A stretch of DNA of 64,000 nt from the NCBI GenBank assembly GCA_051294905.1, contig CM119372.1, positions 29,328,001 through 29,392,000 of the forward strand, given 5' to 3'. The translations under genes and the position numbers were made by a program. Below, piece by piece: positions 1 through 64,000 of the stretch. Position 1 is the first letter of the stretch; every line of letters starts with the position of its first letter. Source of the stretch: Botryllus schlosseri. Lineage: Eukaryota. The notes under the pieces were generated by a model. That model was not told where the DNA came from, searched no databases, and saw nothing but the letters and a program-made list of their open reading frames with translations.

Positions 1-283
1 TGGGTTGTTGTAATGCAGAATGAATGAGTTTTCGGTGAACTTGGCTTCAGTGATTCTTTATTATCGTTCAATCAGAAGCTCTTTTCGACCCATAAAATTA
101 CACTGGTAAACAAATTGAAAAACCCACTCCAAATACCATGTTGGAACAGAGGCAGAGATGTTTTTAAATGGTATCGAGTCTTTTTGTTTGTGTTTTGCAA
201 TATTAAACGCCAATTCTATATACAAAAAGCTTTACATTTTAGGCGGTTTCTGATTTGCCGTATTATTTTAATATGAACTTGAG

Positions 284-1132
284 CAGTGGTTTTCAACATT
301 TTTGTATTCGCGGACCCATTTTGGACCGTCACGAACCCCCGCGGACCCCCCCCTCACCCACGAAGTTCAAGTTCCAATTTAGCTCAATTGTCGTACAATC
401 GTCATCTGTCATGTGCAAATGATAACTGTAAGCTAGTGATAAACAGCAACAAAATTATTTTTCTTGAAAATAACAGCATTCTATGTATGCAGAAATTGGG
501 TTGACTTTTATTATTTCAAAGCTAATTATTTAACTGCATTTTTTGAAATACGTGGTCGTGTCTTTAAAATCTGCGCCTTCGATTTCATATCAACGAGTGC
601 TGAAAATCCATTTAGACAAAGAAAGGTTGTGGCGAATGTAATAAAAGGGCATAAAGCTTCCGACGACACATTTGGGTATGATCGAAACAATGATGACACC
701 AAAATTGACAAACGATTTTTTTATTGAACATATAACGTCAAGCCTGTTAATTTATATCTAGCAGGTCACCTTGTAGTTATTAGGGAAAATGGTTATGTAG
801 GCCTATATCACAGGCGAAAAGGGATTTTTGCGAAAATTACGAAGTCTTCGAGATAGACTTTACTAATCCAGCCATTTTTTTTACACAATGCCCAACAAAA
901 CACGTTTATATAGCCAAATATATGTATCAGTGGGCTATTGGCAATTTAGCAACTAAAATGAGTGCACACAGCAGGATATTCCATCTCAGACGGCCTTCCT
1001 GTTGATGTGAGTTCTACTGCAATGAAGCAAAACTGCAGCCTCGTGATTTTCCTAATTTTAAAAATATAAATTAGGTTATCAACTATTTTGTTAAATTTAG
1101 AGGCTTCGCAGACCCCCGGTTGAGAACCACTT
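284..1132 (+). mobile_element. Non-autonomous hAT/Charlie-like MITE
   Basis: Ends CAGTGGTTTTCAAC / GTTGAGAACCACTT; degenerate 8-bp TSD aacttgag/gactagag; homologous in reverse orientation to 56722-58111. Confidence 0.75.
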
Positions 1133-3763
1133 GACTAGAGATTGTAAAAGTGATTGGTGTTGCTAAAGGTAGCACAAGTAACGCCCTATATTTTCTACTC
1201 AATTAACAGTATAAGTAGTAATTTCTAGGACACGGGAAAACTACTTCAAGTGGCAGAAATATCTAAGTATATTTGGTCGGGGGGAGGGTGGTTGCATACT
1301 TACGACAGTTAGTCGGAGGTGGCTACATACGAAATCGTAACATGTATCTTCTCGGCTAGCGCAAAATGTTTATAATAACACAATACCCATGCATTGGTAG
1401 AATATTCGAAAATATATTCAGTTACCATGCTTTAGGGGCTGTTAAGGCTACTATATTTAAGAAATAATACGCAGTCAACATCGTCGCGTAGCGGAGCTTT
1501 GTTTGGAATACATTCGTGTTAAAATGAATAACTGGGTGCAGTACAAAATTCAATGTGGGCAGATATCTCCATGATATTCCCATGTTGATTTACTATAGTC
1601 ACACAAAGCACTAAAACAAAACCCAATACATTTAATATCCCGTATTGCCAATCACAGATGGGAATTCGGATTGCGTCCATCTGATTCGAAGCACATGGTA
1701 AGAGCTCGACCGCGATGGCTGTTATAACAACCTTGGTTTGACCCCGAATATACCACATGCAAATAATATATATATATGCGATTGAAGGGCAAAATATTTC
1801 CAATAGTAAAATCTCAACCATGAAACAGCGACCGAACTTTGATCTCTTACCAGGACCGTAACTGCCGTATCCCAAATCATCCAAATGGGGGTCCCAAGCT
1901 CGAAGGGGACCCGGAATTATGCCAGCGAATGAACATAAATTATTTATACATCTCTTATTGACAATTTATGCAACTCTTTTCAATTTCTTTCGCGCTAGGC
2001 GGGATTTCCTGTTGCCAAATTTTTGTTTATTGAGTACCCTTCCCCCACGAAAAAAGCATGATTTATAGAAAATGAAAACAGGCATTTCGACTTCGACCAT
2101 TACCACGCTGCGATGCACACAAACATACGAAGTATTTGCCAATATAGTAATCTGAAAAGTGTGTCAATAGATTGCCTGCGAGAAGACCTTTGCCGAAAAG
2201 GATTGCCCTTATGTTGACCGTGAACTTCTAAATAAATATATTGGTATATATATATTGGTATATATAATAATATAAGTATATTGCAAAACAATTTGTTTAA
2301 AAAATATTTTAAACAAAAGCCATATTAAAAAAAATTGTATTTTTTCAAGTTATAAAATTTTGCCATAATTGTGTAAATACTCTCCAAAATCATGTTGTAT
2401 GAGCACACGGACAATTACCACCCAATTTAGCCGACGTATATCATTATGGGATGGATGGAAGTTGGAACCCTCAAAACAGTCGGTTCAACAGTTGTAGTAC
2501 AGATATTTCGTGAAAGAGGTTATATTTACCCTATATTTTCAATAGTCAATTTGAATCCATGACGTCACAATTGAATATTCGTGACGTCATGGCTTAAAAA
2601 CAAAAAAACATGTTTTAAATTAGGTACTTCTTTTAAACATGTTTGTTTTTAATCGATTTTCGTGTTAAATGCAACTCTAGCCTAAAGGGTGTGTGATACT
2701 ATCACTCTCGCAGAAATAAGCTCCAATGGGACACATTGAATCTCCAGTCTGATAGCCTTTTCTACACTTAACGCAAATTTCTGTTTCTTTTTGACTAAGC
2801 ACTATCTAAAAAACAAGCAAGGTAAATGAGACGGACCATAGTAAATAAACAATAACATAATGAAGTTATAACGAACAACGACAGCTCTACTTGCGTCCCC
2901 CCCACATCCCCCTGTCCTGCTCACTCTCACTCCCTGAAACAGATATATAAGTATATTTTTGTTTTCATTTACTCCTTTTGCATCTATATCCTGCTTTTCT
3001 GTTGATAATTCATTAGTTTCTAGCCTTTTGTTCATATTTTTATGTTAATTTTCCCCCAATTTTCATTTTTACCCCTTGGCACGTTTTTGGTCATAACTTT
3101 TTTTCCCAAAGTAAAAAAAGTGACAAAACCTATCATTGAAAAGCTGGTAAAATTATCTTTCCAGTGGTATATGATACGTCTTTATAAGAATTTTTTTCTA
3201 GGTTGACCCATTTTTGGACCAAATTCTACAGGACTAATATGCCACTTGAATATATTGTAGAATGCTTGAAATTCTAAAATGCCGTCGTGGGCCGCACAAA
3301 ATGTTCTCGGGGGCCGCGTGCTGGAGACCTCTGGTGTCGAGCATGTTTTTTTTCTTCATGCTGCCAGAGTCATTCGGAGATTTGTCATGAGTTGAAATGG
3401 AAAGAATTTTAACCATAGATGTTATATTGAGGTGAAAAATTGTAATCTCATGTGGCCCATTGGCCGAAAAGATTGTCCACCTCTGCTTTGGACTAAATCT
3501 AGAGTCGTCCAATACAGCAGTGCTTTTCAACCTTTTTGAGCTCCATTCGCACGTTTTTTTTTGTAAAATAAATTTCATTCGCACAAACTAATCGAAAATT
3601 ATTTTACGAAAAGAAGATGAAGATACTTAACAACATTTTGTTCAGATGTGCAACAAATTGGCTACTATTTAGCTGAAGATATCACGTGGCTCATTAGAAA
3701 GGCAACTTTTTTCACTCGTTTTGCTTTCAATTATTTCACTAAAACCCTTCTCGGCCAAACAAT

Positions 3764-5830
3764 CAGAGATGTCACTCCTGGGTTTTTCCACCCATATCTG
3801 GGTTTTTCGAGCATCACCTGGGTTTCTGGGTTTTTGTGCATGAAATCTGGGTTTTTTTCAACATCATGTTTGTCAGGTCAATTGTACGGCGCAAAATTGA
3901 TTATTAGATTAGTAAGATCTTATGATGTCGACGGATTCCACTGTGATTGAAACGGCAGAGTCTATAGAGACCCGTTTACCACTAAAATGAGAGGTCTTGG
4001 GCTTGATGCGATAGAGCTTCTTTGATTACTGAAAATAGGTCGCAGAAAGTAATGTTCACAGGGCAACTCTGGAGCAGTTGTTTGACAATTCAAAAAGATT
4101 TAGGACTCTAATGCCAGCGCTGCAACAAATTCGTTGTGTGTCAGTAAATAGTAGGGATGCTGTGAACCTCTGAAAGGTTCAGGTTCGTGTGAACGCGAAC
4201 CTTTTTGAAAGGTTCTGTGTGAACGCGAACGTGAACCCCGTGACGTCACGTGACGTCATATTGCTAATCTCAACCCTGCATTTCAGTGAAGACGTAACTT
4301 AAATTATGTACACGATGCCTTGCGACGACTCGTGCCACATAATGCCACAGTGCTGAAGTATACATGTTAACGTTTTAAACGTCGCCAAATGTATCAACTG
4401 GGGCAATCAAATGATAATCCCATAAAATCAATGTCTTCCATCGCTTTGTCAACAATTTCAACGATGACTTGCAAGATAACATAAGCTTACGCTCATCGGT
4501 TTAAGCAAGACTGGAAAATGTATTCGGCGTCCGAGTATTGCTACATTGATAGTGAGCACAGTGCAAAACGCGTTTCTATAATTGCTACCGATATTACCCC
4601 ATTGTCAAGTTATACAGCAGTATCCGACACCTCAATCGCACGGATTTGGTTTTTATGATACAATAATGATATGAAATCAAGATTAAATCCGTGCGCCTGC
4701 TAGATCTTTTACATCAGACAACGATGTCAATTTCATTGATTGGTTGTATAAGCATCATTCGGTGACTGCCTACATTTTTGTATTTCGTTCTTTATGTTGT
4801 GTTATTGCGGGTCAAGCTCACAGCAGAGAGTCACTAAATATTCACAAACGGAAAGCTAGATATTTCGAGCAAACTCTTGTAACAAAGCAAGTAAAATTTT
4901 TGTCATTGTCAAGGTGCATGCTGCATGCTCATTTAGTGCTGATTGATTTGTTTATACTGCCAGCGCCATGCATAGAGTGGCTCGCAGTTGAAATGCAATA
5001 AGTTTTAACCAAAGATGCTATAATGAAGTGACAATTGTAATATAGGAAAAAGGTTCACAGTGCAGAACCTACCAAGGCTCCTTTGTGAACCTGAACCTCT
5101 AAATTTCTGAGGTTCACACCCAGAACGCGAACGTGAACCTCACGTTCACACCATCCCTAGTAAATAGTATGTAACTGCTGTAAAGTATGCAATTAATGCT
5201 CGTGAAAAGACCAAATTTTGATCTAACTAATTTACCATGTTGACATCAGAGTGTATTCACTTTCAACAGGGACACTGAAGGAGAGACAGTTTGGGCACCC
5301 GGGCAAGTTAGAGGGAGATGGGTTTGTTAAATTCAAATGTACTCTTAATTTCATGATTTGGCAGTTTCTTTTTCGACCAAACATCCCAGATAAAAGTATT
5401 TGTCCCAGGTTTAATGAATCGGAAGCTATTTTTATTCTATCTGGTCAGCTCGCAGTCACTGGAACTACCCTAAAATCATCCTCACGATAGATGGGGATTA
5501 GGATTGTTACTAACATTACTAATATATAATACACTACGTATTGACCCCCCATACCGAATGCCTGGTAGCAATGTGTCGAGAGGAAAACATCATATTTCGA
5601 TGGATTTGCTCATTTAACTGAGCAACATGTATAGTATGAAAATGAACCGTTGGGATTTCAATATCAAGGGCTAAAACTTTTTCTATGTCCGTATACCTGT
5701 CATTGATGACTCTCAGTCACTGTTCTACAGCTATTTAATAGAAATTTGAGTGAAATACAGGATCTGTTTTTTTCTGGTTTTTTTAACGTCCAAATCTGGG
5801 ATTTTCCGAAATATCTCAGTGGCATCTCTG
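3764..5830. mobile_element. Non-autonomous hAT element, middle layer
   Basis: TIR CAGAGATGTCACT / AGTGGCATCTCTG; perfect 8-bp TSD caaacaat (3756-3763, 5831-5838); CTGGGTTTT subterminal repeats. Confidence 0.88.
4152..5159. mobile_element. hAT MITE, innermost layer (GTGAAC-repeat family)
   Basis: TIR TAGGGATG / CATCCCTA; perfect TSD gtaaatag (4144-4151, 5160-5167); inverted paralog at 60409-61337. Confidence 0.9.
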
Positions 5831-8800
5831 CAAACAATGTTGTTTGGTAATTTGTTCAAGAACGTCTACTAGTGCTTGCATGGCCAGATCTTAAAATCTG
5901 TTCTGCATTACTATCCAAAATATAGCGTATTTTGGTGAGTGAAAAATGAGGCTTCTGCCTTATATCTTGGAACATAAGGTGCAAAATGATCAAGGAGAGT
6001 AGGCACATTAGAGCTCGCTACCTTATGATACATTGCTCCAACTTCTGTCACGCGAGTTTATGAGAAGAGCAAACAAACTCAGGATACTTTGTATTCTACT
6101 CTTTAGCTCAAACTAACTTGAGAATTCATAACAGTTTAATTTCGGTAAAGCAGCTTTTAAACTCCACCTAAATCTTAGTTTTTGTGGCATCTCGCGACCG
6201 GATGCCTTACCCATGAAGAGGAATCCATTTCACACCACAGTTCTACCCATCTCAGCTCTACAAAACATATCTGACGCACGCGATTTCCAATTAGGTCGAA
6301 TTAAATTCTCCCGCGTATCGCAGTTGTACTACTGTCTACTCAGATTGGAAGAGCGAGACTATTCCGTGCAGATAACGAAGCATATCCGATCCATCTCGAA
6401 AGGTTTGGCCATCCAGCTCCAGCATTGGTCATTTTTAGACCGAGGTTTTGTCGAGGCTTATGTTTGTGACACTGCATTTTATCAGCGGTTAGTTTGCCAA
6501 AACCCTACGTCTTCATATGCCCCGACGTAGAAGGGGTTGGCCTCGAAATGAATGAGTCTCATACGCCTGAACTCGCTCGTTGCACACCCTTGCACTAGTT
6601 CATCCCACGGTCTTCGACCATGTTTTCTACAAGAAAAAAAAAGTTGGACAAATCTTATCATGAATTCTCATGATAAACCCATATTTTCTGCATGTCTTGC
6701 TTATTGGCTACAGTACCCAACACAGTGACCTTGGATATGCAAAAACTATCCCAGGATTTTCAGCATTAGATTCGATAAATATTACATACATATTAACAGA
6801 TAGCTCTGGCACCGTGCCGACTCAAAATTATACCCCTTGCGGTCCATACTTCAATAACCCTTGAAGGTGTCGAAATTTGCGTTACAGTAACTTGCAAATG
6901 TGAGGCTGTAATGATGGCATTTACTACTATCTTTTTCATCTTTTTCATCCTGTCGCAGGCTCGGACGGGCTGCTATACTGTATGTCTGCCACTACACCAG
7001 CTTCCAAACCAGGCTTTTGGTTTCGTAATAATTATAGTGCGAGAATATTAATTAACCAAGGCTTGTGGAAGTTACGATTAGTGGTGCGTCGTATATCAAG
7101 TTTTTACAATTGCGTCGCAACTACAAAAGTTACACTGACCTTTAATTTCCTATTAAGTTTATTTGAATTATTCCACGTCAGAAAAATTAACAATTATTCA
7201 CGATTTTCATTCGCACTTGATCCGGATTTTCATTCGCACCATTCGCACCACCTTCGTCATTCGCGCTGCAATTTTTCTCATTCGCACAAGGGTGAACCGT
7301 CACACCGGTTGAAAAGCACTGCAATACCGTAAATAGAAAGAGCTTATCTCTTGTTTGGTAACTCAGTCAAATGTAGAGTTTAATTGATATGTTATGGTGC
7401 AAAGGCAAACTTGCACATAAATATTTGACACTCAACATGTTAATATTTTGACATTTGGCACACTAGATATGAACAGTTGTCGACTACTGATGTAGACCAG
7501 GTTTTCTGATGACGTAATAGGCTACATGCGTTGGCATCCATTTTAGATGGCGACGAGCTGATTGCAAAAGTAATAAATAATACGTTGGCGGTCAGATGAG
7601 GATATCTAATTATTTAATCCGTGTCTGCGTCATTGGGAAGACAACATGCCTATTTTTTAACGTAGAGTCATCGGATTCCGACCACGTTGGCCGTGAGCTT
7701 CGTGAAGTATAGCCTAATATTTCAGTCCTGGTACAAAGTTTAATGCATTGCCTTCGTGTTTACAATACCTTGTTCTTGCAATACCGCAAACACAGCAGAT
7801 AAGTTGAGTCGCCTATCATGCCTTGTCACGGGAATCTGACAGACGTCGATTAGCAATGTTCCTATTGTAAGTGCGTTGAAGTACTATAACAAACACGTAT
7901 CGCAGTGCCATGGTAAAATTAAACATTGTAATTTGAGGGAACGCATCAGCTGTTAGACGAAAAGCCTCCAAAGATATAAATCGAGTCATGAACTATTGCA
8001 CTGTCAATCTTCTTCAATATCTGAGCATAATGCGCTGTTATTCTTTGTTCAAATAATATATGGTGACGTTACTACGTGTCTGTTCTGGAATTGAGGACCT
8101 TCGGTGGAATACTTGCAATCGACCTTATACGTGGGGTTCTGGTTTAAATCAGGCTGATCCTTTTCATTAACGATTCGGTTGAGCAGGGCATTTGTCCAGT
8201 TCGCATATCAGCAACGTTCAATCTGAGTTTACCTTGGCAGCACAACCAGACGTTTGACTACACGATCGGGTAGACATATAAGCCTGCTATTAGAAAAAGT
8301 TTCCATCAAAGCATGGTGCTGGTGCTTGTCGTTGTTCTTTTTCAAACTAGTGGTGCATGTTGGTAACCAGACTCATCGTACAGTAGTGATTTACCCTCTC
8401 ATACTGACTACAGAACAGACCTGGGCATTTTACTACCCGATGACCAAATCCGCGACGCGATCCCGACTGACCCCCGAAAAGTTTCTTGGAATTAATAACA
8501 CAAAAACTGCTTTTGAATGATATTCTGAAATGCGATTACTTTGAAATCCGTATAATTCAGATCAAAAACATCGTCAATATAAAAAGGTATGACATGACAA
8601 TTGAAGTCACAAGTCACTGTTTCCAAATAGTATATTGCTTCGAATTCCAACAAATCCAAATTTCCAATTCGCAAAACAACTCAATCAGTGTATGTTATTA
8701 CCAGTAAGCATCACCCATAACCGATGGACGGCCATGTCAATAACAGAGAGTTGAGGACTGCCGGCCGGAATTTCAAGAAAATTTGCAGAACAAAGTATCT

Positions 8801-9152
8801 GTTTACTGAAGTCAGAGGTCAACCCGTCTTTTTAGTTTCGGTGAGCGGGCGCATGTCGCCGTGTTCAAAAAGTATAATTTGTGTCGGCAATATCAGAAAG
8901 AACACGCAGACAGACACTCAGCTGAGGCTGAGAGAGCGCGAATCTCGCTAGACCTGATAGTAAAGCAACAAGTCTATTTTATTAAGCTACACAGTGATAG
9001 GGATGGAGCGTACAAGACCAGCTTCGAAATATCCCAAATAAAAGAGTTTACCATTGTTGCGAATAGAGACGGCATTTAAATATTAAGTTTTGTTAATAAA
9101 CCCTCACTTTCTCACTACCTAATATCAACACATCCACTGAGCGGCATCAATC

Positions 9153-10836
9153 TATAGATAACTAACCTACGGATAGATGGGCAACACGTGACTCACGGTC
9201 GAGTGATGCGACAAGGGCAGATTTGTTGTCGCTTTATACCATGAAACGGGAGCGTAATTGTTAATCCCATAGATTACGACCCGAGCGCTCAAATTGAATA
9301 AAGTTTATCTTATTTGAAAGCTACAGTCTCACTGATTCTGATAATATACATTATACTTTCATCAAGACAATGGAACCACCCCGAAATAGCCTTCAAAATA
9401 TGAAAATCGGTATTGTTCTAAACAATCGCAACCACGCACGGACCGTTGTTATGGTCATTGTGCTGCGCCGTAGCAATTGTTTGGAACAATGCCGATTTTC
9501 AGACTTTGAAGGCTATTTCGGGGTGGTTCCATTCAGTGGTGCCACTCCTAGTGTTTTAACACTAGATCTAGTGTTTTTTCGGTCGTCCTAGTGTTCTAGT
9601 GTTTTTTTTCGCACAATTTTGCTAATCTAGTGTTTTTTCTGCAATTGTGCGAACAAGGAATATTCTAACTTTAGACTACTAAATTATACGATAATAAGGC
9701 GATTTGGTGTGTCTGGCTGTGTTTGTTTTCAACAATTCTATGTGATAGTGCAGTAACAAGCAATTATTACGTAACAGGGTGCGCTGTGAATCCGTACTTA
9801 TAAGCGAAAGTCTCGGAGAAAATGAGCGATTTCGCTCTAATGCTCCGTCGTTTTTGTTCAACTCACTCTGCAGATTCGGGCAAGATTTTCATTTGCCGAG
9901 GACAGTATACTTTCGTACTTGAGTGTATTGAATCCGTTAACAGCCTTGTCAACACAAAGAAAAATAAAATCAATTGTTCCTCTAGCTGTGCAGTTTTCCT
10001 CTGTGATATTATTTGATGATTTGTCGGAAGAATGGGCTGCTTTGGCAAGTTCGCAAAATGAGCTGCAGGTTATCAGTCCATGCCCTCCAACGGAATTTTG
10101 GCAAAAATTGAATTATGTGCGCAATGGATTCGGTGAATCAAAATTCCCTATAGGCTACTGGGGAAGCTCATGACGAATCTCCTGGCATTGCCACATTCCA
10201 CTGCATGCATGGTAAAGAAGTATGCTGCACGTGGACACCTCCTCATTGTTTGGTTGAAGATATACGGTAGTGAGAAAGATGCCACACAAAGATACTTATG
10301 TTTGATCGATGGTGTAAAATCGAAAGATAATTTTTATGATGCAGTACAATTCGAAAGTGACAATATTTGATTTTTTCTTACTCTGTTGAATTCGTTTCAT
10401 TTTTCGTTGAATAATCATGCAGTATATCATACATATGTATCGAATTCAAGTGTGGAATACTTCTTATCTACGGATTTGTACCTTGGTCATCATGATTACT
10501 TGGCAACGGTAAATTTTTCCTGCAATTTACTAATCTAGTGTTTTTTTCGTCAATCTAGTGTTTTTTCGCAACACAATCTTGTGTTTTTCCAGGAACCTAG
10601 AGTGGCAACACTGGTTCCATTGCCTTGATGAAAATTTAATGTATATCTCAGAATCAGTGCGACTGTAGCTTTCAAATAAGATCAACTTTATTCAATCTGA
10701 GCGCTCGGGTCGTCATCTATGGGATTAGCAATTACGCTCCCGTTTCATGCTATGAAGCGACAACAAATCTGCCGTTGTCGCATCACTCGACCGTGAGTCA
10801 CGTGTTGCCCATCTATGCGTAGGTTAGTTATCTATA
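9153..10836. mobile_element. Fold-back (almost fully palindromic) MITE of ~600 bp, interrupted by a hAT element
   Basis: 9153-~9430 pairs with 9475-9533 + 10622-10836; ends TATAGATAACTAACCTAC / GTAGGTTAGTTATCTATA. Confidence 0.85.
9534..10613 (+). mobile_element. Non-autonomous hAT element with decayed transposase C-terminus
   Basis: TIR CAGTGGTGCCACTC / GAGTGGCAACACTG; perfect TSD gttccatt; CTAGTGTTTT repeats; internal EFWQ...KFP...LLALPHSTA resembles the hAT dimerisation domain. Confidence 0.88.
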
Positions 10837-10907
10837 ATCGATCAACAATGTAATAAACTGCTTACGACGCAGAGTATCCCTTCGGGAAAATAATTGCAAG
10901 TCCCTTC

Positions 10908-11173
10908 TGTTTTTGTTGTTGTTGTTTATGATATTCATGGTGTTTCGACTACGTCTGTCATTTTACACCAAGCTGATATTCCTCACTGTGATTCCGTAAC
11001 ACCGACTTCTAGCACGGCCCAATTTCATGCTTTTTTAAAACAAGCGGATCACGTGGCGAGGACCCTAGATAAACCTCCAACACTTGTGAATGAATTCTTG
11101 AGTCGACCTCGAACCCATAGCCCATCGGTGATGCAGCTGTGGGACGTACCACTACTCGCCACGGGCAAGCCCC
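10908..11173 (-). mobile_element. tRNA-derived SINE, apparently full length
   Basis: Minus-strand head with A-box-like TGGCGAGTAGTGG and B-box-like GGTTCGAG; body shared with copies at 11683-20310 and 41245-41383; (CAA)n-like tail. Confidence 0.75.
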
Positions 11174-11775
11174 TGCTCTAGAACAACGAATATGGAATGT
11201 CTACCAACTATACGCGACTATACAAGTGCTAGAAAACTCGTTACGATGATATGCTTGTGATGTAATATTGAATACCGAGGGTCACGAGTTCATCATTTCT
11301 TCTGTCAATATGATACTTCGAACTATTTCTTCTTCAGTTTAATCCATAATCCTTGCAAAACTCATTTCATGCCATTGTCAATAATCCTTGTATAGCACTA
11401 AAAAGTTGAGTAATCGTCACATTACCAAGCAAATGAATACAACGCAATCCACTACGATTACTTTGAGTTTATTTTCAATGCAATCGGATGCGATAACGAA
11501 TACTTGACAATATTGTTATTGACGTAATAGATAATGCATTACGGATGCAATCGCGAATACTCCATGTATGGATACTGGCAATGTATTTCGGTGTTCTCAC
11601 CCAGTTACCGGTGACTGGTCGTTAGTCTCAAAAGCAAATTGAGATTCGTGCTCGATTTCGGTTAATTTCCTGCTATTTCCCCGCATACGATGGGCCTACT
11701 CCTGAATTCCTTTTAAGTGTTGGAGGTTTATCTACGCTTCTCGCCACGTGATCCGAGTAAGCGGTGTCATATAAA

Positions 11776-13523
11776 AGTAGTATAGTAGATCGCTCTGGAG
11801 GTGGCAGGGGCTCTTATGGGTGCGGCGGTGATTCGCCTGGAAACTCGTGGTGGTGACTCGCCTTTTTAGACCCCCCTCTCGGCGGTGATTCGCCATGTGT
11901 TCTTATGGGTGCGGTCGTGATTCGCCCTTTTAGGTATAGCTCGTGGCGGTGACTCGCCGTGAAAACTCGTGGTGGTGAATCGCCTTTTTTAACATAGGCC
12001 GTGGTGGTGATTCGCCTGTCATGTATTCTTACGGGGTCTCTGGTGATTCGCCATGTGTTCTTACGGGTGCGGCCGTGAATCGCCAGACGTCATAGTTCAG
12101 GCATGACAAATGACCGATATCGCATTCTCTATTCTAACTCCAAGTCTTTTCGCGCTGCGCCTTGCGGGTGACATGTCGTACTTTCAGCAAAAAAGGTATG
12201 AAATAGTTTGCTAAATCTAGGAGTCACTCGGAAGGTAATATTTTGGTACTTAGTTTACCACAGAGCCGGCGTAGACGGCGATTCGAATATCAACAATAGC
12301 CGCGTTCACATACTAAAACTTCAAAAAGGTGTGAAATATTTGTAATATCCTAAGAACGCTCACAAGATACCACATCAGACAGCCATCTCTCGTGGTTTGG
12401 TGTTACAGAGGCAGGAATCACGCACAAGTAATATTTTGGTAATTAGTTTGTCACAGAGCAGGCGTAGACGGTGATTCCAATACCAACAATAACCGCGTTC
12501 ACATACTAACACTCCAAACAGGTATGAAATATATTACAAACCCCACGATCGCTCACAAGATAACACCTAAGACATAACCATTTCTCGCGTCTTTTTTGAC
12601 ACTTGCACGCGATCGCTATATGTTTTGACACTTCGGAACAGTCGTTGACTTTAGTTGCGTGATACAAATCATGAGAATCCTTTTAACGCGTTTCTGTTGA
12701 ATCGAACGTAACCTGAATATTACTGACGCCAACATCAGCCGCATCGAATTATTCACACATTCCACGCCGTCGTTTTCACACCTATAGAATCAATACCAAC
12801 TAGCTCAATGAGAATCAAGATACAAGTATGCACATACAATCATTGTATTTATTACTGAGAAATCAAACGCTTAACAAAAAACACGCAACTAATCATTTGT
12901 CAACTCTAGCATTACCAAAAAATTCAGGTATTGTGGATTAAAAATCCTTGAGTCCTGGTCATCAAAAATGTTATAGTGCGGTGTCGGAATCCATTCGCAG
13001 GATGTACTAAAGGTAAATTCAGATAATCCAAAATGAAATATCTCGACTTTGACATAGTCTGAATTGAAATAGATTGACAAACATAACTACCAACTTTCAC
13101 CCAGTCACATTTCGAGATTATACGCACATTGATTTGAAACAAGTAATGAAACATTACAACTCTATTCGCGCTCCGGCTTTCCGTTTGCCAAAGAGACATT
13201 TTAACATCTTACCATACTCAAAAGAATTATTCACAACATTAACCGGTGTTAAAAATCTAGTTTTTACTTACTTGACTATATCACTACAACTCGCAAACTT
13301 GAATTAATTCATCCTGATTGTATTCATATGACCGATAATTTTTATTCGAATGTAAAAGTCGTTACTAATCTATAACACAAAGTAATCACTACTCGGTGCA
13401 TACGACGAGATTTGAATACTCAGTCTATGATAGCAATTCGCGCAAGTGAATCCAAGACATCGGGCTGTGAGAAAATCTTCACGGGCGTTGTTATTACCAC
13501 ATTGACTTACTACCTTATCCGAC
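11776..13523 (+). repeat. Left terminal inverted repeat (1748 bp)
   Basis: Reverse complement of 18008-19730 apart from about six substitutions seen by eye and one 25-bp indel. Confidence 0.95.
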
Positions 13524-14388
13524 GTTTCGATTTTATTATTGGAGGTACTCATAGCCGTGCGAATAACCATGTTACGGCTCCGTGTTTGTGTGTCTGTATG
13601 TCATGCTTCAGATTAAATTTACAGACTCAGAATCATTGGATTGTGTCTTATTGGTATGACATTGTTATCGGGGCGGGTGCTTGATGACATTCGATCTGCA
13701 TCAAAATTACCGGCTATGATAATGTCTGTGGATCGAAGGCTTACTCCCCGATGTTTGTATACCAACACATTGCATGCAATGTCACACACCTCCATTTACG
13801 CGTATACTTGTGTGGGCAAACAAGCGCGACGTATGTGTGGATGGTATTTTTTCGTGGAAACACAGGGTGTAACATGTTTACTTGAATATTGGTCGTTGGG
13901 TCATGAGTGAATACCCGGATCCGATCACACACACACTTTCTTATGCTCATCCGGTTTCAGCTGACTGGAGCGACATGTATTGACCAATACAGACACAATA
14001 TAGTAAACACGCGGGAGAAAACTCAAGCCGAATTGTTAGCGCGGTGGGTGACATAAATTCAGCCGTTTTCCGAACACCGTTATCCACGTACTAACCATCG
14101 TCGAGGAGGTGTTTTATTCAGACATTTTGACTCTGGAAAATCCAAAGCACGAACCCAGACATCACAGACATGTCGAAACCTATTGTCCAATTTTCAAAAC
14201 ATACACGTCGATGTACAACAGCACATTGCATGTGGGTAACTGAGGATTTTGATGGGATGCACCAGAACAAGTGAATATGCGATTACACAAATGTATTGGA
14301 GTCGTTGTTGGTGTATATTTTGTCGCTGCCCGTTGCAACAATATACAAAAATATCAAATTGTCCGGTGTGGTTGTCAGTTTGCAAAAC

Positions 14389-15040
14389 GAAAATGGTATT
14401 GTTACCCAGGGTAAAGATAGATTTCCAAGTGAGAACGGTATTGGTACTCGGGTAAATGATAGTTTTCCAAACGAAAAGGGTTTGTTACCCAGGGAGAAAA
14501 TATATTTCTAAAAGAAAATGATTAGTTACTCTAGGTAAAAGTATTTTTCCAAGTGAAAATGGTTTGTTGTGGTAGGAAAAAAAATAAATTTGCAAACGAC
14601 AAGGGTTTTGTTACTCTAGGAAAGGATAGAACCCAAAGTGAAAATGTTTTGTTACTCTGGGTAAACGATAGATCTCCAAAGGAAAGTGATGGTTTTACTC
14701 AGGTAAACGACGGACCGCCAAGTGAAAATGGTTTGTTGCTCAGGGAAAAAATATATTTCCAAGTGAAAATGGTTTGTTGCTGAGATAAAAAAATATATTT
14801 CCAAGTGAAAATGGTTTTGTTACTCGGGTAACGCTAGACCCCCAAGGAAAAATGTATTGTTACTCCGGGTAAACGATAGCTCCCAAAGTGACAATGTATT
14901 GTTACTCTGAGTAAACGATAAATCTCCAAAGAACAATGGTATTTTTACTCAGGTAACGGTTGACCTCCAAGTGAAAATGGTAATTTTACACAGGTAAACG
15001 TCAGTTGTCCAAACGAAAATGATATTTTTACTTGGGTAGG
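14389..15040 (+). repeat. Diverged ~42-bp minisatellite, ~16 units
   Basis: Unit approx. GAAAATGGTTTTGTTACTCNGGTAAACGATAGNTNTCCAAGT, repeated head-to-tail with units of about 40-43 bp. Confidence 0.9.
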
Positions 15041-18007
15041 TATCGTATGTTCAGTGTCATTGATGTTGTTAAACGTTTTCACTTGACGTCGGTATCTCGT
15101 TAGCGTAATATTACGAGTATGAAAATGATTTACACATCTTGTGCAGAGTATCGCAACAGTAACGATATTTTTCGCGTGAAGAACCAAGATCGTTGTTTAA
15201 ATGTTAGTGCATGCATTTCGATTACCGAGTTGCTGTACAATAGAGATGACTCTACATTAGACCACGCTGTGTGCTTCGATTAAAACCACAAGACCACATG
15301 TAAATCTATTCGCATAACTCGATGATGTTGATATAGTGTTACTAAAATTTATTATTACCTATTTACACAACATAAAAATAACTATTCATGTCGTAGTAAG
15401 TAAGTTTCTTGAGCTCGTGCTTGATGAAAACGAATGGTGACAAGTATGCGTTTGTGTTTTGAGTGAAAAATAATTATTCAGAGTAGTGACAGTTTGTGAC
15501 CAACGAATGCAAATCGATCATGGTATTACAATATACGCTTTCGTCAACATAACGACTTGGTGCAGGAGAAACACTTTAAAGTTTTTTTCAATAACTCGAT
15601 CCTCAAGACTTGTTACTTGTACGATGTACCGTTGGTGTGCAAACTATAACGACCATTTCGTATCATAGTATGTTTTTAACTTGTATTGTTGTGAGGACAA
15701 TCATATGATGACTCAGCACTTTTCGTTAGCGAAGTAAATTGTTTTGCGTGTTAGATTTGTGGAAAGTAAGTCGAAAACATACTCTTTTGTGGAAGTAACT
15801 GTACTACTGTGATACCATTGGTAGGTCTCTCAAGCAGTCACCGTGGTTTTAATTTTGAAAGATGTCGCGATGTCGGTATAATATTTTCTAAAAGTCAAAC
15901 TCGGACGGATATCATGACTGTGTAGGACTTACGATAAACATTATACTCATACAACTTTGTTACAAGAACTATGATATTTCTGTAAGTACTTTAGTTGTGT
16001 GTTGGGTTATTTGAATATTTAGATGCGTGACCAATGACCATTCATGTCAAAAACACTTGCGACGTCAAAACAGTTTGTAGAGTCTAACTAAGCATTCTTT
16101 ACTTTGAAAGCGTAGGCAATCATTCTTCAGTTTCGTAGTACCAAAAATATCGAGTTAAGGTCGAGTACTTTGTGTGATGTAAATATCTTTCATACTTTTG
16201 TATGAGTCGCGGGGATGATCATTCGTATCCTACAAAGCAACTAGTTGATACTACAAAATATTGAATGACCGCTAACAACCTCAGTTCATAACCCAAGATA
16301 GCGAAACTTGTTTACTGTTAGACTAACATAATTCGTATCCAGTAAAACGATAGACACCAAAGGCTCGATGGAGTTTAAATCTAGATTGTATTAAGCGAAG
16401 TGATGAGTACCTCAAATAATAAAATCGAAACGTCCAAACAAATTTCTGCGTCTTGGTTGTTGTAAATAGCTATTTGGTATGATATTAGTTATGGGTGTGT
16501 GACAATTCGTATCTGTCGAGGTTGAATGTTTAACCGTATCGAAATGAATCCAGAACACATAAAGTATACATTGATCACAATAGAATCGATGAGAATGTTA
16601 ACCACATAGAGTGTCTGTGTATGGAAGTCATTTCCAACACGGTTACTTCGATCGGTATTAATTCCATGTCATACAAAAACATGAAACCTTTGTACAGTTT
16701 CGTAGTATGGAATATCGAGTGAAGTTGATTATTTTTGTGTGACGAAAATATCTCGTATTGATATTGGACACTGGTTTCATTACCCAAGTGAGTAAAAATT
16801 ATTTTCTGATGGACAGATATGATTTGTATTTAGAAAAAACGACCCACATCGACTAGGTGACACTGTTTAATATCCAATGAGTGAGTGAAATTTCTTAGGG
16901 GTTTGATTTATCGAGTTAACTGCCAGCGATTCAATCGCATCCAAGTTACGTATTTTAATGGCCGAGTATTGTAACGACATTTACTTTGACGAATGATAAT
17001 GGGAAAATTTCCAATTTCTCTGATCGTGTGCGTTACACAAATAGTTCTGGTACGCATTCAGTGAAGATCATACAACTTGACAACAATTTTCATTTGTTTG
17101 GTTAGATGATGACAATTATTCTGGAGGTTCAAATCGATATCACTACTATGAACAGCAATACAAACACATTTTTTGTAGATTTCAGTGTAGCACATACTTC
17201 GATTTTATTATTGTTATGGGTTTTGTTTTAACCAAGACCGGTTGAATAGAATCCATCCAGTAATGATACCTCTATTCACTTTTTTGATGATCAAAGTCTT
17301 AGAGTGTGACCTTGTAATGTTTTACATTTCACACGTTCGATAGAGAGTGTAAACAGAGCTTACCACACTTAAAATGGTACTCCGATATCCAAAGTGATAT
17401 TTTCATACTGCTTAATGTGCGTATGTTTCAATTCGATATGTCGCAGATTCCGACAATAGGTTTTGTGTGGGTTGTTCGATATGTCACTGCAAGCGATTCC
17501 TGAACTTCGCTCCCGCAGTTAAAATGAGGATCGAGTGTGCGTGTACCTTTAGGTTGACAGCTCTACTAGAGTCTAATACGTCTGTGTACATCGATCGTGA
17601 TTGTGTTTGGTAGATTCACGAATCGAGATGATGATAACGCTGTTGAATAAAAATCTTAAAAAAACACGAGTTGAAGACGAATGATTTGTTTTTTAATAAA
17701 CTAAAAAGTACTTTTGTTTTGGTATTGGACTTGTGTTCTGATATTGATAGATGTGTTGAGTAATATGGCCAGTTTATAAAAATATCGGTAATATTTTTTG
17801 GTACCTTAAGTCGGGTAATCAATTATAAAATCGCGGTAATGTTTCTTGCGTGTGCACGTTGTCATCAAATTAATACGAATACATTTTACTGAGGGAATAA
17901 AAAACACAGGTCTGAGATATGTGAATACGACCGAGATTGATTAATATAGTTTACAGTTGTAATGATTGTGTATATTACTGAAATCGTGTCTACTTTACTT
18001 TGTGTAA

Positions 18008-19730
18008 GTCGGATAAGGTAGTAAGTCAATGTGGTAATAACAACGCCCGTGAAGATTTTCTCACAGCCCGATGTCTTGGATTCACTTGCGCGAATTGCTA
18101 TCATAGACTGAGTATTCAAATCTCGTCGTATGCACCGAGTAGTGATTACTTTGTGTTATAGATTAGTAACGACTTTTACATTCGAATAAAAATTATCGGT
18201 CATATGAATACAATCAGGATGAATTAATTCAAGTTTGCGAGTTGTAGTGATATAGTCAAGTAAGTAAAAACTAGATTTTTAACACCGGTTAATGTTGTGA
18301 ATAATTCTTTTGAGTATGGTAAGATGTTAAAATGTCTCTTTGGCAAACGGAAAGCCGGAGCGCGAATAGAGTTGTAATGTTTCATTACTTGTTTCAAATC
18401 AATGTGCGTATAATCTCGAAATGTGACTGGGTGAAAGTTGGTAGTTATGTTTGTCAATCTATTTCAATTCAGACTATGTCAAAGTCGAGATATTTCATTT
18501 TGGATTATCTGAATTTACCTTTAGTACATCCTGCGAATGGATTCCGACACCGCACTATAACATTTTTGATGATAAGGACTCAAGGATTTTTAATCCACAA
18601 TACCTGAATTTTTTGGTAATGCTAGAGTTGACAAATGATTAGTTGCGTGTTTTTTGTTAAGCGTTTGATTTCTCAGTAATAAATACAATGATTGTATGTG
18701 CATACTTGTATCTTGATTCTCATTGAGCTAGTTGGTATTGATTCTATAGGTGTGAAAACGACGGCGTGGAATGTGTGAATAATTCGATGCGGCTGATGTT
18801 GGCGTCAGTAATATTCAGGTTACGTTCGATTCAACAGAAACGCGTTAAAAGGATTCTCATGATTTGTATCACGCAACTAAAGTCAACGACTGTTCCGAAG
18901 TGTCAAAACATATAGCGATCGCGTGCAAGTGTCAAAAAAGACGCGAGAAATGGTTATGTCTTAGGTGTTATCTTGTGAGCGATCGTGGGGTTTGTAATAT
19001 ATTTCATACCTGTTTGGAGTGTTAGTATGTGAACGCGGTTATTGTTGGTATTGGAATCACCGTCTACGCCTGCTCTGTGACAAACTAATTACCAAAATAT
19101 TACTTGTGCGTGATTCCTGCCTCTGTAACACCAAACCACGAGAGATGGCTGTCTGATGTGGTATCTTGTGAGCGTTCTTAGGATATTACAAATATTTCAC
19201 AACTTTTTGAAGTTTTAGTATGTGAACGCGTCTACGCTGGCTCTGTGGTAAACTAAGTACCAAAATATTACCTTCCGAGTGACTCCTAGATTTAGCAAAC
19301 TATTTCACACCTTTTTTGCTGAAAGTACGACATGTCACCCGCAAGGTGCAGCGCGAAAAGACTTGGAGTTAGAATAGAGAATGCGATATCGGTCATTTGT
19401 CATGCCTGAACTATGACGTCTGGCGATTCACGGCCGCACCCGTAAGAACACATGGCGAATCACCAGAGACCCCGTAAGAATACATGACAGGCGAATCACC
19501 ACCACGGCCTATGTTAAAAAAGGCGATTCACCACCACGAGTTTTCACGGCGAGTCACCGCCACGAGCTATACCTAAAAGGGCGAATCACGACCGCACCCA
19601 TAAGAACACATGGCGAATCACCGCCGAGAGGGGGGTCTAAAAAGGCGAGTCACCACCACGAGTTTCCAGGCGAATCACCGCCGCACCCATAAGAGCCCCT
19701 GCCACCTCCAGAGCGATCTACTATACTACT
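18008..19730 (-). repeat. Right terminal inverted repeat (1723 bp)
   Basis: Mirror of 11776-13523; lacks gcgattcgaatatcaacaatagccg (25 bp) present in the left copy. Confidence 0.95.
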
Positions 19731-19821
19731 TATAAAAGCCCAGGAGTGGGCCGTGCTACAAGTCGGTAAATAGGGAATTAAAAATTAAAATAGTATTGGC
19801 CTGGTTTAAAATGACCAATGG

Positions 19822-20262
19822 TAGGGTCACCATATTTTAAGACCCGAGAAAAATGACAGTTTTAAAAAATCATGAAAGCCCTAAGAAAACTGGTGATTTT
19901 GAGAATTTCTCGATCAATAGTAGTGTGTCGACCAAAATGAAAAAAAAGGTTCATCACTTTGACTCGAATCCCGAATGATCCGTATTTTGCGTTATTTTTG
20001 TGGTGTTGACCAAAAGAAAAGTAATCATTCCCATCTACACTCCCGAAATACCCGTCGCGCCGTATTTTTTGTTGATTGTCCTGTCAACATTGTCGTTCGC
20101 TGTGTCGGAGTCGAGGTTCTGATCGCATTTAATTACTTTTTTTTTTTATAAAAAGACGACAAATTTTCAAAAATAGAGGACATTTAGGCGTTCTCGGAGG
20201 ACACTTTCAATTTATTGAAAAAGAGGACAAATCCTCTTGAAAGAAGACATATGGTAACCCTA
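19822..20262. mobile_element. hAT MITE inserted in the SINE
   Basis: TIR TAGGGTCACCATA / TATGGTAACCCTA; TSD accaatgg/accaatgt; AGGACA subterminal repeats. Confidence 0.85.
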
Positions 20263-21838
20263 ACCAATGTAGCCGAAACACCATGAATATCAAACAAACA
20301 AACAAACCAAAGAATGGACGTACTATGATCGGGTATACTGCGGGGGCTTCCTAACTGTCCTAGACAGACCGCGTATCCAGACTGAAACAACGTTAGACTG
20401 ATTAGGGCAAACAGTACGTGTCTAGTAGTTAACTTTAGAACTATGGATGTTTTTTTATACCTTATAGCTGCGTGTTTTTAGCAACAATTTTAATTTTTAT
20501 TATTACTCACCATTATAATATGGAGCTTCATATTAACATGGCATACTCTCCACAAGAATTGGAATTGAACCTTGATTCAAGTGATTGAGCTGAATATGAA
20601 AAAACTACAAAATCAGAACTATGCAACTGCTAGAATAACTACGCCCTTAATTTGAGCTTGTCGTTTTTGGGAATACAATAGTTCTAAGTCTAATCTAATT
20701 TGGAAAAAAATTGTGTTGCCGTAATTCTAATCCTAATCTAAGTTGAAAAACACTGTGTAGCTGTAATTCTAATTCTATTATCATTCCAAAAAGCTGAAAA
20801 TTTTCTAGTTCCATGTTTTCGCACATCGCATATCCATGCACGAAAACATACCAAGGAAATTTTGTAAGCCTACTTGAATAACGCCGTGCCATCATATTCT
20901 ATTTAACCACGATTTACGATCTGAATGGCCTCACCTCGTTCAGACTCCTTTTAGTGTAGGGATTGAGATGCGCCTTTTACGTCCCTGGATAAGAATATAT
21001 ATTTGGAGTCTGGATGCGTGTCTAAACAATTCATTGTGAAGCGCGTCGTTATGCTTGGCTCAATGGGAACGAGCATATGGAGATTATCGTGCCAACAAAG
21101 GAAAGGCAATTTATCTTCCTATTTATTTATTTTTACTGCTAATGCCAACACTGTGCGATAGTATTGTCACAATGACGTAGCGGGCCGAATCCAACGTAAT
21201 GCACCATTCTGATGTCGCGAGGATGTGAATTGCTCCAGGAGAAATTGAAGGCATAGCAGTGGTGCCTTTTGTCCCGCAGGCGACGTCATTAATAACAAGT
21301 TTCATGAATGATTCCGAAAGGTTATGTACTAATACCGTGAGTGCTAATTCCGAGAATGCACATCATCGAGAATGTATATTACCTAGCATGGCATTACCGA
21401 GAAAGGAACGACCGAGAATGGACATTACCGAAAAGGACGCTACCGAGAATGACGTCTATACGTCAGATTTGACGCCGAATGTACACACATATGGTTTCGG
21501 TAATCTCAACATCTGTGGTTCCCTAAATTTCAACTTACTGTCAATATCTGGGCCATGGTCATAGGCGTCGTATGCTAATTTTCCGTAGGTGCGCGGGTTC
21601 ATAAACGTCACAAAGGTATGACGTCATGTGGTATAATTAATAAACACCCTAACTGCAAAATATCTACTATTATAGCACCTCGTGAGCGTTTATATCGCCA
21701 ATTACTTAGTGGCTTGTATATGATGACAAAATTACCATACTATCAAGCAGGCGCGTATGGCGTATCCAGCCGAAAAATGAGGAGTTGGAAAAACGTGGCA
21801 GGTCTGAAAATTTTACAAATTTAAATAAAAAAAGCCTT

Positions 21839-24800
21839 TGTTTGCGATTTCGGTTGTTATTTTTTGTTCTTTATTTGATTATGCGACTCATGGTTTTAGG
21901 GAATCAGTTTTCAAGGCATCTGTCGTTCATTTGTATTTTGTTTTCTAATCGTCGTTATTGTTCGATATTAGTGGTTGGATCGTTTTTTTACTATGTAATT
22001 GTCCCTTCGCTAGCCTTTCCTCGTTGCTGCTGTATCATTCTCCATTCCATCGAGCATCGGACGAGCAAGCACTTTTGGGGATCTCCCGCTTATACATCTT
22101 CATAACGAAAGCATGAATCTACGATTCTACGTTCTTGTTCAATTTGGAATTCTTGGTTGTGTTAGATTGAATAGAAGACCGATACCCAACGTTTGTGGAG
22201 TCCACATTTGCAGATTTAGCGGGGCGGACAGGATTCGACGCTTGGAAAATTAGCACTGATTGGGATTCGAGTGCCGCGTCGAAACAATCCGCAATATTGC
22301 AGTCTGGAATAAATTCGCCATAGTGAATCTGGAAGCAGTCCGCTAATTCAAGCCGATTACTTGAAGAATGGCTTGGATTCGGGCGGAGGGATAGGGCTCT
22401 GCTGCTCATCGAGGATTGATCGACTCTTCTTGACGTCGAGTCTGCTACATCTTTTATTGTTACATTCAAACGTCGAGTGATATTGTTTTCTCTTAAACGA
22501 AATGAATGATTGCGATCAATTACACACTCTTCGGTTTCAATTGCGAGGATCAAGACTAGTTTCATCCAGTTTAGTCAGTTTTCGTCTTCCAATGTTTGGC
22601 GAGCAGTCGTTTCCATCGACTGCCATATTCCAGATCGTTTCAAATTTGAATGATGTAAGAGATGCCTCAAAGATGGGAACGATGAATTCAACTACTCCAA
22701 TGGCAGCTAATTCTTGCGACAGCGACACAGTTCTTCTGACAACGATAGCAATCATTAAGCACTTGGATGAAACGTTCGTATTGGAGCCGAGTTTGATTCT
22801 TCGTCTAAATAACGTTCTCCACACGTGGAGAGTCTCTGGTCGCCTCTGTACTATTCAAGGTGATTTACTCGCATCACTAGCAGGGCTTTGGAGCCGGAGC
22901 CGGAGCCCCGGAGCCGTGCATTTTCACCGAAGCTGGAGCCCCAGCCGGAACTCTACATAAAATTCAGCTGGAGCCGGAGCTGGAGCCAGTTATTTGAGGA
23001 GTAGCTCCGGCTCCGACGTTTTTCATAAGATGCTAATATATATGCAACAACCATATCCGCTGGTTTCACATAATCAAGCTGCAGGCCTTCGCGAAATTAA
23101 GAATCTTTGCCTCTTTGGTGTTACCGTTTCTGACTAACCATGTTCATGGGGATTTACCAGCAGAGCAGTCATATGTTCAATGTTCAATATTCATACATGA
23201 GCGCCGAACCTCGGTATGCTAGATATGACTGTGAATATTGTGGGTCCTCGGCATACCCGTAATTTCGCCATCAGCACAACCTTGTTGGCCAATTGTACGG
23301 TTCGAAAATAATGATCACTATGTATTACGCCAGCGCCAACCTTTTTGGCTAAGGGCCACCTGCAATTGACGAACGAGTGCGGGGTCCACCAGACGCGCCA
23401 AGCGCGGAAATTTTCAAAGTTTATAAATGAACTAGGTCAATAATATTATTACTTGAGTATATTGCTGGTTTACTGCATACCACCCGCTGCTGGGCTAAAT
23501 TTGCAAGGACAGGACTATTCGGCGGCATCTGGAGATATCGATATCAAAGGTTTCCGCTAATATGCGACAATCATTTAGTGCCTACATCTCACCGTCGACG
23601 ATCTTTCTGCGAGCGCAAACGCGAAAAGACTTTCTCTCGTAGTTCCGAATACAGTTAGACTCAATCGGGCAAATTAGGCGTTTTTTTTTAATTTTCAGGA
23701 AGGGATAGGCTAACAAGCAAGAAATCGTGTGACAATTAAAAATGCGAAGCGTGAAGAAAAATTTAACTACTATTTTAGTTCGTAGTAATGTACGACGATT
23801 TACTAAAAATGTGACTGGACCCTGGATCTGCCAATCCGTCGGAACCGATATTTTAGTCATCAATATCCCAAGTGTCGCGGCCACACTAATCAAATTTTTG
23901 GTTGGCCTTGCCAGTTCAAAATCTGAGCAATTCATTTTCGATAATATAACAAATTTAGGAAATCACCTCGTGGGCCACTCAAAACCTTCTTGCGGACGAC
24001 ATATGGTTCGCGACCCGCGGCTTGGCCACCTCTGATATAGACAGGCCCATTCGATAGTTTTCAGAGCTGGAGCCGGAGAAGTTGTAATAATGCAGCTCCG
24101 GAGCTGGAGCCGGCGCTAATCTATGATATAAGAAAGCTCCGGAGCCGGAGCTGGAGCAATGCAATATTTCGGTTGCTCCAAAGCCCTGATCACTAGTAGA
24201 GTTGCTGAACGGCTCTCTACCATTTAAGCTGCTTTGTTCTCATCACTAGTAGACTTGCTTAATGACTATCTACTTTTCAAAGTGATTTATTGAATGTCAG
24301 AATGGGATCGGAGGTTGTATAGCTTCTAATACGATGAACAGTTGTCATTTAACCACTGTGTATCAAAATGATGACTCTGGCATTAGTCGGGGATATATTC
24401 ATATGTACGCCATGAGACCAGATTTGTTGATCTCGAGCCGATTAGTTCATCTTGATGGCTTTGATCGGCTGATCCTAATCCATCGAACTATTCTGTCTCA
24501 TCGTTAACTGGGCATGATTTGATGGGTATCAATTACTTTTGTTTTTGTTTTGCGCTCTGGAAACCTCATGGTTTTCAGATTTAATGTGAAACTGGACACG
24601 TGGACACTGGACAGTCGTTTGGCCACAGACAAGATTGATGTATATGCTTCTGAGCATTGACTGATATGGTCGTTTACTTGTACCCTTCTTACATTGGTGC
24701 AATTCTGTTAACTGGGATCAGTCAAATGAGAGAATATTGTGGATTGCGCATGTTAATTTTTATTCTTTGGTTGATGAGGCGACTAGGGGTTTTAGGGAAT

Positions 24801-25181
24801 CAGTTAGCTATTCAACTGTTTTTCATTTGTATTTCGTTTTTCTAATCATTGTCATTGTCCGATTCGATTTGATTTGATTGTTCGATTACTGTTTAATTGA
24901 CTCTTCACTTGCGTATGTATTTTTCTCGTTGCTGATGTACCAATCTCCATTCCACCGAGCATCGGACGAGCGAACACTATTGCGAAACTCTCGCTTACAC
25001 ATGTTTGTACTTCAACCAAATCTTAATCTACGTTCTTGTTCAATCTGTTCCTTATTTGTTTTCAAAAGGAAGACTGATACTCGACGGTTGTCGAGTCCAT
25101 ATTAGCAGATTTAGCAGGGCAGACATAATTCGAAGCCTGGAAAATCTGCACTCGTTGACACTGCAGTGCCGCGTCGAAACA
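21839..25181 (+). mobile_element. Old degenerate BEL/Pao-related LTR element (LTRs ~21839-22286 and ~24735-25181)
   Basis: Two diverged ~450-bp direct repeats, both ending GTGCCGCGTCGAAACA and sharing motifs (ATCGGACGAGC, CAGATTTAG) with the BEL LTR at 62567-62965; short purine tract before the second LTR; no intact ORF. Confidence 0.65.
22881..24188. mobile_element. hAT MITE (GGAGCC-repeat family) with a probable nested Charlie-like fragment (~23331-24033)
   Basis: TIR CAGGGCTTTGGAGC / GCTCCAAAGCCCTG; perfect TSD atcactag. Confidence 0.9.
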
Positions 25182-25292
25182 GTATTCATTTATTTGAGTC
25201 AAGGACATGCTTATGATGCCTATTAGGCCTATACATTGGTCATACGAGAGTTCTCGTGTTGACGAACCTACGTATATATATAATGTATATAT

Positions 25293-25716
25293 TAGGGTTG
25301 CATTTAAATCAAACGGTGTTTTAAAACACTTTGTTTAAAACATGTTTTAAATAGTGTTTGAAAAAAAGGCCTTTTTAGAAAAAAAGAAAATTTTGTTTTT
25401 ATAGTAAAATTATGCCATAATTGTGTAAATATTTTTCAAAAAACACGTATGAGCCTACCGACCATTACCACCGGATATAGCCGATATATATCGATATGAG
25501 ATAACTGGAACCCGCAAAATAGTCGGTTCAACAGCAATAGTACAGATATTTTGCCGAAGTAGCTATTTTTCCCTATGTTTTCAATTGTCAATGTCAATCC
25601 ACTATGACGTCACAATTAAATATTCGTGACGTCATGGCTTAAAAAAAGGTTTTAAACAAGTGCCTTGTTTTAAACATGTTTTTTAAAAATTTATTTTAGA
25701 TTTAAATGCAACCCCA
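25293..25716. mobile_element. hAT MITE; related copies at ~2290-2679, ~52720-53143 and ~59448-60408
   Basis: TIR TAGGGTTGCATTTAAA / TTTAAATGCAACCCCA; TSD gtatatat/gtatttat. Confidence 0.8.
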
Positions 25717-26286
25717 GTATTTATACTTGGAATAATAGGAATGGTGCAAACGTTAGGTTCGCGTTGGTGGTCCGTGTGCGAACCTCGGAAATGCGGAGGT
25801 TCGCGTTCGCGAATGAACCTTGGTAGGTTCTAATATGTGAGCCTCTTTCGTGTATTACAAATTTTCACGTCACATGTTTCACGCTGGGGCATCTGAGTCA
25901 GAGTAAGATATACAGCAGTGTGACTCAAGTTATTCGAATTATATTCTTCGTGTAGCTATTACATATATATTTTACATAATGGTTTACCAATGGCGTTCCC
26001 GCCTCTGTGTATAACTATCATTTTCTGCTCTTATTTAGAAAACTCTGCACTGAATGTAGAATTTTTGCCTTCTTAGAATGTTGCGTCAATAATAAATTGT
26101 TGTTGATGGATACTTTAGTGAGAACTTAACACTGCCGACAGGTGGTTTTAATGTGGCCTATGAACAATGAACATGTTCGACATTTGTGTCTTTGGAAATT
26201 ATTTACGTCAAAGTATATATTACTAAAGACCTCAACTTTTGGGAAAATGTGCTGGATATTGCAATAATTTTTCTCGTTACTCAGAA

Positions 26287-28823
26287 CAGACATGGGGTGA
26301 TTACTTCACGGATGTAATCGATTGCGATTACGATTACTTGTGATTCCCACGATTACGATTACGATTACGATTACAGCAAAATCAGGAAGTAGTCGATTAC
26401 GATTACGATTACATTTCAAAAGTAATCACGATTACTCACGATTACATTTGTTTTGCTTCTTAAAACTAATTTCAGAAGAGATATTGGAAGACAATATAAG
26501 GCTTGCGATGAAAAGGTCTAATGAGATAACAACTTTACTTATAAATTATACGTCATTTGCTTGTTACGTCATAATGCACCCATTGCCTAACTCTATACAG
26601 GATTATTCGTCGCACCCAACGATTTGCATTCTTGCCAGGTCCGTAACTGCCACACCCCAAACTCCCCAATAGGACCGGGAGCGAGCTCTAAGGGGACTTA
26701 AAAGTATTTCGTAGATCAACATAAATTGTTATAGAGTATTTTCAAGACAGTTAATTAACTTGAAAATTTTCTTCGAGCTTCGGGATTTATTGTCTCTAAA
26801 TAGCTTGATTTTGAAATGCATACCTCTCCCTCTCAAGAAAAAAAGCAAGCATAATTTATAGGAATAGACATTTCGTGGGCGGTCATTACCCCACCACGAC
26901 ACACCGAAAGACGTATGCAATTTCGGCCAACATGCAACTCCACAAAGTGTGCTACCATAGAATGACCTTTGTGCCAAAACTTTGGGTATGTGTCCATTGT
27001 CAGTAGCCGCGCTCTGTGGTCGTGACGAATAGTCCGGTCCTTCCAATCTGAGCCCCAACAATGCAAATGCCACCCGGGGCACTCACAGAGGAATAAAGAC
27101 ATGACAATTTGTGTGTGCGTCCCACGAAAGTTTTTTTATTAGTCTGCTGCGTTTGGGTGACTACAGTATCTTTTGATTATATAAAAGGCGGGCGGTCACT
27201 AATTAACAACATTCAATGAAGTAATTATAACAACATACTAGATGCTATAATTATGAATTACGTGCCCCAGCTCTACCGGTAAATCTGAACGAATAGCAAC
27301 ATGATGCAATTACCAATATTATTGACGAAATTCAGTTATCAACTTGAAAACTGACCACCCTATGGGGCCCCAATACCAGGGGTTGTAATGACTCGAGTCG
27401 CCACATTTTGGTGACTAGACTTGACTCGAGTCATTTTTTCAAATGCGTAAATAGACTCGACTCGAGTCCATTTTTGTATTGACTCGACTTGCACTCGAGT
27501 CATTTTGTATGACTCGAGAATAGAACGGCCAAGACAGACATTTCATGTAACTTCGAAGAATAGTAAAGTTACCACATTATTTGTATTTCGTCTATCAGTC
27601 CTGATACTTGGAAATAGGGCCGTAAACTGTGAAAACTGATGAAAATTACTACATGATGAATACGAGCCATTCTATATCACTCGAGCAGAGTTGAAAAAAG
27701 TGGGTTGAACCGGATTGACATGAAAACTAATCTGTGAACATAACGACTTGGACTCGTAGGCCTACTCGAGTCAAACACTATGACTGGGACTCGTCCCTAT
27801 ACTAGCTGGCTTGGACTCAGACTTGACTCGGGGGTGAATTGAAAATGACTCGACTTGACTCGAGTCAAAACTATAAAAGTGAGATTGACGTGTTACTTGG
27901 CACATTGTGACTTGGTTACAACCCTACCAATACTAACGTTGGGAGTGGGCGACGAATTGCTGCTTTGGTCCTGATTGTGCCTACTACCCACGCTAACATG
28001 GTGTATAAGCGGATGGCTATGGCGAAGGTGTAAATGTCGAGTGAAGAATTGTGACATAACGATTGGCGCCCGTTTCATGTAGAGTCATATGAGAATAAGA
28101 TAAAGTGAGCTTAAAATTCTTACACTTCAAACCGATACTGAAAGCTGCCGTTACGAGAAACAGCAAAGAACCGCTCGGTTATGATATATATCAGCAGCTG
28201 GTGATTTTAACTATCGTAATGTTTTATTTGACGAGTACAAAATTTCAAATCTTTGTCCGGTGTACGTACAATACATACGTATACTACATAGATAGGCCTA
28301 CTGCTCGCCAAGCATCAACGGTCAAACTGCGTTCAACTGAGAATAAGTTACTATTTGAAACTAGGCAGAGTGGTGATTATTATCTTGCTGCGAGGTAGTG
28401 GCGTCTTGAGTGTATTGATAACCTGATATACAGCATGGCTTACACTCTTCTAACAATCACACAACAATGTACAGCGAATATATATTTACTACATGTGGAT
28501 ACTTCTTACGCAAGGACGAGCAAGGCTAATACTTCTGACGTAATAATGAGCAGTGGCGTTTGAAAATCAACCGTTTGCGCTATCCATAACCTGGTATAAC
28601 ATCTCTTCCTTGTTCACGAATATTCGGTCATGTCATACTCATTGTGCAAATAAAAAGTAATCGTTCTTTCACTAATAAATCGATTAGATATGTGAAGTAG
28701 TCGATTACGATTACGATTACTTTGGATTTTTTTCGAATGTAATCGATTGCGATTACGATTACTTGAAAATGCTGTAATCGTCGTAATCGATTACGATTAC
28801 TAATCACGATTACCCCATGTCTG
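26287..28823. mobile_element. Non-autonomous hAT element (CGATTA-repeat family)
   Basis: TIR CAGACATGGGGT / ACCCCATGTCTG; perfect TSD actcagaa; CGATTA arrays at both ends. Confidence 0.9.
27378..27926. mobile_element. Nested hAT MITE (GACTCGAGTC family)
   Basis: GGGTTGTAA / TTACAACCCT ends; TSD ccaatac(c/t); same family as 42219-42819. Confidence 0.8.
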
Positions 28824-29232
28824 ACTCAGAATTGCCTCGCGGGTCGGATTAAATCGTCTGGCGGACCGGCTGTTTGACACCCCTGATCTAGAGCTAAAGC
28901 CTGTGATGTCATTATTAGGAGCAATGAGGCTCATGAGTCCGACATTTCTTCTGTCAGTATGATATGTATCCCAATATTCCTTGTTCAATGTATGCCTTGT
29001 TCAACTCAGATTTTACCATAGTCAATAGTTCATGTAAACCTAAAATAATTGAGTGATCGTCCCTTTACGAAGCAATCGACTATATTTGCAAAACAATCGA
29101 TTACGATTAATTTGTATTAATTTTCAAATGCGATCGATTACGAAAATAAATGCATGAAAATGTTGTTACCCCATAGTCTATAGTCGATATGCTTCAATGT
29201 TATCGCTTAATCTGGCACTTACAGTTACGGTT

Positions 29233-30113
29233 TAGGGGAAGGTGGGGCACAATGGATACAGCGACACGATGGTACATCGTGAATATTTTAAAACCTCTTC
29301 AGGAAGAATATACATCGCTTCGATGATTTAGTACTGTCATTTCAGCCGTAACTCTTATGTGGTTTGATTTCGCCAATGTCGCTGCCTTTGTCAGAAAATT
29401 TCGAGTACCTTAATTTTACATCGCTACCTTTCGATCATGTTTTAGAAGCGTACATGCCGTTTGTTCTGCTTGAAATTAGTACACAGCTTAGTCGAATCAG
29501 TTAGTAGTCGCCCTGTATGCTATTTTAGGCGCAGGATTGCGGTTTCAACATTTTTTGCACTGAAGAAGTGCTATGGGGCACATTGGGACAATTTGCTTAG
29601 GGCACAATGGCCTATTGATATTCAAAGCAGACTTTACAAAATATATAAACATCGAAAAAAGAGCGCGCAGAAACAAGACCGTCACCAACACGTCCACAAA
29701 AACATATTTTGAAGTGTCACGCAATAAGTCGAGCGCATTAAGGTTCATTTACCACCACTTATAATCAATGTGGATCGACGAGCCGGCAGCGATCTTCATG
29801 CATGTTTCATTACGATTCCAAACTTCGGGATGTAAGCTAAAACTGGTCTTTGACACCTGTTGATCCATCGTTTCTCAGGTTCTTGATAACTGATGCAGTG
29901 TTAATATTACTGTCCCATTTTCCTCCACCGCGCGTCCCATTGTACCACGCCTATGGGGCATAATGGGACGCAAAAGAAACGTCTTTCAAGTGGCTGTGCT
30001 TTCGATATCGATATTCATCCACCGTTTTGCTCAAGTTCATTGGTATTTCTGAATTAGTAATTTTTTTAGGACTGAAAATGTGATTTTTGGCCATCTGTGC
30101 CCACCTCCCCCTA
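29233..30113. mobile_element. Non-autonomous TIR DNA transposon, superfamily uncertain
   Basis: Imperfect TIR TAGGGGAAGGTGGGGCACA / TGTGCCCACCTCCCCCTA; internal GGGGCACA(A/T)TGG motifs. Confidence 0.6.
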
Positions 30114-32571
30114 CTTTGTAAAATGCTGAATTATCACCGACAGAAAAGGTTTAATACATAGTTCCAATTGCAGTTTGGTGTCTCCGGCTTCGAAAAGGGG
30201 ACGAGAGATCTAATAAGGTAGTAGTCTAATAGTTCCTACTCGTGTACTTGTGTACAGTCAAAAATTCCCCGCCATCTCATACTGATTAGGTATCCCGAAT
30301 CTCGAATAAATTGAGAAGAAGGGGTACTGGCACACATTTATCAAACTCTTCCGCACCGACATTGAATCGTTGTATAAATTTTTCGAAGAGGTAATTAAAT
30401 TATCTTAGATCCGTTTCCGCGACCAAAAGCATATTAGTTTGCATTTGTCTCTTTTAGGTGATTTTGACTGACTAAAAATAGTATCAATTTTTCGGGAACT
30501 CATTTTCTCTACTGCAATGATTGCACATCTGACAATAGAATTATGCGTATTCAAACTAGAGACAGCTTGGGTTTCATCATTCTGCTGTTATTTTCAAAGG
30601 TAAAAATAAGTCTACTCGGGCATCTGAAATCCTAGTGGCAATGTATCTTATTAATTTAGAATATATTTCAACATAAACTAAATTATAGAGAAATGTTCAT
30701 TTGGTATAATTAGTACACTATACAAGTCAAAGACAAAAGGGTGAGAAGAGACCAGAGGGAGCTGTTCCATTTTGTTATTAAAATAGGCCTTATTATTCTC
30801 CCCACTTGACCAATCTATATAATACTATGTCAGGGGTTACCAACCTTTCCGGACAGAGGGTCGCAGGCGATATACTAATCATTGCACGGGCCACTTGGAT
30901 GTTGATGATCTTTTCAGTGGTCCGATAGGAGTGAACCGGATTAGGTAACAGTGAAAACAAGATTTATCTTACTACGCATCAAAATCGGTAACTATTATTT
31001 AATGGATACTCCTAGCCACGCGAAGGGAGAAAACTTTCAAAGGTAATGAATGAATTCGGTCAATAAAATTGTTACTTGCATATATTGCGGGTCGCCTCGG
31101 TTTATCGCTGTGCTCATTTGGCAATGACAGGATCATTCGGAGCTTAGACATATCAATAATAGAGGTTTCGGCGAATATACGTCTATCATTTTGAGCAAAG
31201 CTTATGTCGTCGACGAAATTTCTACCAGTGCAGACGGGAAGTCGCATGTTGGACGACACGTTCTCTCATAAAAGCGAATATAGTCAGACCTAATTCTGTA
31301 TTCTGGGCATATTTGGGGATACCTATACTATGATATCTTAGTCATCTACATCCCAAATTTTGCGATCAGGCTAATCAACTATTTTGTTTGCCTTTGCAAC
31401 TTCATAATGAATTATCTGGGTCATTAAAAAAATATATATTACTAGTTTCAAGAATTACCTCGCAGGCTACCCCAAACTTTCTCGCGGGCCATGGGTTGAC
31501 CGCCCCTATATTATGTGGCTTAAAATTATACACAGACCCGATTTGCAAGTTGGAGCTGTAACAGAATAGTACCCGTTTTCTGCTGCGACGCCCTATATTT
31601 TAAAACAATGCACATGAGTAGGCTACAGGCCCTTGCCTGTAGGCACCGCGCGGCACCACTAAGTGTCCAGAACATGAGCTTTAAATCTTTCATCCTTAGC
31701 GCACTCTTCAGAATCTTTCGTCGTCTTGTGCTCTCATTTATTGTGGATTTTACGAAACGCGATTGGATAAAAGTCGTTGCCCGGTCAGACTTTTCGGATT
31801 CGGACTTGACTATTGAAAGTATTCCTATCTTTTCGGGCTCGAAATGAACTAACGTTGGAAATATCATGCATGCATGGAAATCAATGGGTACCCACTTTAA
31901 AAATGTTCAACAACCCCTGTAATAAGCTTGCCTTATCTTTTCTGTGACTACTGATCTAAGCCAACCTAACTTATTACCTAAAATAACCCCCCTAAACTAA
32001 AATAGGCCTACCATAAAAATTAACTCAACCATAAACCACCCACCAACCTTTTCAAACTAATTCACAATGCTCGTGTGCCGAACGATCGGTAATAAAAGTC
32101 ATATTCTCCAATTTACATCCTTCCACATTTTACCACAATATTAAAAAAAATCGGCTAACGAGTCCATGCATGTCGATTTATTCATAGAGAATTATTCATT
32201 AAGAAGAGGCGCCTTTGATTAAAGATCATTAATTCTCAATAAAATTTTGAATTGCAGGTAAAGCTGAGAGGTCCGATATCTGATTTAGTTCGTCACGGCG
32301 CCATGGCTTCTTTCATGCTTCGGGATCCACTAAAAAGGATTGAAAAGACGTTTATGGGTCAAGAATATGAACACTGGATATCTACTAAATGTCGATTCGA
32401 TGGAGCGATGGTATTTTCGATTGAAATATAAGAAATGAAATATTGCCTTCGTGTTTCATCGACATTGTGGTGGGGTGGAGAAAGAGACTCTTTCGGCCTC
32501 TGCTGTGTGTGGACTTTACACGGCGGATCAGTGTTAAATGATCTGCAAGTTGGTTTTATTCCAGATCACCT

Positions 32572-34126
32572 TCATGCTGCCCGGCTTGGAACCGGCACTG
32601 TTTTGCTCACCACCGGCAAGGGTGCAGAGGAGACAGCCATTGAGGTGTAACTACTAAGGTCGCTCTTAGTATCCGTTGGTCGAATTGGTTTTTTGTTCTC
32701 GGGTGACGAGTATGGATAACAGTATTGTGATCAAGTCACTACCTTCGAGTCACGAGTCATCTCGAGTCATTGCAGATTTTGACTCGAGTCAAGTCAAGTC
32801 ACTCGATTTTCAAAGGTGATTCGAATCAAGTCAAGTCATCCGATTTTTGAAGGTGACTCGAGTCAAGTCGAGTCAAGTCACGTCACGTCACGAGTCAAGT
32901 CACTATAGTCGAGTCAAGTTGAATTTTCAAAGTACGATACGTGATTCATGGTCATTGCATTTTGCTAACTGTTTTAAATACAGATGGGATTCCCATTTAT
33001 TCTGAATCGAGGAACGAATAAAGAGTTGATTATACACGCAAGAAGGCGTTCTCTCGCTCATGCATACGTATAGAAATGTCAAACTACGCAAGCATAGCGG
33101 TATGGCCTCAGTCTATATCAGGGGTGGGAAAACTACGACTTGCGAGCCGCATGCTGATCTTTGAGTCTTTGATTGCGGCTCTTCAATGAGTTTGCAATGT
33201 GCATTCGGTGATAATGAACGTAAGCCACTGTGCCTTTTCCGCCAAGATTCGCCCAATAATAATCACAAAGCTAGAATTTAAACCTCATTACGAAAACAAA
33301 CACCAAAACCTTAATTGCCAAGAGTTACCAAAAAAATACATATTTACGGAGTATTATGATTACCGAGGTCCGCACTGTTTGAAGTCGATCAGTTCGATTT
33401 CAAACACCTTGCAGTCTAGGTGGAGACGCATCGTCTTATACCACACGATAATAAACTTCATTCGATACCCAGCATTTCCTTGTGACGGAATAAATTAGTA
33501 TATATAAATTTTTGTGTTGTGACTCTTTTAAGGCAACGATTTTTGATATGCGGCTCGCGCGTGAACCAGCTCTGCCCACCCGTGATCCAGAATTATTAGC
33601 CAAAATATAGGATAGCATATGAAGCATCAGAGAGTTCAATAAAATGATATGGAGCAATACCCTACTGGGGCCTACGACCCTATCCACATATATAAATCCA
33701 TGATATACAATTATAAACGTATGGACGATATTCGTTCGATTTATACAAGCAAGGGGGTTGGTTGAGGTGTGCAAGTTTACGAAAACGTAAGCTATAAGCT
33801 CCGATCACTGCGTTAACGATCAATTCATTAGTGATGCAACAATGCAGGCTCGGCACACTCAGTGAGTGATCGATCAACAATCCGAACTTATACAGGATAC
33901 GGCGATCTAGTCGACATCGATTACTTGTTGACTTGAAATTGACTCGTAAATTTTGCTTTGAGTCACGAGTCAATCTGCATTTTTGAAGCGTCGAGTCAAG
34001 TCAAGTCAAGTCATTTTTGCAAAGTGACTCGAGTCAAGTCAAGTCATACGAAAAAGGTGATTCGAGTCTGACTCGAGTCAAGTCATGACTCGAGTCATCC
34101 CAACACTGATGGATAATATGATACAT
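32572..34126 (-). CDS. Putative last coding exon (S/T/P-rich tail), interrupted by a MITE
   Basis: Acceptor ttcag at 34127-34131. Removing 32720-34108 plus one TSD copy gives the open frame DVSYYPYSSPENKKPIRPTDTKSDLSSYTSMAVSSAPLPVVSKTVPVPSRAA*. AATAAA downstream at ~32555 and ~32177. Confidence 0.6.
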
Positions 34127-36885
34127 CTGAATATTTGACCTATTGGACTCATCTGACCGACCGGTGTAGGACGCCCTGAGCCCTCTCACGGTTCATACAC
34201 TTTGTAAGATACAACATCATTATAGTACATCGCACATATCTGTATATCACGTGACTTATATCTTTCTTCTCGCTACCACGTGACTTACCATTTATCAGCT
34301 CGTGCATTTCAATTACAAACCAGACTCATCTGCGATATCCTACTGTATATTCCATGCATATTCGACCAATATATCTATCTGAGGCAATCCTGTCGTTGCA
34401 TTCACGTTGAAGTTGTCAGATCAAGGACTTAACGCAGGAACGTGCGTCTTACTACCCACGAGCTAAGTATATCCACCCAGCCACACATTACGTGGGACTC
34501 AGGTTACAACTCTAGCAGGTTATCAGACGACACATCCTTCTGCACCGGTAAGCTCCGTAGCTAGTTTTAGTCACGCCGAAACCATCCCATAAATCGCTTA
34601 TACGATTCTTAACCGGTCATCACTAAGGTCTTGATCGAACAAATATGTGAGCTATTTTCAATGAAAAGTCGTATTTTTCATGATTCCAAGACTTATTTGC
34701 CTAGCGGACTCGGATTCTTGGTTATTGCGAGACTGTACCCTGATTTGCATATATTCGTGGCATTTGCACCCATTTTCAATTTTCCTGCTTCTTTGAAATG
34801 AACTACAAGGCGATAAGATTTGAAGTTGGGTTTTATTGCTATATATTTCGAAATGAACCCGGGATTGAGATTTGAAAATGCATTCCAATCTCAAAATCGG
34901 CATAGGATATGAGCTAAGAAGGTAATTAGGAATGAATGATTGAATTGACTGTGGCTGCGGATCTAACCGTACAGGTTCGTGTATACAAATGAATTATAAG
35001 ATAAGTTCGAAGTGTGTACAAACGTATATTTCATGTGTTATTTTAACAACCAATTTTCGCCCAAATATACTTATAGATTTACCTGTTATGTTAATAAAGG
35101 TGACATATCCTCTCGACGGGCTGAAAATGTCATTGGCGGCGGAGCATTTATACTTCGCAGAGTCTTCCAGGGTGGCGCTTTTGATGATTAGTGTTGCCTT
35201 CCCTGGCTCAATTTTTTGAAGAGGTTCTTTCCAAATATTGTCCGTGGGTACGCCGTCCTGTCTCTGCCATTTGACGTTGACAGTCGAAACTCCAGATCCA
35301 GTACATTCGATCTCAATCGTATCTCCGACTGTGTAATCCTTTCTACTGTTCGACAGAGCGAGAGGGAAAACTGCGTGTAATTGAGAACAATATGTTAAGC
35401 AGCGTCATAAAACTAAATAGGTATATGTGATTGGCCGAGAGAAACCATCGATACTGGTAATCGGCGTGTGTATCACAGAACTTCCAATTTTTCAAAACCA
35501 GACTTGTTGAAGTATTCAGATATATTTTGTCGTCATGACATACTTGCTTACTAACGAAGCTCGCATATCACTTCAACATATATACTAGAGTCTAGACCAG
35601 TGGTTCTCAACGTTGGCGATATTGACCCCAGGGGGCGATTTAGCAGTCTAGGGGGGCGAAAATAACGAAGGGGGCGATAAGGGCGATAGCGCGTTAAGAC
35701 GGCTATATTGGAGTCGGGACCGTAACAACCACACCCCAAAATTAGGGGCAAAAATTATATCGTGAATTAACAAAAATTGTAGTGTAATTTTTCAGAAATT
35801 CATACAATTTTTTCCAAAGATTTTTGCGCTGCGCGCGATTTTATAAATTCATATATCTTGACTTTGTGGTACCCGTCCCCCAACAAAAATACGCATGATT
35901 TATGGAAATGGGAGACTTCGGGGTCAGCCATTACTACGCCACGACGCACCAAGACATATGAAGTTAGAGGTCATGTAACATGCGACTCCGAGAAGTGTGC
36001 CAGAACGATCAGCAGCGAGAAGACCTTGGCCGAAAAGGAATGCCCTTGTGCTGACCGAAAACTAAGATATGTATACTTATACATATATGTTTAATTGTCC
36101 ATATGTGCCTCAATGGCTGGCATCGAATGTTCCTGTCCTAGCGACCTTAACCCTACAGGACAAATGCCATCCCGCAAAGAAAAAAATATTTACCAGTTAA
36201 GAAATACCAATTTGAAATCATGTGCGTCTCTTAGTTTGTTACGTTTTTGACGATTTCCATACCTGCTGATATAGCAGATATAGGAGGTCACGAGATAGCA
36301 TCATGTAACGAAGTCAATATAACAACGATTCCGCCGCTGGTTGCTAGTTGATTTGACCAATAGATAACAATGAATTTTGATGTGAAATTTATTCATATGC
36401 ACAAATTTGAACATTCTACCAGAGTTGGAATCACGACGGCTGGTAAACTGAATTCAGATTTGCAGTAGGCCAAGGAGTTTCTGGTTATTCTAAATATTCA
36501 TGTGAAATCCAAGTATATATTCAGTCACATATCAGATTTAGACTTGTATTAGGAAATGATATGAAACAAACAAACTCAAATTTTTACATTAGGTTCGAAT
36601 CCATGGATCAAATGCGAAGCACGATGGATATGTGAAAATATTGAAGAAACTCATGTATGGCGACAAGGCTTGGCGGGGTTGATATAGGAAATTGAGAGTT
36701 AGTATAATGCTCGTGCCTGCACGAGTAAACATGTCTAAAGTAATCATCTCCTACCATCTTCACACACGTAACTCGTCGATCCTTCGCAGTTGTCGGCGTT
36801 TAAGCAGTTATGCGTTCCATCTACCCAGTAGCCGACCTTGGAATTCCTAAAATTAAATCGAAAGTCATGCAGTCATGAATAATAA

Positions 36886-36916
<31 letters not shown>

Positions 36917-39900
36917 CAACCGCCCGGATATAATCGTCAAACTAAAAAAGAAAAGAGAATGCTTATTCATTGAACTGGCTGTCCCAGCTGATCACAACCT
37001 ACTGCAAAAAGAATCAGAAAAACACTCCAGATACGCAGATCTCAAAATGGAATGTGAGAAAATGTGGCGATGCAAAATAAACATTGTACCGATAGTCATT
37101 GGCGCTACAGGGGTCGTGAGCAAAAAACTCATGAGACATATCCAACAAATTCCGGGTAACGTTCGATTCGACATGATCCAAAAGATCACACTATTGGGCA
37201 CTGTGCACATTCTTCGGAAGGCCTTGAATGCACCACTGGACTAAAATTACACTTGTGAATCACAGCATGATTTCTGTAATTTCGATTCTTCATCTTAAAT
37301 CATCTCTACCTCTGCTCTGTAACCCTTGCCAATTCTTCATCTGCTGCAATTCTGTAATCTGACTTCTCCATGTATTGCATAGGAATATCAATTTGAATGT
37401 AGGGTACTGAAATTTTAAAAATTTACTCCAATCTCGCCATTTTCCTTTGGGGGCAGGCTGCTCCCCGGATTATGTGTGTATTTACCAGTTTTACTGTGAA
37501 TAAAGAATATAATAATAATTATAATAATAATCTACCTCTGCTCTGTAACCCATGCCAATTCTTCATCTGCTGCAATTCTGTAATCTGACTTCTCCGTGTA
37601 TTGCATAGGAATAACAATTTGAATGTATTACTGAAATTTTAAAATTTACTCCAATCTCGCCATTTTCCTTTGGGGCAGGTTGCTCCCCGGATTATGTGTG
37701 TATCTACCAGTTTTTACTGTGAATAAAGAAGATAATAATAATAATAACCACTGGACTAAAATTACACTTGTGAATCACAGCATAATTTCTGTAATTTCGA
37801 TTCTTCATCTTCAATCATCTGTAGCCTACCTCTGCTCTGTAACCCTTGCCAATTCTTCATCTGCTGCAATTCTGTAATCTGACTTCTCCATGTATTGCAT
37901 AGGAATATCAATTTGAATGTATCACTGAAATTTTAAAAATTTACTCCAATCTCGCCATTTTCCTTTGGGGGCAGGTTGCTCCCCGGATTATGTGTGTATT
38001 TACCAGTTTTACTGTGAATAAAGAATATAATAATATAATAATTTATAGAGCGCCGAATATAACAATATGTCATTACTACACTAGGGCGCTGTACATAAAA
38101 GGCAATAAAATATAAAAGTAAACGATATGTATAAAAGACAAAGTGCATATAGTTGTAGGGCGGAATGAACACTACTCTAGTTCGAACGCTCGTGTGAATA
38201 AAACGGTCTTGATTTTGCGTTTGAAAACATATAGCGAGTCACATAGTCTAATAGAAATTGGAAGATTGTTCCACAGAATGGCGGCCGAGGAAGAAAAGGT
38301 TCTCACGCCGTAGGTCGATGTTCTGACTCTTGGAACTGACAAGAGCATTTGTTACTGAGAACGTAGCGCTCTTCCAGGATTATACATTGTCACTAGCTCA
38401 CGAAGATACGCTGGTGCACTTCCCTCCATGCATTTGAAGACGTGCATAAGAAGCTTGTATTCATGAACAGTGATCAGCTGTAACTCTTCCAAAATGCGTG
38501 CGCATACGGTATTTTACATCGGCACCGCCGTGTAGAGTGAAGTGTACCCTTACTACACAAAAGTAGATATCCGAAATTTTACCACGATGTCCACGGTGTT
38601 CCCTGATTTATTCCTATCCAGCCGCGTCCTTGTAAGCATTTTACCCCGAGTTCAAATTCTCATTTTTTCCTGCGCCGATCTGTGTTTAGATTACGTTTAC
38701 TTCGCTCACCAGTTAATGCTTTTTTCGATTTTCGCAATTACGGCATCCGAATCCACCACAGCAAGTCTGAACCCGTCCTTTTTACAACCGCTTCTCGCCA
38801 TCTCCTGCGTGCCTTTCTCGACGTCAAATTTTCGGATTGAGAAGAGTCTGTCGTCAATCTGACTCCTTTTATATTCGGACGGTTCTACAAGCAAAAAGGG
38901 TTGTATTTGAATCAGTTGCCGTTGCGACGAATCGAGATTATTCAACTAGATCAGGGGTTCTCACTTCTCAACCAGTGAGAGTTCTCAAGTGGTGAAAATT
39001 TAGTTAAATTTGTCTTGTTATTCGCTCTAAAATAGGTTTGCTGTTCATAATATAGAATTATAAGTCGGCTGCATAACGCTTTTCATATGACTATGATGAA
39101 ACCTATTGGCATGTATGGAGTGACAATGTCGAACATGAAAGGGGGGAGGGGGAACGGCAGCTTTTGTTTCCCAGCTATGACAATCTACAGCTAACAGCGA
39201 CAAAAGTAATTTCGATTGTATAACAACTGCAAGTCAATACTCAAGTTACCAAGTATTACGGCAGGGTCCATGGCCATGCAAGTGCATTGGCATATGCCGT
39301 TGGAAAGGGCGTGTACCGTGTGAAGTGCATTAAATTTGGACGAAAGCGTATTTGATGTAGATTCGAGGTACTTACTTAGGAAGGTCCTGTTATTGTAACA
39401 GAAAAATAGCCATAGTTGCAAATTTTATCAATTATCAACTTCCTGTGAAACTATATACGGCACCACCGCAACGAATCGTGATGGATTGAGGATTAAGTGC
39501 AATAGGCCTGCATTGTCCGGCCTTGAAATCATTAAACATAATGCAAGAGTTACATGAATTGATTGTATCAGTGAATTGAATACTCTGAGATCACAACTTC
39601 ATTAGGTGATTTCGATCCGACCATCGTCGCGCGAGGACGTCTCGAGGCAGCTTTAAATATTGCACAGGATTTGTGCAGCAATAGCATGAAAATCCGATCT
39701 TATGGAACTCATTTTTTTTGTTCGTGGCGCACAAAGCCGGAAACCGCGAAACTCGCCATTATAATATTAATAATAATATTAACTTCAGTAGGTACAAGAA
39801 ATACTGTGTACATTGCACGATATTAAAAATTGTTTTCTCCCCTTCACCAAAAAATTGTTTGAAGCGGGCTCAAATTGTTTATGTCATTACCCACCACAGT

Positions 39901-42900
39901 GGAACTAACAATCCAATCACACAGTGGATTCAGTGTGTTGATGATTAAGTTTCGCGACGTTAGTGAACAGCGAACGGCCCCAATGTATACAATGGTTTCA
40001 CGATCTGCCAAGGCCGTAACTGCCGTGCCCAAAACCCTCAATTGAGGGGAGATCGAAGGGGCCCAAAATTATTTCGTTGGTCTTTTGTCGGAAAATATTT
40101 AGTCAACATTAAAAATTTTGTCGCGCTTCTCGCGATTTCATGTCACTAGTGGTATAGATTTATATGACTAGTAAGAGAAAAGGTACGTATTTTGAAGAAA
40201 TAGATTTATTGGCGCAGGCGATTATCAACGCATCAAACAGAACTATTATATGAGGCGGGCCTTAGAACAATTTCAAACCGGGAAATGGGCCACGGCCAGA
40301 AAGGGGTTGAAAACCACTGAACTGAACTCGTAGCTTCATATGTTTTGTTTTCTTTTATGTCCACTATCTATCTTATATGAAACCGTAGAACTCACACTTT
40401 GGTGGCGAGATAGCGCCAGAGGTGGTCTGTAACGAAGCACTTCTACTTATTTGAAGTACTCAAGTAGTTTTCCTCTACTGCTGGTACTTACTCGAATAGA
40501 TTTCATTTTCGCTATATTCACTTCTACTTCGTAATATTCTGTGATCTACTTACTTACTTTTCGATATTTTCAGTTTGTCAAGTAGAAGTAGTTTAATCTT
40601 ACAATTAGGAGGATAGCCTGAGGAATTTCGAGACTGTTTTTCTGGAGTATTCAACTGTCATAGAAGTGGAGTAAAGCCCAGAATTTTCGTCGTGCTTCGC
40701 GCTCAGTTGATACAGAGTAACCATTATGATTTCACGAAAGTATAAAATATATAATTTATATATTATAAGTAGTGGGTTGGCGTGGTTCCTTTCACACTTC
40801 ATTATCGCCCACGCTCACATGGAATATTTAATGACAGTATATATGGCTCATCATAACGTTTGTAACTCATGTTTCGAAATCTAGCATTAATTTATCATAT
40901 CGTAATTCAGCAGTCTATAGCGTGTCCTAATCTGGAAAAGTAGACTCTGACTTTTTTTAGTTTTAGAGTTTTTAATCATACCACCTCAACACCTTCGAAA
41001 CATTCTTCTAGACTTAAGACACGAAATGCATATAACGTTTTTAGAAGTAGTATATATATTTCACTTTCAATTCTCAGTATCATTGACTTCGGGTTCTAAT
41101 TAATATCAGTTCTTTTGTCTGGAGAACATACATGTTGAAGTATAAAAGCAAGTGTAGTAATGCCTTTATTTCCGAAAATAAAGTTAAATATGACATTTTT
41201 ACGATCCACGATCCACGATCCACGATCCACCATCCACACATCCACGTAAGCGGTGTCTTACAAAAAGCCTCAAAGTTGGCCGCGCTACAAGTCGGCAGAT
41301 ACCGATACAAAAATCAAAAAATCGGCCTGGGGTTAAATGACCATTGTAGTCGACAAACACCATGAATACCCCAAACAAACACACTTTATGTTGCAAATTA
41401 TCATACCTACATGTAAAAAGTAGTTAGATCTATCATAATTCACAATAATATCTACCAAATCCAATAGCCATGGCGAGATATAAAAATTATTGAACTGATC
41501 GTGTTGATTTGTTCTACTATTGCGAATTAATGAAAGTGGTTACTTTTCGGGCTGCTACCACCTCTACTGCTTTACGTTCATATTTCACGCTCTAGGATTG
41601 TTGAGTATGAAATATAACTTATTGCGTCATTTCCAGCAAATCGTTTCGTATCGGGCGAATATTATTCACCTTGAAAGCAAATGAAGGGTTGCTCACGCCC
41701 GCAGTCAATATCATTCCACGTGTTGAATGGCCACTCTAAGGCAGCGCAATCTTCCTTTCTATGGTTATCCGGCTGACTCGGTCCCCTGCAAATTAGAACA
41801 TCGCTAACATCATTTTGTTGATATGTAGTAGTCATTTTGAGGGATCTGAGAATATGGATAAAGATGTACTTAAAATGAGATACTTGCGACGCCACACTTG
41901 GATGGAATAGGACCCTCGTAGGGAAAACAATACGTATTACCACGCAGCGTACTGGTAGGTTATACAGCTGCAACACCTATGTGTAGCTTTTTCGACTTCG
42001 GCCGCGTTCGACTCCAGAACTTTTCGCTCAATGTTGGAGGTGTGAATGAACATAAATAGCAAAAACAACCACTTCAAAATGGTACTTCTAGAAGCTACAA
42101 CATGTTTCACTACCGGCGCATGCCGTCAGAATGTTTTACCAGCTTGCACCCAACGAGTTTGGAAATCCTCGCTTTTCGTTTTCACTGTTCGTTTGGTTTT
42201 GATTACCAAACTCCCAAGCAGGGTTGTAATGACTCGAGTCATGACTCGACTCGAGTCCGACTCGACTCACGTTTTTCAGATGAGTCGACTTGACTCGAGT
42301 CATTTTCTCAAATTACAGAAATGACTCGAATCGACTCGAGTCAATTTGTGTATTGACTCGACTTGGACTCGAGTCATTGCGCATGACTCGAACCAAGTCA
42401 TATGACTCGAGACTCAGAAGACCAAGACCGACGTTTCATTGTAATTTCGAGGAATAGTAAAGCAATGACACTATTGGGATTTCGTCTATTGGTGTTGGTA
42501 CTTGAAAATGCGCCCAGAAACTGCTAAAATGACGGAAATTAGTATATTATAAATGCGAACCATTCGATATCACTTAACAGAGTTACAAAAAGTGGATTTA
42601 ACAAGCCTTTAACTGGAAACTCGGCAGTCAACACAATGACTTTGACTCGACTCGAGTCATAATACCATGACTCGGACTCGACCCTCAGCTCGGTGACTTG
42701 AACTCGGACTTGACTCGGTGGTGGTGGTGAATTGAAAATGACTCGACTTGACTCGAGTCAAAACTATAAAACTGACATTGACTTGTGACTCCGAGCATTG
42801 TGACTTGGTTACAACCCTGCTCCCAAGTAAGACTGCAGATGTTACTACGACATAGACTCTGGTATTTTAGAGTCCTTTTTCGCCGGACAATCGAGACATC

Positions 42901-45900
42901 AACATAATTCACTTCACACCAGTGACGTGAAATCATATAAAATGGTGTAGCTAGATTCCCCTCATAGCCTATATATAGTAACTGGTATGGCAGATTTGTG
43001 GCAAGAAATGAGAACTACTTTATTTGCACAGAAATTCTGAAAATATGACGAATCCACGTTTTTGTTTACAATATAGATTCGGAGCAAATTCCTACAATGC
43101 CATATACAATATTCAACGCTTGCCTTGATCTATTATTTATAATACTCAGCCAGTAAAGTAATCCTCAAGTCATGAGCCGAGACTCTAGAGTCGTAGTTGG
43201 ACAGATTTTTACCATCAGACTGCCACGAGAGCCGCTGTAAGGCCTATCTTCAAGGATTTGGCAGTACCTGTACTCACCAATTTGTATATCCGGAAACTGG
43301 AGTGCCATCATTCCAGAGCCACCTGCCTTCATTGTCGAGATCATTCATGCCGATTATTGGGCTCCAATAATAAGCACTGAAATTTAAAAAGACTTTCAGG
43401 GTATTGATGATGCAGAAAAAAAAAAATTTTAATAGAGGATTCATTTATCCTGGCAATCATGGGCGGTAAGGGGGCTTGTGATCAAAGGGCTTGATAAATC
43501 CTTATTTAGAAAGCAACATGGAGCGGCATCCTATGATTTAAAATATCTCTATGCTTATTAGCACTGTTTCCTCTAAGCTGCGCGCGTGCGCGGCAGCGCG
43601 CAGAAAAATATGTGCTATCCCCGAAAAAGCCGAAGTGATGACCTTTTTTATAGTCGTTACGCAATGCTGTCTAAGAGATCGCGCAGTGAGATGGTGAGTG
43701 CGCGCAGTGTCATGAAAATTTAGAGGGGACATTGCTTATTAGTTGGGGTTTTTTGAGTCGTCACACCTAAGTGCTGGCCCGAAACTAAAATTAGCTTCTT
43801 TTACTATGAGCTGTTTATTGCCAACGAGTTGAAGGTAAAGGTGTCATGATAGACTCAATAAGAGTACTTTCAAACTTCTGATACAAAAATTTCAGTGTGC
43901 TAAAGGTCGTTTAGTCAGGATCCGACTATTCCTCGTTTTGGCACGCTATAACATACTTTTCATTGCATGCCCAATTCGATCTCGCCTTCCGTGACATGCC
44001 ACCTCATTTTTGTCGCGTGCTTTTTTAAATTAATTTCTTTTCTTTCAGTGTGCTGTGCATGTCTCCTCTTTACATTGCCTAGGCCAGTTGTTCTCAAAGT
44101 GACGGGCGCTACCGCGTGAAAGCATCTGAAGAGGGCGCGAAGATGCGTTCAACTGAAAAAATTCGCGCTTTACGTGATTTACCCCCGACTCGTAGTTATT
44201 GCTCTGTGTATAATCATAATTTCAGAGTTAAGAATTGTCTCATTCACATTCATAACCATCCATGCAATCAAACTACCCGTTGGGATTGCTAGCATTCTGG
44301 CTGCATTTTCTGAAATGACGATAAGGGAGCGCGAACGTTTTCACTATCATAAAGGGGAGCGTGTCTAAAAAAGTTTGATAACCACTGTCCTAGGCCAAGG
44401 TGGTTGTCTGATTTCAAGGACTAGTCGTTTCGAGACCCTTCTATCTTTTCATTGTATCGCCATTTTTGCGGTGTATTGAACTGATGAAAATTGCTAATAA
44501 CAAACCAAATACCGATATCGAAACGCCCCAGTCCAGTCTATCCAGGGGTGTACTGGTCCACTGGCCTAGGCCAAGGTGGTTGTCTGATTTCAAAGACTAC
44601 TCCTAGTCGTTTCGAGACCCTTCTATCTATTCGTTGTATTGCCATTTTTGTGGTGTATTGAACTGATGAACATTGCTAATAACAAACCAAACAATAATAT
44701 CGAAACGCCCCAGTCCAGTCTATCCAGGGGTGTACTGGTCCGCCCTCAAGATTAACGGTCCACGGCCTGACCTTTCGATCTCGCCTACCTCGACATGTCA
44801 CCTCACTCTGCCGCTTGCTTTTTATTTTATTTTTCTTTCACTGAATGCCTCCTCTCCATCGTCTATGCCACTGGTCGGAAACCTATGGCTCGCGAGCCAT
44901 ATATGACTCTTATGGGTATAAGATTTATTTGTCAAATATTTATTTTTATACTGAATTGATCAATATTGCTGCGACTTGTTAGTAAATTTTCATCACGGCT
45001 AGAATAATTACTACCGCGGCAACATGTATATGAGATCGGACCCCCTCTTTTTGAAATCCTTAAATTTAAGTTACTGTTGCGCCGGCGGCGAATATCACTA
45101 ACGAATTTGATTCGAAATCTTTGATTGCGCGATACGTTAGTTCAGTGGTTCTCAACCTTTTTGACCTCGCGGCACCCTGTGGACATGAAAAATAGTTCGC
45201 GGCACACCAGCACAGCAGTTGTGAGATTTTTTGGGCTACAGCACCTGAAAACCACCTGAATACTTAGCAGGAAGTGGGTGCTGCTGACTAATGTGAGCAC
45301 CACTGCAGTCAATCGTAAATTTTTATGTATTAACCCATATCAGCACAGGGATTTTAGGTAACTTAATCGGCGCACACGTTGACAAATTGTCAACCTGGCA
45401 TTTTCTCTTGTTTCTCAATGCAAAGACGCTAGTCTCGTAGTGAATTTGTTATTTTAAAGGATTTTATATTGATAAAACCTTAAGAAACGATCATTGATAC
45501 TAATTTGGAGGAATGTTTTCTTCCACTTACGGATGATGATGATTCCGGAACATCTAATTGACGCACCTACGGGGCTCGTTCACTTTCGGACCAAACTCAG
45601 TACAGCCTTACGGAGCAAAAGGGTTTTTGGTCCGAAAATGAACGAGCCCCGTCCTGGTCCGGGTTCGTTATATTCCGATTTTAGAATTAGGCTGCGTGAT
45701 TCGAAAAATGCCACTTTTGAAATGTTAGTCAACATATTAGCTCTCAGATAAAATGCAAAGACACCTCAAATATGTGACTGGCAGTAGTGAACTTGAAGAG
45801 TTCTTTCCGAACTACATTCAGTGTAGTAGAATTTATTAACTCAAAAACTCTTCGTGTGCCCGTTATCAAGAGTTCGCGGCACAATTAGAAGCAGAACGAG

Positions 45901-48900
45901 TTTCTATGTAATCTTAAAATACCGTTAATTGTCTGTGTAATGTGTATTGTATTGTACGATTTGATTCTCTCTTGTCACGACTACTGGAGTACCGGTACAG
46001 CTAACTTTGTCTAGAGTTCCTTTTATTATTGCATTGTTACGTCATAATTAGCCAATTTGGTTTTCTGTAGATTTCTCATTGTGTGGTTACCTCCTGATAA
46101 GGGGTACACGAAAAGCCTTCGAGGTAATATACTCTACTGCAATTACTGTAGTTCTGAAAGCAATATTGAACAGTTCTACCGGAAACAAAACAATTTATTT
46201 AATTTCATTACTAACAAAAGTCAGTGCGAAATTTGCGCTCGACTTCTAGCGCATATCCAGTCAATGTCTCGATCACAGGATGCACATGCACATATGATAA
46301 TGCTATTATCACCCTCATCTCTTCTTCAATAGCAAGTAACCTCCCTATTTATTTGGGCTTTTATGTTGACCAGAATGGAAATCCAGTCTCGCGTGGAAAA
46401 TTGAAGTACAATCACAATTGCCTTTTCTCCAATGCAATGATATTCCTTCCGGATTTTCATTCAAAATTCGTCGACAGCCATCTCATTGTACCATAACTTC
46501 AAGCTTCCGTCAGTACGGATGTAAATCAGCTCTATACCTCCTCTTTGAGATTTAAAGTAAAATGGGTTCTTGTGGCAAAAATGGGTTTCTTACCCATCCA
46601 TAGTTTTCGGTGACTAGTGTTGGAAAATAAGCGTATATTTTTGCATGCAAACAATTGAGATGCCGAACAAATTATTGCACGATTTCCCTGTTATTCGTTT
46701 CGGAGAAATGGGAGAACATGGTACAAATTCCTGCTGCTGCTTGTACTGACCACATTTTGAATTTCTTTCAATTCTCTAATTTTGCAACAGTTTTCATTCT
46801 TGCTTGCGTACTGGAATTTGTCTTATTTAGGTGGTTAGAGATAGGCCTATCTACCAATCATGCTAATATCTCTGAACATGTCACAAATACGTCTACGAAT
46901 GGTATCATTTGACATGGGAATGGTTTTTAATTCAGCTGCAACTTTGGTCACAAACATCTTATTGACAATTCCAGTGCAAGACGAAAAAATACCTTTCTCT
47001 GCTTCCACGCGAGGCTTTGAGAATTGTACAAACTTCACATCAAGCTCGATTTAGATTATTTATTGATCGTTTTCTATATACTAGAATTATTTAGCTCATA
47101 ATTTGAAAGTTTCGAAGAAATCGCTCGCGGCACACTTGAGAGACGTAAATGGCACACTAGTGTGCCGCGGCACACCGGTTGAGAACCACTGCGTTAGTTG
47201 ATCAAAGATAGTAGCAGTGTTGGGATGACTCGAGTCACCTTGTTCGTATAACTTGACTTGACTCGAGTAACTTTGATAAACTAACTTGACTTGACTTGAC
47301 TCGGCGTATCCAAAATGTGGATTGACTCGCGACTCAGAGCAAAATTCTCGAGTCAATTTCAAGTCATCAGGTAATCGGTGTCGATAAAAATCGCTGTATC
47401 TTGCATATGGTCGGATTGCCCGCGAAACGCTGGAATAACCCGTGAGAGCGACTAATCATTCAATGATCGTGCGTTTCAGTGAGCCTCCAATGTTATGTCA
47501 CAAACAAATTGACCACAAACGCAGAGATCGATGCTTATAGCTAGTATAGTAAAGTAATTTTATAGCAAAATGTCTACTTCTGTTCTCTGTCCTTACCTTA
47601 ACCCAACCTCTTGTTTTACTGAAATTGAATTCGAATATAGTTTATATAGTCATCAACCATCGGCACAGGCTCTAATTGTATCATATTATATCATATCAAT
47701 TTGTAAAATGTTATGTATTGCATCATATCAATTCGTTTCTCAATTCTCTATTTTGGCTGGTACCTATAAACTTAGCCTATGCAATAACTTACGTAGTTTA
47801 GCAGTTCTACGTATATGTGAGCGTGCATATTTAACTCTATATTCGTTCATTGGTTCAGAATCAATGACCAATCAATCAGTATTATATCAATCAGGTAGCA
47901 AAATGCAATGACGTAATCATGCCTCATAACTCGAGAGGGCAACTTGACTTGAATTGTGACTTGACTCGTGACTTGACTTGACTCGAGTCACCTCCAAAAA
48001 TCGGGTGATTTGACTTGAGTCGAGTAACCTTCGAAAATCCATTGACTTGAGTTGACTCGAGTCAAAATGTGCAGTGACACGAAATGACTCGTGACTCTAA
48101 GGTAGTGACTTGATCCCAATACTGGGAGAGTAGTGGACATAACGACGGCAATATGATAACGCAGGTATCAAATACACATCGTATTCCTGATCTTCGCCAT
48201 GAAATCAACTGCTGTGGACGTGACTTTCAGAATTACAAACTCGAAATCTAAACAACGCCTTATCCACGTTCTTGATTAGTAAGGGTAGTTGTGTAGTACC
48301 GGCGATAAAACTCATGTTAACTCATGTTACATGATACCGCCGAATACTTTGAGAATAGAGAAGTCGATCAGTATTTACATTTTCGGAATCAGTGCGGCAG
48401 TTACATCGAATTAATATCAGTTATAATAAATTCTAAGATATTTACGATGAATTGCGTTATCAATGGTGAGGCTTGGCTGTGCCTTACCTGTGGTTTCACG
48501 CTTTATTTAGGAAAAATAAATATGCAAATTGCGTGCATTTGGGAGAAAAATGTTCAAAATCTAGTTTTTCATGAACATCAATAAAAAATACCAATGGTAA
48601 ATATTGCTTTCACAATTTTCGTTCACTCATCCTGACGACAGGTGAGGCACTGCCTCACTTGACTCACCTGACTTCACGTCACTGATGTATCAAAATTAAA
48701 GTGAGTATGCCTATACTGCTGTAGTGACCATGTTTGGCTTCACCTAAGCATGTGATCATGGGTTCTCGCATTTAAAAGGACCATCACGACGAACCTACGT
48801 TCTCGTATACCTCAAGTTTCGCATGCTCAAATAAGGCAACCAGCATAATTAGTAGGCTTACGAGTTTTTACGGAGGAAATGTGGCGCACACGATGAATCC

Positions 48901-51900
48901 CGTGTAAGTGAGTTCGAATGAGTGCTACCATGACGTTAGGAATTTCTAACTGTGACGTAACAGCTGATTGGTGTGTATGGTTCTTTGATAGTTAAAATGA
49001 AAAAAAAAAACGGCCAATATGACTCTTCGGTGAAAAAGGGTTCCCGAACCCGGCCTAGCCCAAGGTGAATGTCTGATCTCAAAGACTACTCCAAGTCGTT
49101 TCGTCACCTTCCTATCTTTTCATTGTTTCGCAATTTTGTTGTGTAGGCTATTGAACTGAATAAAATTGCTAATAAACCGATCCGACATAGATGAAATCAA
49201 ATGTAATATTAAAATGGAAAATCATTTCATTTCCAGGACTAAACACAATCGGTTGCTGTCTTGTTAGCTAGCCGAAATACAAATAAACATGTACGCGAGT
49301 AAGCCGAGTATGCTGAATTCGTTTTGAACGAAATTTTCTCGTTTTCATGAAAGTTGTCATGATGAAGATCAAATATCCGAAGCGTATTTTCATGTGATAA
49401 CTTCCCATGTGTTGTTCGAGGCGCCACATTATATCATAAATCATAGTATCCTACAGTGGCGTGGGCTCAACCAAATCGTATTAGGTCACTGATATTGGAT
49501 GCGTCATTCTCTCAATTTGACGAAGGGAAATTTTCATCATTACTTCGTTTAGCTTGCAGAGAAAAAAATTTGATAGAAATAAGTATTATTACATTTTGCT
49601 ATATATCCTGTTATAGGCCCCGTTACTCTCCAAATTGAGCCTCGGATTTTGCAATTAGACAACGTTAGCAGTGATACGCAATAATGCCATCTTGAATAAT
49701 GATGTCGCCACTCAGGAGCAAGTGAGCACCGGTGCAGCTAGTGTAAAAGTGAGAGTGCTCAATCGCCGACGCAGTAATGGGCAATACGCTTGGGTTTTGC
49801 GCCGCAGCTCATCAACTCCTGATCTCCGGCATCGTTATTCAAGATGCCAAATTTCGTCACAATGAAAAATTCGAGACTGATTTTGGGGGTGATCAAGGGC
49901 CTCTAACAGAATAAATTTTATTTGCTGTAATCAGTATGGCGGTAGTTTTCGATTGATATGAATTTCATCAAATTTTGATATTCGCAAACCAAAGTAAATA
50001 GTGTCGTAAATTGCCCTTGGTCAAATGAAGAGAGTGACACTGATTTCCTTGTGTCCACACCACTGTGGGGTACTATGGTAGGACAATATGATCATAATAT
50101 TTCAGCGTGAATAAATTTCAATTGCACATGATAATATTTAACACGCATGCTTTTAAATAGGGCTGGGCAAAATCGAGTACCTGAGGGATTCGATTCTGAA
50201 TCACGTAATATGCTTCGAGTCGAGTCGAGTAATCGTGTATAGCTCATTATGGCGTCATAATAGAAAGTAATACGTCAAAGCTCAAATATATACCGTTTAT
50301 GCCACCACAAAGAATATAATGCCTGTTATTCATTTCATAAATGATCTTTTGGTATTTTTTGGACCATGTCAATTTCATTCCACCTGGTGACAACTGTGGG
50401 ATAATCATGAATTCGGAAATATGCTACGTCCAGTAACCTTTGTGGCGTACTGCATGTTTCGTATGCTACGATACCGCCAATCAAGGTTTTAAGTCTTCAA
50501 CAGTGAAATAAGCAACGAAACTATAATTCTCGTTGATAAATCAACTTTCAGTGGCGAGAAGCGTACAATTTCAGTACTCGAAAAAATCGTATTTTACTAC
50601 TCGACTCGAATCAATATAATTAATACTCGATTCAGATTCGAGTACGCGAATCATTGTACCCAGCCTTACTTTTAAAACAATAAAATTTGATTAAAGGGAT
50701 AGAAATGATTACCAACCTCTGGTCTCGTTTATTGACACAATGAACTTTAAATGACGTCAATGGCTTGATTCGGTTTGTCATCAAATTTGAAATACAATAT
50801 TCACTGTAATCCTAGGCTAATTGATGACGAGTGGTAGGCATTAATTTCGTGTTTATTTCAATGTGAATATAATATTTAATTGAATATAATATATAACAGG
50901 GGTCGGTAACGTATGACTCGCGAGCCATTTACGGCTCTTTTGATGATTTATATATGGTTCTCCTATTTTCAATTCGACACTTTATTCACATCGTATTTCT
51001 GCAACCTATTTGCCAATTTCCATGACGGTGAGAATAATTACTCTGATGGCAGCTGTTGTTTTAATGTATTCATGGCAGCCGAAACGAGTGTATGTGACAT
51101 GAAGACAGTTTCATATCCGGGATTTTAGCGGCTTGGAATACGCCTTTCAAAATCCTAAATTTTATGTTAGATGTTGCCTGATGATGATTGTTCATTTAAA
51201 TCAGTCCAATATAACAGTTTATTTCTATAATTGGGCAACACGGTCATTTACGGTTCCGCACCGGACACGTCTCATTCTTTGGATTCGATGCGGGGTTTGT
51301 GTAATTGCAAATACAAAGTTGCGGTCGAATCGACAACCAATATATCGCGCGCGAAATCGCCGTAGCTGACATCGCACGCATTGATATACTGGATTGCACG
51401 ATGCTTTGATTGATCGGAAAGAAAGACGAGGCGACGCTCGTATGGCAATGCGGTTTTCAAATCCACATTGTCTACCTGATCATCGGCGAGAAATGAACTC
51501 TCTTGGAAGTGACATTACATAAAAAACGTTCCCGACTCCTGATGCATTGTATAATTATCAGTTGCTTTTTCGATATTCCGATTTAACTCGCTATGAACTC
51601 GCTGCCAACGATGATCCGTGTACATGAATCGGAAGCGAATATTAATTGTAAAGATTCGAGACGAACAGCAAGAGACAGCTTTTCCGGTATGTAAATTATA
51701 CGATCCTTTTCTCAAGGAACTATATTTTTCCCAGCGACTAATCTCGATTCGAAATTGCTCGTGGGTACTGTGCTACTCAGTATCCAGCCGTCAAAGTATG
51801 AATTACTAACGGGATCATCGTTACGAATTTCGAGCTATTTGAGTTGTGAAATGAAAGTGGATTTCTGAAAATGGGCTATGCTACATGTAGCGATTGCACC

Positions 51901-53375
51901 TCAACACTATGAAGTTTGATAATACGGGGATTATAGGGATCCCCATGAATGAAAATCTGAAATATAGTCCGAATATGACTCCTTTGACGAAGGAGGTTTC
52001 CAATCCCTGGAATAGTGGACATCAGTATTCAGAAAAAATGTCAACTTACGTTCCTACAGCTTCATACATCAGGTCATAAACCTCCGAGGTGACATCTGCG
52101 CTCTTTATAAACACCAAGTTTTTCCAGCCCAAGTCCTTGCATCTCTGTGTTGCCACTGCCCACATTTCATTACTTGTAGTATAGAGCCCATATAGATTAC
52201 CAGTTGTTTGACCGACCGACACGTAGAGGGGCTCCTCCGCTGTAATTCAATGGGGCATAAGAACGGCATGTTCCGCATGGTCACGTTACTTACATCGTCA
52301 GGATAGAAAATCAGTGAGCAAATATTTCCCAATAAATATATAGCCTATGGCATCATGAAAGCCTCTCTCTCTCATGAAACCTCTCTCTAACGAAGAGTTA
52401 GTTGTTCACACAAATGCGTATATCGTGTATATGTAGTAGATGTAGGAATGGAAAAGTATCTGTAAAATATGTACTGTTAGGATTTACCGGATTGACATTG
52501 AAGTCGTGACCGAGAGTAACGCCAAAAGAGCAACGCAAAAAGATTTTCAATTTGACCATATGCATATTATGACGTCATATTTTTAGATTCCAAAGTTGCG
52601 TACTTTATGACGTCATAGACACTAATATCAAGTTTATATTCGAAATGCATGGGAACACAACTCACTGTATGCATTTCGAATGTGAACTTGAATAGCCCTG
52701 ACGTCACTGATATTTAATTGTGACGTCACTGTGGATTGACATTGACAATTGAAGATACAAGGTAAAAAGGGCTCCTTCGACGAAAAGAGCTTCCGACCAC
52801 TGTCATGAACAGACCAAAAATATTTTTAACCAGGACTACATCGTTATGCAGCATTTCCACGGCCGGCGGTCATCATCATCTGAACAGCCAGTTCGTACCT
52901 ATATTTACTTGCTATAACTGATGAACCGAAGACGATTCCGAGGTTCCAGCCTTTCCATATCGTATACATCGACCAGATCAGGTGCAAATTATCTGTGGGC
53001 TCATTCTGTATGTTTTTCGAAAGTATTTACGTAATTATGACATGGTTATACAACGTTTGAAAAAAATGATATTTTAAAAAAGACATTTGTTTAAAACAGT
53101 GTTTAAAACATGTTTAAAACACCGTTTGTTTTAAATGCAAACTTAAATCTATATAGTGATAAAAGCGAAAAAAAATTGCATCAATTAGGAAAGGATTCTG
53201 GAGTCGCCCTCCGTCGGACTGGAAACCACGATAAAATGATGGTCAACATGATGGTGCAGTGGTGAGACATTTACGAGATAACACTACAATGCTAATCACC
53301 AAGAAGAAAAAAATCATGCATACCTTGGGCGATGTTGGCACCGAAAAGTAGAACTGCACTCAGTACCACTATCAT
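32572..53375 (-). CDS. Multi-exon gene for a secreted C-type lectin + immunoglobulin-domain protein (exons 53375-53324, 52239-52050, 43376-43278, 41785-41670, 35370-35083, 34126-34109+32711-32572)
   Basis: All introns are GT-AG and phases match (1,2,2,1,1). Product: MIVVLSAVLLFGANIAQA signal, CTLD with 4 Cys, QPD and WND, Ig domain, S/T/P-rich tail; ~300 aa if the MITE is removed. Confidence 0.85.
32720..34108. mobile_element. hAT MITE (GACTCGAGTCAA family) inserted in the putative last exon
   Basis: TIR CAGTATTGTGAT / ATCCCAACACTG; perfect TSD atggataa (32712-32719, 34109-34116); inverted paralog at 47215-48124. Confidence 0.9.
35083..35370 (-). CDS. Exon: immunoglobulin domain (I-set/C2-like), phase 1-1
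   Basis: cgcag|...|gtaaat; reads FPLALSNSRKDYTVGDTIEIECTGSGVSTVNVKWQR...ATLIIKSATLEDSAKYKCSAAND...FINIT with the C...W...DxAxYxC signature; absent from the ORF track. Confidence 0.9.
36878..36916 (+). repeat. (AAT)3(AAG)10 microsatellite
   Basis: Read directly; abuts the 5' end of the R4/Dong-like fragment. Confidence 0.9.
36917..38041 (+). mobile_element. 5'-truncated R4/Dong-like non-LTR retrotransposon (restriction-like endonuclease domain) followed by two extra tandem 3'UTR copies
   Basis: 36918-37244 reads NRPDIIVK...LFIELAVPAD...KHSRYADLKMECEKMW...IVPIVIGATG...LLGTVHILRKAL*; 3'UTR occurs three times, each ending in (TAA)n. Confidence 0.85.
38030..38460 (-). mobile_element. L2/CR1-group LINE 3' fragment
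   Basis: Minus strand reads YKLLMHVFKCMEGSAPAYLRELV...RALRS*...TYGVRTFSSSAAILWNNLPISIR...FKRKIKT; 3' stem TACAGCGCCC...GGCGCTCTATA and (TTA)n tail. Confidence 0.85.
41245..41383 (+). mobile_element. 5'-truncated SINE copy
   Basis: gtaagcggtgtc...ggccgcgctacaagtcgg...aaacaccatgaat matches the SINE family; preceded by (GATCCAC)n. Confidence 0.75.
41670..41785 (-). CDS. Exon: C-type lectin domain part 3
   Basis: ttgcag|...|gtgaat; (W)GPSQPDNHRKEDCAALEWPFNTWNDIDCGREQPFICFQ. Confidence 0.93.
42219..42819. mobile_element. hAT MITE (GACTCGAGTC family), intronic
   Basis: Perfect TIR CAGGGTTGTAA / TTACAACCCTG; perfect TSD ctcccaag. Confidence 0.92.
43278..43376 (-). CDS. Exon: C-type lectin domain part 2
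   Basis: tttcag|...|gtgagt; AYYWSPIIGMNDLDNEGRWLWNDGTPVSGYTN(W). Confidence 0.92.
43562..43734. mobile_element. Small (173-bp) hAT MITE
   Basis: TIR CACTGTTTCCTCTAA / TTAGAGGGGACATTG; perfect TSD cttattag. Confidence 0.8.
44085..44387. mobile_element. Charlie-like MITE
   Basis: CAGTTGTTCTCAAA / TTTGATAACCACTG ends; TSD gcctaggc/tcctaggc. Confidence 0.7.
44382..44741 (+). repeat. Tandem duplication, ~176-bp unit x2; partial third copy at ~49053-49175
   Basis: cctaggccaaggtggttgtctgatttcaa...ccagtctatccaggggtgtactggtcc occurs twice. Confidence 0.85.
45143..47191 (-). mobile_element. Charlie/Buster-type hAT element with decayed transposase fragment
   Basis: Perfect TIR CAGTGGTTCTCAACC / GGTTGAGAACCACTG; perfect TSD cgttagtt; 46847-47038(-) contains LKTIPMSNDTIRRRI, a Buster/Charlie transposase-like motif. 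Confidence 0.9.
47215..48124. mobile_element. hAT MITE, paralog of 32720-34108
   Basis: TIR CAGTGTTGGGAT / ATCCCAATACTG; approximate TSD gatagtag/gagagtag; GACTTGACTCGAG arrays. Confidence 0.8.
50158..50668. mobile_element. hAT MITE
   Basis: TIR TAGGGCTGGG / CCCAGCCTTA; perfect TSD cttttaaa; ACTCGA/TTCGA repeats. Confidence 0.82.
52050..52239 (-). CDS. Exon: C-type lectin domain part 1
   Basis: ttacag|...|gtaagt; EEPLYVSVGQTTGNLYGLYTTSNEMWAVATQRCKDLGWKNLVFIKSADVTSEVYDLMYEAVG(T), with the W-x-x-A-x-x-x-C and LVxIxS pattern. Confidence 0.88.
53324..53375 (-). CDS. Exon: start codon and signal peptide
   Basis: ATG...MIVVLSAVLLFGANIAQ G|gtatgc; phase 1 joins the next exon to give AQA-EE, a plausible cleavage site. 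Confidence 0.82.
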
Positions 53376-54761
53376 CTTTGTTTGGATTATTTATTCTGTA
53401 ACGATAAATCCAAATTGATTAATTTTGGGCAGAATGAGTTACGCTCGCTTATTTTACAGACTGAACCATCGCCTCGCCACAACACTTAAAGCAGAGACCT
53501 GGGCAAAGTGTGGCCCGCGGGCCAAATGCGGCCGCGCAACTATTCTGAGCGGCCCGCGTGCCCGTTGCTTGGAATTCAAAACATAAAACCCATTTTTGAA
53601 TATTGCTGCGTGGAATAATACCATGCATGGGCTGGATAAACCAAACTGGAACGGAATTTGGTTTACTTTGAAGCCTGTTCAGTGTTCATGAACAATGTAC
53701 ATTAATTCAGATTCAAAACAAAGTCACAAGAAGTCACTCTTTCCACATAGTTTAGTTAAAATATAGATTACCAACCTACGGAGATTAGTTATCTATAGTT
53801 CAAACGTTTTTTGTTGCCATTGTCACATTATGCATTTTTACACGGTCATCTGTGCTTCAAAGTTGTTTCATCATAGGCTACGTTTCCAAATATCTATTGC
53901 GTAAACGATTCAATCAGTGCTCTTTTTTACTGTGAGACATCATCGTCCATAAAAGATGAACATACAAGTCAAAGATAGCCGAAAGCTTACGGTATGAAGC
54001 ACTAAACGCAGGGGGGTTGGGGGTGCGGCACTAAACACATCAATTGGAGGGGAGCCGCGCTCAAAGGGTGCTCAAAATTATTTCGTAAATACCATAAATT
54101 AAAGTGTTCTTAAGATAATTACAAATTTTTATTCAAATTTTCTTCGCGCCTCGCGCGATTCATGGTGGCTAGATATCTTCATATTTATTAGGGTATTCCC
54201 CCTCATCAGTATTTCGGCGTCGACCGTTACCGCATTACGACTCACCAAGACGTTGACAATGACATGTCAGCTAACATGTGACTCAGTGAGGTGTGCTGCC
54301 ACAAATCTCGGCGGCGAGGAAACCGTGGCCAAAAGTACCGCCTGATGTTGGCCGAACCCGATATATATATGGCGATATCACCAAGCCGCAACTGTTTGGA
54401 AGGCAGCGATCAAGACAATAAGCTTCGCAATATCCCAAATACATTTTATTGTCTCAATATAAATACGTGGCTTGAAGAGAATTCAAATTGTATCATGTTT
54501 AACATTGTTTCGAATTATGACGGAAAATAAATAGATTATAGTGTTCTGTTAATTAACCGTCATTTTCATATTATCTAATATCATCGCATCTACCGATCAG
54601 CATTTATTACCAATGTAATTCACTGCTTTCAATTTAGAAATAAAATTAATACGCTGGATAATATACCTAATCATTTCGACTAGGTCCGCCAACGTATTTT
54701 CTGTTACTCATTTGGCGCGCGGAGAAAAATAATTGCTCACCCTTGCTCAGGTCATAGGTTA

Positions 54762-55515
54762 CAGTCTGGCTACACATTAGTGCGAGGCTATTGCTTTACG
54801 TGCCTTTATGCGACTTTACTGCTTGCTGACTAGTAAAGTCTCTGGAACAATACCATATTGATTATTTTCAAAAAATGAAAAACTAGAATGGTGGTTCGAA
54901 ATAATGTATAAACTGGAAGAAAAGCTATCGTTTCAACATTGTTAGAGAAGGGAGTTTCCATGATCACGGTAGCCAGGGATGTTTGAGTATAAACACGGAG
55001 GTACAGCAGTTGTACAGCGATATGGTAACTCAAGATGCTAGAGTGGATGACGAATTGTCCTGGTTGAAACGTTGTGGAGAAGCTCAGCATGCTCACCGTT
55101 TAATTCAAATGCAGATTTTGATGATGTGATGTTGCTTCACTTCATAATCGCATTATTTTTGTTCTTGGCCAAGTCTTAAGTGAGCCAGAGTCCGACTTAC
55201 TATTTGGAATCATGCCGTGTGGCAATATGGACGCTGGCATTTTTAATTGATTTATTGTCTGTCTTGAAACCCCGATATCTCTGACTATAGTCATCACATA
55301 ACCTACCTTCTCTAACAAGGTCAAGATATGAAGTTTCTCTTTCATTTTCGCCTTGATTTCGAACCATTCTAATTTTTGATTGGATTCAGAAAATAGTCAA
55401 AATTTTGTGAAAATTAGCTATATTTTGCGATATAAGACACCTTAATATTCAGTAAGCTCTAGTGCAGCAGTAAGTACGCAGAGTAATTTCTTTTAAGTAA
55501 AGTGTAGCCAGGCAG
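54762..55515. mobile_element. Tc1/mariner-like non-autonomous element with two inverted transposase 5' remnants
   Basis: TA-flanked TIRs CAGTCTGGCTACAC / GTGTAGCCAGGCAG; HTH-like MKEKLHILTLLEKVGYVMTIVRDIGVSRQTI on the - strand. Confidence 0.65.
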
Positions 55516-56721
55516 TATAGCCTAAAATCTATACTATAAGCGTGGGGGGCCCGATGCTTCTGTCGGGAACAATAGGCTACGAACTTATCCAGAGTTTAGA
55601 TGTAAGAATCATTGCCAATTGAATGTAAAGATTATTTTGCTTGTACTGTATAGTATTTGCAGATTTAAATATTGTTTTGGATTCGAGCTCTAAATCTGCA
55701 CGAAAATAAAGTTTAGTTTTCTATACGGACAGGAGAGATAGCTATGAGGGTCCAGCCTTTAATGCAGGAGCTGGCAACTTTTCCGGTCAGCGAGCCTGAT
55801 ATGGGAAAATGAAGTACTTTGCGACCCGGATTACAAAATTGATACCTTAAAGGCGCATTTATCCACCTATACAAAGAATAGGTCGTATTTAGTGTGAACT
55901 TTAAGTTTAAATCTTAGATACTAAAAACAGCATTTAATAAATTTATTAAACTACGATGTACTTCAATAGTTGTTGAAGTCAATTGGAGATCTGCGTTCGA
56001 TCAACGTTGTGGACAATTTCTTCCAACTCTGACTGCATGTCGTATGTAGAAACCTTTGATAAAGACTGCACATGAACATCAGTTATATTAGAACGAAGGC
56101 TTGTCTTGATAGTGTTCGTGCTCGAAAATGTTTGCAGGGGAAAACAGATAGTTTCATGACCATCTTTCTCCGGTTTGGAAACTTGGATTCATTCTGTCAC
56201 GGAGTGACGCATAAAATTTGTCAATACTTTCAGAGGAGAATGTCACTTTCAAGGTAAGAACTATCTACGGGCCGGCCTAAATCCAGACGCGGACCGTATG
56301 TTGCCCTTGCTCTAATGAGTCTAATCAATCGTCTTTCGTGTGACACATTCGCAGAGTTTGACAGAAGCCCAATCATATTGCAATAGTGACAAGAGGTTTC
56401 ATAATCTTATCAAACATAGTAGATATTACACAGCAAGCGGCTACAACAATTTCATTCCAAGAATGATTTTTACTACGCTGGTAAATAATATAAACGTTCT
56501 CATATTTCCAGCAACTCTAACTCGGTACCTCCCAATCGATAAGACTGGTAGCTAACGTCGATATCTGAGTTTATATAGAAGGTCGGTTATTTGTAGAGAC
56601 TATATATCATCACATTCACTATCTCTTTGCTTTGTCGCAAGTGAAAATTGACACTTTTCCATATGGTTGTTCACGTAGCTATCATAATATGTGGAGTGTA
56701 CGAATTAAAGAGCCTCTAGCC

Positions 56722-58111
56722 CAGCGGTTCTCAACCGGGGGTCCGCGTCGCAATTTCATGGGGTCCGCGAGACCTCTAAATTTTTAAAATTGTTGATGAT
56801 CCAATTTCTATTTTATTTTTCAATTTGAGAAAGCATGAGGCAGTTTCGCACCACAACTGCTAAAACCTCATGACTCATATCATCATCATCATAATCGTCT
56901 GACATGGACTATCGTAGTGTGGAAACTCATTTTCATTGCCAATTTTTCAATAACCTGCTGATATACAAACATATTGATGTTTAGAGACGTTCTGTTGGGG
57001 TTTGTGGAAAAAATAAAAATATGGAGATAGTAACGTCAATCAGGGTGACTTCGTAATGTCTGCGAAATCTTCTCCATTTGAAGTTTTAAGTCTCATCAAA
57101 TTAGTGAGCAGTCGTTTGAAATAAAAAATTCCGAAGTATTTCCATAATTTATCCCAATGCAAGGAACAGCTTCTTGGAGGTACAGAACTTTAATATACAA
57201 TTGAATAGTATATTCATATTGAAATGAACCCGAATATTTTCGGCTGACATTCGTCATGAATCGGACAATGATATACCTCTCTTAACGATCGGCTATCAGA
57301 TTTGGCTCATTCTTATTGCGGATGCCCTATCGACAAAGCTGATTTATTTTATGAACAAGGAGTGTTTCGTTGCTTTCAAAGCATTACGTTCTAATCCTGA
57401 AATTCATGTCACCAATTATATTGGTATGCAGCCTTGTCTTGTTAATGTTCAATTGTTCATGGTCGAAAATGTTTGCTCGTAAATATATATGTAAACCCGA
57501 ACAGAACAAGTCGTTTCATGATAAGTCTTTGTCTGGTTGGAAATCGTGAATCCATTCTTTGGAGCATAAAATTTGTCTCTACTTTTAGATTAGGTTTCAC
57601 TTTGACGGTAGAAACTTTCTGCGGGCCTAATGCGGCCCGCGGTCCGTATGTTTCCCGTCCCCGCGCTAGATGCTGGACGTGATATGTCCATAAATATGTG
57701 TTTCTTCATTTTGGTGCCATAAATTTTACGATCACACCAAATGTATCGTCGGAAGCGTTATGCGTTAATATTGCATTAGCTTCCATCTATCTTTGCGGAA
57801 ATGGTTTTCAGCACTCCTCGTTCATATCAAAACGAAGACGCGGATTTTCAAAACACGACCACGTACTTCAAGAAATACAGCAGCAAAATTAGCTTTGAAA
57901 TAATAGAAGTCCACCAATTTCTACATAAATAGTATGATGTTATCTTCAAGGAAAATCAATATTTTGCTGTTTATCACAAGCCTACAGTTCATATTGGCAC
58001 AAGACAGATGAAGGTTGCACCATAATAGAGATAAAATTGAACTAAAACTTGGGGGTCCGCGAGGTTCCGTGACGGTCAAAGCACGTACGCCAAAAAGGTT
58101 GAGAACCACTG
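56722..58111 (-). mobile_element. Charlie-like MITE (paralog of 284-1132) with an internal insertion
   Basis: TIR CAGCGGTTCTCAACC / GGTTGAGAACCACTG; TSD ctctagcc/atctagca. Confidence 0.78.
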
Positions 58112-59587
58112 ATCTAGCAGTATATAAATATTCGGTCGTACATAATAAAATACTCTGCGTTACTAGACCAATACGCAATCGGGGTACCGCAATACCCTGG
58201 GATTGTGATTCCTGCATTTCAGTCTACCACTATACTGGACTGATCTTCAATTCTGTATCACGTTTCTCTCTTTGGGTTAGCCTAAATTAGAATGAATGTG
58301 CACAATTCAGCCACAACTCATTCTGATTTCAATTTCCTTGTTTTTTACTCAGATTTCTATGGCATGTACTGTACAATTGCCATCTTGCCTAATACATAAT
58401 ATTTTTTAGAAAATGGTTCTCTCCTCCCTCCATATTAATATAAGCCAATGCTATCGGTTAACGGCCATGTGATTGTGTCGATAATCGGTATCGGTGTCAG
58501 CCTGTGAAAATCAATATCGGTCGATCTCCAGTAACACTACACATATCAAAAGTTCACATGGATAGTGCAGTTAAATATAAATTGCTAGCCAGAGTGAATG
58601 CCATGTCCTGGCTTAAATAAGGTTAATTGCGTATCTGTCTGCCGGCACGTAGAGCTTGTAGATAAGAAGCGCCATGTTCTCTATCGGGTACGGGAAGATA
58701 ATTCATGCCAATAAATTTACTGGATTTCAATTTGGGGTAGGCAAATAGGCAATTATGATTTCTGACCGCGATATCATTAGGAGAGGTTCTGTTTTCGTGT
58801 ACCACCCATTTTGACCCTTTGGGTGTAAATATGAATACACATTACACACTCTGTTCGCTAAGAGTGCACCATCAAGTCACATTTTCATGCCAGAATGCGC
58901 CATCGTGACGCCAGTTGGACAAATGAATCGCGTACAGCCCTTGCCCCACCATCCGATATTGTTACGAACCACCACAGGGCCTTCCATATCCGTCCACAAT
59001 CCAAAATTACCCATTTTTTTTGTACTTCGTTAAGTCGAAAGTCGTTCCTGTACCTTTGGATGTATACATTTAAATATTATTCTCACAACGACCCAACGAT
59101 ATATATAGTTGTATCACAGTCACAAACTATATTTCTAAAGTGTGTTTCGTCACTCAGGTATTGTGCTGCAAGAAAAATCGTCATGTCGAATCTGCTCATT
59201 CTGTGACTTGCGGGTTTACTAGCCTTACGGACGTCAAATTAGTGTGAAGGCGCAAACGAATATGAACCGATGTCCTTTGTTTCGCTGTTCTTGGCATCTT
59301 TGAGATGCATTTTGCAATAACAAATATGTGTCATCGTTTTTCGAATCATGTAAAATCATTAAGTACATCGCTCAGGTAGAATAAGTTCATTGTTTTACAT
59401 TTTGAGAATATGCGATTTTAGACTTCCTTGCTACTAATAGGTAGACTAGCATTTAAAACATATGTCTGTTTAAATTATTTTGTTTACTGCATGTTTTAAA
59501 CAAAAGCCTTTTAGAAAAATTTGTATTTTTTCAAGTTAAAAAATTATGCCATAATTGTGTAAATACTTTCCAAAAGACATGTTATAT

Positions 59588-60267
59588 ATATACATCGACT
59601 TTCAATTAAATAATTAAATAAAAGGGCAAAAGAAAACAGGAAACAAAAGAACATCAAGATAACCCGTTTTGGGCCCTTGTGAAACGCCTCCAGCGTGGGC
59701 GGTCGTGGGCGTCTTCGAGCGAAAGCCCGCGTTGCGCTAGCTCGGTCTCTATTGTCGAGCGCCATGTGGTTCTATTCCAGCCACCTCTGCGCCATGGCTC
59801 CGTCGGAATGTGGTTGATGATGGCGGCGGCTGGTTGATCGTCTTGATGCCGCACTAGATGACCGATTAGGCGGAAGCGTCGTTCAGCAGCCAGCAAACGG
59901 CGTGGGACCGTTTTTGTAAGTTTGCGCAGAGCATTGGTGGATATGTGCTCCGGGTGGTGGTCTGGTGGATGCCGAATGCGTAGCGGAGGAGTGCATCGTA
60001 GTTGGCGTTGAGTGTCTTAGCCAGCTTTTCTGTCAGCGTGAGTGCTTCTATTCCGTAGAGAAGAACCTGCTCGACAGTGGCATGGAAAATACGGGTCTTG
60101 AGCTGGGGTGAGGCACTTGAGTTGGAAGAGGCAATGTAGCAGTCTTGCCGCGCCTCAGGCCTTTGCTCGCCTCGCCTTCAGTGCTTTTCCAGAGTCCGCG
60201 ACGTCAATACCGAGGTATATAAAACTCTTGACATTCTTGAGCCTGACTTCTCCCAGTTGAATTGATG
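59588..60267 (-). mobile_element. 5'-truncated RTE-clade LINE fragment
   Basis: VKSFIYLG, LKTRIFHATVEQVLLYGIEA, RRFRLIGHLVR...TTW...AHDRPRWR motifs (frameshifted); 16-bp TSD aaaagacatgttatat/aaaagtcatgttgtat; inserted in a MITE. Confidence 0.85.
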
Positions 60268-60408
60268 AAAAGTCATGTTGTATGAGCCTACGGACAATTA
60301 CTACCCGACATAGCCGACGTATACGATATGGAATGATTGGAATCCTCAAAATAGTCGGTCCAACAGCTATTGTATACGTTGATATATCGTCAAGGTAGCT
60401 ATATTTAC

Positions 60409-61337
60409 TGGGGATGGGGTGAATGTGAGGTTCACGTTCGCGTTCTGTGTGTGAACCTCGGAAATTTAGAGGTTCACGTTCACAAACGAACCTTGGTAGG
60501 CTCTGCAATGTAAACCTTCTTCATATATTACAATTTTCACTTCCGTTCCTTATACCATATTTGGTTGAAATTTATTACATTTCAACTGCGGGCCACTCTG
60601 CATGGCGCTGACACCAGAAAAACTCAACACTAAACGAGCATGCACCTTGACAATCTCAAAAATTTTACCTGCTTTGTTTGCTCGAAATATCCAGATTTCA
60701 GTTTGTGAATATTTAGTGACTCTCTGCTGTGAGCTTGACCCAAAATCTCACTACATCAAGAGCGAAATGTACTACATGTAGGTATTCAGCGAATGATGCT
60801 TATTCAACCGATCAATTAAATTGATATCATTGTCTGATGTAAAAAAATCTAGCAGGCGTGTACGGGGTCAATCTTGATTTCATATGTTTATTGTATCATG
60901 AAAACCAAATCCGTGCGATTGCAGTTTACGCTACTGCTGTATAACTTGTTATAGTATTATCCAATATCTATAGCAAGTACAGAAACTCGTTTGACACTCT
61001 GCTCAATATCAACGAAGCAAATCTCAATACTTGTCGCCGAAGCGACGGAAGATATTATTTTATGGGATTAATATATCATTCGATTGCCCCAGTTGATACA
61101 TTTCGCGACGTTTAATACGTCAATGTGTACTTCAGGATCGTGGCAATATGCGGCACGAGTCGTCGCTAGGCATCGTGTATATTAATATTGACTATAACTT
61201 CACTGAAATGCAGGGTTAGAATTAGCAATATGACGTCACGTGACGTCATGAGGATCACGTTCGCGTTCACACAGAACCTTTCAAAAAGGTCCGCGTTCAC
61301 ACGAACCTGAACCTTTTAGAGGTTCACACCATCCCTA
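60409..61337. mobile_element. hAT MITE, inverted paralog of 4152-5159
   Basis: TGGGGATG / CATCCCTA ends, GTTCAC arrays, colinear internal similarity. Confidence 0.82.
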
Positions 61338-62106
61338 TTATTAATGGTGTTTTTCGACTAGAATGCTTATTTACAACTGGTCGACCTTCTTTATTATGAT
61401 GATGAGAATGAGATATACCTTATCGGAGCCTCCAACTCGAATGATTGAAATATCGTCTTTTACGACACCACACGACACCACACTTTGTATTGGCGCACCC
61501 ACTGATTGTGAAGCTGTGGACGCCCTTGCGTTACCGATCTTTCCACGTCTTTCACCGTTCCAAAGTCAACTTCGATCCACTTGCCGACTTTGTCCGTTTG
61601 ATACAGAGATGAACTTCGGTTAGGAATCTTAACTAATAGTTCTTGATTTTCTCTAGTCTAGAAATTAGCAATGGGGATGGAATTGAGATTTGAACATTGA
61701 ATTTCTAACAATGTTTCTATCTTCATGTGGATTTAATAGTGAATTGCAGTCACTACTGAAATAGGACATGGATGTGAAAGTAATTGTGAACGTGGATATG
61801 CATTCGAAATTATTATATCCGCTCATCTGTTTTATACACTTGCTGTGGTGGTCCGATAATTTTAGACATACTCTTCCATCCTGTTGGGAAATCGTGACGC
61901 CCGACACCTGACAAAGCGCCACTCATTGACATCAGTGCCGCGTCGGAACAATTCGCAAGAAGCCCATTTAAAGCCGATATCTTCGATACGCTCTTCAATT
62001 CAGGCGCCGCATTAGTCTACATTCAAGACTCTGCTGCCCAACGAAGATCGATCGACTCTGCTTGGGACTAAATCTGGTAATATCTAATTCGTTTCCATAC
62101 GTTTGA

Positions 62107-62566
62107 GTGATGTCTCTTGTGAAGTCTCCAACGGATTCCCGCAAGTCTCCAACCCTAGCACCGACTTGGAAGTCATTAGCTAAGATGACGGTCGACGATT
62201 TACGATCCGAATTACAAGATCTTGGCGAAACTACAAGTGGGAGCAAGACGGTATTAACGGGGCGATTAAGGAAAATCCGTGATTTGACCAAGCTTTCACA
62301 GAAGACCGAGCAGAAGTCCTCCTCTCCAGCTACCACTGAGAGTCCCTCTGATCTGCTCATGCTTTTCCAGATGATGAAGCATCAGCAGGATCTCGATCGT
62401 CAGCAGCAGCAATTAGATCGTGATGCTGATCGCCAGCAGCAGCAATTAGATCGGGAAGCTGCCAATCGCAAGTTTCAGTTGCAGCTCGAAGAGCTCAGGC
62501 AGAGACAGGTGCTGGATCGTGAGGAAGCCGAAAGAATACAGTCGCAAGTTCGTGATGAAAGCGAAA
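62107..62566 (+). pseudogene. Truncated retroelement gag-like ORF with N-terminal SAP-like domain and Q/E/R coiled coil
   Basis: MTVDDLRSELQDLGETTSGSKTVLTGRL fits the SAP motif; lies 160 bp downstream of an LTR 3' end (61900-61950); beyond 62566 the ORF reads into an antisense LTR. Confidence 0.65.
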
Positions 62567-62965
62567 GACGCGGCACTGAAATCAATGAGTGGCGCTTTAC
62601 CAGGTGTCGGGATCCTGTCTGCTGCACACTAAATCTGGCAATGGGTACTAGCAAGCGTTGTGTATCTCAAATCTCTTCTGTTTCAAATACAAGCAGTCCA
62701 GAACATACAATACGGAATAGCTTGTTCAGAATATAGTTAAATGGCGAGTTTCACAAGATTGCTTGCTCGTCCGATATAGAAGTCGATTGGCGAGAAATGA
62801 AACAGGAACCGTGAGACATGAAGAAAACCGAGAACGGACGCCGCGACAATTAAATTAACCAATCAAATTAAACAACAATCAATCGATTAGACGTAAAGAC
62901 CGACGTGAAAACCGACTAGCCGCGAAATGCTTGTCGCCGAAATATCCGATTCCCGCGTCGCAATA
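62567..62965 (-). repeat. 3' LTR of the BEL/Pao element (last ~6 bp missing)
   Basis: Follows PPT AAGGGGGGGAGGA (62966-62978, -); starts TATTGCGACGCGG, nearly complementary to the LTR end CCGCGTCGGAACA seen at 61938-61950. Confidence 0.75.
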
Positions 62966-62990
62966 TCCTCCCCCCCTTGACCGACAGTAG

Positions 62991-64000
62991 TCAGTCAACA
63001 GGTTCCAACAGATGAATTTTCTGAATGGGACGAGTCAATATACTTTTTGCCGTTTTCAACTTGAGCGTCCTTACAAGGCCATCTTTGCCTTCAATCGTAT
63101 CGATGACTCGTGCCGTGAGCCAACTCGGTCTATTTAGCCCGTCTTCTGCAATAAGGCAAACATCTCCTATCTTCGGGGCTCGTTGCTGAATGTTCCACTT
63201 GTTTCGTCGAAGCAGCGAAGGGAGATACTCCTTGCTCCACCTTGTCCAAAAGTGTTTGAGCAGTGTCTGCAGATATCGGAACCGCTTCGTAATGTTGGCG
63301 CGTGTAGGCAAGTACGGTAGTTGACCGAGCGGACGTCCAATGCAGAGATGAGCCGGCGTAATAGCCTGCGGATTCCGGGAGTCGGCTCCCAAATAGGTCA
63401 GCGGTCTTTGATTGAGTGCGCATTCGATGTCTGTAAGTACGGTATACATTTCAACGTAGGTTAGACTGGCCTTACCCAATATCTTCCGGAGCGGCTCTTT
63501 GAGGGAGCGATTCATTCTCTCGTAGAACGCTCCGCGATGGGGCGCACGCTCTACTATGTACTTCCAGTGAATACCATTGTCGGTCATGAACTTCTGCAAT
63601 TTTTCGTTATCAGCAGTACCTTTGAATAGCGCACGGATGGATAGTCTGATGATCTTCTCAGCCTTCTTGAAGGTTTTCTGGTTGTCGCTGATTATCTCTC
63701 TGCACCAACCTCTTCGGTTCATCATGCGTCTCAATGCAGCTAAGAACTCTTCAGTTGACATACTGTTCGTTAATTCAAAATGAACCATCCTACTGTGGGG
63801 ACAGGTAAACAGACAGATGTACGCCTTCTGCATAGTTTTGGTACCAGTGTCGATATAAACGGGACCCGTGAAATCAAGACCCACTTCTGAAAATGCAGGA
63901 GCTACACAAATTCTTTCTGGGGGCAGTATTCCCATTTTCTGGGTCAAGGGTTTCGTGCGCCAATGTCGACATGTGATACATTTACGTAGGGCTCGCCTAA
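62991..64000 (-). mobile_element. BEL/Pao LTR retrotransposon pol C-terminus (integrase), continuing beyond the window
   Basis: Open frame with CITC zinc motif, GLDFTGP / ISDN / FYERM DDE core and the BEL-type C-terminal FWTRWSKEYL...RNKW...GKDGLVRT...TRPIQKI. Confidence 0.95.

Follow-up and report, generated by a model that had tools for sequence, protein, structure and literature searches.

The element at positions 11776–19730 of the 64,000-nucleotide stretch of Botryllus schlosseri DNA that was analysed as a whole (the window) is likely to represent, in shortened form, an abundant fold-back Polinton derivative with long arms and no genes, as opposed to a separate 8-kb satellite with a core of its own. 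Our preferred explanation, which we advance as being on balance the better bet, is that it is a gene-less, Polinton-ended and helper-dependent copy of a longer fold-back element, most of whose left arm was probably lost after insertion. The insertion is real and probably recent. The evidence comes from the target site, from the arms and their joint evolution, from the abundance of the family and from a mirror island adjoining the left arm's inner end.

Ends, target site and arms

The element measures 7,955 bp, with exact coordinates, and runs from AGTAGT at the left to ACTACT at the right. The hexamer TATAAA abuts it on the forward strand at 11770..11775 and, by a sequence check, at 19731..19736, a 6-bp match between the flanks that is expected by chance at about 3e-4 and that fails when extended to 7 bp. 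When the flanks are joined with one TATAAA, they align without interruption, at ~75% identity, to two older paralogous host repeats within the window (41240–41346 and 11103–11001), where the hexamer is present as a single copy. Since the joined flanks read straight through both repeats, the target-site duplication (TSD) is genuine. A contig from one public run (X5) matches 11562–11804 with no differences, only 29 of its letters lying inside the element, below the 31-letter bar. The observed/expected CpG ratio of 1.10 points to no CpG depletion in the host DNA.

The left arm (11776..13523, forward strand, 1748 bp) opens with the (AGT)2 motif, and the still-paired part of the right arm (18008..19730, reverse strand, 1723 bp) is 25 bp shorter and closes with ACTACT. 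The two arms are 99.65% identical and make up 43.6% of the element; they differ by six substituted bases (four single changes and one dinucleotide, at 12159, 12198, 12268, 12329 and 12957–8) and by one 25-bp gap in the right arm. The termini, the 6-bp TSD, the terminal inverted repeats (TIRs) measuring 1748 and 1723 bp with about six substitutions and one indel, and their 44% share of the element, all given in the preliminary description, were reproduced. Five of the six difference events fall inside 171 bp (12159–12329; clustering p ~0.002), which may be a conversion tract, and these five lie in or just before two ~175-bp direct repeats (12219..12587, forward strand) that are 81% alike, have a spacing of 193 bp and are present inside each arm. 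The outer left arm, which is 55% GC, carries seven quasi-palindromic GGTGA(A/C/T)TCGCC motifs (11827..12052, forward strand). These are candidate binding sites for helper proteins. There are seven in each arm, none in the core and none in the remaining window. The motifs and the 193-bp-spaced duplication had been overlooked previously, as had the mirror island and the 42-bp array described below.

Variant sites within the family bear on how the arms evolve. Thirteen of the 40 sites listed (out of 556) are within the arm, and at 11 of these 13 both arms share one letter against the family majority; at the other two (12957–8) the majority letter is in the right arm. At site 12317, 157,745 of 158,028 in X1 depth carry the alternative letter. 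Copying between the arms thus took place once this lineage had already separated from most of the family, and such shared minority letters indicate that the arms evolve together. Replication through a folded single strand, which has been put forward as a proposal for Polintons (PMC4196379), would explain the shared letters, as would in-place gene conversion; cut-and-paste transposition would not. Because the arms are homogenised, their identity is a reset clock: the time it gives is that of the most recent resetting, probably at insertion, and it does not give the age of the family. The earlier view that the element is young is plausible, given its perfect TSD and closely matching arms, with the reservation that arm identity measures time since resetting.

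Coding capacity and abundance

The core had been described as lacking any ORF over ~100 aa, and this was borne out: the longest stop-to-stop frame between the arms is 97 aa, and one of 102 aa crosses the arm boundary, a length not beyond chance, since 102 aa is attained in 91% of 200 Markov simulations and the simulated mean is 128. A profile check agreed with the earlier gene-less assignment, with no significant match: nothing in Pfam below E 0.11 (six frames of 11776–18008, stops as X) and nothing in PHROGs below E 0.41 (six frames of 12100–18008, stops as X). As a control, an integrase ORF elsewhere in the window was recovered at E 3.7e-7. Genes for the protein-primed polymerase PolB, a retroviral-like integrase, capsid, packaging ATPase and protease were not detected with Pfam or PHROGs, profile sets that include none specific to Polintons and that old, frameshifted remnants could escape. 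Rfam gave no matches over 11000–20500 at E up to 1. Alternative genetic codes were considered and rejected: the frames of 226 and 276 aa found under tables 4 and 6 are reached by 16.5% and 54%, respectively, of 200 Markov simulations.

The putative spacer discussed below (13553–14384) holds 17 Met-start ORFs of at least 45 aa, two of which were searched individually: for the spacer ORF at 13656–13907 no homologue was found, and ORF 13795–13622 drew a blank in the Atlas, which carries no weight. Read-through of 14170–14508 gave three matches among 1.84 billion proteins, each a singleton gene call on an ENA contig of 0.9–1.9 kb; the three calls conflict on frame over ~14290–14380. We rejected a gene at 14170–14508 and regard the three matches as gene calls arising by chance on three further copies of this DNA (14044–14500), although one is open for 161 aa. 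A scan for coding-like composition was marginal, the top segments (11.8 and 9.0) lying in the 42-bp array, with a null 95th percentile of 10.1, a null maximum of 16.5 and controls at 16–25. There was also no sign of a discrete transcript, and no start or end site, in ~6% of one bulk RNA run, a weak negative; this yielded 206 reads of 12.9 million, 99% of which continue into other sequence.

Depth was assessed over 11000–18007 with three public contig runs (X1, X5 and X11) and one RNA run, four of the 24 runs listed; two flank bins (11234–11701) served as baseline and bin 11000–11233, itself a repeat, was excluded. All 27 element bins were above the flank in all three contig runs, by 16- to 5,015-fold overall (31–3,719x in X1, 19–5,015x in X5 and 16–1,832x in X11) and in most bins by hundreds- to thousands-fold, values that represent summed contig depth and not copy number. 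Most matching contigs are 90–99% alike. The element matches a very abundant multi-copy repeat family. In viral contigs, the terminal 18-mer and one query piece (P0004) had no match and the subterminal 16-mer occurred at 27 loci without meaningful extension; in metagenomes, the terminal 20-mer had two matches, neither of which extends.

The core, the left junction and their origin

The two arms are separated by 4,484 bp. Within this core, a segment of distinct composition (13553..14384; 832 bp, 43% GC, no strand skew, no gene found) is a candidate remnant of a central spacer, and the remainder (14385..18007) is likely to derive from the inner right arm, of which it would be a no longer paired portion, beginning with a degenerate 41/42-bp tandem array (14385..15032; 15.5 copies, 70% matches). 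The G skew of the remainder is as in the right arm, with z values of 3.4 for 14385–15032 and 3.8 for 15033–18007, next to +3.2 for the right inner arm and -3.1 for the left inner arm. With a one-sided skew that matches the right arm, the bulk of the core is most simply read as unpaired inner right arm. Depth dips at 13340–13573 and at 17318–18007, and the first of these bins contains the arm's last 184 bp, whose mirror adjoins 18007; the paired dips suggest that ~870 bp across the boundary between right arm and core act as one rarer segment, which fits continuity. As to the spacer, depth backs its assignment in only one run of three, namely X11 (230–246x vs 456–1,659x in the arms; in X1, 2,141–3,274x vs 650–3,020x). 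Folding of 13500–14420 gave a z of -1.3. If 13553–14384 is the old spacer, the parent would have had arms of 5.3 kb and a length of at least about 11.5 kb.

The left side reads, in order, as a mirror of 19730–18008, a 1,576-bp skip when set against the right arm, a 29-bp mirror of 16431–16403 and a second junction into 13553. The first junction (13521..13552, forward strand) consists of a 3-bp GAC microhomology followed by the 29-bp island. The segment matches the reverse complement of its mirror source (16403..16434, reverse strand) at 31 of 32 positions (E 3.8e-8), the last three bases of the arm being the first three of the match. The island itself (13524–13552) lies directly at the left arm's inner end and matches at 28 of 29 positions, for which the chance at a fixed position is ~5e-12. 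Exact inverted matches reached as much as 22 bp in 300 simulated cores, so that the exact run is in itself unremarkable; what stands out is where the island lies and its 28/29 match. A mirror island at the arm end argues that the left junction is derived, likely as a double break, and that mirror symmetry likely once spanned at least 3,328 bp; the island proves no more than that 3.3 kb. A full palindromic parent is likely, to judge from the island and skew of this one copy.

The contigs of the family are consistent with two breaks. Among the matches listed, one X1 contig (9 differences) tracks 13376–13523 and then runs on into 52 unlike letters, and 22 X1 contigs differ in the letters before 13567, loose ends that support the second junction. 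None of the 24 pieces listed, of 96,861, spans the left junction; the other pieces may conceal more copies of this 8-kb junction.

Our working model is as follows. The protein-primed polymerase of a helper would recognise the AGTAGT ends, perhaps aided by the seven quasi-palindromic motifs of each arm; the displaced single strand would fold back, so that one template rewrites both arms and leaves them with shared minority letters; and the helper's retroviral-type integrase would insert the copy, generating the 6-bp duplication. A later break in the left arm would then have been repaired through two jumps, the 1,576-bp skip at the 3-bp microhomology and a second jump, leaving the 29-bp island between them. 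The contigs of the family part from this copy at its junctions, and one-sided deletions are common at palindromic junctions, being the reported usual fate of such junctions in transgenes (PMC8701086); for these reasons we favour, with somewhat more confidence than doubt, deletion by host break repair after insertion. Spacers are reported to stabilise palindromes (PMC7999016, PMC8701086), and the case for a cruciform-driven deletion is weakened, since a 0.8-kb spacer would have this effect.

Template jumps on a free form predict the same sequence as repair after insertion. The helper's polymerase would in this case have switched template twice, and the resulting asymmetric snap-back genome would have been inserted already 8 kb long and may be mobile. 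Both ends and all subterminal motifs are indeed intact, the junctions are as expected from a nascent strand begun at the right end and jumping twice, and symmetric and asymmetric snapback genomes are known in AAV vector preparations (PMC10924063). However, the left junction is spanned by no listed contig and family contigs diverge there, and we regard template jumping as possible but doubtful. A germ line with hundreds to thousands of integrated, defective polintovirus snap-back genomes, their two arms rewritten together in every round of replication, of which the 8-kb copy would be an asymmetric one that underwent two template jumps and then integrated, seems to us rather unlikely.

The preliminary description had presented the structure as TIRs flanking a core, and the lengths stand, yet neither the 1.75-kb 'TIR' nor the 4.5-kb 'unique core' is likely to be native, in view of the derived junction, the island and the skew. 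A conventional non-autonomous Polinton shortened by internal deletion, whose 1.75-kb TIRs would be native, whose core would be unique and whose island would be a templated insertion from 16.4 kb made in an unrelated repair, finds some encouragement in butterfly Polintons, which are reported to have TIRs of ~2 kb and polB-less derivatives that appear still mobile (bioRxiv 10.1101/2025.02.07.637071). Beyond the island, moreover, no mirror match >12 bp was found between 13553–14400 and the rest of the core. Yet native TIRs are made improbable by the island, which adjoins the end of the arm exactly, runs in mirror order and shares the GAC, by the one-sided strand skew of the core and by six frames in which no Polinton gene remnant was found.

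Galileo, FB and MULE transposons have TSDs of 7–9 bp, in contrast to the 6 bp found here. The exact (AGT)2//(ACT)2 ends together with a 6-bp TSD fit Mavericks, and minority letters common to both arms are better accounted for by replicative resetting than by cut-and-paste, so that a fold-back cut-and-paste transposon of this type, merely resembling a Polinton, is very improbable, long and internally repetitive as the arms of Galileo are reported to be (PMC3573991).

Equally hard to credit is an assembly artefact (a collapsed full palindrome, or an inverted repeat created by fold-back reads), given the TSD to either side, flanks that together carry on a single host repeat, arms that differ by six bases and a 25-bp gap, the X5 contig without differences (29 letters in the element, under the 31-letter bar) and a 3-bp microhomology with a 29-bp island, through which assemblers do not usually collapse repeats; in its favour, no read across the whole locus was seen and long palindromes are reported to hamper nanopore sequencing (PMC8701086).

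The element would mainly represent a stage of decay or a by-product; the surprising and testable part is the architecture of the family and the lockstep evolution of its arms. Folded-strand replication of Polintons is a proposal (PMC4196379) with little direct support, and a gene-less, kilobase-armed family sharing minority letters is a prediction of that model and supplies natural markers for testing it. Depths so much higher than the usual copy numbers of Polintons also point towards a very active helper and an organism that could be searched for free forms. Annotators face a trap here, since a giant hairpin, once broken, can look like a '1.75-kb TIR plus unique core'. If instead the template jumps took place on a free form, the element would be a direct fossil of a fold-back replication intermediate, only proposed for Polintons.

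Comparison with known systems

The end motifs reported for Polinton/Maverick elements are (AGT)2//(ACT)2 or (AG)3//(CT)3, and the Polinton-type ends recognised in the preliminary description are confirmed by the (AGT)2//(ACT)2 motif and 6-bp TSD, as in vertebrate Mavericks (PMC8097293). Long TIRs are a further shared feature, but at 7,955 bp the element falls short of the 12.7–24.6 kb reported for Polintons/Mavericks and of the ~13–25 kb by which they are recognised (PMC8097293, PMC10748475). Its arms of 1,748/1,723 bp lie beyond the reported Polinton range of ~100–1,500 bp and near the ~2 kb of butterflies. TIRs this long with no recognisable gene remnants had been called unusual, but length alone is less so in the light of vertebrate Maverick TIRs of 46–1,447 bp (mean 402; PMC8097293) and the butterfly elements (bioRxiv 10.1101/2025.02.07.637071); gene-less arms of >3.3 kb at such abundance, on the other hand, are remarkable. 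The depth of hundreds- to thousands-fold over the flank likewise contrasts with the fewer than 10 Polinton copies reported in the anole (PMC3014272). Butterfly Polintons resemble the element in TIR length and in having helper-dependent polB-less derivatives that appear mobile, but they have hexon and protease genes within their TIRs and keep other genes as well, whereas the element codes for nothing (bioRxiv 10.1101/2025.02.07.637071).

With no polymerase, integrase, ATPase, protease or capsid gene detected, and by its size, the element is not an autonomous Polinton. It does have what is expected of a non-autonomous derivative, namely Polinton ends and TSD without coding capacity and, as judged by depth, many copies, and is presumably mobilised in trans by a gene-carrying Polinton. 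Non-autonomous Polinton 'N' families were reportedly described from zebrafish and sea anemone by Kapitonov and Jurka in 2006 and in Repbase; like the element, these are said to have kept their ends, lost their genes and to be presumed mobilised in trans. One family, Polinton-N1A_NV, is described as retaining a capsid gene (PMC11296320). In the open literature we found no description of fold-back arms of several kilobases in non-autonomous Polintons, nor of palindromic, snap-back, satellite or fold-back Polinton derivatives.

There are parallels outside the Polintons as well. At palindromic transgene junctions, a long inverted repeat loses its symmetry through a one-sided deletion, as probably happened in the element, although the deletions reported there are mostly small and at spacer-less centres, whereas here kilobases are missing and a spacer is probable (PMC8701086). 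The snapback genomes of AAV (PMC10924063) and the defective interfering (DI) genomes of RNA viruses (PMC6140465) are, like the element, described as having one end copied back, having lost genes and needing a helper. The element differs from such snap-back viral genomes in its TSD-flanked germ-line integration, in being double-stranded DNA with an end of the protein-primed type and in being known from sequence alone; by analogy with them, it may be regarded as working like a helper-dependent snap-back Polinton genome.

Insertion site

The Polinton-ended element (11776–19730), probably a fold-back derivative, has inserted into an arm of an inverted-repeat element older than itself, traces of which are seen at 10900–11775 and 19737–20319 on either side of the insertion. 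In this older repeat, 11698–11755 is the mirror of 11045–11103, parts of 19734–20319 are mirrored by 10900–11042, and a paralog is found in the window near 41240–41384. The empty target, reconstructed by joining 11770–11775 to 19737–19740, resembles a TATA box (TATAAAAG) with sequence of higher GC content after it; this likeness is probably due to chance, because the paralogs differ at that place.

Inner core and a possible small gene

Across 15914–18007 the read depth drops stepwise, from about 2,000 times to 300–600 times and then to 20–90 times that of the flank, which suggests mosaic subfamilies that differ in their inner arms. A motif of 15–16 bp, present also in the 29-bp island next to the left arm (13524–13552), occurs in inverted orientation at 16414–16429 and 17198–17213, and weak duplications (16128–16347 and 16695–16838) lie near these sites. 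An ENA gene call of 161 aa (P0004), made on the DNA of another copy, corresponds to an open frame over the border between the putative spacer and the array of 42-bp repeats (14044–14750), and two further gene calls for this region are in a different frame. Chance is a likelier explanation of the open frame than a small gene carried by some copies.

Other features of the window

The region 62107–63998 contains an intact integrase ORF of 335 aa (rve and DUF5641; probably BEL/Pao), cut by the window end, and a 209-aa ORF on the opposite strand. A 1.7-kb element (9153–10836) has inverted ends of 189 bp that are 95% complementary. Numerous repeats rich in GACTCGAGTC are spread over 27390–48124, both as direct and as inverted copies, and are likely to be a MITE family. 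By eye, a frame at 34997–35404 is like an immunoglobulin-domain exon; it had no match in the homologue search.

Arm differences and flank haplotypes

Five of the six arm-to-arm difference events fall within 171 bp (12159–12329), at the internal duplication (P~0.002), possibly a conversion tract with another family copy as its source. In X5, one of the public contig runs compared, two flank haplotypes were present at 11404–11591, with 5 and 13 differences from the window per ~188 bases; against this high allelic divergence, that between the arms is 0.35%.

What the first reader, a model, noticed from the sequence alone, without database searches (positions are those of the whole stretch)
32572..53375. 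Hidden 21-kb gene: secreted QPD-type C-type lectin fused to an Ig domain
Only one exon shows in the ORF track, yet six exons splice in phase into signal peptide-CTLD-Ig-S/T/P tail with no transmembrane segment. Known: QPD plus WND indicates Ca2+-dependent galactose-type binding. CTLD+Ig soluble proteins are rare; from memory one was reported in the tunicate Botryllus schlosseri, and mollusc CREPs combine the domains in the opposite order. Inference: a soluble innate-immune or self/non-self recognition molecule.
Basis: partly seen in the sequence, partly recalled or inferred. Interest (0 to 1): 0.72.

Follow-up and report, generated by a model that had tools for sequence, protein, structure and literature searches.

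The report
Secreted lectin–immunoglobulin gene, hidden mini-domain
This is a real, spliced gene, probably of a sea squirt, for a secreted protein made of a sugar-binding lectin domain, a second much-shortened lectin-like domain and an immunoglobulin domain; it resembles a tunicate protein reported in 1997 and may help blood cells catch microbes.

Summary
RNA contigs from two studies, partly backed by raw RNA reads, give eight exons, not six. Two extra exons (38884-38710, 36846-36755) lie between the lectin and Ig exons. The last exon starts at 32329, which puts the proposed S/T/P tail at 32572 in an intron. The product is 342 aa: signal peptide, canonical CTLD (QPD, WND), an 88-aa four-cysteine domain, an I-set Ig domain and five more residues, with no transmembrane segment. 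The middle domain looks like a duplicated CTLD that lost its long loop (ESM Atlas 0.91 to Lectin_C clusters, cysteine spacing, intron phases). This is inferred: alignment to domain 1 was not significant. No close protein relative was found. The closest known protein is Botryllus BSCLT (1997: CTLD then Ig, soluble); identity could not be tested. Best guess: a secreted opsonin-type lectin (about 50%). Nothing supports a role in allorecognition.

The parts
53324..53375 (-). Exon 1 CDS: 18-aa signal peptide (12-residue hydrophobic core, A-x-A cleavage site by eye), phase-1 donor; in-frame TAA six codons upstream of the ATG
   Evidence: outside the stretch laid with RNA; contig lengths fit its inclusion
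52050..52239 (-). Exon 2 (phase 1 to 2): N-half of CTLD1 (beta-beta-alpha1-alpha2), Cys51
43278..43376 (-). Exon 3 (phase 2 to 2): CTLD1 beta2 and first half of the long loop
   Evidence: Lectin_C E 0.076; RNA joint 43277/41784 in X1, X2 and 2 reads of X23
41670..41785 (-). Exon 4 (phase 2 to 1): QPD, E125, WND, Cys127/142/150
   Evidence: Lectin_C 27.9 bits, E 4.2e-6; best PDB match MRC2/Endo180 E 2e-5; RNA joints
38710..38884 (-).
   Evidence: found; RNA joints 41670/38884 (X1, X2) and 38709/36845 (X1, X2, 8 reads of X23); Atlas 0.91 to clusters with Lectin_C, 19 of 30 hits
36755..36846 (-).
   Evidence: RNA joint 36755/35370 (X1, X2, 1 read of X23); Atlas hits only 0.75-0.85, leads only
35083..35370 (-). 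Exon 7 (phase 1 to 1): I-set Ig domain, Cys264/Cys317, sequon N335
   Evidence: Pfam Ig_3 E 2.3e-11, I-set E 7.3e-11, V-set below cut-off; PDB titin, Dscam, contactin; RNA
32177..32329 (-). Exon 8: last five codons, stop TGA 32315-32313, 3' UTR with AATAAA at 32182
   Evidence: RNA joint 35083/32329 (X1, X2); X2 contig runs down to 32209
32572..32697 (-).

Best explanation
An eight-exon gene of a (probably botryllid) ascidian encodes a secreted 324-aa mature protein: CTLD1, a compact CTLD-like domain, then an I-set Ig domain. Shown: exon structure for exons 3-8, expression, no TM, intact QPD/E/WND motif, Ig fold family. Inferred mechanism: CTLD1 binds galactose/GalNAc-type glycans on microbes or altered cells through Ca2+ site II. 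The Ig domain docks on a blood-cell surface protein, so the molecule bridges target and phagocyte (opsonin), as shown for crayfish PcLec3. The middle domain arose by duplication of a phase 1-2-2-1 CTLD exon set, followed by a deletion that removed the long loop and the intron in it. It cannot bind Ca2+/sugar in the canonical way and probably serves as a rigid spacer, a dimerisation surface (one CRD alone binds weakly, and there is no collagen or coiled-coil stalk and no spare cysteine) or a Ca-independent binding site. It is most likely BSCLT or a relative of it.
For: Five consecutive GT-AG joints in spliced contigs of two studies, with skip lengths equal to the predicted introns (1492, 2785, 1863, 1384, 2753). 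In raw RNA run X23, three of the five appear in the joint table and the last as a variant joint of 10 reads; the exon 4-5 joint had no read there. 342-aa open frame; the eight most hydrophobic 19-residue windows all start at residues 1-8. QPD + WND + Glu fit the site II description in PMC7618208 (passages). The ten cysteines fall 4+4+2 by domain. Exon 5 has the same phases as exon 2, and exon 6 the same as exon 4. Atlas features of exon 5 point to Lectin_C clusters. PcLec3: Ig bound hemocytes, and only the full-length protein promoted phagocytosis (PMC4944128 Results section).
Against: No functional data. The opsonin role is an analogy to an unrelated crustacean protein. The middle domain's CTLD identity is not proven: no Pfam hit for either exon, no PDB sequence hit for exon 5, chance hits only for exon 6, domain 1 vs 2 alignment reached by 462 of 2000 shuffles, and no BLASTP alignment of exon 2 with exon 5. 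The Atlas clusters carry Lectin_C on only 11-24% of members. The organism and the BSCLT link were not tested on sequence. None of the five joints appeared in single-cell run X21 (3 in 100 of the run read), so the cell type is unknown.
Confidence: 0.5

Rival explanations
1. Same protein, non-immune job: a secreted matrix or tunic adhesion/developmental lectin that cross-links galactosylated extracellular glycans with an Ig-binding partner during budding, tunic building or resorption.
For: The Ig domain's best PDB matches are adhesion and structural I-set domains (titin, Dscam, contactin, neurofascin). QPD ligands are often self glycans, and galactose-binding C-type lectins act in budding of another colonial ascidian (recalled, no call).
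Against: Secreted Ig-plus-lectin proteins that have been tested in invertebrates (PcLec3, Ciona VCBPs) act on microbes and hemocytes. There is no matrix-type stalk or repeat.
Confidence: 0.25
2. The middle 88-aa domain is not a CTLD derivative but an unrelated small disulfide domain; the protein is CTLD-X-Ig.
For: No significant sequence match to domain 1, Pfam or PDB. The inner cysteines are only five residues apart. The single-sequence model of exon 5 was two helices with no strands (pTM 0.30).
Against: Atlas 0.91 with 19 of 30 hits in the Lectin_C set and recognition 3944; weak CTL-named hits for exon 6 as well. The last two cysteines are spaced C-x7-C as in domain 1, the first sits in an A-x3-C-x3-G-x-x-L pattern, and the intron phases match.
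Confidence: 0.25
3. A polymorphic soluble self/non-self (allorecognition) factor.
For: Run X1 has a second Ig-exon contig with 17 other letters in 257, beside an identical one. Ten reads of X23 carry three other letters at the start of exon 8.
Against: These variants could be a paralogue or ordinary allelic diversity. The five listed pieces of the X2 contig and X1 contig 6 that cover other exons have 0 differences from the window. No link to the fusion/histocompatibility locus was tested or found.
Confidence: 0.08
4. The first reader's six-exon CTLD-Ig-tail form exists as a minor splice isoform (skipping exons 5-6).
For: Skipping exons 5-6 keeps the frame. 43 joints were not shown.
Against: Not among the 15 best-supported joints; both contig sets include exons 5-6. 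The tail has no usable phase-1 acceptor.
Confidence: 0.07

Closest known systems
BSCLT of Botryllus schlosseri (Pancer et al. 1997, PMID 9212174; paper not held; seen only as described in PMC4944128 and PMC7916673 passages)
   Same: Soluble; CTLD N-terminal; intermediate (I)-type Ig C-terminal. A recalled size of 333 aa and a 38-kDa band is close to 342 aa and 36.5 kDa plus one N-glycan site here.
   Different: Neither secondary description mentions a second CTLD-like domain. The recalled length differs by 9 aa, and a recalled 'Greek-key signature' pattern did not match here. No BSCLT-like record came up, which argues for a paralogue if those collections hold BSCLT (unknown). My odds: same gene 0.3, family member 0.4, independent fusion 0.3.
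PcLec3 of crayfish (PMC4944128; abstract and Results section read)
   Same: Secreted, signal peptide plus Ig plus CTLD; the model for the opsonin mechanism.
   Different: 252 aa, two domains, V-like Ig, arthropod; no sequence comparison was made.
Gastropod CREPs / BgSel (as described in PMC4944128 and PMC8878817 passages)
   Same: Ig and CTLD in one protein.
   Different: Opposite order (Ig first); reported as restricted to heterobranch gastropods.
Compact CTLDs: Link modules and bacterial CTLDs (PMC9630629 passage)
   Same: CTLD-type domain without the long loop; the review says Link arose by deletion of the long loop.
   Different: Here both inner cysteines follow the W-x-D-G strand, whereas in Link modules one precedes it (recalled). 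No Xlink hit on the separate exons. The domain sits behind a canonical CTLD in a secreted lectin, not in a hyaluronan-binding proteoglycan.
Ciona VCBPs (PMC5465252 passage)
   Same: Secreted tunicate Ig-plus-glycan-binding proteins acting as opsonins.
   Different: Two V-type Ig domains plus a chitin-binding domain; no CTLD.

Membership tests
Canonical Ca2+-dependent C-type lectin CRD (domain 1) | Lectin_C profile match and four conserved cysteines | tested here: met
   exon 4 alone 27.9 bits vs cut-off 22.6; Cys51/127/142/150
Canonical Ca2+-dependent C-type lectin CRD (domain 1) | Site II ligands: EPN/QPD, downstream Glu, WND | tested here: met
   QPD 118-120, E125, WND 137-139 against the description in PMC7618208
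Canonical Ca2+-dependent C-type lectin CRD (domain 1) | WIGL core motif | tested here: inconclusive
   the place is taken by I-I-G-M with the Trp three residues earlier
Canonical Ca2+-dependent C-type lectin CRD (domain 1) | Ca2+-dependent galactose-type binding | not testable with these tools
   motif prediction only
Compact CTLD (domain 2) | CTLD fold (two helices, two sheets, two disulfides) | tested here: inconclusive
   Atlas supports; Pfam, PDB, pairwise and half-domain folding do not; the whole domain was not folded
Compact CTLD (domain 2) | No long loop, no Ca-binding motifs | tested here: met
   only three residues between YWVDG (217-221) and Cys225, against about 36 between the matching Gly90 and Cys127 in domain 1; no QPD/EPN/WND
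Link (Xlink) module | Xlink profile match; inner cysteine before the G-W strand (recalled) | tested here: not met
   no Xlink hit on either exon scanned alone (weak test); no cysteine between 186 and the YWVDG strand
I-set immunoglobulin domain | Profile match above cut-off, B/F-strand cysteines, C-strand Trp | tested here: met
   I-set 42.4 vs 23.7; V-set 22.5 vs 26; Cys264, Trp276, Cys317
BSCLT | Soluble, CTLD N-terminal, I-type Ig C-terminal | tested here: met
BSCLT | Sequence identity or orthology with the 1997 cDNA | not testable with these tools
   paper not held; sequence not returned
BSCLT | 333 aa and an N-terminal Greek-key signature (both recalled) | tested here: inconclusive
   342 aa; the recalled pattern gave no match; figures and pattern come from memory
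BSCLT | Source is Botryllus schlosseri | not tested
   only earlier AI notes on this genome say tunicate/Botryllus-type
CREP | N-terminal Ig, C-terminal CTLD | tested here: not met
   order is reversed

The most novel reading that the evidence does not exclude
The middle domain is a true long-loop-less CTLD of only 88 residues that arose in ascidians independently of Link modules, by a deletion that fused two exons of a duplicated CTLD. With a galactose-type CRD in front and an Ig effector domain behind, the protein is an antibody-like two-ended plasma molecule of a family with diverging alleles or paralogues, whose true three-domain build has gone unnoticed since BSCLT was reported.
Probability: 0.35. 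Interest if true: 0.65.

Novelty: new variant of a known kind. Interest (0 to 1): 0.42.

Why it matters
Soluble CTLD-Ig proteins are rare, and the one tunicate example has been cited since 1997 as a step towards Ig-based recognition. My searches found no functional follow-up on it. An RNA-supported gene model makes expression, glycan-array and phagocytosis tests straightforward. If the middle domain is a compact CTLD, it is a second animal case, beside Link modules, of losing the long loop, with the event still readable in the exon phases. If the gene is simply BSCLT, the gain is a corrected domain architecture.

Tried and rejected
No whole genome is held, so paralogues could not be counted. 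Within the window, tblastn found no second copy. Word-index protein searches with the Ig exon (265 candidates, none scored), exon 2 (6 candidates, none) and exon 4 with flanking codons (no candidate) were blank; these are weak negatives. phmmer over 1.84 billion representatives with the Ig exon gave 1240 hits at E<=0.001. The 150 listed were all multi-Ig proteins of 523 aa or more at 25-38% identity, down to 76 bits, so no close single-Ig relative ranked. None of those 150 matched domain 1 at E<=1e-3. A metagenome scan found 235 pattern matches, none confirmed. Plasmid tblastn with exon 4, meant to collect CTLDs for a profile, had no match. Folding exon 5 and, as a control, exon 2 alone and searching PDB gave nothing for either: the control failed, so the test is uninformative. 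In one search no indexed holder was on record as RNA; the four raw RNA runs were added by species label. Rejected: a type II membrane anchor (in-frame stop six codons before the ATG); exon 6 as a mutually exclusive alternative to exon 4 (both lie on one contig chain with exon 5 between them); the ORF at 34838 as exon 8 (skipped by the main joint); Link-module membership. A search for an ascidian Link/CTLD paper gave one unrelated listing. PMC514892 and PMC10433773 passages held nothing on this architecture. Supplements were not read; gene lists in Botryllus transcriptome supplements may name this gene.
Full report
Observation. The window is AT-rich animal-type DNA full of repeats. Pfam supports them: Lectin_C 27.9 bits on exon 4 (cut-off 22.6), I-set 42.4 bits on the Ig exon (cut-off 23.7), V-set below its cut-off. 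The same search turned up two more exons between lectin and Ig, 38884-38710 (phase 1 to 2) and 36846-36755 (phase 2 to 1). All seven join without a stop.

RNA test. I laid four runs on 23600-43599: two sets of Logan contigs from different studies (X1, X2; RNA is the tool's guess) and two raw RNA runs (X23 bulk, 6 in 100 read; X21 single-cell, 3 in 100 read). Five of the 15 joints shown have CT..AC ends on the + strand (GT-AG on the - strand) and form one chain: 43277/41784, 41670/38884, 38709/36845, 36755/35370, 35083/32329. Their skip lengths (1492, 2785, 1863, 1384, 2753) equal the predicted introns. All five are in both X1 and X2. X23 has 2, 0, 8 and 1 reads for the first four, and 10 reads for the last with three other letters at the exon start. 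X21 shows none of the five. Exons 1-2 lay outside the laid stretch. The X2 contig (1145 nt) leaves 253 nt beyond exon 3 and X1 contig 6 leaves 267, against 242 nt of exon 1-2 coding sequence, which fits.

Anatomy. The gene has eight exons and encodes 342 aa, with stop at 32315-32313 and AATAAA at 32182. Residues 1-18 are a signal peptide by eye. An in-frame stop six codons upstream rules out an N-terminal extension, and the eight most hydrophobic windows all start at residues 1-8, so there is no TM segment. The mature chain is 324 aa, 36.5 kDa, pI 4.6, with one sequon at N335. Domain 1 (19-153) has four cysteines, QPD 118-120, E125 and WND 137-139. This is the site II set described in PMC7618208 (passages), where QPD goes with galactose-related sugars; PMC9630629 (passages) says the same. 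It lacks the Trp and glycine loop that sharpen galactose selectivity in the asialoglycoprotein receptor (recalled), so selectivity may be modest. The Ig domain (242-337) is I-set, nearest in PDB to titin, Dscam and contactin domains (27 sequences at E<=1e-5). Only five residues follow it. The ten cysteines fall 4+4+2 by domain, leaving none spare.

The middle domain (154-241, 88 aa). For a CTLD origin: exon 5 has the phases of exon 2 and exon 6 those of exon 4. Its first cysteine sits in an A-x3-C-x3-G-x-x-L pattern like helix 1 of CTLDs (pattern recalled). A YWVDG strand follows the second helix, and the last two cysteines are spaced C-x7-C as in domain 1. The ESM Atlas put exon 5 at 0.91 next to clusters with Lectin_C (19 of 30 hits; the family on 24% and 11% of members; recognition 3944). 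Exon 6 gave only leads at 0.75-0.85, two of the four shown being CTL-labelled (recognition 1911). Against: no Pfam family for either exon (but exon 2, a true CTLD half, also has none), no PDB sequence hit for exon 5, chance hits for exon 6, and no significant alignment to domain 1 (462 of 2000 shuffles as good; none). Folding half domains was uninformative, since the control failed too. I put the CTLD-derived reading at about 70%. If right, only three residues separate the beta2 strand from the next cysteine, against about 36 in domain 1. The long loop, all its Ca2+ sites and one intron are then gone, which is the definition of a compact CTLD. PMC9630629 lists only Link modules and bacterial domains in that class. 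The cysteine placement differs from Link (recalled).

Relatives. No close relative was found (details under Tried and rejected), there is no second copy in the window, and no genome was available. Earlier notes on other windows of this genome call it a tunicate, one 'Botryllus-type'; I did not test that. No note covers this place or a look-alike of the Ig exon. Variation exists: X1 holds one Ig-exon contig identical to the window (depth 60) and one with 17 other letters in 257 (depth 11), and X23 has the variant exon-8 start. Allele and paralogue cannot be told apart here.

Mechanism. Best reading (about 50%): a secreted two-ended recognition protein. Domain 1 binds galactose-type glycans with Ca2+ (inferred from motif). 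The Ig domain binds a blood-cell partner (inferred by analogy: in crayfish PcLec3 the Ig but not the CTLD bound hemocytes, and only the full-length protein raised phagocytosis, about 30% vs 10% of cells; PMC4944128 Results; Ciona VCBPs opsonise through their Ig domains, PMC5465252 passage). Domain 2 supplies spacing, dimerisation or a Ca-independent site (inferred). Rivals are a matrix or developmental lectin (25%), an allorecognition factor (8%) and, for structure, a non-CTLD middle domain (25%).

Comparison and verdict. BSCLT of Botryllus schlosseri is described as CTLD at the N-terminus, intermediate-type Ig at the C-terminus and soluble (PMC4944128 and PMC7916673 passages). I could not see the paper itself; 'BSCLT' occurs in only one relevant paper of the library (3 listings). 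This gene meets those features. Recalled details (333 aa, 38 kDa, a Greek-key signature) are close in size but not identical, and the sequence could not be compared, so I file it as working like BSCLT and probably related, not as BSCLT. CREPs fail on domain order. I found no description of a CTLD, compact-CTLD, Ig protein in nine paper searches, which leave out most subscription journals and all supplements.

Noticed in passing
window 34838-34693 (-): Stop-ended frame in intron 7 with a phase-1 AG and a faint likeness to exon 5 (4 of 570 background segments scored as high; no Pfam hit). The main transcript skips it; it may be a decayed exon, a rare last exon or chance.
   Followed up: partly
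window 53396-53395 (-), 20 bases before the ATG: Acceptor-like AG just upstream of exon 1: possibly a non-coding first exon or a trans-splice (spliced-leader) site. X1 contig 6 extends about 25 nt before the ATG by length.
   Followed up: no
window 35114-35370 and 32327-32329: A second Ig-exon contig in X1 with 17 other letters in 257, and a three-letter variant at the exon 8 start in 10 reads of X23: divergent allele or paralogue.
   Followed up: partly
window 11772-13523 and 18008-19734: Inverted repeat, 98.2% over 1752 bases, about 4.5 kb apart, with tandem arrays (14379-15038) inside: foldback-type element.
   Followed up: no
window 9153-9378 and 10612-10836: 226-base inverted repeat, 94% alike, MITE-like.
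   Followed up: no
window 36879-37244 (+): 121-aa frame in intron 5, 33 bases from exon 6 and on the other strand, starting in an (AAG)10 run. It reads like the C-terminal restriction-type endonuclease of a non-LTR retrotransposon (recalled); Pfam gave nothing.
   Followed up: partly
window 37232-38042 and 44382-44741: Tandem duplications of 226- and 182-base units inside introns 5 and 2.
   Followed up: no
window 27390-27925, 32720-33039, 33878-34108, 42219-42818, 47226-47418, 47821-48124: A dispersed repeat built of GAGTCAAGT-like units; it probably accounts for much of the RNA depth in intronic bins.
   Followed up: no
window 62107-62736 (+); 59654-60520 (-): 209-aa frame with a SAP domain (E 1.6e-6) and a coiled-coil-like stretch, probably the gag of an LTR retrotransposon; broken frames at 59654-60520 look like non-LTR reverse-transcriptase remnants by eye (no Pfam hit).
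   Followed up: partly
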